Positions 1-64,000 of a stretch of DNA of 64,000 bases are shown here, one piece after another (the first letter of the stretch is position 1; every line of letters begins with the position of its first letter). The position numbers were made by a program, and so were the translations under genes. The stretch covers positions 62,001 to 126,000 of the IMG/VR virus record IMGVR_UViG_3300037110_000087. One strand, 5' to 3'. Under the pieces are notes generated by a model, which worked only from the letters and a program-made list of their open reading frames with translations, made no database searches and had not been told where the DNA came from.

Positions 1-1662
1 TATGTACCACAGCAATACACTTCCATCACCAATATTCAAGTAGTGACGATGACCAACAACCTCCCAGTCACTATGGGAGTGATTATCACCTGTGAGAACG
101 ACAACACCCTATCGGCTCCTCTAGCTAATGTAAATGTTTCCAAATCCGGGAACATTGAAGCCATTTATGATATGAGAGAACAGAGAATTCTGTTCGAGAA
201 AGAATCCAGTGATATCATTTATGAGGACTTCCATAATCCTCTTAATTTCGACCCAATTGAATCAAAATTTTCTGGTCGTGGACTAGAGAATGGAACCTGG
301 ATGAGTAGACCTTTCAAACTAGCTGCGGGAACTTATAGAATCGTCCTTTCTTTCGATGCTTATGATAATAATAGGCCACCTCAGTTCTATAATAACTTCT
401 TCACTTATGATATCACAAATACCCTGCATCAAAACCCTCAAACAGTAACTGGGGTCATTGGTGATGTTTACTTCGTTGAAATTGGTACCTTTTCAACTGA
501 TCCCGCTGGAGACTTAAACACCACTAGATTGATACTTCAGTGGGGAGATAATAACGCTTGGGTGATTCAGTCAGATATCAGTGGTAATAATTTCAGCTGG
601 TCTAATGGAATCGGAGCACCTGCTATTGGAATCACTTCAGGTGTCTATTACTTGGATACCGCCAATGTCAATTATTGGACTTTCAACAATGGAGCTTGGG
701 TAGAGATCTATAATTCAGCTACCGACAATGTGATTGATTCCTGTCGTGTGGGATATCGTGAGAATTTCTCTTCTCTTTCCCAGTTCAATCAAGAGGTCAC
801 AGCCGGATCCTATCAGTTGGGACCCACTAAACGAATTTACAGTTTCACCCTTACCCCGCAGGATGTTAATACTAATCTGCCTATTCCTGCTGATTGGTAC
901 CAATTTGTGGTATTAGTGCAGGGTGGTACCAGAGTTAGTGGTCTTTGGTTTGATACTAGTGTAGATGAAACAGCTATGCTAGCCGATTTGTCCTTATTGA
1001 AGAGCCAAATGGCCTTATTATCCAAACAGCAAGGGCCGGTGGGACCTCAGGGGCCGGTGGGTCCCGAAGGACCGGCAGGAGTGGGGCCAGCGGGGCCAGC
1101 GGGGCCAGCGGGGCCAGCGGGAACACCTGGAGATACAGGACCGGCAGGACCGGCAGGAGCACCAGGGCCAACCGGCGCGACCGGAGCAACGGGCGCAACG
1201 GGCGCGACCGGAGCAACGGGCGCAACGGGCGCTAATGCTGTCCCTTCTAGTCCCTGGTTGGCAGGTACTCTCGGACCTACTGCTGGATATTTCCCATTGA
1301 GCGTCAACGCTCTTGCTAGCTCCAATTTCCCTGATTTCTTCACCATTGGCACACAGACACTAACCGCGCTTCAACCCTGCACGGTCATGGTTAACTATCA
1401 ATGCGGAGTATACGGTGCAAACAACAGTTATGGCACAACTGCGTCGGTCCTCATTAATGGAACAGCTAGCCCCTTCGATAGTCAAGCGTATGCACTGTAT
1501 GGTCAGGACTTTGGTGAATCAAATATCTGGTCTAATACTCAGGTTATAATTCCTTGCGCCCAGGGTACAGTTTTAGCCTTCAAACAAGTGAATGCTTTTA
1601 GCCCATCGTACAATTTGGGACAGCGCATCAACATTGTTATTTTGAGTTCGTCCGCAAGTTAA
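1..1662 (+). CDS. Collagen-repeat virion structural/fibre protein, 5'-truncated by the window edge
   Basis: Frame is open from base 1 ([15 protein letters not shown] precedes the listed GTG at 43); about 22 Gly-X-Y triplets; G-x-GAP...YYLDT module shared with other fibre genes. Confidence 0.75.
1033..1230 (+). repeat. Collagen-encoding tandem repeats (9-bp gggccagcg units; 27-bp ggcgcgaccggagcaacgggcgcaacg x2)
   Basis: Seen directly in the sequence. Confidence 0.9.
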
Positions 1663-1671
1663 TGCTATACT
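1642..1671 (+). promoter_or_regulatory. Possible sigma70-type promoter (TTGAgt-N18-TATACT, extended TG)
   Basis: TGC-TATACT at 1663-1671, upstream of SD AAGGAG of the next gene. Confidence 0.35.
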
Positions 1672-1689
1672 AATAAAAGGAGTCCCATT

Positions 1690-2085
1690 ATGCTTATTAA
1701 ATGCTGGTCAGAAGTCAACGAGGGAGTAAACCTAGCTCATATTTCCATTGATAATTTCTCTGGATCCGAGAAGACCCAGGCTGGTCAATTTGGGTCCATT
1801 CAGTTTAATCTTGGTGGTGTCTTTGCAGGTAGTATCGGGACTAGTGATAGTGATCCTAACCCTATCGTTGTCAATTTCGCCGTTGCTCCAATCCAGGCTG
1901 TAATTGATCCGAATGGAGAGGGCTACACTTACGATCGTACTTTCACTGTTTCTCCTGAAACTCCAGTCCCTGGAGCCGCAGCTACCTGTTTCTGTCAGGT
2001 CAATATGGCTAAGATCCAGGCAGCTGTCGCAGCATGGAAGGCATTAACTTCAGCATATGCTGTAAACATTCAGCAGACCGTATAA
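1690..2085 (+). CDS. Hypothetical protein, probably virion-associated
   Basis: ORF with SD; beta-rich composition; structural neighbourhood. Confidence 0.6.
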   Translation: MLIKCWSEVNEGVNLAHISIDNFSGSEKTQAGQFGSIQFNLGGVFAGSIGTSDSDPNPIVVNFAVAPIQAVIDPNGEGYTYDRTFTVSPETPVPGAAATCFCQVNMAKIQAAVAAWKALTSAYAVNIQQTV

Positions 2086-2095
2086 GAGGTATATT

Positions 2096-3013
2096 TTGAC
2101 TCAGATCCGCTACGTAGGCATCAATGATGATGTAACACAGGAAATGCTACTGATGGTGAGTAGGGCATCAGCCATTTCTAGAGTCATTTCTGGGATGAAC
2201 GCCACTATTCAAGATACTGGAACTCCAGGATCCTTGAATATCAATGTAGCGGCTGGGAACTTAGTCATGCCTGATGGGATGATCATCCAAGAAACTACTG
2301 ATATATCTGTTCCCCTGACAATCGATACGACCATGGGACCAGTTGCCTATCAAGGAACTTTAGTAGCGGAGAAGGGCCTTGGGCAAGGGGCCTTAGAGGA
2401 TGTTGTCATCTATAACGTAATCCTTGGTCTTCACTTCTCAGATACTCTGCCTCAGATACCGGGCCGGATCAGAATGCCCATGGCTTTGATTGTTAAGAAC
2501 ACAGGAGGAATTACTGCCGCTAATTTCTTGACCAAAGATCTTGGTTCTCGTTCTAAAGCCTTCTTTACTGATGAATTTGTTCCTCCTCTACCAATCATTG
2601 ATAGCACTACAGGTATGAACGCCAATGTGATCTTGCAGACTCCTAATTTAGTTCACAGCTTGATTCCTGGTACCAATCAAACTTATTTCCTTCCGGTTAA
2701 TAGTGACGCCGATAGTTTTATATCCAATATCTCATTCCAAGGGACTTGCCCCAGTGGTAATTGTGCTCTAGTAATTACCAGCTTGTCCTATGGGTCTACC
2801 TATTCCAATCTGGTGAATGTAGCGCTATCCTTTGGATCAACTGTCGCTCCAGTTCAGTCCTTCTATTATCCCTATGGTTCGAAAGTGTTCTCTGATGTAC
2901 TCCAGATTCAAGTGGTGAATCTTAACAACATCTGGGCAGCGTCGAATTCGTTCAATCCTTTCTATCTTTCTGGTGTCAATGTAAACAGAATCAACTTGTT
3001 CTCATTAGTTTAA
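2096..3013 (+). CDS. Putative baseplate/fibre-associated structural protein
   Basis: TTG start with SD GAGG; N-terminal 'LNINVAAGNLVMPDGMIIQET' resembles phage fibre-attachment domains. Confidence 0.5.
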   Translation: MTQIRYVGINDDVTQEMLLMVSRASAISRVISGMNATIQDTGTPGSLNINVAAGNLVMPDGMIIQETTDISVPLTIDTTMGPVAYQGTLVAEKGLGQGALEDVVIYNVILGLHFSDTLPQIPGRIRMPMALIVKNTGGITAANFLTKDLGSRSKAFFTDEFVPPLPIIDSTTGMNANVILQTPNLVHSLIPGTNQTYFLPVNSDADSFISNISFQGTCPSGNCALVITSLSYGSTYSNLVNVALSFGSTVAPVQSFYYPYGSKVFSDVLQIQVVNLNNIWAASNSFNPFYLSGVNVNRINLFSLV

Positions 3014-3023
3014 CGGAGTTCAC

Positions 3024-3455
3024 TTGCCAGTATTTACGGTCTGTAAGTTCATTAAGAATACAGAGGGTCATGACAACAAATTTCCTTTTGTCAGTCGGAC
3101 TCTTGGTAAGATCGTAATTCCTACATTAAATGATCTTAGTGTTGATTTAAATGAGACTTTTGAGACTTTTTGGGTAACAGAGATCAAGGGCGAAACAAAA
3201 CCTGCCAATAAGGGTGTAATCATTGGTAGACCCTTATTCCCAGTCAAGGCAGTTCCTCTAGCTTCTGAAATGTTCACAGTAGTAGTCGAAAACCACTGGG
3301 TTTATTTGCGCTTAATCGAGTCAACATTGCGAGTTCCTTACTATATCCCTCATACCATCAAAGATCCTTTCATCGACAAAAAGTCGGGTGGATCAGTGAT
3401 CTGCGTTCCCTACACAATTGAAGATATTCGGTGTTGGGAAAAGAACTGTCTATAA
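3024..3455 (+). CDS. Hypothetical protein
   Basis: 143-aa ORF, TTG start after GGAG. Confidence 0.6.
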   Translation: MPVFTVCKFIKNTEGHDNKFPFVSRTLGKIVIPTLNDLSVDLNETFETFWVTEIKGETKPANKGVIIGRPLFPVKAVPLASEMFTVVVENHWVYLRLIESTLRVPYYIPHTIKDPFIDKKSGGSVICVPYTIEDIRCWEKNCL

Positions 3456-3482
3456 GGAAAATCATGCAACAAGGAGGATAAA

Positions 3483-3866
3483 ATGCTTTTGGTCAAGACC
3501 TACGTCAGTGTCTCAGATATTGCTGGAGTTGGTTTGTTTGCTGGGGAGGACCTCCCAAAAGGGACTCTCGTTTGGAGAGAGAACCCCGCAATTGACATTA
3601 GCTTTAAATCCTTTAACTCCCTGCATCTGTCTACTGAGAGCAGGAAACAGTTAGAAGCGTTTACCTACTTTGATGCAAATAGAGAAGTGTATATTCTATG
3701 TGGCGACAATGCCAGATTCATGAATCACAGCGAAGAACCTAACTGTGATGAATTTGAAGATGATGGATTCGGGATCCCTGTGACCCAGGCCAATAGGGAT
3801 ATTAAAGCCGGTGAAGAACTCACCATTGACTATCGGCAGATTCATACTGGTGATCTAGGTTTCTGA
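3483..3866 (+). CDS. SET-domain protein-lysine methyltransferase (bacterial type)
   Basis: GVGLFA, RFMNHSEEPN and RDIKAGEELTIDY signature motifs; SD AGGAGG. Confidence 0.9.
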   Translation: MLLVKTYVSVSDIAGVGLFAGEDLPKGTLVWRENPAIDISFKSFNSLHLSTESRKQLEAFTYFDANREVYILCGDNARFMNHSEEPNCDEFEDDGFGIPVTQANRDIKAGEELTIDYRQIHTGDLGF

Positions 3867-4124
3867 TTTTTCAAAGACTCTACCATTGGGAAACTCTACT
3901 CTGACCTTCTCGCCATTCAGAAACCAAGCTCGATAATTTAGAAGTGGGTCCACTATGGCAGGACCGTCCTCTCTGTGCAGTGCACCATGAAGATACCAAG
4001 CTTCTGCCCCATTACTGCAGATTAGGGCGGGTCCATTAATGCGATGCCATGCTCCGCTCTCAGTGTGCTCTTCTCTGGTGATCTCTCTCCCAGTTGGCTC
4101 TTTGTACTTTTTAGTCTCAATCAT
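3855..4124 (-). CDS. Small protein with HRxxGPA repeats
   Basis: HRINGPA and LHREDGPA repeats followed by WYLHG/WFLNG, a repeat family common in large viruses. Confidence 0.8.
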   Translation of the reverse strand: MIETKKYKEPTGREITREEHTESGAWHRINGPALICSNGAEAWYLHGALHREDGPAIVDPLLNYRAWFLNGEKVRVEFPNGRVFEKSET

Positions 4125-5380
4125 TACAGTAAGAACCGTTGTCCAACCTGATCTGACAGGGTTCCTGCCATTCCAAGTCCCTTTCTGAGAATATCCAGAC
4201 GAGACAGAGCATGCTGGTAAAACTGCTGTCTGATTCCGACAAGTGCGGTCTTCTGAGTTCTTCTTAAGACTAGCTCCTTTGAGGAGGGGAGCTTCTCATT
4301 GATCTCATGCAAGTAAGTATCAATCATGCCACCCAGGGCAGAACTAGGGTCATAGTCTAAGGTGATAGTCTGACCGGAGAAGGCAAATCCTAAATCGCTA
4401 TACATGTTGACCTGGGACTGCAGACCCACTAGACAAGCTGCTGTGACAAGGAAGTGACTGAGGTCTAGACCTCCCCACCATTGTCCACCTATAGGGAAGT
4501 TCTGCAGATTCCAATTAGTAATTTGAGGAGGGGCTATATTGATCATAGCGATCCCTCTCAGTAAGTATTCATGGACATCACCCATACTATAATGAGAAAC
4601 TAGAGTCTGCTTTTTTCTTGCCTTATCTAGAATAGTCATAACTGAGGGATACAGACGCCAATAATTATTAGCGACAATATGGGCCAGCACTATTTCATAC
4701 TGAACACCATGTTTGGAAGGAATTCGATATGAAAATCTAAAAATATAACGACCGGGTTGCCATTTACCAAAGTGCAAAAGACGACGAGGCATCCCACCAT
4801 CCAAATATCCATGTTTGGGAATGTGTCCACCATGGCTCTTGTCATGAGGATTGCCCTGGTGGAGGTCAAGACTTTCTCTAGTGTCAAACTCGATCTCATA
4901 AGTGTAGCCAGCGTTATTGGCATAGGTATTGAAGTCGCTGATTTCCGTAGTACTGAAAATAGAGTGGTCACCCTCGTCGATAATCTCTAATTCGACAGAA
5001 GTGGCCTTTTCAGGTAGACAAAATGAAACCGTTGATTTGAAATCCTCGGGTAACAGTAGGAATCGTTCCGGAAGTTCTTCAGTCTCTTCCACTACGTCAA
5101 ATTCTGTGACAATGTTGATGACCGTACCTTCGTCGGTGACAAAGCTCCAATCAATTGTCCAGCTTTTGTCTGCTGTTGATAGAGCAGCATCCATAGGGAC
5201 GATGAAAGTAACCTGCCAATTTCCACTGTCATAATTGACGCTGGCTGGACCCTGCCACTGTAGTACGCCATTGAGATCTTTGATGCAAACGTCTACTCTC
5301 TTAGCAATCGGAACGAATGTCCCATCTGCATTCTTGAGAATCTTCTCGAAAGTGATTGGTTGCCCTCTGTTTACTTTCAT
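4124..5380 (-). CDS. Putative head-tail adaptor/neck protein
   Basis: C-terminal 'LRGIAMINIAPPQITNW...FAFSGQTITLDYD' pattern typical of jumbo-phage adaptor proteins; N-terminal Ig-like part. Confidence 0.55.
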   Translation of the reverse strand: MKVNRGQPITFEKILKNADGTFVPIAKRVDVCIKDLNGVLQWQGPASVNYDSGNWQVTFIVPMDAALSTADKSWTIDWSFVTDEGTVINIVTEFDVVEETEELPERFLLLPEDFKSTVSFCLPEKATSVELEIIDEGDHSIFSTTEISDFNTYANNAGYTYEIEFDTRESLDLHQGNPHDKSHGGHIPKHGYLDGGMPRRLLHFGKWQPGRYIFRFSYRIPSKHGVQYEIVLAHIVANNYWRLYPSVMTILDKARKKQTLVSHYSMGDVHEYLLRGIAMINIAPPQITNWNLQNFPIGGQWWGGLDLSHFLVTAACLVGLQSQVNMYSDLGFAFSGQTITLDYDPSSALGGMIDTYLHEINEKLPSSKELVLRRTQKTALVGIRQQFYQHALSRLDILRKGLGMAGTLSDQVGQRFLL

Positions 5381-5389
5381 TCACACACC

Positions 5390-6229
5390 TTAGCCCAAAA
5401 TGGTAACATAATTCATTGCTGTAAATTTCACGCCTAGAAGTTCTTTGTGTTCCTTAACTTTACCTCTGATCTTGATTTTACTGCCGACTGCAATAGTAGG
5501 CATCTGCTTATCCAGATTATAGGCCATGAATTTGTTATCTTGAGCATCCTTCATCTTGAATAGAATAATCGGTTCTTCATTATAGACCTTATTATCCATC
5601 CGATATATTTCAACATCCACTGTGATGGGTTTGCCTACTTCGCCCTGGAATTGACTAGCTGAAGTCTCTTGGTTCTTCTTGGTCACTTCCTGGAAGTATA
5701 GATCAGAGAAGAACTTAATTGCTAGATTAGCTGGGCTATCGGCATATTTGGGATCGGCATTCTTGTTCAACCATGCGAAATAGCTTGGATTCTCTAAATA
5801 AACCTTCGCCATGGACAGACCACGATATTTGCCGAAGGTGAATTTAATCTCCTTCTGGGTCTTGCCAATCAGACCATGGCGAGTATCCTCACTGATTAAC
5901 TCAAGCTTGGCCATATTTGGGATGATCTCCATGGCCTTCCTGACTGCAGTAAGCATATCAGTTGATAAATTGCAAAAATACACGGGATTCTTAATCACGC
6001 TCATGAACCTAGGATCAATATCCTTATATCGCCATAGGGTATAGAAAACCTGATATTTGCCAGAGACATCAATGTAATAAAAACCTGGAATTGATTTATC
6101 TATTGTCTGGTTGTGTTCATTCATAAGAGCATAGGCTTGTTGTCTAGTCTCTTCTGGGATATCTTTCCACTCTAGTCTAGCCGCTGCAGCCTGACTCTGG
6201 ATACCGGCCCGAAGGAAAAGTTTAGCCAT
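5390..6229 (-). CDS. Leader-bearing protein with an FGKYRG (DUF3820/ExoX-C-like) motif and a C-terminal OB-fold-like domain
   Basis: Restarted at MAKLFLRA (ATG 6229, GGGGTG upstream), which removes the overlap with the upstream gene; IKFTFGKYRG...NPSYFAWL; GEVGK...KIRGKVKEH. Confidence 0.6.
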   Translation of the reverse strand: MAKLFLRAGIQSQAAAARLEWKDIPEETRQQAYALMNEHNQTIDKSIPGFYYIDVSGKYQVFYTLWRYKDIDPRFMSVIKNPVYFCNLSTDMLTAVRKAMEIIPNMAKLELISEDTRHGLIGKTQKEIKFTFGKYRGLSMAKVYLENPSYFAWLNKNADPKYADSPANLAIKFFSDLYFQEVTKKNQETSASQFQGEVGKPITVDVEIYRMDNKVYNEEPIILFKMKDAQDNKFMAYNLDKQMPTIAVGSKIKIRGKVKEHKELLGVKFTAMNYVTILG

Positions 6230-6293
6230 TAAACACCCCGTACCTTTAATTTTAACAGATACGAATTGGCCTCCGCTTACGGAGGCCAATTGT

Positions 6294-6713
6294 TTACCAT
6301 ATGCCTTGCTGTCGTGGCTTGGGGGGTTTGGGGGGTAGAGGCGGGATCTCATGGATTTTAAATCGTTCTATTGCCGCGATTACCTGTGCATTAGAAGGTG
6401 CAAAAGACTTGAATCTAATGTCCTGCTCAGTTTGTTCGTCCATTGTCTTCATCGTCTGCTGATAAACTGCACAATCAATAAAATTAGTCACGGCCTGATG
6501 AGGAGTAGTACCATAAGCTAGTAAATAATCGAATTGAGCATCCAGTAAGGAAGTTGGTAGATCTTTCGCGAGACTGGAGTATTTTCCAGTAACTGGAATC
6601 CATTTGTACAATTCATATTGATGATCAGGATTCCATACTTCTCTAAAATTGGCGACTACCGTCCCATGAGTGAAATGAATTAGATAGCCAGTTTCGGTCT
6701 TAGTTACTTCCAT
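6294..6713 (-). CDS. Hypothetical protein with Pro-rich C-terminus
   Basis: ORF translationally coupled to the upstream gene. Confidence 0.65.
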   Translation of the reverse strand: MEVTKTETGYLIHFTHGTVVANFREVWNPDHQYELYKWIPVTGKYSSLAKDLPTSLLDAQFDYLLAYGTTPHQAVTNFIDCAVYQQTMKTMDEQTEQDIRFKSFAPSNAQVIAAIERFKIHEIPPLPPKPPKPRQQGIW

Positions 6714-7696
6714 TAAAACTCCTTAATAATAGGAATACATTGTTCCTGGATCGCATTAATCTGAATCTTCGCTGCCCAGTCTGTGATCCATTCCCTGTCA
6801 GGCTTGTCTTGGAGAGTGCTGATCTCTAATTCCACGTTCAGTGTCCGCAATAGTTCATCAAGAATGTCAGCTATTTCAGGAGTGGAATATTTTCCTCCTC
6901 TGATATCCAAGAGGAGTGGGGCCTCTGGCCGGGGAAAGGTGATCTTTCCGGTCCTTAGTAATTCAATAGCCTCACTGGTGATCCGAGCGGCATGATACAT
7001 GGCCTTGTAGTCTTTGCCATCTGATTCTGCGGCAGTCTTTGCCCTTTCTCCATATTTGGATAGCATGCCCTCAAGTGGTCCAACCCACAGATTGAATGCA
7101 GTATCATCACCGAAACTCTTACCACATACTTCAATCAGGTGAGTGATATGGTTGGTCGTTCCTCTCTTATCTTCCCAAATGCGGACACCCGCTCTTGTTT
7201 TGAACTCATCACAAAGGAATTGGAATTCCTTTTTGGATGGAACCCGATTCTGATCACCCTGTCTACGAATCAGTGCCACATATTTGATGAACTCATTGAG
7301 AGTGTTGAGTCGTTCACCCTTAAGACTGTATTTGACAGCCTGTCCCCTGGCGTATCCCGCGAAGGGTCCAATATGCTTACTAATTACCTTGTCGCGATTG
7401 GCAATCAAATTCTCCCATTCTGGAGAACTACAGATCCATTTATCTTCAGGAGTGAATAACATATCCATTGCCACAGTCTGGGCCTGTATCAGCAGACTGC
7501 CAAATTTCTGGACATGGAAGAACTCCTCCTCGATCTTAGTGTCACCATGAGGGGTAACAGTGGCAGGAGGTTCAGTCTGACCACGTACGAATTCATCCAG
7601 GGAACTGACAAAGACCGTTTTATAATCGAAATCGCTACCCTCAACATTGACCCCGTAGAGTCGGCTACCAAAAACCGTCTTAATAATGGTTCTCAT
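6713..7696 (-). CDS. RlaP/Nuc-transf-like nucleotidyltransferase
   Basis: FGSRLYG...SDFD motif; YKAMYHAARI...GKITFPRPEAPLLLDIRGG C-terminal helix bundle. Confidence 0.85.
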   Translation of the reverse strand: MRTIIKTVFGSRLYGVNVEGSDFDYKTVFVSSLDEFVRGQTEPPATVTPHGDTKIEEEFFHVQKFGSLLIQAQTVAMDMLFTPEDKWICSSPEWENLIANRDKVISKHIGPFAGYARGQAVKYSLKGERLNTLNEFIKYVALIRRQGDQNRVPSKKEFQFLCDEFKTRAGVRIWEDKRGTTNHITHLIEVCGKSFGDDTAFNLWVGPLEGMLSKYGERAKTAAESDGKDYKAMYHAARITSEAIELLRTGKITFPRPEAPLLLDIRGGKYSTPEIADILDELLRTLNVELEISTLQDKPDREWITDWAAKIQINAIQEQCIPIIKEF

Positions 7697-7941
7697 CCTA
7701 TTACATTCCTATTGCAAGTTCCCGTTCCCTGAAGGAAATGGACCGGCCATTCTACTGTTTGCGGGTGCTGTACAGATAACCAGTCCAAGACTGCCTGCAA
7801 GTTCGACATATCTGGCCGTTGATCCCTTGGGACATCAGCCCACATGAAACTCAACTTAGCAGTAGGGCAAGGTTTTACCGCATATTGACCACCAATGTGC
7901 CTTACTTCCCAATAATCCTTAATTCTCAATTGATTCTCCAT
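7693..7941 (-). CDS. Hypothetical protein
   Basis: Coupled ORF in the operon. Confidence 0.6.
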   Translation of the reverse strand: MENQLRIKDYWEVRHIGGQYAVKPCPTAKLSFMWADVPRDQRPDMSNLQAVLDWLSVQHPQTVEWPVHFLQGTGTCNRNVIG

Positions 7942-8308
7942 CCCACATCAGATCAGGGACATTTGGATAAATTCCCATAATTTTTTCAATTTCACAAGTA
8001 AGATTCTGGCCAATTGCAATAGGATCACACCAATTTAAATCTGCTTCATAGATATTATCCCAGATGAGAGAGCCGTCTTCCAATTTACGACGTAGGTCTT
8101 TTCCAACTTCTGAACTAGGATCAAGACAGACCACTATGGCTCTAATTAGACAGTCTTGTACATCCCTCATTGTGATACCCTTGACTTCTTGTTTTCCGCG
8201 TCCTCCACTGTCAGTATGTGGCTGACCATCATAGGGTCTATCATGATCCATAGAAACAGCGGAACTCCCCATGGTAGCGCGGATAGCATTTTCGAGAAAT
8301 TCCTTCAT
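7919..8308 (-). CDS. Conserved hypothetical phage protein (RPYDGQPHT...RGKQEVKGITMRD)
   Basis: Start moved to MKEFLE (ATGA overlap with the upstream stop); motif recognised from phage hypotheticals. Confidence 0.65.
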   Translation of the reverse strand: MKEFLENAIRATMGSSAVSMDHDRPYDGQPHTDSGGRGKQEVKGITMRDVQDCLIRAIVVCLDPSSEVGKDLRRKLEDGSLIWDNIYEADLNWCDPIAIGQNLTCEIEKIMGIYPNVPDLMWDGESIEN

Positions 8309-8862
8309 ATGTCCCCCTGGTTGACACTTTTCATTCTCCAAATTACTTCTTCAAGATTTTTACCTTTATAAACAACTGCATTGGGATGATAAAAATCTTC
8401 GTTGTTAGGATGCAGAGGCAGAATTGCCAGACCAAGTGGGTGATTATTAAGCCATCCAATCACATAATCAGGCCAATCATCCACTAGAATATGACCCTGG
8501 GCCTTACTCTTATCATGAGTGATTGTGACTCCAGTCTTGGGGCAGTGCTGGTTGCACCACATCAGTTTTTCTGCCCAGGCACCGGGCTTAGTCTGAGGTC
8601 CTTTGGATAGGATGGACCGATTCATTCCAAGATTCTCTGCTGCTTCAAAGATATCCCATCCAAGCTTGAATTTCTCCAACTTCACCCACCATCCTAATTG
8701 AGAAGTAATGGTATGTCTTCTCTGATCTAGATACTCAGGCATTTCATAATAAAGCGACTCAAAATCTGGTTCAAAAGGGGAGGCTAATCTCTTTAGGTCT
8801 ACTTTGAGTGCCTTATCATAATCGACAAGAGTTCCGTCTAGATCAAATAGAATATCTACCAT
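8305..8862 (-). CDS. HAD-superfamily 5'(3')-nucleotidase-like protein
   Basis: ILFDLDGTL motif I; ILVDD motif IV; K-x-x-W-C-x-x-H segment. Confidence 0.85.
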   Translation of the reverse strand: MVDILFDLDGTLVDYDKALKVDLKRLASPFEPDFESLYYEMPEYLDQRRHTITSQLGWWVKLEKFKLGWDIFEAAENLGMNRSILSKGPQTKPGAWAEKLMWCNQHCPKTGVTITHDKSKAQGHILVDDWPDYVIGWLNNHPLGLAILPLHPNNEDFYHPNAVVYKGKNLEEVIWRMKSVNQGDI

Positions 8863-10208
8863 TAGATCATTCCATCATCGTCGGCTCTACCCTTCTTAGC
8901 ACGACGCTTTTCGAGTTCAGCGGCCTGTTCCAAAGCAATTACTTCTTCAGGACTAACAACATCAGCAACACCTGTGGTCTGGACGACACCAAGGATCTCT
9001 AACTGAGCAACAGTAAGACTGCCACCCCAAGCCGCTCCGGTGAATAACTGCTTGACGAACACTTCCCACATGTTCTTTTCACGCAGGACCTGTCCCATGT
9101 CGTCCTTCATGTACTTGCGGGTGGTGTTGAGATCAGGGCGACCAATAATCTCTAATTCATACCAAGCTCCATTCTGCTTGATCTGGCCAGTAACTAGACC
9201 AAAATTCCACATATCGGACATCTTGGAATAGCCTTTACCCATGATTGACATAATGTCGTACTTACGACCAGTAATATTAGCCCAACGACACTTTCTGGAA
9301 GTGACCTTCATATTGTATTGAGTGAGTTCTTCACCAGCCTCAAGCAGCTGCTCGTCCTTGCCCTCTCTGCTGATCCGGAAATTGCCAGAAGCATAGAAAT
9401 AAGGAGACTCACCACCCTTGGTAGTTTCAGGAGATCCAAATAGCACCATTGGCTTGAGCCGGGTCTGATTGACCATCAGGGTGACAGCACCAACCTTATT
9501 ATTCACTACTACGCAAATAGGAAGATATTGGGAGAGCAAACGAGCCAACCAAGCCTGCTGCCCACTCTCGTCTTCAAGCAGCTGCTTGGGAACAAGTAAG
9601 GCAATAGAGTCAATGGCAGTAAACGGAGCGACATATTGATCTAGCAGACCAGCTTCCTCGTGAGCCTTATACCACCCCATAGCAAAGTTCCGGTAATAAT
9701 AGAACCAGTCTTCTCCGTTTTCCGGATAGAACACATTAATCTTGGTAGGGTCAACCCCGCAGCCCTGAACGAAGCCCTCAGTTAAACCACCCTCAGCGTC
9801 ACAGAATACGATTGGGCGGTCTAGAAGTTCTCCATATACTTCCGAACCCCCAGGAAGATAGTTCGGAAGGCTTCCCATGCCCAGCTTACCTAGGCTAGGA
9901 CAATAAAATTGGTTAGCCGCAGCGGCACGATAGCACATCGTAGACTTTCCTGAGCCAGAAGGTCCGAAGAGATGCTGGAGATGCTTAGGTAGGAACCCGC
10001 CATTAAACACAAAATCAAGGAAGATACTACCAGTCCCGAGAGCAGTTGGGATGCGGCCAAAAATTGGTACTAGGTTGCTTTGAAGAGTCCCACCAAGGCC
10101 CTTTTTTGAAACCATTAGAATATCGCCAAAACTGGGCAGATTCTTCTTTTCTTTTAATACAGGCACAGGCAGATCCTGAGCGTCCTTCTTCTTCTTAGCT
10201 TCAGCCAT
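8862..10208 (-). CDS. recA: RecA/UvsX-like recombinase
   Basis: Walker A GPSGSGKST, DAEG, Walker B AIDSIA, NQTR...FGSPETTKGG. Confidence 0.9.
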   Translation of the reverse strand: MAEAKKKKDAQDLPVPVLKEKKNLPSFGDILMVSKKGLGGTLQSNLVPIFGRIPTALGTGSIFLDFVFNGGFLPKHLQHLFGPSGSGKSTMCYRAAAANQFYCPSLGKLGMGSLPNYLPGGSEVYGELLDRPIVFCDAEGGLTEGFVQGCGVDPTKINVFYPENGEDWFYYYRNFAMGWYKAHEEAGLLDQYVAPFTAIDSIALLVPKQLLEDESGQQAWLARLLSQYLPICVVVNNKVGAVTLMVNQTRLKPMVLFGSPETTKGGESPYFYASGNFRISREGKDEQLLEAGEELTQYNMKVTSRKCRWANITGRKYDIMSIMGKGYSKMSDMWNFGLVTGQIKQNGAWYELEIIGRPDLNTTRKYMKDDMGQVLREKNMWEVFVKQLFTGAAWGGSLTVAQLEILGVVQTTGVADVVSPEEVIALEQAAELEKRRAKKGRADDDGMI

Positions 10209-10299
10209 TATAGGACTCCGTGGTATTCTATATTATTAACCACATTCAAGTTACCGAAATATGTTAAAATTAAGAGAATTATGAAAAACCCTCCCCGAC

Positions 10300-10425
10300 A
10301 TGAGAACCAGAAAGAGAATGACCTCCGCAAGAGTTATTTTGATTGCCCTAGGCATACTATGGTGGGTCCTCTCTCTACCCTGGCGACTAGTTAAAAGGAT
10401 ACTTGATGAAATTAAGAATTGCTAA
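10300..10425 (+). CDS. Possible 41-aa single-pass membrane peptide
   Basis: MRTRKRMTSARVILIALGILWWVLSLPWRLVKRILDEIKNC, translated by hand; below the ORF-track cutoff. Confidence 0.3.
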   Translation: MRTRKRMTSARVILIALGILWWVLSLPWRLVKRILDEIKNC

Positions 10426-11437
10426 AATCAAAAGTACCAAGATGGCCTTTATCAGAACAAAAGCTATGGCTCAAGGAGACTTATTTAGAGCCGTTAATAC
10501 CGCTATTAAATACGGAGAAGATTATTCTGAATTGGCAAAGTTTGGTAAGAATGGTGGACAGTTCACAGAAGAAGAGAGAGCCTGCTTAATAGAAGAGATT
10601 CGCGCTCTTACTTCCACCAGGGAGAACATAGGAGAGCTTCAGAACCTACTCCGGGTGGTTGAAACTTCCCCGGCCATTAGTGACTTAGGAATGGTTGGTA
10701 AGGTGGAGAAGGAAGCCGGTAGAGAACTAAAGGTAAAAGATCGTAAGAATTTCCGCAGTAGAGATATGAAGAGAGTCTTCCTTGACATTGATGGAAAAAG
10801 TTACCCAGCTTACTCGGAAGATGCTAGCGGTAAATGGCTTACTCCGTATTTCACAAAAGAAGTAGCGGATCAAGTTGTACGCGACTGGAATACCATTGAT
10901 GAGGAAGGCGGTCATCTTGATTATGATGATGACTCCATTGAGGGTGCATACTATGATGAAGAAAATGGCATCCGGTTCGAAGGTGAAGAATGCTACGTGG
11001 ATGGTGAACTAACAATTCTGTTCCCTATAGGTGAGGGTGAATGGGGTTGGGATATTGATTCTGGTTACGAGCGTAGGGAAAGAAACCCTATTGACTATAA
11101 TAAAATAAAAAATATCAGTGGAGATAAGACCCTCGCTCCGGGTGGAAAGATTCCTGGAATCAAGACAGAAGACGAAGGAAGAGAACTTAGTCCAGAAGAG
11201 CTTGAAATTACTGATTCCGACAAGGATTTCTTGAGAGGCATGGGTATCAAGGGCAAGCGCATCCGGGTCGTGGCAGTTAATGATGTCAATGCAGTACCGG
11301 AAAAATTCAAGCCCAAAGAAACTAAGAAACAACCAGCTGAAGTTGTTGAAGGTCTGGGAATCACTACTAATGGGCCAGCTGCGACCACAGAAGATCTAAT
11401 GACTCCTGTCGAATCAGTAGCGAAGGTGAAGGAATAA
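10403..11437 (+). CDS. Multi-segment protein with weak leader (MKLRIA), acidic central domain and GIKG module; putative virion cargo
   Basis: Basic N-terminus ending RTKA; acidic 'WLTPYFTKEVA...LFPIGEGEWGW' domain; EITDSDKDFLRGMGIKGK module. Confidence 0.7.
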   Translation: MMKLRIAKIKSTKMAFIRTKAMAQGDLFRAVNTAIKYGEDYSELAKFGKNGGQFTEEERACLIEEIRALTSTRENIGELQNLLRVVETSPAISDLGMVGKVEKEAGRELKVKDRKNFRSRDMKRVFLDIDGKSYPAYSEDASGKWLTPYFTKEVADQVVRDWNTIDEEGGHLDYDDDSIEGAYYDEENGIRFEGEECYVDGELTILFPIGEGEWGWDIDSGYERRERNPIDYNKIKNISGDKTLAPGGKIPGIKTEDEGRELSPEELEITDSDKDFLRGMGIKGKRIRVVAVNDVNAVPEKFKPKETKKQPAEVVEGLGITTNGPAATTEDLMTPVESVAKVKE

Positions 11438-11438
11438 A

Positions 11439-12644
11439 ATGACGAAAGTTCAGTTCATCCTGAAATGCCGAAGCGGTGGTTATGGGTACGGCGAGTATGA
11501 ATACGACAGCTATGGCGACTATACAGAAGAATATGGCCAACCCTTTCTAGATGAATATGGTGGACCCTATGAGGATCCATATTCTACTTCATACAGTGAT
11601 GTGTATGGAGATTCCTATACCAACACCTACTCTGGATCCTTTAGTTCCGGATTAGCAAACTCTGCTGCTTTCATTGCTGCTGCTTTCAACGATGATCCCT
11701 CTAAAGGAATCCAAGCAGAGGTTTGTTTCGTCCCCGACAATAACTACATCGACAGGGAAGTAGCAAGGTTCCAGCCAGATGTTGTGATCATTGAAGCTTA
11801 TTGGGTCGTTCCTACCAAGTTCGCCGTTCTCACAGCTAAATATCCACGCATCAGGTGGGTGGTAAGGAATCATTCTGAGATACCCTTCATCGCTCAAGAA
11901 GGCGTTGCGATGGATTGGTCCCTGAAGTATCCTAGCTTTCCTAATGTCTATATAGCAAGCAACTCCACTAGATCTTTCAATGACCTCAGTGTTTTAATTA
12001 GCTCTGTCTACCCATCAGAGGCTACTAGAGTTGTCTATCTCCCAAATGTCTACCCAAATGTTACTGTCGGTACCAGAAGCACCAAGGTCGAGGACAACTC
12101 TCTAGATGTAGCCTGTTTCGGGGCTATTCGTCCTCTCAAGAATCATCTAATGCAAGCAGTGGCTTCAATTGCCTTTGCTCAGCAACTTGGCAAGACTTTG
12201 AGATTCCACGTGAACGACTTGGTTAGCGGACCTAATAGCAACGCTATTCTAAAGAACTTAACTTCCCTCTTCAGCCTTATTCCAAATGCTCAATTAGTCC
12301 AACACCCCTGGTATCCTCATGATCAATTTCTATCCGTGTTGAGATCAATGGATATTGGTCTGCAAGTCAGCTTCTCTGAGACTTTCAATGTCGTGAGTGC
12401 GGATATGGCCTACGTGGGTCTACCTATGGTAACTTCTTCGGAAGTCGTATGGGCATACTATCCAATCTGGGCCGATCCAACTGATTGCAAGAGTATTATA
12501 TCCACTATGACCAATATCTGGGCCAGTCGTGCGAACAAGAGAAGCACTGATGTTCTCCCCTTGACTCAGCAGGGCTTAAACAGCTACAGTTCTTCTTCCT
12601 TCAATCAGTGGTTCCTAGAAATAAACAATCTGGCTATGCCTTAA
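11439..12644 (+). CDS. Glycosyltransferase (GT-B/GT4-like) with Tyr-rich N-terminal insert
   Basis: CFGAIRPLKNH; MDIGLQVSFSETFNVVSAD (ExF motif). Confidence 0.8.
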   Translation: MTKVQFILKCRSGGYGYGEYEYDSYGDYTEEYGQPFLDEYGGPYEDPYSTSYSDVYGDSYTNTYSGSFSSGLANSAAFIAAAFNDDPSKGIQAEVCFVPDNNYIDREVARFQPDVVIIEAYWVVPTKFAVLTAKYPRIRWVVRNHSEIPFIAQEGVAMDWSLKYPSFPNVYIASNSTRSFNDLSVLISSVYPSEATRVVYLPNVYPNVTVGTRSTKVEDNSLDVACFGAIRPLKNHLMQAVASIAFAQQLGKTLRFHVNDLVSGPNSNAILKNLTSLFSLIPNAQLVQHPWYPHDQFLSVLRSMDIGLQVSFSETFNVVSADMAYVGLPMVTSSEVVWAYYPIWADPTDCKSIISTMTNIWASRANKRSTDVLPLTQQGLNSYSSSSFNQWFLEINNLAMP

Positions 12645-12987
12645 GGCATTTATCATAGAAGTCGTCTAATTTCTCGATTGACCTGGGCTGAATGATCTCA
12701 CGCATGCTTCTGAAATAGCTACAATCTTTGATCTTCTCGAATTCTGGCTTGCTACCGGCGAGGATTTCGGCCAGTTCCGACATACAAGCTTGCTGATCCT
12801 TATAGGCGAAGATAGAGTTAGCGAATTCAATATAGCGTTCTGGCTTATATCCGGACTTGTTGAGTTCTCTTAGTTTGCTCTTTATCGATAAATATGGATC
12901 ATTATCAACTAGGGATAGGGTTATCCAAAGCTTTACTTCATAATCCTCTTCGAATTCGTCAAACGTTGACTTCAACATCTTCCTCAA
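12634..12987 (-). CDS. Hypothetical protein
   Basis: ORF in the minus-strand operon. Confidence 0.55.
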   Translation of the reverse strand: MRKMLKSTFDEFEEDYEVKLWITLSLVDNDPYLSIKSKLRELNKSGYKPERYIEFANSIFAYKDQQACMSELAEILAGSKPEFEKIKDCSYFRSMREIIQPRSIEKLDDFYDKCLKA

Positions 12988-13312
12988 TCAATGACTGTTG
13001 GGTAAGTCGATTCTCGTAAAATTTTATCTCATTAAGCATCAGGCATCCATACTGAATTGAATACTCGATGGTCTTGGTGATGTCTAGTGAATATCCAAAG
13101 CCTACTCTCTTCAAGAATTCTGGATATTGGAATCCATTAATAGTGGTACCCCACAGGATGACACGAGCCAAGGTTCTGGTAGAAACCATGAATAGGTAAA
13201 GCTTCTCTGCTTCATTAAACGAGTATTTCTCGTTCTGCAGCATCATCAAGGTCCCGACTGCGTTCTCAACGATATTGCGGATCTTTTCGATCTCCTTAAT
13301 GTTTACGATCAC
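12959..13312 (-). CDS. Hypothetical protein
   Basis: Coupled ORF. Confidence 0.6.
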   Translation of the reverse strand: MIVNIKEIEKIRNIVENAVGTLMMLQNEKYSFNEAEKLYLFMVSTRTLARVILWGTTINGFQYPEFLKRVGFGYSLDITKTIEYSIQYGCLMLNEIKFYENRLTQQSLIEEDVEVNV

Positions 13313-14067
13313 AGCGTATCTCCGCTAGCAGTAGGCCAATTCAATAAGTTTAACTTTTCCTTCTCTTCCCCTGCCATCCCCCGCAAGTATAAATCCTGGG
13401 AACCACAGAAACAAGTATCAGTGAATTCACACTTCCATTGATCTCTATGGTTGCAGATCCCATGCTTCCTAGTCCCGTTCATCAATTCAATGCAGAGTTC
13501 AGCTACCTTTTCATCAACTGCATAATAATCGGACATTTTTGAGTATTTTGGGGTACCCCGATCTATATAAATGACTGCGAACCAACTAATTGGAAGATAT
13601 TGGCTAATCGCATAAGTAGTCAGGTTAGCTTGCAACCAATGTTCTCTGCGGGGCCGATCGTCTGGAATCCAACCGGTGCTCTTGAATTCCAATAGAACCC
13701 AAACGCCATTAACTTGGATCACCATGTCTGGCTTGCAATGTCGGTTGTGATTGGGGATAGGGACCTTGGCCTCAGTATATTTTAGATGATGAATATGTTC
13801 TGGTCTGGTTTGCATTCCTGCTTCTTGATTGCATTCAGCGCAGACCCAATTACCCCAGCAGGTGAATTTTGAGGCAAAGCGTTCCTGAATAACTGCATGG
13901 ATGGTGTTACCTGATTCTTTGAAGATCTCATTAACTACTGTCTCCACCTCAGTCTTTTGAGATAGGAAGATTTTCTTGATAGGGCAGAAAGGGAGTCCAC
14001 TTGGAACTGGTTCATAATATTTGAGGCGTTCAATCTTACCAAGTATATCCCAATCAAACGACTGCAT
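13309..14067 (-). CDS. Cas4-like PD-(D/E)xK exonuclease
   Basis: N-terminal CPIK, GNTIH, KPD...LEFKST, Q...Y, and C-terminal C-x5-KC-x4-C cluster. Confidence 0.75.
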   Translation of the reverse strand: MQSFDWDILGKIERLKYYEPVPSGLPFCPIKKIFLSQKTEVETVVNEIFKESGNTIHAVIQERFASKFTCWGNWVCAECNQEAGMQTRPEHIHHLKYTEAKVPIPNHNRHCKPDMVIQVNGVWVLLEFKSTGWIPDDRPRREHWLQANLTTYAISQYLPISWFAVIYIDRGTPKYSKMSDYYAVDEKVAELCIELMNGTRKHGICNHRDQWKCEFTDTCFCGSQDLYLRGMAGEEKEKLNLLNWPTASGDTL

Positions 14068-14085
14068 TGTGCTCCCTACTTCAAG

Positions 14086-14355
14086 TTATTCATTTAACCT
14101 TCTACCAGCTTGGATCCTCATATTGTTGAAGATGTCCTCGTGGCTTCTTTTGTGCTTTTTAGATAGGACGTAATCCATAACCATAGTGTGATTTTCATCT
14201 ATTTTGAAGGCTGACACATACAAATATTGATCATACCCAAGCTTCAGGAACTTGTCGATCACGTTCTCAGGGACAATTGCTTCCTTCGGCCAATAGTCGA
14301 CGTTCACTTCGGAATTAGATCCGCAAATTTGGAAGAGCGGGATTACTTCTTGCAT
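14086..14355 (-). CDS. Hypothetical protein
   Basis: 89-aa ORF in the operon. Confidence 0.55.
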   Translation of the reverse strand: MQEVIPLFQICGSNSEVNVDYWPKEAIVPENVIDKFLKLGYDQYLYVSAFKIDENHTMVMDYVLSKKHKRSHEDIFNNMRIQAGRRLNE

Positions 14356-15023
14356 AGCAGCTTCCCAATTTCTTCTTTCAGAGGAACCATCTTATCCTCT
14401 GAGTCGTACCAGATCACTGAAAAGTTGCCGGAACACTTGGAAATTGGAAATTCTGCATCGCAACAAAGAGCATCCCATAATTTCCCGGAGTTCTCTGCTT
14501 TTATTAATAGACTTTTGGTGTCCTCATCGGCCACATCATAGAGGTCTTTCTTGATCGTCTTCAAGATACCATTGACTTTAATCAGCCCAGCTTTGGTAGC
14601 TGGATCAGTCTGATCGTCAAAGATACCTGCAGCGACATATTCCCAGCCTTCTAGTTCCTTGGGCTTGGGCAATTCCATCGGCTCTTCCTTTTCCTCCTTG
14701 GCCTTTTTCTTGATCGGAGTATTGGTCTTAGCCAGTAAAGTCAGGAGAGAAGTACGAGCCTGCTTAGCTTCTGCACCATATGAAGCGTCGAACTCCATAG
14801 AGGCCAGAAGACGTACCACAGACGCAATCTTGGTGGGAGAATCATCTACCCGCTCGAAATATTTGTAATTTGTGTCTTCGATCCTCAGACCATAGATACA
14901 ATCTTCACCCTCTGCCAGGGGAACCCAGCGCTCAATATCACCATCAATCTTGGACTCGACAATTGCGGAGGTCCCTTCTTTTCTTTTGAGGACATAAAGA
15001 GATTCATTTATATTGTCAATCAT
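14343..15023 (-). CDS. Hypothetical protein
   Basis: 226-aa ORF with SD GAGGGTG. Confidence 0.65.
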   Translation of the reverse strand: MIDNINESLYVLKRKEGTSAIVESKIDGDIERWVPLAEGEDCIYGLRIEDTNYKYFERVDDSPTKIASVVRLLASMEFDASYGAEAKQARTSLLTLLAKTNTPIKKKAKEEKEEPMELPKPKELEGWEYVAAGIFDDQTDPATKAGLIKVNGILKTIKKDLYDVADEDTKSLLIKAENSGKLWDALCCDAEFPISKCSGNFSVIWYDSEDKMVPLKEEIGKLLCKK

Positions 15024-15058
15024 GCAATCACCCTCTAGTTTATTGTATCATTAATTTT

Positions 15059-15403
15059 CTACGACAATCCTATCAAATTGTCTGCCATTACCTCCTTCAG
15101 GTCGATGTTCAAAGATTCGAATAAACTACGAGGCAGTTCCTCCTTACACCAACGGAAATCATACTTATCTATCTCAGGTATGAAAAACTTGACCTCTAGC
15201 TTGATAATAGAACCATACCGATACTGACATGGTAGTTCCTGATAATTGAGGATTTCGTAAGGATAGTCATCCTTCATGGTAGATTTAAGAAGTCCAGTAT
15301 TGCTTGAGGTTGATCCTTTGATTTTAGGCGACCAAAATATAAATACTCTCCCCAAGGCATATGAAACTGCATTGTCATGGTTACCATTACCCCTGGAAGG
15401 CAA
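15059..15403 (-). CDS. Hypothetical protein (start uncertain)
   Basis: ORF downstream of the primase. Confidence 0.45.
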   Translation of the reverse strand: MPSRGNGNHDNAVSYALGRVFIFWSPKIKGSTSSNTGLLKSTMKDDYPYEILNYQELPCQYRYGSIIKLEVKFFIPEIDKYDFRWCKEELPRSLFESLNIDLKEVMADNLIGLS

Positions 15404-15439
15404 TTACTTTCTTGGGTCTGAAACTCAGTAATCTGACAA

Positions 15440-16369
15440 TCATCCTTCACAGGGAACCTCCTCGATTACAGGAGTTGGGTTTAGCTTCTCCTGATGCTGG
15501 GTCCAAACATGGACCTTGATTGATTCAATTAGTTCAGGTGCCAGATCGAATGGATCGTTGTCCTTTGGAAGAGTGATAACTTGAGTGTCAAAGAAATTTT
15601 TCAGTTTGTTGTAGTATTTACGCTGGGCATCCTGGCCTGGGTCATCACCATCCATGCAAAGAAAAATCATCGAAGGGCTTTTCTCGAGCAATAACGATAA
15701 CTTCTTATCAGACCAACTTTCTACTCCAAAGATCGCCATTGCCGGGATACCATTCATGTGGAACCGGATCGCATCCAATGGCCCCTCGACCAGGACAATC
15801 GGACACTGAGGGTGACAGTAATCATAAAGGTATAAGAACTGAGCAAAGTCCGCGCCCTTATAGTTGTTATAGCGCATAAACTCGTCGGTGTCGGTCCGGC
15901 GTCCAACGTAGGCCATCATAATCCCTTTGATATAAACCGGGAGTAAGATACGAACAGCACTTAGCTGCTCCTCCATGACATTATTCTCGTTGGCCTTCAC
16001 CTGGGTGTCATACCACCTAAGAGCCTTGAAATATCTCCACCATTCTTCAGGGACACCTCGATAGGCTCCGGACCATTGCTCCAATCTGAGCGTGGACAGA
16101 TCAGGAAGGTTAGCAGATCTGAACTTATTGGGATCTGGCTTAAAGAGATTGTTGATTTCCATCCCGAAATCAACAGCAATTTTATCCAACGTCCCAACAA
16201 ATCCGCACGACTTACATTTAAAAGGATGAGGCGGTTGGGTACTAATAACACAGGAAGGGTTCTTGTCAGGATGGGCAGGGTTGGGACACTGGGCAAGCCA
16301 ATATTTGCCCATAAACTTGATCGACTTGCCCAATTTTTCAAACAGTGCTTTTACTTGTCCTTCATTCAT
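15440..16369 (-). CDS. dnaG: DnaG-like DNA primase (Zn-binding + TOPRIM)
   Basis: CPNPAHPDKNPS...FKCKSCG; VLVEGPLDA; CMDGDDPG; NDPFDL. Confidence 0.85.
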   Translation of the reverse strand: MNEGQVKALFEKLGKSIKFMGKYWLAQCPNPAHPDKNPSCVISTQPPHPFKCKSCGFVGTLDKIAVDFGMEINNLFKPDPNKFRSANLPDLSTLRLEQWSGAYRGVPEEWWRYFKALRWYDTQVKANENNVMEEQLSAVRILLPVYIKGIMMAYVGRRTDTDEFMRYNNYKGADFAQFLYLYDYCHPQCPIVLVEGPLDAIRFHMNGIPAMAIFGVESWSDKKLSLLLEKSPSMIFLCMDGDDPGQDAQRKYYNKLKNFFDTQVITLPKDNDPFDLAPELIESIKVHVWTQHQEKLNPTPVIEEVPCEG

Positions 16370-16421
16370 CGAGTACTCCGCGTAGATAACACCCGGTCAC
16401 CTAATAGTAAAAGTTAAACAG

Positions 16422-17048
16422 TTGGAGGTAAACATGGATTTAATGGCTGCTAATTCTTTGATCATTATAGAGTTCTCTCATAATGGGACGTTATTGGCTC
16501 TTCACGATATTTTCACCGACTCTAACCGACTCGATATTAGAGGGTTGATACAGTCAGGGATTGAGTTCGTATTCGCTCAGACGAATTCTACCCTCACCAT
16601 CAACAAGTTATCATCGGGCTATCAGGTATTAATTGAAAGTTGCGTAGACAAGGTGAATAGTTCCCTTACCTGCAAATGCTTTGATACTTTTGGCTGGTCG
16701 ATGTTGGATCGATCTAATTTCATTCAGGAAAACATCAGTGGTCGAGAAATTGAATCCACCAAACTGGCCATGGATATCTTCCCTCAAATTCTCGAAGAAG
16801 GGGAATTGTTAGAAGATGGTTCAAAGATCAAAGGGTACACGAAGAGAGAAAAAGGGGATGAAGGGGATGGAGTCTGGGAAGATATTCTACCCTGCTCATT
16901 AACTGAGTTACTTATGAGCCGAGCCTCAAGACTCACTGAGTCCGAGACTCTGGTGTTCAAGATTCCCACCTACCCGATGTTTGAGATCCAGAACATCCCT
17001 AACATGACTTTCACTCAGCACTGGTTGATTAAGGGAAAGAGGTCATAA
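16422..17048 (+). CDS. Hypothetical protein (probable ATG at 16434)
   Basis: SD GGAGGT; divergent from the primase. Confidence 0.6.
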   Translation: MEVNMDLMAANSLIIIEFSHNGTLLALHDIFTDSNRLDIRGLIQSGIEFVFAQTNSTLTINKLSSGYQVLIESCVDKVNSSLTCKCFDTFGWSMLDRSNFIQENISGREIESTKLAMDIFPQILEEGELLEDGSKIKGYTKREKGDEGDGVWEDILPCSLTELLMSRASRLTESETLVFKIPTYPMFEIQNIPNMTFTQHWLIKGKRS

Positions 17049-17954
17049 ATGATAAGTGCTCTACTTGCTATCCTTGGTGAACATGGCTACCTTCCAGATA
17101 GCTATGATGAAGAATCTATCTGGATCAAGCTGGAACAATTCATCGTCGATGCAGTAGAGCACGATCTATCTGGGCCGTTGAACCGAATTAATAGTTTACT
17201 TGGGATTGATGGCATTAGTTTATCTGATAATTTGTCAGAAGATATTGGGCCAGGGTGTCCCTACCTGGGTGTTAACTTACAGACGAAATGTGGTCTGAGA
17301 AGCTGCCCTAATTGGCAGAAAAATCATGAATGGAACTGTAAGTTCTTAGGCAATGATCTGACACTTAGAGATGATGATATCAGCCAGATTTTAGGAAAAG
17401 TCGGCAAGGGAAGCAGCGCTGAGATCTTAGAAGAACAATTCCCACCCTCCCATGAATATTTCAGGGACCTGGGTTGCTGTGTCCTTTGTGGAGAACCTGA
17501 GGCCAAATTGGTCACTCCCAATCATAGGGTCTGTGACAATTGCCTTACTACTACTTCTGGTGGGATCAATCGGATATTTATAGAACTGAAATTTGGAAAA
17601 CCAGCCAGAGCAGTCCTAGAATATATCATTGCTAGATGGCACTCAACCCCAGAGCAGTCTAGAATCCTTGGTATTTCAACTGAAGAGTTGAACGTGTTGT
17701 ACAAGATGTACTCACTCAACCCGACTAAATATCTAACCAAGGATGAGAAACGATTTGTGAATCCCTTCGTCAATAGCAAGAAGACAGCTAAGAACACCGT
17801 TGATGAATACCTGCAACGGGTCTGGTTTAGATATATTGGATTCCGCAGAATTCAGAGCGTGAGAGAAGAAGTCCTGAAGCTGGGTGAAAATCTCATGATT
17901 GAAGCAAATAGCTTCCTAATCTCCAGGAAACTAGAGGGATTCAAGCAGCTTTAA
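17049..17954 (+). CDS. Cys-rich (Zn-binding) hypothetical protein
   Basis: CPY..KC..RSC...WNC and CCVLC...VCDNC clusters; basic C-terminal region. Confidence 0.65.
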   Translation: MISALLAILGEHGYLPDSYDEESIWIKLEQFIVDAVEHDLSGPLNRINSLLGIDGISLSDNLSEDIGPGCPYLGVNLQTKCGLRSCPNWQKNHEWNCKFLGNDLTLRDDDISQILGKVGKGSSAEILEEQFPPSHEYFRDLGCCVLCGEPEAKLVTPNHRVCDNCLTTTSGGINRIFIELKFGKPARAVLEYIIARWHSTPEQSRILGISTEELNVLYKMYSLNPTKYLTKDEKRFVNPFVNSKKTAKNTVDEYLQRVWFRYIGFRRIQSVREEVLKLGENLMIEANSFLISRKLEGFKQL

Positions 17955-18167
17955 TTTTTCGTTGCATGCGTCGATGATGAATTTCGCCCGAGTGATATCC
18001 ATCATTCCGGGAGCACAGTGATTGAGGGCCAAGGTGCATCCTCCTGGCATCACCACATAACAGGGATCGTGTTCCCCTGGTTCATCGTAGAAAGAGAAGG
18101 GGATATCTGGCCAACCGCAGATTTCCAATATTTCTTTTTTAGTCATGGCAGGAAGTTGAGACATCAC
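17931..18167 (-). CDS. Small hypothetical protein
   Basis: ORF coupled to the upstream gene. Confidence 0.6.
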   Translation of the reverse strand: MMSQLPAMTKKEILEICGWPDIPFSFYDEPGEHDPCYVVMPGGCTLALNHCAPGMMDITRAKFIIDACNEKLKLLESL

Positions 18168-18431
18168 TTATACCTTACGGAGTTCCTGAACAGTAACATT
18201 CAGGAGGGAACGAGCTGAGGGATACATCTCAGGAGGCACACAATGATCGATGATCAACAGGCAAGCCTTCTCCCATGCCTTATCCCTCTTATTGAGATCA
18301 GCACAGCGACAGGAATGCCATCCTCCAAGAAGATCACATTCTTTCCGGTGTTCAGCCAACCTAGAATTAGGCCCCTCGCATCCAGGTTTGCCACAGTAGG
18401 GAGTCTTGACTCTAGAATTACAGAGGCACAT
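18168..18431 (-). CDS. Small Cys-rich hypothetical protein
   Basis: CLC..VKTPYCGKPGC motif. Confidence 0.55.
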   Translation of the reverse strand: MCLCNSRVKTPYCGKPGCEGPNSRLAEHRKECDLLGGWHSCRCADLNKRDKAWEKACLLIIDHCVPPEMYPSARSLLNVTVQELRKV

Positions 18432-18500
18432 GGGTGCTCCAAATCTTGAATTTCGCTCTTGGGGAATTTCTTCTACCTATCTAACCTGGGATTATTTTAA

Positions 18501-18740
18501 TCAATTGACTGTACAGATAAGAGTACCGGAGATATAAACTGATTTCCCTGTAGCTTTATCCACGAAATTCATACCCTTACCATCCCCATCTGGGGTATCC
18601 TCTGAATCCCATTCTTTGACGGGTCCTGTACCTGAATAAAGCTGAATATGCCAGGAACACTTCTCTTGAGTAGTCTGTTGTTGGGTCTGCTGAGTATGTT
18701 GGTGTTGATCTTGAACCTTAAGAGGGGGGGCCTTTCTCAC
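18501..18740 (-). CDS. Small hypothetical protein with Gln-rich stretch
   Basis: WHIQLYSG...FVDKATGKSVYISG motif. Confidence 0.55.
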   Translation of the reverse strand: MRKAPPLKVQDQHQHTQQTQQQTTQEKCSWHIQLYSGTGPVKEWDSEDTPDGDGKGMNFVDKATGKSVYISGTLICTVN

Positions 18741-18782
18741 AACCCATAAGGAGAATAATAGTAGGAATAAGCAAGAATTTAT

Positions 18783-19088
18783 TCATTTTGGCTCCATTTT
18801 CCATTGGATTTGCCACCATGACCCATCTCGCTGGTCATCCTTCCACTCGATCTTGAATAGAGCAGCGGCCCAACCTGCCTTCAGGTATTTCTGCGTGAGA
18901 TCGTTCTCGATTTTGGCCAAATAATCACGATCATACCGGAGGTGAGGTTCCCTTGGACCGAGCACAATAGGATCAAGGCCCAAACAACCAGCTGAACCAA
19001 GTTCAACCAAACCTGTATCGATTACACTCTCAGTTTTGTTAACAGTATTCTCAAATTCTATTTTGAGGAAATTGGGACCGATAGCCAT
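18783..19088 (-). CDS. Hypothetical protein
   Basis: SD AGGAG. Confidence 0.6.
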   Translation of the reverse strand: MAIGPNFLKIEFENTVNKTESVIDTGLVELGSAGCLGLDPIVLGPREPHLRYDRDYLAKIENDLTQKYLKAGWAAALFKIEWKDDQRDGSWWQIQWKMEPK

Positions 19089-19121
19089 AGGAATTCTCCT
19101 TCTGGCTTAACAATTGTCAGT

Positions 19122-20603
19122 TTACTCCCAATATCCTTCAAATGATACTGAAGAGGTGATAGACTGGGAACCGGTGGCTGTTCCAACTACGAAACGAGCA
19201 GTAGAGGCAATAAATTCACCTGGGTTTACTACGATTGGAGTGGTAAATGTAGCGTTTATATCAGTTGCGTTCTGACCAATTACGGCAGCGATAGGCCAAA
19301 ACTGGGTACCAATTTTGGTGTGACGAGGAGCCTTAGCGTTAACAGCATCAGCAGTAGCCAGGGAAATTGCTGTATGACCCCAAGCGAGACCCCAGAGTAG
19401 AGTAGTTGGAGTAGTAGCAACTGTAGCACCGGTATTGATTGAAGTGATACGAACACCAGTAATAACCAAACGTTTAGACATCTGAGTAGCAGACTGTGCT
19501 GGTATCTGGAAGCTAGTGATGATATTGTCGCCAGCAGCAGCGACGTTAGAACCCTGAGCGTTAAACTGTACAACACCACCTAGACCGGCAGCGTTACCAA
19601 CAACAAGGGCAGTGTTGGAAGCAACACCAGTAGCAACGTAAGCAGTAGCGTTACCAAACGAAGGGGCTGATTCACCGATGGCTGAACCGAAAGGCACGTT
19701 AGCGGCATGCTGCTGCATACCAGAAACAATCTGGGACCATGGTTTCTGCCAATCACAACCATTCTGGGTAATCCACTGCTCAGCAATTTTAATCTGGGGA
19801 GCAAGTGAGACTGCGTTGATGGTATAAACACGCACTAGCTGAGGTGGATTTGGCTGATAGCAAGGACCAGGGAGACCCACAGGAGTGGCTAAGGAGGCCA
19901 CAAGAATCTGATCAATATAGAACTCACAACCTAACTGAGTGGCGACAATAGTGTAACGATGCATTACGTTATCAGTCGGAAGTGTTAGGGGTGAAGTCTG
20001 ATATTCAGTACCGTTAGCAGAAATGATACCAATGAAGGTACCACCAGTTGTCCATCTGAAGCAGAAACCATCCAGCAAGCCCACTGAGGTAGCTGAGGTG
20101 ATTAATCCAGCACCAATCTCAATGCACTTGTTGACTTGGTTATTGGCATTGACAACAAGTGCTTCCATCTCGTAACGAGTCTCGTAACCGCCATAGGTAG
20201 GAATGGTAGTGTAGGTCTGATAAGCAATACCCGTAGTGGTCGCAACGCTCAGACCGTTATTCAACCAGAGGAAACCACCGGCAGTAGAACCTGCGGAAGA
20301 GGTCATGGTGGTAGCAGTCTGCTTCAAGGCATCCTGAGGAATAGCGTTGGCAGCAGTCGCAGAACCAGCGAAATTAACATAGAATACCGGACGATCTACT
20401 GCAGCATGAATTCTACCCTCTGTAGATACTGGAATGGCACGATTCTGAGTTAATCCCGTAGTCCCAAGGATTTGACCGCTGATATTGGCGAATCCAATGT
20501 TGTCGGTCGTAGACTGCGGTAGAGTTACGAATGCATTATTTTCATTGTCAACCTCAATCATATTTCCACTGGTTGCGCCGATTATATTTGATGGTAATGG
20601 CAT
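19122..20603 (-). CDS. Virion structural protein with lectin/ConA-like core
   Basis: Start moved to MPLPSN (SD GGAGG); Thr/Ala/Gly-rich; DGFCFRW...MHRYTIV...EFYIDQ. Confidence 0.65.
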   Translation of the reverse strand: MPLPSNIIGATSGNMIEVDNENNAFVTLPQSTTDNIGFANISGQILGTTGLTQNRAIPVSTEGRIHAAVDRPVFYVNFAGSATAANAIPQDALKQTATTMTSSAGSTAGGFLWLNNGLSVATTTGIAYQTYTTIPTYGGYETRYEMEALVVNANNQVNKCIEIGAGLITSATSVGLLDGFCFRWTTGGTFIGIISANGTEYQTSPLTLPTDNVMHRYTIVATQLGCEFYIDQILVASLATPVGLPGPCYQPNPPQLVRVYTINAVSLAPQIKIAEQWITQNGCDWQKPWSQIVSGMQQHAANVPFGSAIGESAPSFGNATAYVATGVASNTALVVGNAAGLGGVVQFNAQGSNVAAAGDNIITSFQIPAQSATQMSKRLVITGVRITSINTGATVATTPTTLLWGLAWGHTAISLATADAVNAKAPRHTKIGTQFWPIAAVIGQNATDINATFTTPIVVNPGEFIASTARFVVGTATGSQSITSSVSFEGYWE

Positions 20604-20614
20604 GTAAAGTCCTC

Positions 20615-21079
20615 CTAGACCCAATTCCAATTAATATTAAAAGTTCCGATCATTGCATCCTTGCATACTGCATCCACTTGAAATCCTGAATCTTCAATTG
20701 GAGCCTCTGCTACTAAATGAATGAAAAGTGCCGCATAAATGTGATCCGTAACAGTGTGATCGGAAGTTGCTACTGCTGCAAGATAAGCATTTGGTATTGA
20801 GGTGCTTTCAATCGATGGACTTGACACTACTACAGATGCGGTGTTAGAGCCAGGAAAAGCACCAAAATCAAGGACAGCGGTACCACCAATTCCAGCGGGG
20901 CCAGTCTCGCCAGTCTCGCCAATTCCATAATAAGGAAGGCTACCCCAGGTTGTTACCCCATCTCCTATTTTTAGTTTACCTGTGTCTGTTTCATACCCAG
21001 GTTCACCTTGACCCAACAAAGTATTACTAGCAGTCCACAGGGCAGCCGTACCACGTCTTAATTGTATTTGTTCGGCCAT
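20615..21079 (-). CDS. Mtd_N-domain fibre-associated protein
   Basis: IQLRRGTAALW...GEPGYETDTGKLKIGDGVTTWGSLPY. Confidence 0.8.
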   Translation of the reverse strand: MAEQIQLRRGTAALWTASNTLLGQGEPGYETDTGKLKIGDGVTTWGSLPYYGIGETGETGPAGIGGTAVLDFGAFPGSNTASVVVSSPSIESTSIPNAYLAAVATSDHTVTDHIYAALFIHLVAEAPIEDSGFQVDAVCKDAMIGTFNINWNWV

Positions 21080-21468
21080 TAAGGAGTTCCTCCATCGACT
21101 GCGGATATTGCTACAAAATTCGTGCTGGGACTTCCCCCATCAAGATTTCCTATTCCCATTGATTGTACCATGAAATAAGGCAAACTGTTCCAAGCGGTTA
21201 CCCCATTACCAACTTTGATCTGCAATAAGACAGTATCATACGCAAACTGTCCTAGAGCCAACGTAGGATTCAGGGTGGCCCAACCAGTAGTCGTGTTACA
21301 TGAGATCTGTACCATGAAATAAGGAAGACTATTCCAAGCAGTAGTCCCATCACCCATCTTAATCTGATGAAGCAAGGTATCATAACCAAGTTCACCACTA
21401 GCCAGGATGGGATTGATTGTGGCCCAGTTTGTGGTTGTGTCGTTTCTTAGCTGTATCTGTACTGCCAT
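21079..21468 (-). CDS. Tandem double Mtd_N-domain protein
   Basis: Two copies of W...NP.LA.G..GYDT...QIK.G.G.TAWNSLPYFMVQ. Confidence 0.8.
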   Translation of the reverse strand: MAVQIQLRNDTTTNWATINPILASGELGYDTLLHQIKMGDGTTAWNSLPYFMVQISCNTTTGWATLNPTLALGQFAYDTVLLQIKVGNGVTAWNSLPYFMVQSMGIGNLDGGSPSTNFVAISAVDGGTP

Positions 21469-21920
21469 TAGCTAGCTCCCCCAGCATTCAGACTTAGTAT
21501 TCCATAGACTGAATTGGCTTTACCACCATCAAGGTAAGTAGAATTTTCATTAATAATGGTCGTACCACCACTTCCACCAGTAGAAACAGAGGCTACAGCA
21601 AGCCATCCTGAGGCACTAGCCTGTAAGGTTACTGAGGCGTTTTGTGCTCCAAGAATATAGTTAGCGACCCCTTCAACGGTGTCAGAGCCACTGCCAACGA
21701 TAGTTACAAGATTAGTTGTAGCGTCAACTTTCTTGACACTCAAAATGATCCCATAAGGGCTATCGAAGGCAGAAGAAATAGGGGGCAGAGTAACTACAAG
21801 ATTTCCAGAGACAGCATTCACAAAAATCCCACTATCCTGCACAGACGCTGAATAATCAGTTGTCTGAGTAGCGACATTAGAGAAGTAGGAAGTTACTTGA
21901 ATACCATTCGGAGCAATCAT
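21468..21920 (-). CDS. Fibre-associated structural protein
   Basis: VVTLPP...SVKKVDATTNLVTI motif common in phage fibre accessory proteins. Confidence 0.65.
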   Translation of the reverse strand: MIAPNGIQVTSYFSNVATQTTDYSASVQDSGIFVNAVSGNLVVTLPPISSAFDSPYGIILSVKKVDATTNLVTIVGSGSDTVEGVANYILGAQNASVTLQASASGWLAVASVSTGGSGGTTIINENSTYLDGGKANSVYGILSLNAGGAS

Positions 21921-21945
21921 TCTGTGACCTTATCTAACTTAACCT

Positions 21946-23991
21946 TTAGCCAACAACCACTACTCTGACGGTGTTGGAAGCAGGAGCAACCCCAAAAGTG
22001 ACTGTAATAGTGTTAGAAGTAGCTGCGGCCCAATCCGCGAGGAGAGCAACACCACCAGAAATGAGCGTAACCGCTGCGACCACATCGGTGGTTCCAAGGT
22101 TATGGGTAATAGTGTAGGTAGTAGTAACTCCATCACCGATAGTAGTAGCATATTTACCAGTGGCTCCCAGATTTGTTCTGGCTCCTGATGCAGAACCAGA
22201 ACCAGTACCACCGTTGACCACAGGAAGAGTTCCTGAGATACCTCCACTGTTGACATTATAAGGGATCTGAGCGATCGAGATAGAAGTGGTATCAATTGTA
22301 ATAACGCCAGTGGTGCTAATATACCAGACAGATCCTGCATAACTGGTACCACCCGCAAGAACCTCTATCTCTACGCCATAGAAGCCGTGGACAGTTGAAC
22401 CGGAAGGGAAATCAAGGGGTCTAGTAAGAGCGGAACCAGAAGAGTTCCAAACCCAGAGTCCATTTTGAGAAGCGGCAGTCTGGCCTGTCAGTAAAATTCT
22501 CTGGGAAGCTGATAGACCTACACCATCAATAGTAGCGCCAGGAGAGGCAATATTAATATTCGCGACAGCAACTGCAACAACAGGAACCTTTTCAACCAAG
22601 GGAGCCTGATTAAGGGCTGCAACATTAACACCAGTACCGCCTTGATTAAGAGGAACGACACCAGCAGTAATCTGGGAGAAGTTAAGGTTGGGAATATCAC
22701 CAGCAGATAAAGTAGTTCCAGAACTGACACGACCATAAGCATCAGTTGTTACCTTGGTATAAGTATTAGCAGAACCAACGGTTGGTAAGTCCGAAGCTAC
22801 TAATAGTCTCCAAGTAGGAGCACCAGAACCATTAACTGGACCAAGAAATCCAAAGCTCTGAGAAGTAGAGGTAAGCCCGGTACCACCATTACCAATAGGT
22901 AAGGTACCAGTAACAATGTTAGATCCACCACCAAGGGCAATAGCACCGTAGGCCGCTTCATTACCTGTACCATTGGAAAGTAAGGGCTGACCGGTGTTGG
23001 CATTAGACTTCACTCTCAAGGCATTAGAAACAGCCTCAAGGGTGGTAGTACCAGTTAAGTTAACATAGATACTAGAACCACTGACGGTAACGCCATTGGT
23101 TCCAGTGTAAGATGCAGACGCACCACTCTGAGCAAAGGTGATACCAGTTGAACCCAAATTGATGGTGCCAACTGTGGTAACGATCCACTGAGTAGCCTGT
23201 AGAGTAGAACCCTGGGCCACAAAGAGATAGGCACCATTCTGGATTAATCCAGGTGTATCAGGAGTAGTATTATCAAAATCATCACTTCTGGTTAGAACCC
23301 AAGGAGTGCCACCAGTACCAACCGTGGTAAGAGTATAAATACCATTATTAGCAGCTGTGGCTTCGTTCTTGACCAGGATTCTTTGGCCAATAGTTCCCAG
23401 TGTAATTCCATCAGCAGAGGGGAATGCACCATTGGCTGAAGCAGTCAGGGTCATTGGCCCGGATGCATAAGTGTTCGTGGGAAGAGGCCCTGTAGTGGCG
23501 CAAACAACATCTGACTTTGGATAAAAACCAGCAGCAATACTCTGTACATAAGCTAAGTTAACACCATCAGTCTGATTGACTGGAGCGTTGGCAATGCTAA
23601 TAGTATTGAACTGAGCATTACCACTGGAGTCCCTCAATACTAAAGTACTACCTGACGCTAGATTAGTAGCAGCATGTAATGTGGTATAATCTGCCGCTGA
23701 CATAGTTCCAGGAACAGAACCTGAAGAAGCCTGAACATTAAGGGTAGGGGCAAGAGCTGTACCTGAATTGGTTAAGGCCGTGCCAGGGGTAACGCTGGTT
23801 ACATATTGATCATCCAGAACGATAGTTCTCGTTCCAAGCTTTACCTTAGCTCGTCCTTGGGAGTCAGCGCCAGCAGAAGTATTGAACCAAATCTGACCAG
23901 TGCTAGGTGACCCAGGATCAGAGGCAAGATTCTGCAATACCACATTTAAAGCTTGATAATTACTAAAATCCAGATTGTTAATTATTTTCAT
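21946..23991 (-). CDS. Tail fibre / virion structural protein
   Basis: Two copies of the RIL(V/L)xxxxxAxxNG(I/L)(Y/W) domain; GTLP(I/V)xxGGTG repeats; C-terminal HNLGT domain. Confidence 0.8.
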   Translation of the reverse strand: MKIINNLDFSNYQALNVVLQNLASDPGSPSTGQIWFNTSAGADSQGRAKVKLGTRTIVLDDQYVTSVTPGTALTNSGTALAPTLNVQASSGSVPGTMSAADYTTLHAATNLASGSTLVLRDSSGNAQFNTISIANAPVNQTDGVNLAYVQSIAAGFYPKSDVVCATTGPLPTNTYASGPMTLTASANGAFPSADGITLGTIGQRILVKNEATAANNGIYTLTTVGTGGTPWVLTRSDDFDNTTPDTPGLIQNGAYLFVAQGSTLQATQWIVTTVGTINLGSTGITFAQSGASASYTGTNGVTVSGSSIYVNLTGTTTLEAVSNALRVKSNANTGQPLLSNGTGNEAAYGAIALGGGSNIVTGTLPIGNGGTGLTSTSQSFGFLGPVNGSGAPTWRLLVASDLPTVGSANTYTKVTTDAYGRVSSGTTLSAGDIPNLNFSQITAGVVPLNQGGTGVNVAALNQAPLVEKVPVVAVAVANINIASPGATIDGVGLSASQRILLTGQTAASQNGLWVWNSSGSALTRPLDFPSGSTVHGFYGVEIEVLAGGTSYAGSVWYISTTGVITIDTTSISIAQIPYNVNSGGISGTLPVVNGGTGSGSASGARTNLGATGKYATTIGDGVTTTYTITHNLGTTDVVAAVTLISGGVALLADWAAATSNTITVTFGVAPASNTVRVVVVG

Positions 23992-24006
23992 TTAATGCTC
24001 CCAACC

Positions 24007-24696
24007 CTAGGTTAAAACTGCCATACCGGAAAATGCTCCACCAAAAGTCAGTGTGACCTGATTCTCAGAGTTATAAGTCACGTCCCCATAGACCTGCGCA
24101 TTCGTGGAGTCTATTACTACAACACTTGGATATCGATTTAAACTATGATCTATCACCCAAATCCTCGATGGCATGCTTTGTGTAAAAGTATACCATGAAG
24201 AATCCCCAGGAATTCCTTGGGGTCCAGCCGGACCCTGTGGACCTTGGTCACCTTGAGGTCCCACTGTTCCCATTGGCCCCTCTGGTCCAACAGGTCCAGA
24301 TGGTCCAGTCTCTCCCTGAGGTCCAGGTGGTCCAGTAATAATAGTCCACCAATCTGGAGTATCTGCAATATTACTTTGCTGATCTGTTATTGGATTAAAT
24401 ATCGGATGTTCATGCTCGTGTTCATGGTGTGATTCAGGAGTGTAAGTTCCTGTAGAACATCCAGTGATAGGAATTATTATTTGGTTTGATGTCGTCGCAG
24501 ATTTCAGGAACCAAGTCCCAGTGCCTCTGACAGGACAATCAGCGGGGACAATTCGGTTAAGGTTATCATCAGTGCCAGTTATTTGACTGTAATAAATATA
24601 GACGTTCCCATCTATCTCTCTGATATCCCGATCGTGACATTTCTTTGAGGGTATTTGACGCAGGTCTTCGACTGTTTTTACAGTGATGTTAGCCAT
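24007..24696 (-). CDS. Collagen-repeat structural protein
   Basis: Gly-X-Y run; C-terminal FTQ...[13 protein letters not shown] domain. Confidence 0.8.
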
Positions 24697-24751
24697 GTCT
24701 CCCTCCGTATTTTCAGTTTAACATCCAATTCCCATGGTCCTTGGGAGACTA

Positions 24752-24780
24752 TTGACAGAGAAATCTTCTTGTGGTATAAT
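24752..24780 (+). promoter_or_regulatory. Perfect sigma70 promoter TTGACA-N17-TATAAT with extended TG
   Basis: Exact consensus read from the sequence. Confidence 0.9.
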
Positions 24781-24786
24781 GGAAAA

Positions 24787-25308
24787 ATGAGCGAACTGGA
24801 CCTCTCCACTTTACGCGAACTCCCGGCCTGGAAGAGCCTGGAAGAGTCCCGGAAGCTCAAGCTGAATGGCCTCCGCGCCCAGATCCTGGCCAAGGAAGGC
24901 AGTCTCAAGGAACTGGCCAAGGAAATACCCCAGAACCCCATGGGAGGGTGGTTTTCCGGTGCAGCCAACGAATCCCTGGAAGTCGAAATGACCTTCGGAC
25001 GGATCAAGAATGATATCAAGGCCCTGCAAGCTGAAATTGCAAAGACGATCCGAATGGATACCAGGGTCCTGGCTGGTGGAGAGAGTGCCCGATATGGTTC
25101 CCTGATTGTCGCCTTGGACCCCTCAGGACACACTACGGTCTACCGGCTGGTCCTGGTCCGCGAGGAACATCTGGAGCGGGGCATCGAACATGTCGAACTG
25201 GGTTGCCCCTTGGCCGACTCCCTGCTGGGAATCACCGAAGGTGAAGAGTTCGAAATGGGTATCTACTACAAGACTAAGTGCGAGGTCCTAAAGGTAATTA
25301 ATAATTAA
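24787..25308 (+). CDS. GreA/GreB-fold protein lacking the acidic catalytic tip
   Basis: Hand alignment to E. coli GreA: coiled-coil, then YG..IV...YRLV..E......VELGCPLADSLLG..EGE....CEVLKV. Confidence 0.7.
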   Translation: MSELDLSTLRELPAWKSLEESRKLKLNGLRAQILAKEGSLKELAKEIPQNPMGGWFSGAANESLEVEMTFGRIKNDIKALQAEIAKTIRMDTRVLAGGESARYGSLIVALDPSGHTTVYRLVLVREEHLERGIEHVELGCPLADSLLGITEGEEFEMGIYYKTKCEVLKVINN

Positions 25309-25321
25309 TAACTGGGATACC

Positions 25322-25350
25322 TTGTGTGAAATCCACGCCTGTGGTATAAT
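25322..25350 (+). promoter_or_regulatory. sigma70-type promoter TTGtgt-N17-TATAAT with extended TG
   Basis: TGTGGTATAAT identical to the 24770-24780 element; SD follows. Confidence 0.7.
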
Positions 25351-25372
25351 AAAGGGAAGGAGAAATCCATGA

Positions 25373-25762
25373 ATGAGCATAACCACCAAGCAACTTAAGG
25401 ATATCATTGCCGTGAATATCATGGCCTGGGGAGAGAGACTTTCCAGTATGGTGATCGAGGAACCTTCCGCATCCCAAGCAAAGAACTGGGCACGGGTTCA
25501 TAAGTGCAAGGTGGAGTTTCCCACCCCGGAAGAGTTTGAGTCCACCTTCATGGACGCAGAAGAGATCGGGATGATCAGAGAACAGCTTGAAGATGGCCCC
25601 GATGTGGATGGAATTGTCTTCAATGAAAGCTATGTCAAGACGGGCAATAGTTTCATCAGCCGAGTCTTCCAATGCAAGACTTGGGAATATCTCCATTGCC
25701 TATATGTTTTCACGGACGAACTAGATCACAATGTCGTCCTGATAACCATTCATGAGGACTGA
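25373..25762 (+). CDS. Hypothetical protein
   Basis: SD GGAAGGAG; downstream of the promoter. Confidence 0.7.
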   Translation: MSITTKQLKDIIAVNIMAWGERLSSMVIEEPSASQAKNWARVHKCKVEFPTPEEFESTFMDAEEIGMIREQLEDGPDVDGIVFNESYVKTGNSFISRVFQCKTWEYLHCLYVFTDELDHNVVLITIHED

Positions 25763-25767
25763 GTGCT

Positions 25768-26047
25768 ATGTGGGGTGAACCCAGGGACTACGAAGAAACT
25801 CACTTGGCCTCCCCACAGGAGGCCGTGAATGAATGGGCTAGGAATGTTGGGGCAGAGCGACTTGACTGCCAGTGGCTCCTGCACGACTGGGATGTATGGG
25901 TCCGCAACCCCCCACTACACTGGCCCCGAACAGCGTCACCCCGAAGATACTGGGGATTGGACGGTATGGTCTTTTGCAGATGGAACTCCCACCAGCGTTT
26001 ATGATGATGGGAACTGGAAGCGCTATCGGGATCGCAACTGCTATTAG
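25768..26047 (+). pseudogene. Small conserved phage protein split by a +1 frameshift in a C6 run
   Basis: Removing one C at 25908-25913 joins WDVWVRNP to HYTGPEQRHPED, giving one 92-aa ORF. Confidence 0.65.
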
Positions 26048-26074
26048 AATTCGTGAAGAAGCATATCAGAGGGT

Positions 26075-26512
26075 GTGATGAGACAGCTTAGCTTTTACTG
26101 CGGTGACTACCAAGCCGCATTGAAGTATTTTAACGCCAACAATCCAAATTCCCACATGGAGAAGCTCACCCAGGATCTGCAGACCGGCGATCAGATGGTT
26201 GAGGAAACCCGACAATATATAGGATCATTCCTCGACAATACCCTGATTACCTATGGGGCCTTCTGGAACCAGGAAACCAGCCCACTCTATTTGTTCTCCA
26301 ATTGTGAGTTTGTGTTCAACACCCTGCGTCTACTGGTTGCCGAAGGGAAGCTGGATCGAAATCAGGTGAACATCCTCTATTTCGAGGATAAAGATGCCAA
26401 TTCCCCTCACATGGGTCTAATGATCGGGAAGAATGGACAGCTTAACTGCTGGCCCTACGGATTCTTTGATACCATGGGGAAGCTGCTGACACGGCTGATG
26501 GAACTGCGCTAG
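26075..26512 (+). CDS. Stand-alone DUF3696-like domain protein
   Basis: NTLRLLVAEGKL...VNILYF...IGKNGQLNCWPYGFFD...LLTRL. Confidence 0.7.
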   Translation: MMRQLSFYCGDYQAALKYFNANNPNSHMEKLTQDLQTGDQMVEETRQYIGSFLDNTLITYGAFWNQETSPLYLFSNCEFVFNTLRLLVAEGKLDRNQVNILYFEDKDANSPHMGLMIGKNGQLNCWPYGFFDTMGKLLTRLMELR

Positions 26513-28653
26513 CTTCCTATTGGAAATAATTTTACATAAGTCTTTATGTAGCCACTGATATCACTAAGGCCCTCCCACAACCTGTAGGATCCACACTGAA
26601 AATTTACGATCTCTGGATGTTTCTTTAGCCACTGATCCAATTTCGGCCATCTAATCTTATATGTAGCTAGCCAATGGATTCCGGGGATAACAATTTCTGC
26701 AGCGTTATTCTCGTACTTTGAAGGTATTGGTTTAAAATTAAATTGGTTACTAAAGGGATCTAATCGAGATAGCCATAATTTATAACCATCATCTGATGGG
26801 TCAACGTAGTTCAGGAGATGAAGTTTCTCACTTTCTCTGAGTCCGTCATAAGCTTCATTGTAGATTAATCTATATTTTTCCTCTTCATACTGTTGTTTAG
26901 CAAGATCGAATTTAGGAGCGTAACCCAATAAATGTTTCTTCAGATACTCGGTAGAGAATTGGATGGGATCAAACATATCCGCATCATCAAACAATTCAGG
27001 ATAAAATTCATCGGAATCGTTTAAATATCCACTCACAAAATCAAAAACCTTCTTCGTCCCACGAATCAAAGGAACTAATTTATCAAAATCCTTAATCCTG
27101 TTACCCTTGAAATGGTTAATGACACTAAGTATATCACCTATGTGAACCTTCTTCTGAATCAGCAGATCAAGATCCTTTGCTATATAAGATTCATATTCCT
27201 GGCCAGGATAGTCCAAGGGATTCACACTTTGAAGAGTAATCTTTGGTGTCACCCAAGTAGGACCGTTCATTTTTCGCAAGTAAGGAACGCAATTAATCTT
27301 ATTTTGGGCATAATCCATTAATCTTTCGTCACGTACATTTCTACTAGTGGCTACTTCAATCAGGGCGTCTATCATTCCCTTTGCTGCTTTTTGTTTTCTT
27401 ATTTCTAAACATTTATCGAGAACCTCAGGCCAGACATAGCCTGCCTGTTTACAATATTGTCCAATTTTGTCCAATTTTGTATTAGCTCCCCAATCAACAT
27501 AGTCTTTATCAGTTATTGGTATAATGAACCAATTTTGGAACATCTTAGGCTCAATCAACAGTTGTCTCTTCTTGATCTTTCCAGCCTTTAGCATTACCTC
27601 CATCTCTGAAAGAGTCTTGATGGGTATATCTTTCTGGAACTGATCAATATACTGAGCACGAAGATTCGAAGAAGTCTTCTTGATCGCACGTTCAGCTTCG
27701 GGCCAAGCTGCACCAATTACATAAAGGGCATAGCCTGCAGCCCACATACCCTTATTAACAATAGCGGCTTCAACATTAGGATCCCTGGGACCAAAATCTT
27801 CAAACCACCCTCTGATTAGATTTTCCTTATCCATGACCTGAGCATCAAACACCTTTGGTTCAAGTTCTGGATAGCGTCTAATCATAATACGCTCTAGTAC
27901 GCTAGCGATCATGACTACTGACTTAGTACCTAGAATCTTTAGATATTTGTCCGAAGGTTCGACGTAGGGAAGAATCCTCTCACAATAATCAACCATCTCA
28001 GGATCTTTCGTCTTATCCCTTATTTCATGAACTAAGTCATAGACCTGATTATTTTTGAGATGATAACCATCTCTGAAGCTCCGATCCCCACGATCACAGA
28101 ACTGACCTGAATCTGGATGTAACTGGGCGTAGGGTTTCCCATCTCGGTAAAAAATCCATAGGGGTCCATCCTTGAGATAGCTGGCAGCAGTCTTCGTACT
28201 GGCCGCCGTACACCAATTGGTATTTGATCCCAAAACTACCGCAGCCTGAGGGGTTGTTACCCGATAAACAATCCAGGGGTCTTCTTTATATTTAATCTCC
28301 GACCCATTAATGCCTTCGTGAACATTTCGCTTCTCTTGCTTCTTTGAATCACCAAATTCATCCAGAGCTTTAAACAGAGAATTGGGAGTATAGGAACCAA
28401 TGTCTGTACTATGGGATTCTTTAAACTGTGAGTTCTTCAGGCGAGTGAATTTCTCGAGTAGACCACGAATCTTTTCGACATCCTCTGGTATTTTGATATT
28501 TTTTGCTTTAATTTGTTTGACCAGCCAGTCGGTATAATTAGAAGGGGGATCAATCTCATCAGCTTGATCCAAGACCTCTGGACCCACTGAATACTTTCGC
28601 ATCAACAGCTCTTTCTTTCTCTCATTGATAACTGCACTAAACCGGAAGGTCAT
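26509..28653 (-). CDS. Large leader-bearing protein with PcfJ-like TNWCTA domain and WPE-type helical repeats
   Basis: MTFRFSA start; VYRVTTPQAAVVLGSNTNWCTAA; AWPEAERAI and VWPEVL repeats. Confidence 0.65.
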   Translation of the reverse strand: MTFRFSAVINERKKELLMRKYSVGPEVLDQADEIDPPSNYTDWLVKQIKAKNIKIPEDVEKIRGLLEKFTRLKNSQFKESHSTDIGSYTPNSLFKALDEFGDSKKQEKRNVHEGINGSEIKYKEDPWIVYRVTTPQAAVVLGSNTNWCTAASTKTAASYLKDGPLWIFYRDGKPYAQLHPDSGQFCDRGDRSFRDGYHLKNNQVYDLVHEIRDKTKDPEMVDYCERILPYVEPSDKYLKILGTKSVVMIASVLERIMIRRYPELEPKVFDAQVMDKENLIRGWFEDFGPRDPNVEAAIVNKGMWAAGYALYVIGAAWPEAERAIKKTSSNLRAQYIDQFQKDIPIKTLSEMEVMLKAGKIKKRQLLIEPKMFQNWFIIPITDKDYVDWGANTKLDKIGQYCKQAGYVWPEVLDKCLEIRKQKAAKGMIDALIEVATSRNVRDERLMDYAQNKINCVPYLRKMNGPTWVTPKITLQSVNPLDYPGQEYESYIAKDLDLLIQKKVHIGDILSVINHFKGNRIKDFDKLVPLIRGTKKVFDFVSGYLNDSDEFYPELFDDADMFDPIQFSTEYLKKHLLGYAPKFDLAKQQYEEEKYRLIYNEAYDGLRESEKLHLLNYVDPSDDGYKLWLSRLDPFSNQFNFKPIPSKYENNAAEIVIPGIHWLATYKIRWPKLDQWLKKHPEIVNFQCGSYRLWEGLSDISGYIKTYVKLFPIGS

Positions 28654-28662
28654 TTGAATTCC

Positions 28663-29175
28663 TTAAGATTCCCACATTGGTGTCATAACCTTAGCCCATA
28701 CTGCACCATAAGAATCCTCACTTGACTGGTTGATCCAAGTTTCGTCAATTCCGGGTCCGGTGATTGCAATCTCGTCGGCAAAATCTTCTGTCAAGCATTG
28801 ACTAATGCCAGTCTTCATTTCTTCGATAGAGCTGTAGTCTTCATCCCAACTGCCACCAGAGTCGGTCTGACGGAATTCCACATGATAACTGCCACTCGAT
28901 GTGGGTTCCAGATCTGCTTTCTTCACCTTGTTCTTCAGAGGCTTGACAGCACTCTTGTCATTGCCAGATTTGTTGTCCTTGTTGAACTTGATCTGAGGAT
29001 ACTTTTTGGTCTTGGCCAACAGAGGATCAGAGAATGGGGTTTCCAACTCTGGAGCGCCCACATTTGGTCCATCGATTAGAGGCAGAACGGCACCCTTGTC
29101 GTTGCCAGAATCATTTCTCTTATTGAACACAATAGTTGGATATTTCTTGACAGATTTGAAGTTTAATTTAGACAT
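28663..29175 (-). CDS. Leader/YPTI-module protein with acidic C-terminal domain
   Basis: Two YPxIxFNK..SGNDK.AV.PL modules, then KKA and an acidic domain. Confidence 0.75.
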   Translation of the reverse strand: MSKLNFKSVKKYPTIVFNKRNDSGNDKGAVLPLIDGPNVGAPELETPFSDPLLAKTKKYPQIKFNKDNKSGNDKSAVKPLKNKVKKADLEPTSSGSYHVEFRQTDSGGSWDEDYSSIEEMKTGISQCLTEDFADEIAITGPGIDETWINQSSEDSYGAVWAKVMTPMWES

Positions 29176-29179
29176 AATT

Positions 29180-29686
29180 CTATCCTCTTTTCAATTTTAA
29201 CATTTTGGGCTTTAGTTTTCCTTTGATACCCATTCCTTTCAGGAAATCTTTATCAGCATCAGTGATCTCAGGCAATGGCTCAAGATCCATCAATTGATCT
29301 TTGATCCCCTCCATCATTTTCTGATGTTTCTTGATTCTTTCTTCCCTTTCCTCCCTGGTCGCGAATGTGTTGTTAGCACAGTCTATACAAATGGTTGATT
29401 CACCATCCTCACTCACACAGATTGGATCTTCTTCGGTATCCTTGATTCCACCACCACACCAGTCACAATTAATCACATCGCCCAGACCAGCTTTCTTGGC
29501 TTCCAGCATCTCTTTCAGTTCACCGCCCTGATCCTTCAGTTCTTTCTTGTCTTCTTTCTTGGTCGGATGCTTGAGGAATTTCACCAGTTCCTTATGTTCA
29601 TCAATGGCGTCCTCTAAGGACATCGAGTAAGTGTCATTCTTGATCGTGTCAGATTGCTTGACAAATGCTTTTAAATTAAGTTTCAT
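29180..29686 (-). CDS. Leader-bearing protein with CxxC..CxxC zinc finger and GIKG module
   Basis: Start MKLNLKA at 29686; CDWC...CIDC; EITDADKDFLKGMGIKGK. Confidence 0.75.
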   Translation of the reverse strand: MKLNLKAFVKQSDTIKNDTYSMSLEDAIDEHKELVKFLKHPTKKEDKKELKDQGGELKEMLEAKKAGLGDVINCDWCGGGIKDTEEDPICVSEDGESTICIDCANNTFATREEREERIKKHQKMMEGIKDQLMDLEPLPEITDADKDFLKGMGIKGKLKPKMLKLKRG

Positions 29687-29688
29687 AA

Positions 29689-31074
29689 TCAGTCCTTTGG
29701 ATCTAGTGTAACATTCAAGACCCATTTCTTTTTGCCAGAATCCCAGATTCGATACCAGCCCTTCTTGGCTGCTTCTTCCTGCTCATTTACACCCGCTGGA
29801 ACTCTGAAGTTGAACTTATGCTTGCGTACCTGTTGTCTCGTGTAGTAATAATCAGGCCCCAGTTCTTTTACACATTCAAAGCCCAGATCTTGATAAAGTT
29901 TCCCAGTATGCAAACGATTATCTGAGAAACTTATTATCTTCTGATATTGATTGAGTTGGAAAATCAAATTAAGTGCTTTCTGATGTGGATTCCAGGTTTT
30001 ATACTGATGGTCGAAACTCGCTCTGGTCCATTCTAGTTCGGCCCCAGGCCGTTTCTTGAAAACCCAAGCTCCGACAACCTTGGATTTATACTTCGCGCAA
30101 ATGTAATGGGTCCCACTACACTGATTATCGCCAAGATAATGGAATTTGCTTAGAAATTCCTTCACATCATTCATATGACAAAATTCATAGGTTGGCTTGA
30201 TACGCTTTTGTGATTTGGGAATTAGTTGATCGATGATAAGCTGCCAATTCTCATCTCCAAAGATCTGGAGCAAACGAATTCCGAACGATTCACATAAGAG
30301 ATGTTTATCATGATCTCTTTTGGGTTCATTCGCTACAGCTTCCGAGTGCCATCTTAATCCTTGATATTCTATCCCAGTTCTAATAGAAGGAATCCAGATG
30401 TCAAGCTCATATGGCTTTATTATGGTTTTGTCTGAAAATAAAGCGTCAGGGAAAGATTTAACAATCAATTCGAAGATCTTGTGAGCGGGGCTTGTATCCG
30501 CCGTCCCTGCAACAACACAACCACAGCTAAGAGTGAACTCCCTCAGCACATCTTTACCAACAATCTCTTTAGAATTCCCACAATCACACAAAAACCGGAA
30601 TTTCTCACCTGTTTTGAGACTGAACTCTCCTTCTGGCAATCGGTCGGGATCGAGTCGTAGCTTACCCCATTTTTCATTCAATATTAAGCGATCAGTAAAG
30701 TTACATCTCCCACAACGATGAACATTACCTCTAACTGCTGTCCGGAATGCTTTTATGGAAGTCCTACCACAATCACAGATGAACTGCACTTTCATAGCAG
30801 ATCCCTGACTCCACTCATCCAGAAGAGGTTGATCTGGATCTAATCTCAGCTCGCCCCATTTTTGTTCGAGCCAATAGCTCTTCGGTTTGTCCTCGCAATG
30901 ACCACAAGATTTTAGTTTTATAACTGCGTAGAACTGTTTGGTCGTTGTTCTACCACAGCTACAAATGAATACAAATTCAGAATGAGATCCTGGACCCCAA
31001 TCGTTGGGAAGGAGCTGATTCGGGTCAAGATGCAGGGTACCAAACTTTGTATTAAGCCATTCTTCGCGCTTCAT
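29689..31074 (-). CDS. Hef-like/very-short-patch PD-(D/E)xK homing endonuclease with three Zn-ribbon repeats and a C-terminal GNAT-like domain
   Basis: 3x K[FW]G.L.LDP...F.C.CG; YELDIWIP...GIEYQGLRWH; SFSDNRL..G.LY..LGF...YRIWDSG. Confidence 0.7.
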   Translation of the reverse strand: MKREEWLNTKFGTLHLDPNQLLPNDWGPGSHSEFVFICSCGRTTTKQFYAVIKLKSCGHCEDKPKSYWLEQKWGELRLDPDQPLLDEWSQGSAMKVQFICDCGRTSIKAFRTAVRGNVHRCGRCNFTDRLILNEKWGKLRLDPDRLPEGEFSLKTGEKFRFLCDCGNSKEIVGKDVLREFTLSCGCVVAGTADTSPAHKIFELIVKSFPDALFSDKTIIKPYELDIWIPSIRTGIEYQGLRWHSEAVANEPKRDHDKHLLCESFGIRLLQIFGDENWQLIIDQLIPKSQKRIKPTYEFCHMNDVKEFLSKFHYLGDNQCSGTHYICAKYKSKVVGAWVFKKRPGAELEWTRASFDHQYKTWNPHQKALNLIFQLNQYQKIISFSDNRLHTGKLYQDLGFECVKELGPDYYYTRQQVRKHKFNFRVPAGVNEQEEAAKKGWYRIWDSGKKKWVLNVTLDPKD

Positions 31075-31100
31075 TAGTAAGTTAACCCAAATTTGTCTAT

Positions 31101-31130
31101 ACAGAAAGAGGGGAACCGAAGTCCCCCTCT
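31101..31130 (-). terminator. Rho-independent terminator after the major capsid gene
   Basis: 10-bp stem AGAGGGGGAC-TTCG-GTTCCCCTCT followed by TTCTGT. Confidence 0.85.
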
Positions 31131-31153
31131 TGACCTGTTTATGAACGACTCAT

Positions 31154-32272
31154 TTAGAGTCTGGTGCCCTTGTTCACGCCGTTCGCGTTAACGATGACGG
31201 GTGCGACGATCTCGCGGATGAGCCAGCCACGTGCGGGGATACCCAGGACGTTCTTGTTGATTGGCTCGCTAACGAGGCCCTGGCGAACCAGGAACTGACC
31301 GAGAGTCTTGGGGTGTGAGAAGAAGTAAATCTCACCGGCCTGGAGGACGCGCAGCTGAGAGTTGATGAATGCGTCAGTGTGCATTGTCACACCAAGCAGA
31401 CTACCAAGCTCACCAGTCAGCACGATTTCATGCTTGGTGACGGGATCAAACCAGGAAGCGAAGGTAGGATCAGCTACCAGATCGTTCATGAGGTTGTTAG
31501 CCATCCAGCAATTGCTCACTGGTAGACCGCGATTCTCAACCTGATTCTTCAAGCTCTGATAGACCGCAGGGGTCAAGCTGGAGAAGAAAGTGGGAACGTT
31601 GAGGGTGGCAGCAGCCTGATCAGCCAGGGTCTTCCACTGGCGGTCTTCCTGCACCATGACCATTTCCATACCGTCCTCAAGCTTCTCTTCAAGAAGATCA
31701 GCACCGAGGCGAGCGAGTTCCTTTTCCTCAATCAGGATGTGTGACTCGATGTAATTCTCACGCAGGTAAAGCTCTCTCTGCTTGATGTGAGATACAGGGG
31801 TCTGGCCATCAGTTGACATCGAGAAAGCAAGGGTATCCTGCTTGCGGATGTAGACTTTGCACTCTTCCTGGACCTTGAGTTCACGTTCCTGAGCGAAACG
31901 GCGAAGGAAACCAGTACGGCTGATTGTGGTGCGGATTTCGTTGGTCACTTCTTCACCGATGGTGCCGAAGTTTGCAGCGGAACGGGTTAAGCTAGCGGTG
32001 CGGATATCAGAGGCTAGCTGATCCAGGGTTTCGCGAGCAGAAGCCTGCTTCTGAATCTGGCCCTTCTGAGCAGCACTAACGATGTTAGCAATCTGCTGGA
32101 AGGCATCACGCTTGTTGTAGGCGTTAATCTCGCCATTGCTGTTTGCGACGGCTTCGTTGGACTGGGAATACCCGCCCTTGGAGGTCACGCCACCAGCTTT
32201 CTGCTCTGAGGCAGGAATGTCGGTACCGGTAAGGGTAGCAACAAACGGGTTTCTTTTTGGTGTTACGGCCAT
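31154..32272 (-). CDS. Major capsid protein (HK97 fold)
   Basis: 372 aa; NGEINAYNKRD, RTGFLRRF, QEDRQW, WFDPVTKHEIVLTGELGSLLG; strong codon bias; followed by a terminator. Confidence 0.8.
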   Translation of the reverse strand: MAVTPKRNPFVATLTGTDIPASEQKAGGVTSKGGYSQSNEAVANSNGEINAYNKRDAFQQIANIVSAAQKGQIQKQASARETLDQLASDIRTASLTRSAANFGTIGEEVTNEIRTTISRTGFLRRFAQERELKVQEECKVYIRKQDTLAFSMSTDGQTPVSHIKQRELYLRENYIESHILIEEKELARLGADLLEEKLEDGMEMVMVQEDRQWKTLADQAAATLNVPTFFSSLTPAVYQSLKNQVENRGLPVSNCWMANNLMNDLVADPTFASWFDPVTKHEIVLTGELGSLLGVTMHTDAFINSQLRVLQAGEIYFFSHPKTLGQFLVRQGLVSEPINKNVLGIPARGWLIREIVAPVIVNANGVNKGTRL

Positions 32273-32277
32273 TTTAA

Positions 32278-32829
32278 TTACTCCTTTGTGGAACGGTTAA
32301 GCTTTTCTAAAGCGGTTGCAGCTTCAGTGGCGGTTGCTTGGTGAAGAGACATTACGGAATTATCCGGCAGAACGATATAGCACTTGCCATCTGCATCGTT
32401 GATTACTTCCACTCCCTCACCGTCAATTTTTACATCAATGGTGACGTCCTGGTCTTCTCCTACTCCTAATTCTTCAATTGTGGTTGGAATTGGATTCTCT
32501 ACTAGTGGGTCCAATTCATCTCCCGTTACTGCAGAATCGGGTGTGGGATCTGGGAAGCTTTCCTCAATTTCAGGAAACTCAGCTTCATCATCAGTCAGGT
32601 CGGCAATTACCTTAAGCTCAGAAATGGCATTAGATAACGCGATCTGGAAGAAACCAATGCTGGCATGAGATCCAACATGGGCAATACGAGCCTTAATGAC
32701 CGGATTGGAAGCCCTGGAAACCAGAGCCTCCAGGTCCTTGTCAGTGATACCTTTAGCCAGGGCCGCAGTCGCCTCCAGCTGAGCAATTCGCCCAACCAGT
32801 GACTCAAGTGACTTTGCGACTCGCTTCAT
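32278..32829 (-). CDS. Acidic head-associated hypothetical protein
   Basis: Between the putative decoration gene and MCP; SD GAGGAG. Confidence 0.6.
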   Translation of the reverse strand: MKRVAKSLESLVGRIAQLEATAALAKGITDKDLEALVSRASNPVIKARIAHVGSHASIGFFQIALSNAISELKVIADLTDDEAEFPEIEESFPDPTPDSAVTGDELDPLVENPIPTTIEELGVGEDQDVTIDVKIDGEGVEVINDADGKCYIVLPDNSVMSLHQATATEAATALEKLNRSTKE

Positions 32830-32841
32830 GGATCACTCCTC

Positions 32842-33507
32842 TTATACGTTGTATTCGATACCGAGGAAAGGATCGGCAGCGGATGGGACCGAGATGCAAA
32901 CGCCGCACTGATTGCCAGCACCAGAAGTGCCAACAAAACCACCAGCCAAGAGTTTGATTGCAGTACCAACGGTATAAGTATCGTTAGCCTTGAAGTTATT
33001 CACGTACAGGCGGGTCAGACTGCGGAAGATAGCGGCCTTACGGATGAACGCGGAAGCGGAGGGGATTGGGCTAATTCCAAGCATTGCCTGCTGCATTGGT
33101 GTCAGCTGGTAGTTGTAATTAACGGTCATTGACTCACCAGCGTGTGCAGCCACGAAAGTTACCTGATTACCGGAAACGGTGAAATCAGCACCGGCAACTG
33201 CGCCGTTCTGATTGAAGAACACCATATTGGTGATGGAGGTAGTATCGGGCAGAACCACGGTCAGAGGAGAGGTGGAAGGAACCTGTAGGGCGTAGCCATA
33301 ACGGGTGCCGAGAGTAGAGGCATGCTTATCAAGGTAGAGGAAGCCAACAAACTGGTCGGCATTGGTGCCACCAGAAAGCAACATGACTTCGTTACCGAGA
33401 GCATCAGCACCACGAACCATGGCAAGACCAGATTCAGTGGGATCTACAGAAGCATCAAGAGCAAGCTCAATGATGTTTGTGTACTGGAGACGGGAAATAT
33501 CTAGCAT
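32842..33507 (-). CDS. Putative capsid decoration/minor head protein
   Basis: Position upstream of MCP; beta-rich; C-terminal PSAADPFLGIEY. Confidence 0.55.
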   Translation of the reverse strand: MLDISRLQYTNIIELALDASVDPTESGLAMVRGADALGNEVMLLSGGTNADQFVGFLYLDKHASTLGTRYGYALQVPSTSPLTVVLPDTTSITNMVFFNQNGAVAGADFTVSGNQVTFVAAHAGESMTVNYNYQLTPMQQAMLGISPIPSASAFIRKAAIFRSLTRLYVNNFKANDTYTVGTAIKLLAGGFVGTSGAGNQCGVCISVPSAADPFLGIEYNV

Positions 33508-33525
33508 TTTTGTTTTCTCCTTGGG

Positions 33526-34635
33526 TTAGCGACTTAAAAAGCCGGTACGGAAATTTCTGGTTTCAACTGGAACCACTGGGACGCTGGCTTTGTGCAAACG
33601 AGCAGCAAACTCACGGTCAGGGGTGTAATCGGAAGTGGGAAGACCCTTGCCGAAATCGGAACTGGCGCGGGAAACGAACTTCTGGAAATCTTCCTTGACA
33701 GAAGCAGAATATCCGCTGATTTCATCAGTTACTTCCTGAAGAGCGGCAATGAACTCACCGTCGTCGTGCATTACGCCATGGGCGAACACATCAGGCTGGT
33801 CAATGCTTGCTTCAGCAGCAGCTTCGAAAATGCGAGCGCCGAGAGGATTGGTGCGAACACCGGCCTTCAAGGCAGTCCAGGCAGTTGCCATGTCATTGAA
33901 AAGACTGACGCGAGCTTCAGCTTTGATTGCAGCAACATCAACGGGTTCCTGAATGGAAACCACGCGACCCTTGCTAATGAAAACCTTAGCTTTCAGGAGA
34001 GGCAGGACTACTGACCAGCCACTCTTCTCAGCAGCTTTCTGGACCTGAGCGGTAAAGGTAGCAGTATTGTTGAACAATGCCAGTACATCCTCACTCTTGT
34101 CTTCCTGATCCGCATAAGCGACGGTAGCGATGGGGAACCCATCCCTGGTCAGGGTCAGAACTGGGTTCTCAGTGGAACCTGTCTGCACAAAACTTGCCTT
34201 GCAGCCTTCAAGACCTTCCATGCAAGACTTGGTGTCAGCTTCTTCACTGTAAGCTTCTGGCTTATCAGCTGGAGGGGCCTGAGTCTCTAGATCGGTTGGT
34301 TCTGGCTCTTCACCTTCAGTTTCCTCACCTTCGTCGTCATGCACTTCGATGGTAATCATAGTAATGGGTTCGCCATCACCATAATCCTCGATCTGCAGGG
34401 GTTCAGTAGGAACAACTAAAAGATTGCCACTTGGGGTGGTATAGACCTGAGCGTCTAGCTGCTCAGCTCCTTCTGGAATCTCGACATCGCTAGTGAGCTT
34501 AGTCTCAACCGCAGGAACTTCAGCTTCTTCTGTCTCTACATCAACAGGAGGAGGAGCCTGGGTTTCGTCTTCAGCGCGACGCTTGTGATTTCCAGAGGTT
34601 CTTTTGTTCAGTTGTTCAAAGCTTTCTCTTGCCAT
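33526..34635 (-). CDS. Putative prohead scaffold/core protein
   Basis: First gene of the head operon; highly acidic disordered N-terminal half; SD GGAGG. Confidence 0.5.
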   Translation of the reverse strand: MARESFEQLNKRTSGNHKRRAEDETQAPPPVDVETEEAEVPAVETKLTSDVEIPEGAEQLDAQVYTTPSGNLLVVPTEPLQIEDYGDGEPITMITIEVHDDEGEETEGEEPEPTDLETQAPPADKPEAYSEEADTKSCMEGLEGCKASFVQTGSTENPVLTLTRDGFPIATVAYADQEDKSEDVLALFNNTATFTAQVQKAAEKSGWSVVLPLLKAKVFISKGRVVSIQEPVDVAAIKAEARVSLFNDMATAWTALKAGVRTNPLGARIFEAAAEASIDQPDVFAHGVMHDDGEFIAALQEVTDEISGYSASVKEDFQKFVSRASSDFGKGLPTSDYTPDREFAARLHKASVPVVPVETRNFRTGFLSR

Positions 34636-34887
34636 TGAACGGACCTCCGTAAAAAGAAATGGTTAATTTGACGAGAAATCGTCTAGTTAATTTTCCCATG
34701 GCATAGATCTTGCATTTTAATAACGTGGGGTAGAAAATTGGAAAAGTGTGGTAAGGGGAAGGTAAACCTATAATAGACAAGGCAAGGTTTACCTATTTCC
34801 AATGACGGTTTGTTGGGACAAAACCTTCTGCTCCATTATAGGAGCCGGGAACTAAATAAAATTAGGTTATGATGTAAAGGAGAATCT

Positions 34888-35277
34888 ATGAGCAAAAAGG
34901 ATTTTTGTGGTTGTAGAGTGACTAGAGATAGTGATGGCCAATTAATGTGGTTAGTGCGCTTCGAAAATGATGGGTTTGTTTGTCATAATACAGGTGATGA
35001 AGAGACTAAGATGTTCATTGCTGGGGAGGAATTACCTGAGACATGGTATGACCTTGATGAAATTACTTTCTTTGTTGATCCCATGGACCCCCTTACATCA
35101 ATGATGTCAAAATTACTCGACTTTTTCTCCAATGATTCCCCTAGCAGTCTGCATTATATCAAGAAGTCTATGATCTATGATGATGGTACTTCCGAGATGT
35201 TAGAATGTGGTTTTAAAGTGGTATATCAGGGAGATCTCTGGAAGATCAAGGCTGAGAGGGTCCTAGTGAATGACTAA
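34888..35277 (+). CDS. Hypothetical protein
   Basis: SD AAGGAG. Confidence 0.6.
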   Translation: MSKKDFCGCRVTRDSDGQLMWLVRFENDGFVCHNTGDEETKMFIAGEELPETWYDLDEITFFVDPMDPLTSMMSKLLDFFSNDSPSSLHYIKKSMIYDDGTSEMLECGFKVVYQGDLWKIKAERVLVND

Positions 35278-36403
35278 GGGCATAGATATTAAGTCCAAGA
35301 ATTCTGATCTACAAATCTTCGTTAAAGATGAATTAAAAACCTATGGCTGGGAGGATGTGGTACCTGTATTCTTTGCTTCCTGGGTATCTGGGGTACCCTC
35401 TGTATTAATTGGTGATCCTGGGGCATCTAAGACTACATTCCTACAGCGTTTTAGTCTGGCATTGAAGGAAAAAACTGAGACATTAGACCTCAAGTATCTG
35501 ACTCCTACTAGACTTCTTGGTATCCCAAATCCAGATAAACTACGACAGGGGATCCTAGAATATGTAGGTGGTCTGATTGCTACCCGTCCTAGGATTGTTA
35601 TCCTTGATGAATTGACCCGCTGCAATGATGGTGTACAGAGCTTGATTCTAGAGTTCATCAGAGAGGGCCGGTTAGATCAGACTTACATTGCTTGTAAGAG
35701 AGTTTGTACTGCCAATCCCCCTATGAGTGGTCTGGTCCAGGTGAGTTATCTCGACTATGCTAATGCTACCCGTATGGTCCATATCGAAGTCCCAAACCTA
35801 TCCAAGGAATTATTCCCTACCTTCGTGAAGGAATGGGGCCTGAAATGGGAGCCTACTCAAGAAGCCTGCGAATTGGCCAAATATGTGAATGGTCTAGAAC
35901 TGAAGCTACCTGATGCTGAGAAGCTCCAGATGATGACGACCACAATTCTTGGATCGTTGGTTGACTATAACATCAATGGTAGACAGCTAAGCAATCTGAT
36001 GCGTCTATTAGTGGCTACCTACACGATCGAACAGTCTGGACTCCATACCTACACCAGTGATGATATTGGTAGAGTGGCTGTCTCAATCGTGCCATTGAAG
36101 CTCACCAAGAACAAATGGACTACCCAGGCGGATGTACTAGCCTCTGAGGTCGCTAAAGATCTTCCGCTTCTGCCCTGGCAACACAAGGAGAAGGATAACA
36201 CTTCGGTGATTGCATCCCGGCAGGTTGAAGAGATCAAGAAGACCTTGGCAGAGAAACAACCCGAAGAGCTAATCGAAATCATCAAGAGCGGTGATCAGCT
36301 GAATAGCTTTATTGCCTTCGGAGAGCTAATCAAGAATATGGCTGTCAATTCCAGCTGGAATATTCCATTCGACAACTTTGACGCGATTCTTAAAGCGGTT
36401 TAG
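35270..36403 (+). CDS. MoxR-like AAA+ ATPase
   Basis: LIGDPGASKTT, ILDELTR, TANPP. Confidence 0.85.
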   Translation: MTKGIDIKSKNSDLQIFVKDELKTYGWEDVVPVFFASWVSGVPSVLIGDPGASKTTFLQRFSLALKEKTETLDLKYLTPTRLLGIPNPDKLRQGILEYVGGLIATRPRIVILDELTRCNDGVQSLILEFIREGRLDQTYIACKRVCTANPPMSGLVQVSYLDYANATRMVHIEVPNLSKELFPTFVKEWGLKWEPTQEACELAKYVNGLELKLPDAEKLQMMTTTILGSLVDYNINGRQLSNLMRLLVATYTIEQSGLHTYTSDDIGRVAVSIVPLKLTKNKWTTQADVLASEVAKDLPLLPWQHKEKDNTSVIASRQVEEIKKTLAEKQPEELIEIIKSGDQLNSFIAFGELIKNMAVNSSWNIPFDNFDAILKAV

Positions 36404-36811
36404 ATTGCGATCTTGATCTGTTCTGGATAAAAGGCAACCCAGGAATCCGCTCGATCATGAGCGGCTTCATATTCATTTCGATAAACTAACCCATCGTAAC
36501 CGTTCATAGTGGCTCTAATCTTGGGGATCAGGCCCTAGATCTTTCACACGTTGAGGGTTTTTGATATTTAAATAGACTGGTATATAGCGAATTCCTTCTT
36601 CTCCGCGAAAATCCAAACGATCGGCATGTTCATCCACCTGTGAGAGAGTACCAAAATGGGCACCCATTTTTGTATCGAATGTACCAAAGTCATGTGAAGT
36701 GACATGATATAGTTTTAAAGGTTTCCCTTTAGAATCAACCACCTTGCTGCCTGAGAACCAGAATGTATCAAGTTCGGCGGTCTTAAGAAAAGCCCTCAGG
36801 GTGAGTTTCAT
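36400..36811 (-). pseudogene. ART-PolyVal-like ADP-ribosyltransferase, leader-bearing, frameshifted
   Basis: MKLTLRA...SKVVDSKGKPLKLYHVT...YIPVYLNIKNP stops at 36515; the expected C-terminus NGYDGLVYRNEYE...SWVAFYPEQIK lies in another frame and ends at 36400. Confidence 0.7.
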
Positions 36812-36812
36812 T

Positions 36813-37202
36813 TTATCCGTCCCTATATTTTTCGCCCAGAGCGTTAAGGGCGAGAAAACCTTTATCTGTGCCTCTCCAATTCTCCCCAGTGAAGGTATCA
36901 ATCAGGAAGACTGTGTTACAAGCACAGTAAGTCTTTAGAAAGTGTTTGACTGCCGCGAAATTAAGGGACAACCTCGGCCCTATTATTTCGAAGACCCCCA
37001 ATCCATCAGTGGAGAGTCTACACCAGCCAGCAGCCTTCATCGTGTCTGCTATGTCACCGAAATCCTTGTAGTCTCTTTTGACAATTTGGTACGCCATATC
37101 ACGATGACCCTCGTAGGCACAAGGTATCATTTCGAGAGTGTTCAAATTGGCCCAGCCACACCCTGATGGTTGTTTGATATTAGCAACCAAATGGAGTTTC
37201 AT
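36813..37202 (-). CDS. Leader-bearing hypothetical protein (GW...GH...GWxR family)
   Basis: MKLHLVA start. Confidence 0.7.
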   Translation of the reverse strand: MKLHLVANIKQPSGCGWANLNTLEMIPCAYEGHRDMAYQIVKRDYKDFGDIADTMKAAGWCRLSTDGLGVFEIIGPRLSLNFAAVKHFLKTYCACNTVFLIDTFTGENWRGTDKGFLALNALGEKYRDG

Positions 37203-37624
37203 TACATATACTCCCCGGTCACCACGTTCATGATTTTCACGTGCTCAAAGATCGCGATGCTTCCGGCCTTGTCGCCTTGGACATAAGCGTCGAAGCCTTT
37301 CTTGCGCAGGGTTTCGAAGAACTCAATCGTCGCGTGGTTCATTTTCTCGTAGTGCTTTTCTCGATCGGCCTCAGTGGCGTGATAAGGATTTCTAACATCG
37401 AGCCAGCAGGTGTATAGTTCCCCTTCTTCTCCAATAAGGTTTGATTGGTACTCTTGATTCTTGGTGAACCAGATACCTTCCGGCTTTCGTTTCAATACAT
37501 TCAATTTCTTGGCCGCGCTACCATGGTACATACGACAGTTAATCTCGGTCTTAGGGAATGGACATTTGGACTGTTTGAATTCAGTCTTGAATCCTTTTCC
37601 CTTCGCAACAAAATGGAGTTTCAT
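37202..37624 (-). CDS. ART-PolyVal-like ADP-ribosyltransferase domain, leader-bearing
   Basis: MYHGS...GIWFT...YTCWLDVRNP...GFDAYV...IAIF. Confidence 0.7.
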   Translation of the reverse strand: MKLHFVAKGKGFKTEFKQSKCPFPKTEINCRMYHGSAAKKLNVLKRKPEGIWFTKNQEYQSNLIGEEGELYTCWLDVRNPYHATEADREKHYEKMNHATIEFFETLRKKGFDAYVQGDKAGSIAIFEHVKIMNVVTGEYM

Positions 37625-38400
37625 TTCTTTCTCCGATAATTAAGCTTCCGACTATACTGGTAGTGATTAGCCTCAATCCAACCCACCACCTTGTCCAGGT
37701 CCGCAGCCTTGAAATAGGGATGACTTTCATCACCCACGTACCACTCGTCGTCATACCCATTCTTTGAGACAGGTACAATATTCCGAGCAGAAGGACCCCA
37801 GAAAATAATCTGCTGCTCTTCATCACCAAAGTGGGAAACTTCGATTCCACTGGCTCGGAAAATAACAGCCTCTGTGCCATACTTGTTGGTCGGATAGTTG
37901 TAATTGATGTCAAAGGCGAAATTGTAACCAATGCCTCGTTTCCTGTTCTTAAACCAAGTGGTCAGACCAAGCTGCTCCATTTCCGCGAAGCCATACTTGA
38001 AACCGTCAGTCGCGATTGCGTAGGGGTCATCACAGAAGTGAATCAACCACCCATCCTTGAACACGCTATCGAATTCCAGATGCATGTAAGAGGGACATTC
38101 TACCGCGTCGTGGTTCATTGCATCATATTGCTTCTCATTGAAGAATTTGACCATGAGCGCATCAGGCATCGAATAGATTGAGTCGTAATTGAAATCCCCG
38201 TCTTCACCAAACAGGGTGATGAATTCACTCACTTCTTCATAAGGTTCTTCTTCTAAAAATTCCGAAAGCAAATGGGGAAAGACACTGGCTAGTTCACGCC
38301 CTTTATCAGCCTCATCCATTTCCAGATAATTCTTAAGATGCACAATTTCTTGGCAAAGGTAAGCCTGTCTGGTGATGTGGGCCTTTAGGTGTAGTCTCAT
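37621..38400 (-). CDS. Leader-bearing protein, possible ART fold
   Basis: MRLHLKA; WLIHF...GYNFAF...KYG...HFGDEEQQIIFW. Confidence 0.5.
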   Translation of the reverse strand: MRLHLKAHITRQAYLCQEIVHLKNYLEMDEADKGRELASVFPHLLSEFLEEEPYEEVSEFITLFGEDGDFNYDSIYSMPDALMVKFFNEKQYDAMNHDAVECPSYMHLEFDSVFKDGWLIHFCDDPYAIATDGFKYGFAEMEQLGLTTWFKNRKRGIGYNFAFDINYNYPTNKYGTEAVIFRASGIEVSHFGDEEQQIIFWGPSARNIVPVSKNGYDDEWYVGDESHPYFKAADLDKVVGWIEANHYQYSRKLNYRRKK

Positions 38401-38412
38401 GAACTCATTGTA

Positions 38413-38844
38413 TCATGCCGATCGATCCGCTTGTTCGAGCAAATATTCGGCCAATAACCGATCTTCAGGTTCCCCCAGGATTCCCTTGGACCACCGGGCC
38501 ATCATGTGAAATAGCTCGAATAATTCGCTGATGTAGACGGTATCGCTCTTGAACAAACCGAGCATCCGAGCAATTTCTGATGCCAGCTGCTGGTGCACTA
38601 GCAGATGTTCCTTGTATCGTGGGTATTCGACCTCCCGCATCAATTTCTCTTCGGTAGCGAAATGCAGGTCGAAATATATGACCAGGGAGGCAAACGAATT
38701 CCGAATTTCGGATTCTCTCACCGGGGCTTCAAATGATGCGAGAAATCGGTTGAAGATAACCACCAACTGTCGATGCTGACTATCTATCTTTTCATGACCT
38801 GTTTCACAGCAAGTATGCCAGTGAACCAAATACGGATTAACCAT
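38413..38844 (-). CDS. Bacteriohemerythrin-like protein
   Basis: TGHEKIDSQH, HFATEEKLM...YP...H...H. Confidence 0.85.
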   Translation of the reverse strand: MVNPYLVHWHTCCETGHEKIDSQHRQLVVIFNRFLASFEAPVRESEIRNSFASLVIYFDLHFATEEKLMREVEYPRYKEHLLVHQQLASEIARMLGLFKSDTVYISELFELFHMMARWSKGILGEPEDRLLAEYLLEQADRSA

Positions 38845-38874
38845 TTCCTCACCTTTCGGGATTTATTATCAAAA

Positions 38875-38918
38875 CAATAAGCGGATCTTCACCAGTGTAA
38901 CAGAGGATCCGCTTATTG
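38875..38918. repeat. 13-16-bp inverted repeat (terminator or operator)
   Basis: caataagcggatc ... gatccgcttattg. Confidence 0.8.
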
Positions 38919-38922
38919 TCAA
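38894..38922 (-). promoter_or_regulatory. sigma70-type promoter TTGACA-N17-TACACT for the hemerythrin gene
   Basis: Read on the reverse strand; lies within an inverted repeat. Confidence 0.65.
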
Positions 38923-38931
38923 GTTAAATCC

Positions 38932-40197
38932 TTAAAGTAAGATGCTAGCAAGCTCGCTCAAAGCGGAACGCTCGCCCTTGGTCAAAATGATGGAGCCAGC
39001 GATAGCACGACCCCTGAATTTCTCAGCGATGTAGGTCAAGCCATTAGTGACCCGATCCACGTAGGGATTATCGATCTGATCAGGGTCGCCGGTCAAGATA
39101 ACTTTAGTGTTCTCACCCGCTCTAGTTAGAATAGTCTTAACTTCTTTCGGGCTGAGATTCTGGGCCTCATCAATGATCATAATCTGATCAGGAATACTGC
39201 GGCCTCTGATATAAGTAAGAGGCTCAATGCTGATATATCCTGCCTCTTCCAAATTGGCTGCACTCATAGATTTCTTGTTGCAATTTCCAATGAAATCCAA
39301 GTTATCATAAATGGGCTGCATATAAGGACGTAATTTTTCATTGATATCACCAGGAAGGAATCCGATATCATTGCCCATGGGAACGACCGGACGACTGACA
39401 AGGATTTTATTATACTTCTCATCCTTTACAGTCAACTGGAGGGCTGCGGCCAGGGCCAGTAGAGTCTTTCCCGTTCCTGCCTTGCCAATTAGGGTGACCA
39501 ATTTAACATCTGGATCGAGAAGAAGAGCGAAAGCACATGCTTGTTCCGGGTTCCGGGGCTTGATGCCATAAATGGCTTCTGGAGTTACTGGGAGGACTAT
39601 TTCTCCCATACATCTACCGATTACCCATTCGTTATCACCAAACTGACAGAAAGTATTGACATGCATTCCTAGGTTGGAAGGAACGCCACCAGCATAAAGA
39701 AGGTTGACAGCGGTCTCAGCCAGATCGGGATCAGAAATCTCCGCTATTACGATCCCGCATGCGACATTATCGGCCTTGTCGGTAGTGTAGTCTTCAGCCT
39801 TGAGATCTACTGCATTGGCCTTAATTCTCAGGTTAGTATCTTTTGACACCAGGATGGCTTTGTGAGCAAGGGCACAGGAGAGGATCTTGTTGTCCACCTT
39901 GGAGCTATTGTCTAGGTCAAAATCATCAGGTAGCAGATGGAACTTTGGATCAACGAGGATCAAGCCACCACTTTCCCCGATAGGGACTCCTTCCCAAATA
40001 TTTCCGGACAGTCGTAGTTTATCCAAACTACGAAGAACTTCCCTGGCATTCCTATTCAGTTCTGAACCACCTTTTTTGAATTCATCGAGTTCCTCTACCA
40101 CACAAATCGGGATGACTAGTTTGTTATCTTCGAATTGGAAAATGGAATCTGGATCATGAAGCATCACGTTCGTATCTAGAACAAAGGTCTTTATCAT
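38932..40197 (-). CDS. phoH: PhoH-family protein (PIN + ATPase)
   Basis: LDTNV PIN start; GKAGTGKT; YIRGRS; IIDEAQN; GDPDQID. Confidence 0.95.
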   Translation of the reverse strand: MIKTFVLDTNVMLHDPDSIFQFEDNKLVIPICVVEELDEFKKGGSELNRNAREVLRSLDKLRLSGNIWEGVPIGESGGLILVDPKFHLLPDDFDLDNSSKVDNKILSCALAHKAILVSKDTNLRIKANAVDLKAEDYTTDKADNVACGIVIAEISDPDLAETAVNLLYAGGVPSNLGMHVNTFCQFGDNEWVIGRCMGEIVLPVTPEAIYGIKPRNPEQACAFALLLDPDVKLVTLIGKAGTGKTLLALAAALQLTVKDEKYNKILVSRPVVPMGNDIGFLPGDINEKLRPYMQPIYDNLDFIGNCNKKSMSAANLEEAGYISIEPLTYIRGRSIPDQIMIIDEAQNLSPKEVKTILTRAGENTKVILTGDPDQIDNPYVDRVTNGLTYIAEKFRGRAIAGSIILTKGERSALSELASILL

Positions 40198-40205
40198 TTA
40201 TACTC

Positions 40206-41507
40206 CTAAATGTTAACTATTTCTACAAGGTTGTTGTCTATCCGGTTTAACTTTGATGTCCCTCTTCTAAGAACAGTAATATTATGTCTTTTAAGAATGT
40301 TCTCAGCGTGTTCCTTCGCGTACCCCTCTAGTGTCCACTCGCCATCAGTAACAATGATCACATCAGAAGTAGGTCGTCGAGCCAAGATTTGTAGAATGGC
40401 CCCAAGATCGGTACCGAACCCAGTCTTGACATAAGCGTACTTCTGATCAAAGACAATTTCTGCAGCCATAGTACTGAATGCCCAATATTCTGCAGATTCT
40501 CCCATGGTTGATCTCACTGATTGCAGCAGACTTAAGAAGGGAAACATGGACTGAGAAACGTCGAAGATTACCAGGACATCCCGTTTGTTCTTACTTGTGA
40601 CTGCCTCTGTCCAAGGGGTGTAGATATCTAATTCCCACATGATCAGATCTTCCACATCAGGATTATGATATCCATCTTGTCTACGATCAGAGCTATCATC
40701 CTCAATTTTGGTAGATAGCTTCTGAAATTCCTCTAAAAGGTTTTGTAAACAACCTGAAGCGTTGAAGTTCCGGAACCGGTGAGAAAGAGGCTGACCATCC
40801 AAAGGAATTTTTAACTCTAGAAAAGACCCGTCACTCTCGTTACCACTTCCTCCTCCATTTCCTTCACAATTCGAATGTTTCTTGTCTTCTTTCGCTGCCT
40901 TCTCGTGTTTCACCATTGTCTCATCAGAAGGAGCTATAGGCATTGAGATGAGGAAATCACAAGCCATCTTGTAGGCGATCATTAATTTACCGAGAGTGTA
41001 GTCTTCATCTCGATACCACTCCACCGCAGCGATCTTGAACATCTCTAGCTTGGAAGTTTGTTCATCGGTCAGGGTCTTGAGGACCTTTATTCTATCAAAT
41101 CCTTCTGGTAATCTCTGTAATAACTGATACTGCCAGTCTGATTTGGCATAGTACCTTTCAATCAGATTAGACGGGATCTCATGAAATAGAGATAAATTAA
41201 TGAAAAGGTCCTCTAAGTAATTAGTCTCCCAACCTCTATTGATTAGAATACTATAACGGACATTGATATCATAATCGAATGCTAACAAGGTGCGAACCTG
41301 TGGATGAGCAGATTCATGACCTAGTACAAATGCAGCATCGTGCACATTTTTGATAAACTCATCAAAGAATCTATCTCCAATTATGACATTTCCAAACTCG
41401 TCCACTTGGGCGGTTTGCACATCTTCAGAGAATTCTATGGAATTCGTTCTCCCTATCTGTTGTTTATACAGGTAGAGTGCTTGGAGCAACAACTCGCGTC
41501 TATCCAT
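40206..41507 (-). CDS. VWA domain / HExxH metallopeptidase-like protein (MoxR partner)
   Basis: GHESAH; FDVSQSM MIDAS motif; GFGTD; IVTDGE. Confidence 0.8.
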   Translation of the reverse strand: MDRRELLLQALYLYKQQIGRTNSIEFSEDVQTAQVDEFGNVIIGDRFFDEFIKNVHDAAFVLGHESAHPQVRTLLAFDYDINVRYSILINRGWETNYLEDLFINLSLFHEIPSNLIERYYAKSDWQYQLLQRLPEGFDRIKVLKTLTDEQTSKLEMFKIAAVEWYRDEDYTLGKLMIAYKMACDFLISMPIAPSDETMVKHEKAAKEDKKHSNCEGNGGGSGNESDGSFLELKIPLDGQPLSHRFRNFNASGCLQNLLEEFQKLSTKIEDDSSDRRQDGYHNPDVEDLIMWELDIYTPWTEAVTSKNKRDVLVIFDVSQSMFPFLSLLQSVRSTMGESAEYWAFSTMAAEIVFDQKYAYVKTGFGTDLGAILQILARRPTSDVIIVTDGEWTLEGYAKEHAENILKRHNITVLRRGTSKLNRIDNNLVEIVNI

Positions 41508-41519
41508 ACATTTATAACA

Positions 41520-43064
41520 CTATAGTTCTATAGCAGTCAAATAAGCATTGGATAATATACAAGATCCAGAGGCGTTTGATACCATGGCAATATCAAACCA
41601 ATAAGTAGTTCTTAAATTCAATCCGACTAATAATGTCTGGAAACAGAAGGGGATTTTCACATCTGTGACGGAGGAATTAATCAAAATTCCAGAAGGGGTA
41701 GTAGGAGGGGTAGCTCCTGAAGTCGGTGGGGTTCCTGTCCCACCTATGATACCAAGCGTCGCAGGAGCAGAAATGGAATCAGACTGGAAATTACCAGTGG
41801 CAATGATTAAGAATTTTCCAGTAGAGGCTGGAATCACCGAAAGCCCCAATCCGGCCATACCAGAGCCATTATTGAACAGGGATAAGGCTCCAGTAGTACT
41901 CATGGCGTCAGTCTTGACTAATTGATTCTGGATATTAGTAACAGTATTTACGAGAGCAGTTATTGATGAATTGGCTCCAGTTAATTGCTCGCTGACCCAA
42001 CCTTTGGAGGGGACACCAAGGGGATCTGTATCACCATCCACGGTTAATTCTGAATCATATTTTGGAACACTTCCATTCAGGGTAGTCTGACCCTGAATGA
42101 TAGTTCCCTGATTATCGCTGCCTGTTAGAACCAGATCAACGAAAGTAGCCTCATTAAAGGTGGAGTTATCAAAGGTGGAATCAGAGACAGTAATTCCAGA
42201 GACAGTACCACCACTGATTGTGGGGGTATTAATTGTGGGGGTATTAATTGTGGGGGTATTGATTGTCGCGGTGCCGAGTGTTGCGCCACTGATTGCTGTT
42301 CCACTCATTGTTCCATTACTGATAGTTGGGGTATTGATTGTGGGGGTATTTAGAACTGACCCAGTAGAGGTCTCTTCGGTGACTGTTGCACCACTGATGG
42401 CTCCACCACTAATTGTTGGGGTATTAATTACTGGTCCACTGAATGTCCCACCACTTAAATTGGTTACAGCGGTTTCCAATTCCATGTAGGTCACATAAGC
42501 ATCTCCATCACTTCCACCATCAGTCCAGATTGGAGGGAAGTTTGCACCCTGGACAATAACTGCTGCTTGGATATAGAAGGGGAAAAGGCCATTATTAGAT
42601 ATGCTGAGATAAATCCCTTTGCAGTTAACGGCCTGCCCCAATATACCAATTCTACTTTCCCCTGTTGCCAGAGAATTTTGACTCGATGCAATATTGCTTC
42701 CAAGACTATCAGTGATGGTTAATAGAAGACTACCAGAACCACTCTGGTTATAAATCTTCACTCCCGCCGATAGAGTGGTTGATATTAGAGTCTTCCCATC
42801 TTCAAGCCAAATTGGAGAAGAAACCTTTACTGTCGTCCCTACAGGAACGTAATATCCATTAGTGGGATCTAGGGAAGCGGTTGTTCCATTTGTAGTTGTC
42901 CATCCCCAGGGGAAACCAGTTCTCGAATCCACTTTAAAAAAGGGGTTCTGAACCAAGTTTACACTACTAATTTTGGTAGTTGCCAAACTTCCAGTAGAAC
43001 TGCTACCCGAATCGCTAATGGCATCAATCGCTAATGCAAGACCTTCCAGTGAGAGTTCAGTCAT
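41520..43064 (-). CDS. Fibre-like structural protein with CBM-like N-domain and INTPT pentapeptide repeats
   Basis: NLVQNPFF; repeated INTPT/ISGG(A/T). Confidence 0.7.
   Translation of the reverse strand: MTELSLEGLALAIDAISDSGSSSTGSLATTKISSVNLVQNPFFKVDSRTGFPWGWTTTNGTTASLDPTNGYYVPVGTTVKVSSPIWLEDGKTLISTTLSAGVKIYNQSGSGSLLLTITDSLGSNIASSQNSLATGESRIGILGQAVNCKGIYLSISNNGLFPFYIQAAVIVQGANFPPIWTDGGSDGDAYVTYMELETAVTNLSGGTFSGPVINTPTISGGAISGATVTEETSTGSVLNTPTINTPTISNGTMSGTAISGATLGTATINTPTINTPTINTPTISGGTVSGITVSDSTFDNSTFNEATFVDLVLTGSDNQGTIIQGQTTLNGSVPKYDSELTVDGDTDPLGVPSKGWVSEQLTGANSSITALVNTVTNIQNQLVKTDAMSTTGALSLFNNGSGMAGLGLSVIPASTGKFLIIATGNFQSDSISAPATLGIIGGTGTPPTSGATPPTTPSGILINSSVTDVKIPFCFQTLLVGLNLRTTYWFDIAMVSNASGSCILSNAYLTAIEL
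42217..42261. repeat. 3x 15-bp tandem repeat attgtgggggtatta
   Basis: Seen directly; encodes INTPT on the minus strand. Confidence 0.9.
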
Positions 43065-43065
43065 T

Positions 43066-44808
43066 TTATCCCCAATAAGTGATATAACCAGTTAAAGATG
43101 CTGTAGAGAACCAGTTGAAAACTGTGATCGTGACCGGCTGGCCTTGAACAAATGTGTTCTCGTCCACTTGACCACCAACGGTCGCAGGTCCAATATAATA
43201 AATAAGTCCTGAACTAAGGTTATAATAACCACCAAGGGAAAGTTTTGGCGTGGAAGTACTGGTAGGAACTGCGCTATAAAGGGCGCAATTGTCACTTATT
43301 GTATAATAACCAGTCTGGTTAACTGAGAAATTCACAAATCCTGAAGCATATTCATTTGTGGTGTATTGGCTATAGTCCACTATATTGAAGGCATTAGATG
43401 CCATATTCATGGTTATGTAAGAATGCCCACTACTTAATTCGGTGATGGTTGTCGTAACCGTAGTGGGAGTGCTACCGTTGCCATTAAATACTGAGTTGAA
43501 CTGGACTGTGGCAGGAGGAGTCCAAGCTGGAGGAGTCCAAGCTGGACCCTGTGGACCAGTATCTCCCTGTGGACCCTGTGGACCAACATCACCTTGGGGT
43601 CCTTGTTCACCAGTAGCACCAGTAGCACCAGTAGTGCCAGTAGTGCCAGTATCACCCACATTTCCAGTTGGTCCTGGAGGGCCAGCAGGACCAACTGGTC
43701 CGACCGGACCAGTTGGTCCCATTGAGGTAAAAACAAAAACCCAATTACCTGTTACAACACCGGTTGGTACATAATCCCAAACGACGGTTCCATCTACCAT
43801 TCCCGTCCCAGTTCCACTAGGCCCAGTTCCACTGCTACTAGAGGTACCTGCTGTGGTGCAAATATATTCAGAACCACCATTTGCGCATACCTGACCAATT
43901 GCATAACCAATATTGACAGTCCAAGGGGTATAGAGCCAATAATTTCCTGAAACTGTATCAAAATACCAGCTCCCGAGGCTCCCTAATATAGTAGTGGGCG
44001 CACCTGATCCGCCTTGGATAGGATAACCAACTGTGCCCCTTGGTCCGATGTCGCCAGTTATACCAATTGGTCCCGAAGGTCCTTGTGGTCCTGCTGGCCC
44101 TACTATTCCACCGTTAATGATATCAAAATCATTAAGGCCAGCCATATAAACGTAGGAAGGGATCACATCGCCCACAACTAGTGCAATATAGTGTAGTAGG
44201 ATATTTGAATATCCTGCATTTCCGAAGGAAATTATTACTGATCTGGTGCCAGCGGGAGCAGTAAAAGTGACGCCATAGATATTAAGCTCGGAGATCTGCG
44301 GCTGTGCCGATCCGATTGTGACCTGATTCTGATCCCTTACGGCTATGGACAAAGGGACTGTCGGACCCTCAGCCTTGATTGCGATCGTGAAATCAGTGTT
44401 TCTAATTAGTCCAGATCCATCTTCAAGAGTGATAATCTCGGTTAGTATGGTTCTGTTCATGGCTGGATTTACTACATCCAAGGTCAAGACATTCGCAGGG
44501 CTGGCAGTTTGCGATACTTGCCAATTAGAAGAAATATTTGGAATGCTTCCTGTATTGGCGACAACACAAATATAAGTAATACCAATATAGACTACTCTGT
44601 CATTAATAATATATCCAGTGGTGTTGCTCCAGACTGGAACATTACCAGAAACAGGGGTAATATTAAATCCCTTTGAATTGTCATAGGGAACCCAACCGGC
44701 AACGGGACTATAAATATTTGTATTGGCGACAAAGAAAGGGTTTCTAAGAAGGTTAAAAGAATCCTTGGTTGAAACGCTTTGATTCACACTGGCTAGAGAG
44801 AGATCCAT
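43066..44808 (-). CDS. Collagen-repeat fibre protein with CBM5/12-like modules
   Basis: [18 protein letters not shown]; [16 protein letters not shown]; about 21 Gly-X-Y triplets. Confidence 0.75.
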
Positions 44809-44818
44809 TTATTTGCCC

Positions 44819-45838
44819 CTATTTGTTTTCCGAATTTTCCGGCTTAGGCTTTTTTGTTTTTGACATTTTATCAAGAAGTGCAGAATCCTTTTCTATATCT
44901 AATTTAATTGCGGCTGCCATTTCCGCCTTCTCTGCTGTTGTCTTCTCTGTACGCTCAAGTAATCGTTGTTCAATCGTTGTTAATCTCTCGGCCAGAGCTT
45001 TCTTATCCGCAACATCGGCCAATCCCTTCAGGTATAAACTCAACAGTGCAAACAAAATCAATTGCAAAGCATACTTGGAAAACAACATCGTAATACTACG
45101 GATAATCCACGATTTCACCATTGGGATTAAGCTCATGTACTTGCCATCTTTATCCATGTATTTATCAAAGTACATGAATTCGAGTATTTTATTTACATTT
45201 GCTTCTACATCCTGGACTCTGCGGTCCAGAGCAGTCATACGAGATCCACCAAGACTACAGAATTCCTGGGTGGCAGTCGTCTGTCGTAGGAGATGTAAAC
45301 TGGCATCACAGGACTTGATAATCTGCATGATCACATCAAGTTGATTGGTTACATCAATAGTGTCTTCTGATCTTGATTGAATATCTTTGTGTACCTGTTT
45401 TAATTCGGCCACACTGACGGAGAAGCTATCACTGATCTTCTGGTACTTTTCCCAATTTTTATCATTGGATTCAATAATATACTTAGAGAGATCTTTGGCA
45501 AATTCATCCATTTTCTCTAGGATAGAAATAGTATTTGGGATCAATTGTTCTTCTAACTTTTCGGAAACTCTGAATTGATCTCTGGAAACTTCCTCTAATT
45601 TCTTTCTGAATTCCTCAACTGTAGCTTGTGCTCGTCTTATTTCCTGATTCAGTGACTCATCTTTTACAACCCCAGTGTTCAATACAATGGATAAAACCTT
45701 AATCACTTCTTTTAATGAATCAGTGATCACCGTAATAGATTCCAGAACTTCAGATAGTGACCTGCCTAAATCAGATATAACCGCATTTGGCGAGGTATCA
45801 AATGATCCTGGACTCTGAGGTTTATTGACAAATGACAT
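44819..45838 (-). CDS. Coiled-coil protein with a transmembrane segment near the C-terminus
   Basis: Heptad-rich; YALQLILFALLSLYL. Confidence 0.65.
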   Translation of the reverse strand: MSFVNKPQSPGSFDTSPNAVISDLGRSLSEVLESITVITDSLKEVIKVLSIVLNTGVVKDESLNQEIRRAQATVEEFRKKLEEVSRDQFRVSEKLEEQLIPNTISILEKMDEFAKDLSKYIIESNDKNWEKYQKISDSFSVSVAELKQVHKDIQSRSEDTIDVTNQLDVIMQIIKSCDASLHLLRQTTATQEFCSLGGSRMTALDRRVQDVEANVNKILEFMYFDKYMDKDGKYMSLIPMVKSWIIRSITMLFSKYALQLILFALLSLYLKGLADVADKKALAERLTTIEQRLLERTEKTTAEKAEMAAAIKLDIEKDSALLDKMSKTKKPKPENSENK

Positions 45839-45906
45839 GATTGATTCCTAGGGCTACGGCAAATCTCTATCTCAATAGTATCATGAGCTTGAGAAGGCTT
45901 GCTTTT

Positions 45907-46497
45907 TTAGTTCATAAGCCCCAATTCATGTATCTTTTTGATACTCGTTTGAGCATTCTCCTTGAAATCTTGCAAGGCTAGCTTCAAACTTTCTGATTTA
46001 TATCTCATCTGGTCTACTTGCCTGATAGTTCTGGCAGTACCATATAAAGGATGCGATACATAATTATCCCAATCTTTTAATATTCCGTTATTAAGGTTTT
46101 TTGGAATAATCACACACATTATCATATCATCAAATTCTTTACCAACAATTTTATTAGAGTCATCTATTAAACCGTTGGTTCTGAACTTTGCTATTTCTTC
46201 TTGTTCCCCAGTCCAGGATTTCAAGCTGGGACATTCAAATACTTCCATGATGCATCTCTTGCATCGTTCACCGAATTTAGAGATGAAAGCTGGGTTGTTG
46301 TAAACAATCTCCAGAGTCTTCTTATCAAAAGTACAGGCAGGCAAAGGACAAACATCAAAGGATTCTGGACAGTAATAATAACCTGGAGTCTCCATTGATT
46401 TAAGTAAATTAGTTACTGAGCTAGTAATAGGACTCATTAGAATGACCTTGGGTTGTGGCATTCGAGTTGACTGGTGGTCTAACAGCTGTCGGGGCAT
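45907..46497 (-). CDS. Hypothetical protein (start uncertain)
   Basis: ORF overlapping the upstream gene. Confidence 0.55.
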   Translation of the reverse strand: MPRQLLDHQSTRMPQPKVILMSPITSSVTNLLKSMETPGYYYCPESFDVCPLPACTFDKKTLEIVYNNPAFISKFGERCKRCIMEVFECPSLKSWTGEQEEIAKFRTNGLIDDSNKIVGKEFDDMIMCVIIPKNLNNGILKDWDNYVSHPLYGTARTIRQVDQMRYKSESLKLALQDFKENAQTSIKKIHELGLMN

Positions 46498-46921
46498 TAT
46501 TTAGGCCCAAAATATTCTTGATCGGGGCTGGTAGACTCATAGACTTCAGAGAGGTTATTCCGTAACCAGCCAAAGTCAGATAGAACAAGTAACTGAGAAC
46601 CTGAGACTGATATTCTAGATTGACGAAAATACTCTTAGGTAACACCATGATAAGGACATGGAATATAAGCATCAATGCAAAAGAGATAGCACTGATTAAC
46701 CTTCCATAGGAAGCTGTTGGATCACTACTAAAGATCCTTTTAATGAAGGGTGCGGGTGGAGGGGGCGGTATAGGAGGAAGGGGTGGTCCTGGGGCTGGAG
46801 GGGCCACAGGAGGTACAGGAGGAACATCTGGGGTCTTTGAATATTCCTCGCAGGTCACAACCTCCCCCACCTTGGTCTTGGACCAAGAAAGAACTATCCG
46901 AGGGGAAGTAAGGTCGCTCAT
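46421..46921 (-). CDS. Two-TM holin-like membrane protein with polyproline stretch
   Basis: Start MSDLTS (TAATG coupling); PPVPPVAPPAPGPPLPPIPPPPPAP; SYGRLIS plus two hydrophobic helices. Confidence 0.5.
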   Translation of the reverse strand: MSDLTSPRIVLSWSKTKVGEVVTCEEYSKTPDVPPVPPVAPPAPGPPLPPIPPPPPAPFIKRIFSSDPTASYGRLISAISFALMLIFHVLIMVLPKSIFVNLEYQSQVLSYLFYLTLAGYGITSLKSMSLPAPIKNILGLNNAPTAVRPPVNSNATTQGHSNESYY

Positions 46922-47724
46922 TATCTGCTCTTTGGGGTCATTGTCTGAGGGGATTCCAACTGAGCCTTGGTGGCCATGTTGCAAATGGTAATCTTAGAGA
47001 ATCCACCTTCTAGGAAGTTAGAGATCTCATGTGACTCATTTAGCATGCTCATATAATTGGTGAACTCCAAAAGTTGATCGAAATAGACCAATAGGGTACA
47101 ATCGGTTTTGGCTAGAGGAGTTTCTAAAAGGACACTCTCAACCAGACCAGAGAAATACTGGCTAGCATAATTATCAAGAGAAGTCAAGAGGCTCTTCCTC
47201 TTTCCATCAGATAGAGCATAGAACTTGTCATTAAAACAAAGCTCGACAGCAGTGACATACTTGGCATTCAAATAATCATTGGTGTCTCGTTCGGACTGGA
47301 TCCTAGTCAGATCACTCCAAGTGTATCCGGGTACCTGAGGGGTAGCTTCTTCGAATGGAGTCTTGGGGTAGAATCTACTGAAGGTAATTTCACTCATTCT
47401 GCCTCTGATAATATTAGAGGTCAGAAGCTGGGTAGCTGTGTTCCATTTCTTGATACCAACCAACTGAGCTTCGACATGGGTTACTGCCTTATCATCATAC
47501 CAATAGGATAGGGCAAAATCTCCTTCAATCTCGTTCTGAGTGTTTAGAATAATGTAATAGCCAGTGGCGACTTGAATCTCCATTGAGGTCATTCTCGGCC
47601 CCAAAGACAAACGGTTCTCTCTACGAGTTTTCACGGAGGGATCTAGGTCGTAGGTCGCGGGAAATTTGTAGACAGAAAGAACGAAATTCATCTTGGTATT
47701 ACTATTTGTCAATTCTGCAGTCAT
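46921..47724 (-). CDS. Hypothetical protein, possibly structural
   Basis: 267-aa ORF. Confidence 0.6.
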   Translation of the reverse strand: MTAELTNSNTKMNFVLSVYKFPATYDLDPSVKTRRENRLSLGPRMTSMEIQVATGYYIILNTQNEIEGDFALSYWYDDKAVTHVEAQLVGIKKWNTATQLLTSNIIRGRMSEITFSRFYPKTPFEEATPQVPGYTWSDLTRIQSERDTNDYLNAKYVTAVELCFNDKFYALSDGKRKSLLTSLDNYASQYFSGLVESVLLETPLAKTDCTLLVYFDQLLEFTNYMSMLNESHEISNFLEGGFSKITICNMATKAQLESPQTMTPKSR

Positions 47725-47874
47725 ATATACCCTTCCTAAGTGTTAGTGTAGCACATGGATCGTCACATGGATCTTAACCTTTTTAATTGAGGTTATTTTA
47801 CATGCGAATCTCCATAATTTCTGAGTCAGACTTCTGCCTCAATGATACCATAGAATCAAGAATGAGGTTTAAAC

Positions 47875-50646
47875 TTGGCCATCCTAACATCCATCAGTCT
47901 AACCGAAAAGCCTTCTAGAGCTGTCCTCCATCGCCTCCAAAACGGAGTTTTCCCTCCAGGAATCTATAATGGAGGATCGGTGACCCCTGGTTCTGGCCGG
48001 AATGTCAATATATCTCAGTTTTCTGGAAAATCCCTTGAAGGATTAACGGTATACTCTAATAGCTCGATGGTCCAACCATTGCCAGAGGTAGCATTAGCAA
48101 ATCCCACCAATCCTTCTGACCCGGCCAACTATACCACTTATTATGTCGTCCTCTATGTTCAGGAATGGTACCAGGGATGTGGCTGGGCAGATAACATGGC
48201 GGAAATCCTCGTAATGGATGCTAATTCCTGGGCTTCTTACACTAACGCCCAGTATTGTATTGTGCTAGCTACCCTCAGATTGGGCAATTCATCAATTCAA
48301 CCTAGTCTGGCCGCTACTGATGTCGATTCCACTGTCGCCCAGGTAATTGATCTACAATATCAAGCTGGAAAATTCATGCTGAGTGGGACTGCTAGCTTTA
48401 ATGGACAGATAGGTACCCTCATCATTCACAATTTGGGCGCTGCCACCAATAATTACAGAGTTTCCGTTACTCCCACAGGTACTTTGCCCTTCGGGACCGG
48501 AATCGGGGATATTTGGGTCACCAAGACCCCAAGCAGTTTTACTGTCTATACTAATGGCAATGCGGTGGGTCTGCAGTTTGACTGGTTGTTAACTACGGCC
48601 CCTTCCGATTCTGCTTCCTTTGCTGGATCTGGAAAGTTACCTTTGCCCCAGTTTTATGTCAATCCAGGGCCTCCATCACCCTCTCTTGGAAATAATTCAG
48701 ATACCTACTTTGACTCTGTTGCCAACAATTTATATATCAAAGTGGAAGGAAGCTGGTATTCGGAAAGTGGACCGGCTGGGCCTAATGGGGCAACTGGCGC
48801 TCAGGGTCCTGCTGGCCCTGCTGGCCCCCAAGGTCCAATGGGATCTCAAGGTATTGCCGGTTCTACTATTTGGAGTGGTGCTGGAGCACCTGCTAACTCC
48901 CTTGGGAAAATTAATGACTGGTATATAGATACTTCTGAAGGTGATTACTACTTAAAGACAGGTTCTAATCATTGGTCCTATCAATTCAATGCCAGAGGAC
49001 CTCTTGGCCCAACTGGTATGGCTACTAGCATTATTACCGGCCTAGGAGCACCCAACGTCAATGTTGGAAGCGTCAACGATTTGTATATCAATATCAACAC
49101 TGGTGATCTGTACAAAAAGACAGCGATTGCAACATGGTCATTACAATTCAATCTGACCGGTCCGCAGGGTTTACAAGGTCTAGCAGGATCCACTATCTAT
49201 AATGGAACTTCCGCGCCTTCGAATGCATTAGGTAATAATGGTGATTACTATCTGAACACTCTCAATAGTAATTTCTATAACAAGATCTCTGGCACTTGGT
49301 CACTGGAAATGAATTTGGTTGGTGCTGCAGGGACAACAATCTGGGATGGAACCGGAAGTCCTCAGACTACCCTTGGTGCAGTTGGTGATTATTACATAGA
49401 CAATGCCAGCCAGAGATTCTATAATAAGATAGGTCCTGCTGCTTGGTCCTTTTTATTTAATCTCCAAGGAGCAACTGGCCCACAGGGAGCAACAGGTGCT
49501 CAGGGTCCTACCGGTGCTCAGGGTCCACAAGGAATTCAAGGAACAGTTGGACTTCAGGGTCCTATTGGTTTAACTGGCCCACAGGGTACTCCTGGGTATT
49601 CCGTGTTAAATGGTGTTACGAATCCTCTCACGACTGATGGAAATCCTGGTGACTTGTATGTCAATATCGCCACCTACACTCTATTTAAGAAGATATCTCC
49701 CACTTCCTGGGCCAGTGAAGGCTCTTTCCAGGGTATTCAAGGAATTCAAGGAATTCAAGGCCCAGTTGGATCCAGCATCCTGACTGGGATTGTTGATCCT
49801 TTGTCCACTGATGGTAACGTCAATGATTTATGGCTTAATACCCTTAGTTGGAATTTATTTAAAAAGACCAATACTGGATGGGTCTCCCAAGGTAGCATTG
49901 AGGATACCCATGGGTCACTCTATGTAAATGCCACCGATACAACTCCAGTTCAGGGTGATTCTTCCCTCACTCTTGATGGGACCTTATCTTCTTATGCAGG
50001 GACTACCTGGACTCCTGCTATGAAACTGGGAAGATGGGATTCAACTATTATCGTTCCAACCTCTCCTCAGATCTACAATTCCACTACCACCACAAGCTTG
50101 GCTAGAAGTTATAGAAATATGACCATTTTTGGTAGGATTAAATCAACTCTATTCAGAACTACTTCTCCAAAGATGACACTAGCCTTACGATCAGTCTATG
50201 GTACTCAGATCTTGGCTTCCAACTTCATGGCAGTTGCCACTCAATTGACTAATTCTGGCGTGGTTTTAAGTAATAACTATGGATCCATCAATATCAACAA
50301 TGGGTTCTATGCCCAATTCTCCTCCCCGACAGTGGGTTCTATGCCTGCGATCTCATCTGGGAATGAGAGTTTCGTCATCAACCCAGACTCCGAGACATTA
50401 ATTACCATCGCTGCTCCTGTGGTGATGGACCAGGATATTCTATTTGCTTTCTATATCCAGGATGTCAGTGCCAACAATGCCATTTCATTCGCTGATTTTA
50501 GTTTCGGAACAAGTGATTTGACCTGTGGTGTTGGTGCTGGGAATTTACTATCCGGGGCACCTTCATTCATCAGTGTCTTCTCAGAGGGCATTTTCACTAC
50601 TGTTGGATCATTATTCCTTGCTAAGGTCTATAGTGATTTTAACTAA
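47875..50646 (+). CDS. Long tail fibre/baseplate protein with collagen segments and about 7 G-x-G-x-P...G..ND.Y repeats
   Basis: Alternating GPxG linkers and '[23 protein letters not shown]' type repeats. Confidence 0.75.
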
Positions 50647-50657
50647 TCGAGGCATTA

Positions 50658-51395
50658 ATGGCAGAATTGACTGAAGACGGTTTCGTACAAGAAGCTTTCC
50701 ATAGAATATCAGCAAAGATGGCAGATACTAAGAATGTCTTTAAAAAGGTATCTAAGTTAACTGTCTACGAGATGATCAGATATACCCCGATGAATATTAG
50801 ACTGAATCGAAAGAATAACTGTAGGGTGTATTTTTACAATAGTGAATTTATCAAGAGAGAAGGTAAAAGGGGTCTTAGAACATTTGCGTATAAAACTGGT
50901 TGTAATCAACATACTTATTTAACTCAGATTGGATTTCTGGATTATAAATTGAACCTGAAATCCCCCGTATGGGTTAGCTGTCAATGTGACTATTATAAAT
51001 ACCAATTGGAATGGGTAAACACTTCTTATGGAGCGTCTGATCATACCTACGCCCTCAATCAACCTCCAGTGTTTACCAATCCTCATATGGTACCCGGTGC
51101 CTGCAAACATATTCTTTCAGTGGTTGATGATGCTATGAAGCGCACCAGACAATTCGCTAGACTTGATGCAAACAAGGACCTTGAAGTCGAAGATACCAAG
51201 ATTGATAAACGTTGGGATCTTTCGAAGGACTACACCAAGCTGAAGAAAATACCTTCTGGGAAGGATACCGGCCCAACGTTTACCCCGGATGATAATAAAC
51301 TCCAGATGAGGGAGTATAATCCAAATAAGTCAGTCAATCCAGACAGGTTCTTTGAGGCTCCGGAGCCAGAGAAACCCGAGGAGAAAGAGGAATAA
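50658..51395 (+). CDS. SWIM-type zinc-finger protein
   Basis: VWVSCQCDYY...TNP...GACKHI. Confidence 0.7.
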   Translation: MAELTEDGFVQEAFHRISAKMADTKNVFKKVSKLTVYEMIRYTPMNIRLNRKNNCRVYFYNSEFIKREGKRGLRTFAYKTGCNQHTYLTQIGFLDYKLNLKSPVWVSCQCDYYKYQLEWVNTSYGASDHTYALNQPPVFTNPHMVPGACKHILSVVDDAMKRTRQFARLDANKDLEVEDTKIDKRWDLSKDYTKLKKIPSGKDTGPTFTPDDNKLQMREYNPNKSVNPDRFFEAPEPEKPEEKEE

Positions 51396-51487
51396 TGTTT
51401 GAACACCTAAAGAGAAATAGCTTAGATTCATGCGAAAATTAATAAGAGATTGACTAACATCGAAACTATTGCAAATGGGAGGGTACT

Positions 51488-54394
51488 TTGTCATACCAAG
51501 AAACTCTAACTTTAACCCAGTATATTCGCCCAAGTACCAAGATTGGTAGAGATTATAACGCCAAGACCGTAGCTCTTGGAAATCTTCCCCGTATTCCGAC
51601 CTTCATTGGGCAGGGTGTTCCTTACATTGCTGCAACGAACATGGCCATTGTTCGCTGTTTCGTTCAGAGGGAAGTTCTTACCTTCAGCAGCACTGCTCCC
51701 TTCATCGCCCCCTTGGATCATCTCAGCAACGGTAGCCAACTTCCCTCCAATGGTTCCATCGTTCAGCTATATGACGCCAATAATGTTCAGGTCGATCCAC
51801 TCAAATGGAAGTTCACCAAATCTGATCCTAGTTCACCTAATTATGATCTAGTTCAGATCTTTACCGAGGTATATAGCTCTCAGTCAACTTACTACATTGA
51901 TTACCAGAGCGTCGATACCACCCTGATGGATAAGCTCCCAATCACTGGCCTGAGAACAATCAACTACAGTGGTAATCATGCCTACGAGAATCTATACGCT
52001 CTAGGTACCGATTTCTCAATGTTCTCCTCCATCACCAATCCAGTTGGTAATTCTACCAATGTTGGTACTGGCGTAATTCAGGTGAACACCGAGGCAAGTT
52101 ACACCGCTTGGAATAGAAATTACACCCTGACCATTGAGAGCAGAACTGATGTCGTCACTTCCTCTTTCTTAACAAGCGCATGGACTGCAGGGACCAACAC
52201 AGGTACTGCTTCGATTGCGATTGCTGCGACCTCCGCTTACACTGGGACCGCTGCGACCTACACCCTGAGTGTCTCTTCAGTTTCCGGATCTTCAGTTACT
52301 CTAGCTTGGTCCCGCTCTACTGATTCAAATACTGGCACCATTATCGTGCCCCTTGCTAATCCAATTAATATAACCGGCCCCTACGGAATGACCATTACCA
52401 TGACCAATCCTGATCAGGCCCTGGCTGGAGATACCTTCACCAACACTGCCACTTCAGTTAGTACTCCTAGCATGCAGGTGAGTTGGTTCAGTGACGACTT
52501 TACTGCTGGTTCTGGTCTTTTCACTATTAATAATAGCACCTCTACCTCAGTTGCTATCGAATCTGGAATCCTCCTTGATTTCGGATCAGTCATCGGTGGT
52601 AACTTTGTTTCTGGTGGTCTGGATGCCTTCACTACCGGCGACGTCTTCACCTTTGAAGCGATCAATTCTGATCTCATCGACTGGAACTACACCAGAACAA
52701 ATACTCAGTCCTTCAGCACCAGCAATATCTACTATGATGCCATGGGTATCATTACAGGTACCTCCAGAAGCTATTACATCACTTTGGATTACGTTCCTGC
52801 TGGAGTCGATACGGTTGGACCCAGCTTTAATCAGATCATATCAGGTGTCACCTCTCAGGCTACTCATGTCAGAATCAATTCTGGCAGTGTTTACACTGGT
52901 TCTTTCCCTGATCAGTTCACCTTCACTGTCAGTGGCGTCACTTCAGGCGCTGCTACAATGTCTTGGACTCACTCCGCTAGCTCCGATACAGGGTCTATTG
53001 CTATCACCAGCACTGGAACTACCGGTCTAGCAGGACCTTACGGAATCCTGATTGATGTGGACTTCGCTTCCCTTGTTAACGCTCAGGTTTTCACTCTGAT
53101 CGCTACCCCGGCAGTGAATTTGGTCTACTCCAGCCTGGGAACCAACATCCAGCACGTTAGTATTCCTAACAAGCCCTATGTGAAGCTGTTCTCTTCTCCA
53201 ATCACCAACATTTCTGCTACTTATAGCTACTCAAATTCTCCTCAAGTTGGGCAGCTTTACTACGTTACTGCTCAGTACACCAGACCTTCGTCAATGTACA
53301 ATACCCCTCTGGTCTTTACTGACGTCAATGAGGCTCAGGCTACTATTGGTCTTCCCAGCCCGACTAATCAGCTTGGAATCATGGTTGATTATGCCTTCAA
53401 TGTTGCCAATAACAACATCATCGCTGTCATTCAGATTTCTAGTGCTGATCATTCTGGTGTCTATAATAGCAATGATTACTCAGTTGGAATCAATGCTCTC
53501 ATGCAGAGAAGCGATCTGAGTGATGTCTGCGTCCTTGGATCATTCGATTCACTCAGCAACCAGATCTATAACAGTCAGATTTCCAATGATCCCCTCTATG
53601 GTGCTTTAAGACTCTACTGGATCGGTTACCCACAGGGGTATCAGGTCGGTGGTGGATCCGTTCCGGGAACCATTGCTTACACTAGCAGCCAGATCCTGCA
53701 GGTGTCAGGTAATAACCCAGCCCACGGAACTTTCATCAGTGTTGCCAATCAGTGGGTTCAGAGAACCATGGCAATGGAAAATGGAACTACCGCCCAGCTT
53801 ACCCTGGATGGTTCATTCTTCGCGGCAATGATCTGCTGCTTACAGACTGCGAGTCCAGACCCCAACTTCTTCCTGATCAATCAGGTAGTTCCTGGTGTTG
53901 ATAATGTTGCGACCTTTGTGGATACTGATGTCACAATCCTGGGTAGCACTAGCAATACTTACGCTCTGCAGCCACAGAATAGTACCGTAGTTACCATCAC
54001 TGATGCTGTGACCACTGACAGTTCTTCTAGCTCTCTCCACGAGATTAACGTAATGATTGCCACTCAGTACGTGACCAAGGATATCATCCAGACCTGCAAC
54101 ACCGCTCTGATTGGGTATGTTGCTCAGAGCGTGGATGATGGTATCGCTCGCATCACAAGTGTCATCAGCAACGAACTGATCAGCCTCATCAGCAATGGTG
54201 TAATTGCTCAGTACACAGACGCTACTGGCACTCCACGTCCGCTCGCGAATACCGACATCGACGTCTGGCAGGATGTTGACGACCCAACCAGATATAATTT
54301 CAACTACTGGTTCAATGGACGTTATGGTATTAAGAGACTGATCGGTATGTACAGTGTGGACCAGAACAACTTCTTGGCCACTCAGTCTTCATAA
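51488..54394 (+). CDS. Tail sheath protein with large internal insertions
   Basis: N-terminal PSTKIG; C-terminal sheath domain (LDGSFFAAM, ITDAVTTD, DPTRYNFNYWF...IKRL); upstream of the tube gene. Confidence 0.85.
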   Translation: MSYQETLTLTQYIRPSTKIGRDYNAKTVALGNLPRIPTFIGQGVPYIAATNMAIVRCFVQREVLTFSSTAPFIAPLDHLSNGSQLPSNGSIVQLYDANNVQVDPLKWKFTKSDPSSPNYDLVQIFTEVYSSQSTYYIDYQSVDTTLMDKLPITGLRTINYSGNHAYENLYALGTDFSMFSSITNPVGNSTNVGTGVIQVNTEASYTAWNRNYTLTIESRTDVVTSSFLTSAWTAGTNTGTASIAIAATSAYTGTAATYTLSVSSVSGSSVTLAWSRSTDSNTGTIIVPLANPINITGPYGMTITMTNPDQALAGDTFTNTATSVSTPSMQVSWFSDDFTAGSGLFTINNSTSTSVAIESGILLDFGSVIGGNFVSGGLDAFTTGDVFTFEAINSDLIDWNYTRTNTQSFSTSNIYYDAMGIITGTSRSYYITLDYVPAGVDTVGPSFNQIISGVTSQATHVRINSGSVYTGSFPDQFTFTVSGVTSGAATMSWTHSASSDTGSIAITSTGTTGLAGPYGILIDVDFASLVNAQVFTLIATPAVNLVYSSLGTNIQHVSIPNKPYVKLFSSPITNISATYSYSNSPQVGQLYYVTAQYTRPSSMYNTPLVFTDVNEAQATIGLPSPTNQLGIMVDYAFNVANNNIIAVIQISSADHSGVYNSNDYSVGINALMQRSDLSDVCVLGSFDSLSNQIYNSQISNDPLYGALRLYWIGYPQGYQVGGGSVPGTIAYTSSQILQVSGNNPAHGTFISVANQWVQRTMAMENGTTAQLTLDGSFFAAMICCLQTASPDPNFFLINQVVPGVDNVATFVDTDVTILGSTSNTYALQPQNSTVVTITDAVTTDSSSSSLHEINVMIATQYVTKDIIQTCNTALIGYVAQSVDDGIARITSVISNELISLISNGVIAQYTDATGTPRPLANTDIDVWQDVDDPTRYNFNYWFNGRYGIKRLIGMYSVDQNNFLATQSS

Positions 54395-54403
54395 AGGTAG
54401 GTA

Positions 54404-54787
54404 ATGGCAAACCTTAGGTTAAACTTTGAATCGGGATTTAGTCAGGCGATGAAAAAACATCGTCTGGCTAACCTTCTGGAAATCAAAGAGTTACTTGATA
54501 GGAACAATGAATTAGATCTAAAGCCAAAAAACTTGCAATTACTAGCACAGGCTGCGAAAGAGCTTAATGCATTTTTCCAAAGTAGTGCTGGGCGTTCAAG
54601 GGAATTTAGAGACTATCTTGATCAGATCGAGAACAGCGTAGGTATTATCTTGAAAGAATCTGGGAAGGAAAAATTGCCAAGACAGAGCATCAGAAGCCTA
54701 CAGGCGTCAGTGCAGAAAATAAATCCGATTGTTAGTGGTATACTTAAGAAAGAAATGAGTGGAGGCTATAACAATGTCAGCAGCTAA
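54404..54787 (+). CDS. Basic helical hypothetical protein between sheath and tube
   Basis: SD AAGGTAGG. Confidence 0.6.
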   Translation: MANLRLNFESGFSQAMKKHRLANLLEIKELLDRNNELDLKPKNLQLLAQAAKELNAFFQSSAGRSREFRDYLDQIENSVGIILKESGKEKLPRQSIRSLQASVQKINPIVSGILKKEMSGGYNNVSS

Positions 54788-55286
54788 CGAGTTTAACGTC
54801 ACAGTTCCTATTACTGAGGTAACTCTTACTAAGACCTATCATGGTCTTTCTATTATCTCAGGAAGTGGGCAGATTGTGGGCAGAATTCAGAGTTTCCAGC
54901 CCACAGCTTATGCAAGAGATGGAAAACATGTTTACGAGTTAAACGCTTTTACCTTCGGTAGACCAGTAGATTATGTTCCAGGTATCGAGAGCGGTCGTCA
55001 GTTAAACTGCGAACGTGTTGAGATGTGGAATGACGAGTTTGAAATTGAATTTGGTGCCAGTGCCGACGTTCAGAGAAATGGTGGTATTGAGTGGATCGAC
55101 TTATGTGAGCAGACTAGACCATTTATCGTACAGGAAGCGCTGTTCCGTGGCGGTTCTCGTTATCGTACTTGGGAATATCTGGGCTGCTGGTTGAAGGCTA
55201 AGACAATCACAGGGTTCCAAGCTGAAGGTGACGCAAAGGTTATTGTTACCTGTGATATGGCTTTCATCATCAGAAAAGCTCTGTAA
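54774..55286 (+). CDS. Tail tube protein
   Basis: Start MSAANEF (SD GGAGG); IVGRIQSF...YELN...L..ERVEMW...WEYLGCW. Confidence 0.8.
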   Translation: MSAANEFNVTVPITEVTLTKTYHGLSIISGSGQIVGRIQSFQPTAYARDGKHVYELNAFTFGRPVDYVPGIESGRQLNCERVEMWNDEFEIEFGASADVQRNGGIEWIDLCEQTRPFIVQEALFRGGSRYRTWEYLGCWLKAKTITGFQAEGDAKVIVTCDMAFIIRKAL

Positions 55287-55319
55287 ACTACTGATAAAAT
55301 AGAGAAAGGGAGTCACTAA

Positions 55320-55961
55320 ATGTTATTTAACGCCAACAACATTCTTGCAGCAGTCAACAACAAGGCTGACGTTCTAAATCGTTCAGATTTGGAATGCATC
55401 TCCGTTAAGGCATGTGGATCAAAGGGTGATTCCAAGATCTATATGGTCCGTTACGCTTATGCAGCCGTAGCTGGGGTACCAACTAGAGTTCAGTTCCAGG
55501 CATCCATTAATAAGGATCTTGGTCAATCAGTTACGATTGATCCATGTCATATTCTTGTCGGCCAGTACGCAATCGTTTCCAAGGTTTATAGCAAGTATCC
55601 ACTGACTGAACAGACCATGCCAAAGCAGTATATTGGTGGCATGAAGGCTATTCTTGAAGAGAATCCTACTGATAAGCTGATTGAGATGGGTGACGAAGTT
55701 CGTGGTTTTGATGGTATGTCAACTTTCCTGGGTCAGGTTGTGGGATACGATGACAATGAAGTCAGCCTTCGCACTGGTGCCGTTATCAAGTCAGTTGGTT
55801 TTGATCAGATCATCGAAGTAAAGGCCGCTCCTCGTTTCGCTCCGATCGATCAGGCTTGCTACGATTATTATATTCAGATCTATCCTAAGGAGTTTGTTGA
55901 AAAGCTTACTGCCAAGGAAGACTATCTGAAGAGCCTCCAGAAGAGATCTGCTGAGAAGTAA
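55320..55961 (+). CDS. Probable virion structural protein
   Basis: Last gene of the tail operon, followed by a hairpin. Confidence 0.55.
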   Translation: MLFNANNILAAVNNKADVLNRSDLECISVKACGSKGDSKIYMVRYAYAAVAGVPTRVQFQASINKDLGQSVTIDPCHILVGQYAIVSKVYSKYPLTEQTMPKQYIGGMKAILEENPTDKLIEMGDEVRGFDGMSTFLGQVVGYDDNEVSLRTGAVIKSVGFDQIIEVKAAPRFAPIDQACYDYYIQIYPKEFVEKLTAKEDYLKSLQKRSAEK

Positions 55962-55973
55962 GTTTCCTCTTCG

Positions 55974-56020
55974 ATGGCCAAGCTTTCTTCCGACTCTCCA
56001 GGAAAGCTTGGCCATTTCTC
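55974..56020 (+). terminator. Terminator-like 14-bp stem-loop
   Basis: atggccaagctttc-N14-gaaagcttggccat followed by ttctcttattt. Confidence 0.75.
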
Positions 56021-56034
56021 TTATTTGGTGATCA

Positions 56035-57243
56035 ATGAAACTCCATCTTAAAGCCTTTGTTAAAAAAGCTTATGGTACGGATTACGCCTTTACAACAGGT
56101 GAATCTGTTAAGGTAGATGGGAAGGCGGTTTCCATTTGGTGCATTTTAGTTGTTGATACACCAGACTACATTGGTGGGCGAATGGCCATCAGAAAATGTG
56201 ATCTTGGTCTAGATGAAGATGAACACGAATATTTCGTCATTTTTACAACTAGCAGGAATCTGACCGGCGAAGAAATCGAAGGTGGAATCTATCTTAGAGA
56301 AATGATCGGTGATTGGGATGAAATTTACGAACTCTTGGATTGGAGTGAATGGAGTCCAAGGGACCAGTACAATCTTGGGGAATTTGAATATTTCGAAGAA
56401 ACTGGTGAGTGGCCTGATGCAATGAAACCAGAACTCTCTGAATCAGATATAAAAGAATTAAAGCAATGGGGAATTAAAGGAAGGAATAAAATGGAACTTC
56501 ATCTAGTAGCGACTATTCAGAAGAAACCGATCAAAAAGATATCGGTCCATCGCAAAAAGGGCGCTATTCCTCCTCCAGTTGTTACCCCGACACCTCAACC
56601 GGTTAATCCACCGGCCCAGACTGAAGTAGTGAATCAGAATACACAGACCACGAACACCCAGACTCAGGCTCCTCCTCCTAAGTGGATGGAAAATCCCTGC
56701 TACAATCCTCTATACATTGGTGATACTGGACAATCAGCTGCTTCGCCAGAGAAGGCTGAAGCAGCCGCCAAGGATAGATTGGCTAAGGGTATTATTGACC
56801 AATTTCATAAACAGAAATATTCCTTTAGTGAACAAATAATTGGGGCATGGGTTAAGAAATGGAGCAAGATCGGAATTGAAGGCGTTGATGGTCACTTCCA
56901 AGATCAGGGTTGGAATCGTGCCTGGGCAACGCTGGATGCTAGACAGTATGGCGATTTGGCCAAATATGTTAGAGATCACCCAACTGGTGAACAGAATGGG
57001 CAAAATCTCCAGCAGAACAACAACCAGACTACCCAGAACAACAACCAGAATTCCAAGAATATCGTGTATGATAAGACCCAGACCAAGACTTCTGATAAGG
57101 GGCCTCTGGCACCAGGATTCCTTCCTGATGGTCATTATCCATCAAAACAGGATCTGCTGAAGCAGTTTCCGAATGTACAAAATGACGATAGTTTAGCACG
57201 ACGCCAATATGATCTAGCAAGACACCAACAGCCACAAGGATAA
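56035..57243 (+). CDS. Leader-bearing two-part protein (second leader at 56491) with Pro- and Gln/Asn-rich segments
   Basis: MKLHLKAFVKKA; GIKG module; internal MELHLVA. Confidence 0.75.
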   Translation: MKLHLKAFVKKAYGTDYAFTTGESVKVDGKAVSIWCILVVDTPDYIGGRMAIRKCDLGLDEDEHEYFVIFTTSRNLTGEEIEGGIYLREMIGDWDEIYELLDWSEWSPRDQYNLGEFEYFEETGEWPDAMKPELSESDIKELKQWGIKGRNKMELHLVATIQKKPIKKISVHRKKGAIPPPVVTPTPQPVNPPAQTEVVNQNTQTTNTQTQAPPPKWMENPCYNPLYIGDTGQSAASPEKAEAAAKDRLAKGIIDQFHKQKYSFSEQIIGAWVKKWSKIGIEGVDGHFQDQGWNRAWATLDARQYGDLAKYVRDHPTGEQNGQNLQQNNNQTTQNNNQNSKNIVYDKTQTKTSDKGPLAPGFLPDGHYPSKQDLLKQFPNVQNDDSLARRQYDLARHQQPQG

Positions 57244-57246
57244 GAA

Positions 57247-58302
57247 ATGAAGATGAAATTTGTTGCCAAAAAAGTTAAGGTTTACCCAACTATTGTCTTC
57301 AACAAGGATAATAAGTCGGGTAATGATAAAAGTGCTGTTCAGCCCTTGAAGAAGAAAGCAGGGATTCAGGATGACGCTCACAAGTGTGTATTTTGGATTG
57401 ATGAGTTTGATGACAATCCAGACGTAAACCCCGATTGTTTTGTCGATCTCGCAAATCCGGCTATGACCAAAGAATTATGTGCCAAAGCTGGGATTGAACT
57501 GATTGGCTACGATTCGAGCAGAGGGTGTGCCTCAGGATATCTACCCGATGATTTATATAATGAACTCGAAACTACGGGTTCGTTCGATAAGACCGTCCAA
57601 GGAAGCAATGGAGTTTATTATCAGATTCATGCTCCCTTCGAAACCCTCCCTGAAGATACCCTTAATTTCGAGGGAAAGACCAAGAGATACCCAACTATTA
57701 CCTTCCACAAGAAGAATCAGTCAGGTAATGATAAAAGTGCTGTTCAGCCTTTGAAGAAAGCTGAAGTAAGGACCGCTGAGAAATCCACTAAATGTGTCGA
57801 TTGTGGTACCCCAGGTACTGTAAAAGATATGGTGTCTAATAATGAAGGTGCTGGTTACGTTTGCAACAAGTGCTTTCACAAACGCCGTATTGAAGATGAT
57901 AAAGCCAAGAAAGGATCCCCTAAGACCGCCTTGGTGCCCAAAGAACTGAAACTTCCTCCCGAATCTCTTAAAGGACCGCAGGGTCCAGCGAATAAAGAGA
58001 CTGTAGAGAAGCAAAAACTCGCTCCGGTTCCTCATGAACCGATGAAGGCTAAAGCGAGTGCGCAGAATCCAGTATTTGTCACCCTAGAAGAAAGTGAAGA
58101 GAACGAGAACGGGACTAGCATGACCTTCTATTATCACAAGGGAACAGCCACCACAGATGAGATTAAGCAATTTATTATTGATCATGATGGACGTTTTGCC
58201 TGTGGTCTTTCGGTGATGGTTAATGACGGTATGACAGTTGATCTCTGTGAGGAACAGCCTTTTCCAGAATATGATAGGTTTCAAGCTAATCCAGTGGGTT
58301 AG
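57247..58302 (+). CDS. Leader/YPTI-module polyprotein-like protein with acidic and Zn-finger segments
   Basis: Two YPTI modules, CVDC..CNKC, KTAL..KGP module. Confidence 0.75.
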   Translation: MKMKFVAKKVKVYPTIVFNKDNKSGNDKSAVQPLKKKAGIQDDAHKCVFWIDEFDDNPDVNPDCFVDLANPAMTKELCAKAGIELIGYDSSRGCASGYLPDDLYNELETTGSFDKTVQGSNGVYYQIHAPFETLPEDTLNFEGKTKRYPTITFHKKNQSGNDKSAVQPLKKAEVRTAEKSTKCVDCGTPGTVKDMVSNNEGAGYVCNKCFHKRRIEDDKAKKGSPKTALVPKELKLPPESLKGPQGPANKETVEKQKLAPVPHEPMKAKASAQNPVFVTLEESEENENGTSMTFYYHKGTATTDEIKQFIIDHDGRFACGLSVMVNDGMTVDLCEEQPFPEYDRFQANPVG

Positions 58303-58311
58303 GAGGATAAA

Positions 58312-59181
58312 ATGACGAAGCTAAAATTCAAAGCAAAGAAAACCAAGAAATACCCTACTATTACCTTTCACAAGGATAACAAGTCAGGCAATGACAAGAG
58401 TGCTGTCAAGCCTCTGAAGAAAAAGGCTTCACCTACCTCCATTCTCTTTGTGGATGAGATTGAAGGTGTACTACACGAACATATTATCAACTGTGAAGCT
58501 ACTGCTCCTCCTGAGGAGATCCTTAGGGCAGTTGATATGGCATGCTTCGAGGGAGATGAAGAAGCACTCAATGAGAGTGGGCCACTCCGCCTAGTCTCTG
58601 ATACCACAATTGATGGTAATCGCGTTATCGAAGCTTGTTTTGGTGATAGAAATCATCAGGCTTGGATTGCAATTGGTCCTACTGCCAAAAGGGCTATCAC
58701 TAAAGCTTCTGATATGGATTTTGAAGCATCCGTCAAGACCGCTCTCAAACCAACCGAAGTGAAAATGAATCCGGGTTCCGAGAAGGGTCCCAAGGGCGAA
58801 CAGAACAAGGAGACTGTTGCTCAGAAGCCAATTATCACAGTCGAACCGGGCGAGAAAGATAAGGTAGAAAAGAAAGCTGCTGGAGAATGGGGTCCCGGTT
58901 CGGGAGCGATTTCCGGATCCTTGGCAGACAGGCTCAATCAGGCGAAAGCTTTCCCTGAGCGAATAAGCAGGGGTAAGTTCGAGCTTTGCAAATTCACTGA
59001 TGAAGTAGATCCCAGCACACAATGCTATGAAAATGACGGTCCTTGCGTTGGTTTCGAGGGTTGTGAGCTTTATCTTGATGATCATCCAGAAGGGTCTGAC
59101 AGAGGTGGTTATGTCGTTTTCTGCGAACTGAATGGGGAAACTGCTCATTTCGATGAAGGCATGGGTGACTGGGTGGACTAA
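58312..59181 (+). CDS. Leader/YPTI-module polyprotein-like protein with two acidic segments
   Basis: One YPTI module and one KTAL..KGP module; SD AGGAGG. Confidence 0.75.
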   Translation: MTKLKFKAKKTKKYPTITFHKDNKSGNDKSAVKPLKKKASPTSILFVDEIEGVLHEHIINCEATAPPEEILRAVDMACFEGDEEALNESGPLRLVSDTTIDGNRVIEACFGDRNHQAWIAIGPTAKRAITKASDMDFEASVKTALKPTEVKMNPGSEKGPKGEQNKETVAQKPIITVEPGEKDKVEKKAAGEWGPGSGAISGSLADRLNQAKAFPERISRGKFELCKFTDEVDPSTQCYENDGPCVGFEGCELYLDDHPEGSDRGGYVVFCELNGETAHFDEGMGDWVD

Positions 59182-59188
59182 CAAAGCA

Positions 59189-59629
59189 ATGAAGCTCCAT
59201 CTGGTCGCTAATATCAGGAAAGCAATCATCACCCAGCATACAGACCTGGGTGGTGAACCCATGAGTCCTATCATGGAAGCCATCTATTGGTGCCTGATCT
59301 TCAATATTGAGCGTTTTGTATCAGTTAGGGAACAAAAACAAGAATGGAATGGGTTCAAAAGCATTGTTCCCAATCCTGATGAAAAGCCAACTCGTAAGAT
59401 GATTGGGAATGAAAAACCCCTCTCCTACCTCATGGTCAAATATTATTGGAAAGCGTTGAAACTCGATCGAGTTTTAGATCAGGAGATCAAGGATCATTAT
59501 CTTTTTGAGATTGATGCAGATTCTGAAGAGGAACTTATTGCTAGATTCGATCAAATCCTACAAATGATTGAAGGTCATGTCTGGGATCTTATCCTCGCCA
59601 GAAAAAAGGCCGACGATTTAAAACCCTAG
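59189..59629 (+). CDS. Leader-bearing hypothetical protein
   Basis: Start moved to MKLHLVANIRKA, just after the upstream stop. Confidence 0.7.
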   Translation: MKLHLVANIRKAIITQHTDLGGEPMSPIMEAIYWCLIFNIERFVSVREQKQEWNGFKSIVPNPDEKPTRKMIGNEKPLSYLMVKYYWKALKLDRVLDQEIKDHYLFEIDADSEEELIARFDQILQMIEGHVWDLILARKKADDLKP

Positions 59630-59673
59630 TCAATAAATGTTAAACTGGAGGAGAAATCCTCTGGAGTTAACTT

Positions 59674-60372
59674 ATGTCTGATCAGCAAGACCAATCAATC
59701 GATAGCCTCTTAGGTCAAATTGATGATACCTTTGATCCGACCTCTTATATCCCCACCGAACTGACTAACCATGTCTGTTGCGTCTGTGCTCTCCCTATCG
59801 GCCAGAGGATGGAACTTGAGAAGGAATTGTTCGAAACCTTCGATATTGAGGCATCAGTCACTAAGAATGCTCCTATCACTCTCCGAGATATTAGGAAGCA
59901 TCTGACTGAGTGTGTGGTGGAGAGAGATTCCATTATCCAGACTGGCAAGATGATTGGAGAACTTCAGGCCCAGCTCAGTTTGTTTGTCGAGGAGATGGAC
60001 AAATATCGGCTCTTGATTAATTCTAGTGAAAAGAATCCTGATATGATGCTGGCCTATAATGATATGTTTAAGAACTTCCGGACCTCAGTGGACTCAATTC
60101 GCAAGTACAATCCCCCACAGAGACAGGCCGAGGATATTAAGAATAACGCCATTAAGCCCTTGGTAATTCAGCTGCTCAGGACTACTATTGAGCAGTTCCG
60201 TAATACCAAGGACTATGTGGTAAATGCTTTTCCAGAGGCCAAGGACCGGATGGAAGAATCTTTTAGAATTGCCCTGAAGAACTGGGGTGAAATTGCTGAG
60301 TCCCAGCATAAACAATCATTAGTGAAAATGGCCGAGATCCTTGGGGTCCAACCCTCTGATCTAATGAAATAG
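59674..60372 (+). CDS. Helical protein with CxxC...H motif; possibly terminase small subunit-like DNA-binding protein
   Basis: VCCVC...DIRKHLTEC followed by a coiled-coil; function weakly inferred. Confidence 0.4.
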   Translation: MSDQQDQSIDSLLGQIDDTFDPTSYIPTELTNHVCCVCALPIGQRMELEKELFETFDIEASVTKNAPITLRDIRKHLTECVVERDSIIQTGKMIGELQAQLSLFVEEMDKYRLLINSSEKNPDMMLAYNDMFKNFRTSVDSIRKYNPPQRQAEDIKNNAIKPLVIQLLRTTIEQFRNTKDYVVNAFPEAKDRMEESFRIALKNWGEIAESQHKQSLVKMAEILGVQPSDLMK

Positions 60373-60377
60373 AGGTT

Positions 60378-60566
60378 TTGATGAAAGTACATTTACAAGC
60401 AACAGTTATTAAAACAGGCAGAGGCAAGGTAACTCTCCATACCGAGTTCAAGAAGCTGAAGAATGAGACTCCAGCCTATGTGAAGGACAATATTGGTGTA
60501 GATATCGAGAAAGATATGGACAAGACTGTGGACTACATGAAAGAATCGGGCGAGTATCCAAAATAA
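60378..60566 (+). CDS. Small leader-bearing protein
   Basis: MKVHLQA start; SD GAGG. Confidence 0.6.
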   Translation: MMKVHLQATVIKTGRGKVTLHTEFKKLKNETPAYVKDNIGVDIEKDMDKTVDYMKESGEYPK

Positions 60567-60594
60567 TTCATTAAATCTTGCAAAGGTTAAATAC

Positions 60595-60623
60595 TTGACA
60601 ATACAGCTGTCAGAACTTATAAT
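60595..60623 (+). promoter_or_regulatory. Perfect sigma70 promoter TTGACA-N17-TATAAT
   Basis: Exact consensus. Confidence 0.9.
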
Positions 60624-60655
60624 GTGATGACTCTTAACAATGTCAAGGAGATTTA

Positions 60656-61300
60656 ATGAGTGGAACCGCTAAACCCGCATCCAAGAAACCAGCAACTGTA
60701 GTTCTTGATCAACTATGCAAAGAAGGTAACGCTGTTTATCTTCGCAATGTCCTGCAGAAGAGCAAGGGCGTGATGGGTGATCTTGTGGTGGCCCTGAAAG
60801 ATCCAATCGCGGACAAGGCCATTACCCTGTCAGTTCCTCGTAATTCCATCGTCTGTGCATCTGATCAAGTTACCAGTGAGGCTCTTAGAGGCTCTACTGA
60901 TCTCCGTCGCTATCTCCGTGAGGGATATTTGGAGATCATGACTCAGGATGAGTATGATGAAATTGCTGCAACTGAACCCCGTTTGATCGAGAAGAGCAAG
61001 ACCGAATTAAACCGCATGAACCGCACTGCTGCTGGCAATGGCAATGGTGATCAGGAAGCACCCAAGCAGGTCGGCAAGGGTGAGAATAAGAAGCCCGATG
61101 CCGCTCCTGATTACATTAGACCGGCTCTGGCCCAGGTCATCTCTCGTGCTCAGTTCGAAGATGGTGACGAAGGCGACTTGCTGCTTGACTTCAAGGCTCT
61201 GATTCCCTTTACCGGGATTGAGATTAGCCATCTGCAGTCCTCAATCAACACCATCCCCGATACCCTGAGAGACATTCGTCAGTTCATTATCGAGATGTAG
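60656..61300 (+). CDS. Hypothetical protein in its own transcription unit
   Basis: SD AAGGAG; STDLRRYLREGYLEI motif. Confidence 0.7.
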   Translation: MSGTAKPASKKPATVVLDQLCKEGNAVYLRNVLQKSKGVMGDLVVALKDPIADKAITLSVPRNSIVCASDQVTSEALRGSTDLRRYLREGYLEIMTQDEYDEIAATEPRLIEKSKTELNRMNRTAAGNGNGDQEAPKQVGKGENKKPDAAPDYIRPALAQVISRAQFEDGDEGDLLLDFKALIPFTGIEISHLQSSINTIPDTLRDIRQFIIEM

Positions 61301-61343
61301 GCACCAAATCTACCACGACAATGGTAGCTGCAAATGTTAACTT

Positions 61344-61380
61344 GGGGGTCACATCTTAAATTGATGTGACCCCCCCTGTT
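61344..61380 (+). terminator. Rho-independent terminator
   Basis: gggggtcacatc-ttaaatt-gatgtgaccccc followed by tgttt. Confidence 0.8.
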
Positions 61381-61391
61381 TAGGAGACACA

Positions 61392-61826
61392 ATGATTACT
61401 GTTCATAGAAACCTCTGTCATCGAGATGAAGCAACTGTCGTCGTTGATCCCAAGGGGCTTGTCTTTTCAATTGATGCTGATGGTCATACACCGGTTGCGC
61501 ATATCATGCAGGCTAAAGTCTATCTACGTACTTTCGCAATTTGTCTACCATTGGAAGATAGTGATCCTTTGGATGAGAACAGAGATGAAATAGAGTTAGG
61601 TAAACATAAAGAGTTGCGGGATAGGTTTGCGGAAAAAGCAAAATTCTGCGCTGCTCAGCATTGCTCAGCAACTGCTAATTATAAAGATGATAAATATACT
61701 GGGGTCATTCTCTTCAGAACTCCACCCACCAGTATCTATATCGAAGAGATTGGCAAATTTTATCATTACGCTGTTGGTGCGGTGATGGCAACAGTTGGAG
61801 AAGTTTCACTAGAGCATTTGCGCTAA
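61392..61826 (+). CDS. Hypothetical protein
   Basis: SD AGGAG. Confidence 0.65.
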   Translation: MITVHRNLCHRDEATVVVDPKGLVFSIDADGHTPVAHIMQAKVYLRTFAICLPLEDSDPLDENRDEIELGKHKELRDRFAEKAKFCAAQHCSATANYKDDKYTGVILFRTPPTSIYIEEIGKFYHYAVGAVMATVGEVSLEHLR

Positions 61827-62017
61827 TGTCTCAAGATTGGGAAGTTGAGCCACTAAGTATGGATGTCTTTGGTAATATTAGTGAGGGTTTCGCCCTGATT
61901 GGACGAGAACCCTTCAGACTAATTCAAATGACCTTCGGTCCCGAGAAAGCTCAACAAGTAGCAGGGACCCTACGCGCTATTGCAGATCGACTAGATCGAT
62001 TGGGAGAACAGAAATGA
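61826..62017 (+). CDS. Small hypothetical protein
   Basis: TAATG coupling. Confidence 0.6.
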   Translation: MSQDWEVEPLSMDVFGNISEGFALIGREPFRLIQMTFGPEKAQQVAGTLRAIADRLDRLGEQK

Positions 62018-62559
62018 ACCTTTTCAAGAAATATCTAGACAGACTCATGGGTCGGTCCATGACCATTCAGGCCAACAATGTCTTCCTCGATATAGACTAT
62101 CGACAAGACGGCTTATTAATCACACGGACCACTGATGAGCGAATTGACTGTACTTTTCTTCTGTACAGACATTTAGTCCAGTTGATTCTCCTCCGTGGAC
62201 AATTAGTAGAGAAAGATGTTTTGCCTGTTATTAACAACATCAGGAGTATTGATCTGAGTACCACCCTAGATTCAGTAAACTTTGCTGTTCGTTGGGAAAA
62301 TAAAGAAGTCCAGTCTCAGGCAACCTGGAGGTTGGATTATGGAATGAAAAAGTCAGAATTTGAGGAATACGTCTTTTCCTGGTATGAAACTAGAGGCATC
62401 AAAGTCCCTAAGTTGGATTATTTAATCACGAGAGATAAGACCACACGACAGACCAAAAGAGCGGAACCAGATCCTAATCTTGGACACAAATTAGTGGAAC
62501 GACTTGATGCAAAAAGAGATAGTATCATAGCTCGCAATGGATCCGGAGCCAATGCTTAA
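62014..62559 (+). CDS. Hypothetical protein
   Basis: ATGA coupling. Confidence 0.65.
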   Translation: MNLFKKYLDRLMGRSMTIQANNVFLDIDYRQDGLLITRTTDERIDCTFLLYRHLVQLILLRGQLVEKDVLPVINNIRSIDLSTTLDSVNFAVRWENKEVQSQATWRLDYGMKKSEFEEYVFSWYETRGIKVPKLDYLITRDKTTRQTKRAEPDPNLGHKLVERLDAKRDSIIARNGSGANA

Positions 62560-62710
62560 GCATTGGCTAAAGCAATTATTCTGCAAGCACATTTTTGTTT
62601 TTGAGAGCAATATTCATGGCGATATGATCAATTACTTCGGAGGAGCTAGGAGTATCTGGATCTGCTCTAAGTGTCGAAAGACCAAGTTTGAGAAATTTCT
62701 CCATTAAGAT

Positions 62711-62738
62711 AATGAGAGGGGCCGAATGGCCCCTCATT
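62711..62738. terminator. GC-rich hairpin followed by an extended -10 (TGT-TATACT at 62738-62746)
   Basis: aatgagaggggcc-gaat-ggcccctcatt. Confidence 0.55.
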
Positions 62739-62765
62739 GTTATACTAGTATAGAGATACACACAC

Positions 62766-64000
62766 ATGGCCGCTTTTACTGTACCTACTCCACAAAGTCT
62801 AGATCAGACTCGCTTACAAAATATTTCCCAGAATCCACCTGTTCCTACTGATCCTCAATTAGTAGCCCTGGCTCAGCAGCAGCAGTTGATTGGGATTGCG
62901 CAGCCTGCCCAGCCATTGACCTCAGCTACCACTGGTCTATATAGTCTACTGGGAGGAGTATCCCAGCTTCAGCAGACAGTCGCTCAGCCCATTCAGCAGG
63001 TCCAGACCGTTATTCAGACCGCGCAAAGAGCCGGTCGTGATATTAGTGGTGTGATCAACAACTTCAATACCCTCAAGAACAGTATCTTCGGTTCTCCAGA
63101 TAATGCTAAACAAAATGCAGCTATTGCCACGGCTCCAATCAAAGGAAACCCTACTGTAACCTATTCCCCGACTGTTGAGTCTGCGGACTATATTAAGGAT
63201 CACAACAAACAGATCAACCAGTCTCAACTAGCTACAAAACCTCCTGCAGCTACTGCTAGATCGATTATTGCCGGGTCCTCAGTAGCATGGGTCCTTACGA
63301 CATCAGAACGACAGGCCCTTTGTGGTCAGGATAAATCACACATATATGATCCCATTCAGTTTTATGTTAATCCTAGCCATATTATTTATGATTTTGAGTT
63401 GAATGAGTCTCTCGAATTCAGTCAGAAAGGATATTTCTATAGCAATTGGGTTGCTACCGATGTAGCGAATCGTATTCCCGCGATCAAGATTAATTTTACC
63501 TTCCAATCCAGTAATATCCTCCCTGAGACCTATGCTACTGATACCACTATTCATTTAAATGGTAAAGCGATCAATAATGTAAGTGATTATAAGGAACCAC
63601 CAGGAATAGACAATTTCTATCGCATTCTTGATATATTCAATAGTGATCAGACTATGGATGGATCAATATTCAATGATACCAATTTAGGTAAAAAACTAGA
63701 TGGTCAACCCAACTTTTGTATCCTACAAATTTCTACTAGAATCTTCCCTCTACTGACGCTTTATGGATTCTTTACTACTGGATTGAATTTACAGGAAGAA
63801 GCTATTAATCCTTTGGGTTTTGAGACCCAATTGAGTTTTATTGCTCTTAAATCTGATCCAAATTGGTGGGAATTTCAAAAGATCAGTGATAGATATAATA
63901 ATTTCTACAAATCTTGGATCAGCGGATCCCAATTAGCAGGAACAACTTCTTCTCAGATTCAATTTAGTATAAATGCAGCATTGAACACAGCCAATACTCT
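62766..64000 (+). CDS. Putative baseplate/tube-initiator-type protein, 3'-truncated by the window edge
   Basis: Hand translation from ATG 62766 stays open to the window end; Gln-rich N-terminus; IQFYVNPSHI, INFTFQSSN, LTLYGFFT. Confidence 0.6.
   Translation, partial: MAAFTVPTPQSLDQTRLQNISQNPPVPTDPQLVALAQQQQLIGIAQPAQPLTSATTGLYSLLGGVSQLQQTVAQPIQQVQTVIQTAQRAGRDISGVINNFNTLKNSIFGSPDNAKQNAAIATAPIKGNPTVTYSPTVESADYIKDHNKQINQSQLATKPPAATARSIIAGSSVAWVLTTSERQALCGQDKSHIYDPIQFYVNPSHIIYDFELNESLEFSQKGYFYSNWVATDVANRIPAIKINFTFQSSNILPETYATDTTIHLNGKAINNVSDYKEPPGIDNFYRILDIFNSDQTMDGSIFNDTNLGKKLDGQPNFCILQISTRIFPLLTLYGFFTTGLNLQEEAINPLGFETQLSFIALKSDPNWWEFQKISDRYNNFYKSWISGSQLAGTTSSQIQFSINAALNTANT

What the first reader, a model, noticed from the sequence alone, without database searches (positions are those of the whole stretch)
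57247..59181. Five copies of a 25-aa module YPTIxFxKxNxSGNDKSAVxPLKKKA alternating with variable acidic cargo domains
Copies lie at 57283-57360, 57688-57762 and 58351-58428 (+), and at 29077-29142 and 28915-29001 (-), about 28 kb apart and with synonymous differences. A second shared module (KTALxPxExKxxPxSxKGPxGxxNKETVxxQK) occurs at about 57922-58017 and 58735-58827. Between these basic modules sit unrelated, strongly acidic 50-110-aa domains and a CxxC..CxxC finger. The layout looks like polyproteins built from constant carrier segments and exchangeable payloads. Small acidic payloads are candidates for DNA mimics or anti-defence proteins (inference).
Basis: partly seen in the sequence, partly recalled or inferred. 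Interest (0 to 1): 0.8.

Follow-up and report, generated by a model that had tools for sequence, protein, structure and literature searches.

The report
Shared address leader on phage proteins
A 307-kb peat phage puts the same short basic N-terminal leader, in four proteins lengthened by a strictly conserved 26-residue module, on at least 16 otherwise unrelated proteins; the leader most likely sorts them to one destination, probably the capsid for injection into the host, but this has not been shown.

Summary
The 22-26-aa module occurs five times in the window at the stated places. A sixth copy lies elsewhere on the same 307-kb contig. Synonymous sites between copies are saturated and amino-acid change is low, so selection acts on the peptide. 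A profile search of 1.84 billion protein representatives found only the four proteins of this contig.

The module extends an 11-residue N-terminal leader, M-K-L-H/N/K-L/F-x-A-x-h-K-K. That leader starts at least 16 genes in the ~112 kb examined. Recognised capsid, tail-fibre, baseplate and replication genes lack it.

Cargoes behind the leader include at least two ART-PolyVal ADP-ribosyltransferase domains above Pfam's cut-off, two zinc ribbons and many strongly acidic orphan domains. Three leader-type genes, one a looser variant, lie just downstream of the major capsid gene. AlphaFold2 gives the leader and module very low confidence, between moderately confident cargo domains.

Best reading (confidence ~0.45): a genome-private address peptide, analogous to the T4 capsid targeting sequence or the P1 DarB N-terminal signal. 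Multi-module ORFs look like fusions of neighbouring cassettes. Encapsidation, processing and any anti-defence role are untested. No prohead protease was found, and no relative exists for comparison.

The parts
57247..58302 (+). ORF g57247 (351 aa). Layout: leader 57247-57282; module copy A 57283-57360; acidic domain A; degenerate internal leader 57658-57687; module copy B 57688-57765; CxxC..CxxC zinc ribbon 57793-57873; second basic module 57922-58017; acidic C-terminal domain B.
58312..59181 (+). ORF g58312 (289 aa). Layout: leader 58312-58350; module copy C 58351-58428; acidic alpha/beta domain C (aa 55-135, pLDDT 70-85); second basic module 58735-58827; acidic Cys-rich C-terminal domain D.
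28663..29175 (-). ORF g29175 (170 aa). Layout: leader; module copy D 29077-29142; short linker; degenerate internal leader 29002-29025; module copy E 28936-29001; acidic domain E.
29180..29686 (-). Leader-bearing ORF g29686 (168 aa, starts MKLNLKAFVKQ). It has a zinc ribbon at 29378-29467 and a C-terminal junction motif ...DKDFLKGMGIKGK at 29204-29272. It lies just downstream of the capsid gene and a homing endonuclease.
26509..28653 (-). 714-aa ORF with a looser leader variant (MTFRFSAVINERKK) and an internal leader-like MEVMLKAGKIKK near aa 354. It is the third gene in the row after the capsid gene. Membership is tentative.
56035..57243 (+). ORF g56035 (402 aa). Layout: leader (MKLHLKAFVKK); acidic domain; junction motif 56428-56490; then an in-frame RBS plus ATG and a second leader (MELHLVATIQKK) at 56491. 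This is an apparent fusion of two units.
59189..59629 (+). Leader-bearing ORF g59189 (146 aa, starts MKLHLVANIRKA).
60381..60566 (+). Leader-bearing ORF g60381 (61 aa, starts MKVHLQATVIKT, followed by a second strand KVTLHTEF).
37621..38400 (-). Leader-bearing ORF g38400 (259 aa, starts MRLHLKAHITRQ). The cargo is an orphan.
37202..37624 (-). Leader-bearing ORF g37624 (140 aa, starts MKLHFVAKGKG). It has a weak ART-PolyVal match (26 bits, below the 31.2-bit cut-off).
36813..37202 (-). Leader-bearing ORF g37202 (129 aa, starts MKLHLVANIKQ).
36515..36811 (-). Leader-bearing ORF g36811 (98 aa, starts MKLTLRAFLKTA). It matches the N-terminal half of the ART-PolyVal domain (32.5 bits, above the cut-off).
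10406..11437 (+). 343-aa ORF with a one-residue-shorter leader variant (MKLRIAKIKSTK). The junction motif ...DKDFLRGMGIKGK at about 11192-11278 is followed by a leader-like strand RIRVVAV. Membership is tentative.
31154..32272 (-). Major capsid protein gene, included as context. It has no leader. A terminator-like hairpin follows at 31127-31109.

Best explanation
The 25-aa module is the extended form of a genome-private N-terminal address peptide. The short form is an 11-residue basic leader with an alternating pattern that suggests a beta-strand: M-K-L-H/N/K-L/F-x-A-x-h-K-K. In seven proteins a second short strand follows (hT/ShHxxK). In four proteins this becomes the invariant YPTIxFxKxNxSGNDKSAVxPLKKK segment, which gives the first 40 residues a net charge of +9 to +12 in three of the four (+4 in the fourth).

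Inferred mechanism: during assembly the leader docks on a common receptor. The most likely receptor is the prohead interior or its acidic scaffold-like proteins, which are encoded next to the capsid gene. The attached cargoes are ADP-ribosyltransferases, zinc-ribbon proteins and small, very acidic orphan domains. They would be packed into the head and delivered to the host with the DNA, as with the T4 internal proteins and Alt, or P1 DarB. ORFs with two units arose by tandem duplication and fusion of adjacent cassettes. Internal copies may still act as docking or processing sites.

Shown here:
- the motif family and its confinement to one genome;
- purifying selection on the peptide;
- the N-terminal position of the leader on unrelated cargoes;
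- ART-PolyVal domains among the cargoes;
- absence of the leader from recognised structural and replication genes.

Inferred only: the destination (capsid), any proteolytic removal, injection into the host, and what the acidic payloads do.
For: 1. Leader distribution. There are 11 N-terminal leaders and one internal leader in the window, and 5 more in contig positions 10-32 kb. Codon-shuffled windows give 0-1 matches. One member (L003 11587) was found by the PSSM without being in its training set, and it sits exactly at an ORF start.
2. Protein-level selection. Leu-3 and Ala-7 of the leader use many different codons. In the module, dS is saturated while dN is low.
3. Unrelated cargoes. All-against-all BLAST finds only the leader, module and mod2 segments shared.
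4. ART cargoes. ART-PolyVal (PF18760) lies behind the leader in L003 8596-9948 (51 bits) and g36811 (32.5 bits), both above the 31.2-bit cut-off, and more weakly in g37624. A further HGS-type candidate is at L011 19905. This ART clade is characteristic of proteins predicted to be virion-packaged and injected. T4 Alt is the experimental precedent (PMC5512222).
5. ART homologues from other metagenomes share only the ART domain, never the leader. The leader is therefore an add-on specific to this phage.
6. Specificity. The leader is absent from the capsid protein, collagen-like tail fibres, baseplate genes, PolA, UvsX and PhoH.
7. Position. g29686, g29175 and the 714-aa ORF (a looser variant) follow the capsid gene directly. 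The 56035-60566 cluster sits between tail-fibre and baseplate genes.
8. Possible receptor. Very acidic scaffold-like proteins flank the capsid gene (net -36 and -20). They could bind a basic leader.
9. Structure predictions. AlphaFold2 models the leader and module with very low confidence (pLDDT 22-32) next to moderately confident cargo domains.
10. Precedents. The T4 capsid targeting sequence is 10-20 aa on otherwise diverse internal proteins (PMC3012670, PMC5694885). The first 30 aa of P1 DarB are sufficient for encapsidation (PMC9024508). SPN3US ejection-protein paralogues keep identical first 15 residues while the rest diverges (PMC5694885).
Against: - There is no proteomic, structural or genetic evidence for encapsidation.
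- No prohead protease was recognised in the ~112 kb examined, and no consistent cleavage motif follows the leader.
- Genomic context is mixed. Five leader genes lie among replication genes (PolA, SNF2 helicase) and four next to PhoH and MoxR.
- Promoter and terminator scans were uninformative about timing.
- The nearest cultured relative by capsid protein, PaBG, shows no such leader in the 50 kb around its capsid gene.
- The alternating pattern reads as a beta-strand, and it shows no resemblance to the T4 capsid targeting sequence as I recall it (not compared with a tool).
- Internal module copies are as well conserved as N-terminal ones, so the module may act independently of the N-terminus.
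- The AlphaFold2 runs used single sequences, so low confidence is weak evidence for disorder.
Confidence: 0.45

Rival explanations
1. The leader is a docking tag for a partner outside the capsid. Candidates include the MoxR-type AAA+ ATPase and VWA protein encoded on either side of one leader cluster, a replication or transcription factory, or a host complex. The tagged proteins would act in the infected cell and would not be packaged.
For: The leader is a short conserved peptide in a region modelled with low confidence, as expected for a linear binding motif. Five leader genes lie among replication genes. A MoxR-like AAA_5 gene (35270-36403) and a VWA gene (40206-41507) flank the 36515-38400 cluster.
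Against: ART-PolyVal domains are typically linked to virion delivery. Three leader-type genes directly follow the capsid gene. No evidence ties MoxR or VWA to the leader.
Confidence: 0.2
2. The basic leader plus module is itself a small nucleic-acid-binding arm, a lysine-rich beta-hairpin or three-stranded sheet. It would tether the acidic domains to DNA in the capsid, on the incoming genome or on the host nucleoid, or mask them until it is displaced.
For: Net charge is +9 to +12 over 40 residues in three of the four module proteins, against -10 to -18 in the cargo. The alternating hydrophobic and lysine pattern fits a strand. Internal copies are conserved as strongly as N-terminal ones.
Against: The shorter leaders on most family members are only mildly basic. 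There was no match to any DNA-binding family in Pfam at E<=1 or in PDB sequences. AlphaFold2 predicts no stable fold. This reading is compatible with, and not exclusive of, capsid targeting.
Confidence: 0.15
3. The shared N-termini are historical residue. Genes would have spread by tandem duplication and illegitimate recombination at gene starts, with cargo replacement, and the leader would have no common function.
For: Members are clustered in tandem. Fusions keep an RBS at the junction. Copies C and E share a 35-nt identical run 29 kb apart, and this run breaks the Logan assembly. That suggests occasional gene conversion.
Against: Synonymous sites are saturated while the peptide is kept. The leader keeps Leu, Leu/Phe, Ala and hydrophobic positions with varied codons. 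Neutral relics would have decayed. Reads from four metagenomes show no structural variants at module boundaries.
Confidence: 0.1
4. The leader is an N-terminal degradation or turnover tag. It would be recognised by a host or phage AAA+ protease and would time the lifetime of these proteins.
For: The N-terminal Met-basic-hydrophobic pattern loosely resembles N-terminal ClpX recognition motifs. This comes from my own knowledge and was not tested.
Against: Nothing specific supports it. It does not explain the invariant 22-aa extension or the internal copies.
Confidence: 0.05

Closest known systems
T4 capsid targeting sequence on internal proteins IPI/IPII/IPIII and Alt
   Same: A 10-20-residue N-terminal peptide shared by otherwise diverse proteins of one phage. 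The cargoes include an ADP-ribosyltransferase and small anti-restriction proteins. The genes are scattered in several loci. The internal proteins are highly variable and only the leader is conserved (PMC3012670, PMC5694885).
   Different: There was no match to any internal-protein family in PHROGs or Pfam. The alternating pattern reads as a basic beta-strand. Many more carriers exist (at least 16 in about a third of the genome). A 26-aa invariant extension is present, and internal copies occur. No T4-type protease or Glu-specific cleavage motif was identified. Encapsidation is unproven.
[quoted passage not shown]
   Same: An N-terminal signal of fewer than 30 residues is sufficient to load a large anti-restriction effector, or a reporter, into the head (PMC9024508).
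   Different: In P1 a single protein carries the signal. Here it is a multi-gene family. There is no homology.
Ejection and inner-body protein paralogues of phiKZ and SPN3US
   Same: Paralogous head-internal proteins keep their N-termini identical while the rest diverges. The propeptides are cleaved after Glu (PMC5694885).
   Different: The capsid lineage differs: this capsid protein is 28-33% identical to those of PaBG, NCTB and phiRSL1. No protease or cleavage data exist here, and the cargoes are unrelated rather than paralogous.
Polyvalent proteins (Iyer et al. 2017)
   Same: The same effector class (ART-PolyVal) is used, and disparate domains are strung together and predicted to be injected with the DNA (PMC5512222).
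   Different: The domains here are mostly separate small genes, each with its own leader, not one giant polypeptide. The module-bearing ORFs contain no recognised polyvalent-protein domain.
Acidic DNA-mimic anti-restriction proteins (Ocr, ArdA)
   Same: The payloads are small and very acidic (pI about 4.0-4.4).
   Different: There is no sequence or fold similarity. The best Foldseek E-values were 0.08 (PDB) and 0.011 (BFVD), to unrelated or uncharacterised proteins.

Membership tests
T4-type capsid targeting sequence / internal proteins | A short N-terminal peptide shared by otherwise unrelated proteins of the same phage | tested here: met
   16 N-terminal leaders sit on cargoes with no mutual similarity.
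T4-type capsid targeting sequence / internal proteins | Homology to known internal-protein or CTS families | tested here: not met
   PHROGs and Pfam gave no hits for any module protein. The profile search found nothing outside this contig.
T4-type capsid targeting sequence / internal proteins | A prohead protease is encoded and the leader is removed at a defined motif after Glu | tested here: inconclusive
   No protease family was recognised in the ~112 kb scanned out of 307 kb. A Glu follows 12-25 residues after most short leaders, but no consistent motif is seen.
T4-type capsid targeting sequence / internal proteins | The proteins are present inside virions and are ejected | not testable with these tools
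   This needs virion proteomics. The phage is uncultured and comes from a peat metagenome.
Polyvalent proteins | Two or more disparate effector domains in one polypeptide, including hallmark domains | tested here: inconclusive
   g57247 has three or four segments but none matches a known domain. Hallmark ART-PolyVal occurs in other leader proteins as a single recognised domain.
Polyvalent proteins | Linkage to virion or head genes | tested here: met
   Met for part of the family. Three genes follow the capsid gene and six lie between tail-fibre and baseplate genes. Others lie among replication genes.
DNA-mimic anti-restriction proteins (Ocr/ArdA-like) | A strongly acidic surface | tested here: met
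   Net charge is -10 to -18 and pI 4.0-4.4 for six payload segments.
DNA-mimic anti-restriction proteins (Ocr/ArdA-like) | Fold or sequence similarity to a known mimic | tested here: not met
   Foldseek against PDB and BFVD gave no match with E<=0.001. PDB sequence searches were empty. The models are only moderately confident.

The most novel reading that the evidence does not exclude
A huge phage uses a previously undescribed two-tier encapsidation code. The first tier is an 11-residue beta-strand leader. The second is an optional invariant 26-residue basic adaptor. Together they load dozens of orphan acidic effectors and several ADP-ribosyltransferases into the head for co-injection. Multi-unit ORFs would be true polyproteins cut at the adaptor. 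The adaptor sequence would then be a portable cargo-loading tag and a marker for discovering new injected counter-defence proteins.
Probability: 0.3. Interest if true: 0.75.

Novelty: new variant of a known kind. Interest (0 to 1): 0.55.

Why it matters
If the leader is a loading signal, it labels a whole set of proteins that the phage delivers at the first moment of infection. Most of these proteins are orphans. Delivered proteins of this kind are where counter-defence functions are expected and where sequence searches fail.

It would show that the T4 and P1 principle of an N-terminal address peptide has arisen in an unrelated jumbo-phage lineage, with an unrelated sequence and on a much larger scale.

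It would also give a short portable tag for protein encapsidation. Even if the destination is not the capsid, the pattern is a clean, testable case of peptide-based sorting in a bacterial virus: at least 16 unrelated proteins share one leader under purifying selection.

Tried and rejected
- Near-identical DNA in GenBank phages: none.
- Module profile against IMG/VR and against 1.84e9 protein representatives: only this contig. The further weak hits are repeat proteins that match only the DKSAVxPLKKK end, and their PDB counterparts are HEAT-like alphaRep repeats. I rejected them as spurious.
- Degenerate DNA pattern for MKLHLVANI in IMG/VR: two own sites plus one chance hit in a non-coding frame of an unrelated 60-kb contig.
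- Capsid-protein-based search for related contigs in IMG/VR: self only.
- Leader search in PaBG, 50 kb around its capsid gene: none.
- Homologue searches with g38400, g57247 and the 450-aa ART protein: self or paralogue only, or the ART domain without the leader.
- ESM Atlas: best feature score 0.58 and TM below 0.3, uninformative.
- Foldseek with the g58312 model: weak YfjZ/Roadblock-like (PDB) and small uncharacterised phage proteins (BFVD), none significant.
- Reads and contigs of four metagenomes laid on 55400-61300, to look for cassette swaps or deletions between modules: none. The phage is identical in peat and freshwater samples. Only paralogous modules cross-map, and Logan contigs break at a 35-nt shared run.
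- Promoter and terminator scans: counts no higher than in shuffles, so nothing on timing.
- DNA-level conservation (promoter, RBS or recombination site) as the cause of the shared gene starts: rejected because codons vary while residues are kept.
- Sec, Tat or lipoprotein signal: rejected on inspection, because the leader has no hydrophobic core or Cys.
- A remembered resemblance of leader plus module to Sso7d-type small basic DNA binders: no Pfam hit at E<=1, so I did not pursue it.
Full report
**What is there**

The window is positions 62001-126000 of a 307,124-bp viral contig from a peat metagenome, IMGVR_UViG_3300037110_000087 = Ga0395724_000015. It encodes PhoH, a UvsX-like recombinase, several collagen-repeat tail fibres and a major capsid protein. 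The capsid protein is 28-33% identical to those of the jumbo phages PaBG, NCTB and phiRSL1. Nothing similar at DNA level is in GenBank phages.

There are three copies on the plus strand, in ORFs 57247-58302 and 58312-59181. There are two on the minus strand, in ORF 28663-29175. A sixth copy sits in a 130-aa ORF about 95 kb upstream on the contig (L003 5995-6387). Sixteen columns are invariant. The second basic module, the CxxC..CxxC element and the acidity of the segments in between are also confirmed.

**It is a selected peptide, and it is private**

Most copy pairs are saturated at synonymous sites, yet dN is only 0.04-0.29. Only the two copies inside ORF 57247 are young. A profile HMM of the module searched against 1.84 billion representative proteins found four proteins with E below 1e-15, all from this contig. 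The other hits are lysine-rich or HEAT-like repeats that match only the last dozen positions. IMG/VR holds no other contig with the module. Full-length searches with ORF 57247 return only itself and its neighbour.

**The wider pattern**

Each module-bearing ORF begins with a short strand such as M-x-K-L-K-F-K-A-K-K. The same 11-residue pattern, M-K-L-H/N/K-L/F-x-A-x-h-K-K, starts many other ORFs:

- 56035, 59189 and 60381 on the plus strand;
- 38400, 37624, 37202, 36811 and 29686 on the minus strand;
- once internally, at 56491.

Codon-shuffled windows give 0-1 matches, against 12 observed. A position matrix built from these sequences found a further true N-terminus that was not in the training set (L003 11587). 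It separates members (scores 21-33) from background (16 or less).

Walking along the contig brought the examined sequence to about 112 kb. The strict count is 16 N-terminal leaders. Three or four looser variants exist, at window 10406, window 28653 and L011 10438.

The leader is not a general property of gene starts in this phage. The capsid protein, tail fibres, baseplate genes, DNA polymerase, UvsX and PhoH all lack it. Leu-3 and Ala-7 of the leader are written with many different codons, so the constraint is on the protein.

In seven members a second short strand follows the leader, as in KVTLHTEF or KKISVHRKK.

**What the leader is attached to**

Apart from the leader, the module and mod2, the proteins share nothing detectable. 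Recognisable cargo is the ADP-ribosyltransferase domain of polyvalent proteins (PF18760). It scores 51 bits in a 450-aa protein (L003 8596-9948) and 32.5 bits in g36811, both above the curated cut-off. It scores 26 bits in g37624. A further HGS-type candidate is at L011 19905.

Homologues of the 450-aa protein from other metagenomes share 39-49% identity over the ART domain only. They carry other partner domains and never the leader. Two leader proteins carry zinc ribbons. The rest are orphans, and many are strongly acidic.

AlphaFold2 in single-sequence mode gives pLDDT 22-32 for the leader and module and about 30 for mod2. It gives 56-85 for the first acidic domain of each of the two ORFs in the finding. 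Foldseek, PDB sequence search and the ESM Atlas gave no significant match for these domains.

**Unit boundaries**

Three proteins carry a motif of about 20 residues just before a leader-like strand: PE-[LI]-[ST]-x-x-D-K-D-F-L-x-G-M-G-I-K-G-[KR], with variations. The sites are g56035 aa 132-152, the C-terminus of g29686 and g10406.

In g56035 this region still reads as a ribosome-binding site plus ATG, in frame with the upstream unit. That ORF is therefore most simply a fusion of two neighbouring genes.

The internal module copies in g57247 and g29175 are likewise preceded by decayed leaders, TLNFEGKTKR and PLLAKTKK. The leader strand has decayed where it is no longer N-terminal, while the module stays intact. 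This suggests two separable functions.

**Context**

g29686, g29175 and the 714-aa ORF follow the capsid gene on the same strand, separated from it only by an HNH homing endonuclease. The 56035-60566 cluster lies between tail-fibre genes and a block with SLT and Baseplate_J domains. Other members lie next to PhoH and a MoxR ATPase, or among replication genes. Context is therefore suggestive but mixed.

The genes on either side of the capsid gene encode very acidic proteins, with net charge -36 and -20. These are plausible partners for a basic leader. No prohead protease was recognised in the sequence examined.

**Interpretation**

The best-supported mechanism is an address peptide. T4 internal proteins and Alt share a 10-20-residue capsid targeting sequence and are otherwise diverse counter-defence or host-modifying proteins (PMC3012670, PMC5694885). 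The first 30 residues of P1 DarB suffice for encapsidation (PMC9024508). SPN3US ejection-protein paralogues keep identical first 15 residues (PMC5694885). ART domains of the polyvalent-protein clade are predicted to be injected with the DNA (PMC5512222).

The present family fits that logic, with an unrelated sequence and on a larger scale. I put this at about 0.45. The rivals, with their confidences, are:

- a docking tag for a non-capsid partner (0.2);
- a DNA-binding basic arm (0.15, not exclusive of capsid targeting);
- non-functional duplication residue (0.1, disfavoured by the selection signal);
- a degradation tag (0.05).

**Limits**

There is no relative to compare with. The structure models are single-sequence. 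About two thirds of the genome has not been inspected. No expression or proteomic data exist.

Metagenome contigs from four samples show the same sequence without structural variants at the modules. They give no evidence of ongoing cassette exchange.

Noticed in passing
window 29689-31074 (-): An HNH/homing-endonuclease gene (phrog_559, E = 2e-43) with repeated Cys-rich zinc-finger units is inserted between the major capsid gene and the leader-bearing genes.
   Followed up: partly
window 60595-60623 (+): A perfect sigma-70 consensus promoter (TTGACA, 17 nt, TATAAT; 12 of 12) lies in the gap after the last leader gene and before ORF 60656-61300.
   Followed up: no
window 35270-36403 (+) and 40206-41507 (-): A MoxR-type AAA+ ATPase (AAA_5) and a protein with a weak VWA match flank the four-gene leader cluster at 36515-38400. 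They may form a chaperone pair.
   Followed up: no
window 58387-58421 and 28936-28970: Module copies C and E share a 35-nt identical run although they lie 29 kb apart. Logan contigs of the source run end exactly there. This suggests gene conversion, and it is an assembly hazard.
   Followed up: partly
window 57000-57060: A Gln/Asn-rich low-complexity stretch in g56035 shows 1-2-nt indels in another peat sample and cross-maps to other contigs.
   Followed up: no
window 43-1662, 24007-24696, 43066-44808, 47875-50646: Four ORFs with collagen triple-helix repeats are present, typical of tail fibres. ORFs 20615-21079 and 21079-21468 share a conserved tail-fibre N-terminal domain.
   Followed up: partly
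window 3483-3866 (+); L011 17991-19373: A SET-domain protein lies in the window. A papain-like Peptidase_C1 and a ParB-like (ParBc_2) protein lie elsewhere on the contig. These are possible host-modifying or counter-defence genes without the leader.
   Followed up: no
window 31127-31109 (-): A G+C-rich hairpin with a T-rich tail lies 27 nt after the capsid gene stop. It is a likely terminator or mRNA stabiliser.
   Followed up: no
L015 12613-15207 versus L013 3109-5511: The Logan and JGI assemblies of the same sample call an 864-aa and an 800-aa product for the same large gene upstream of the window. This is a possible strain or assembly variant.
   Followed up: no
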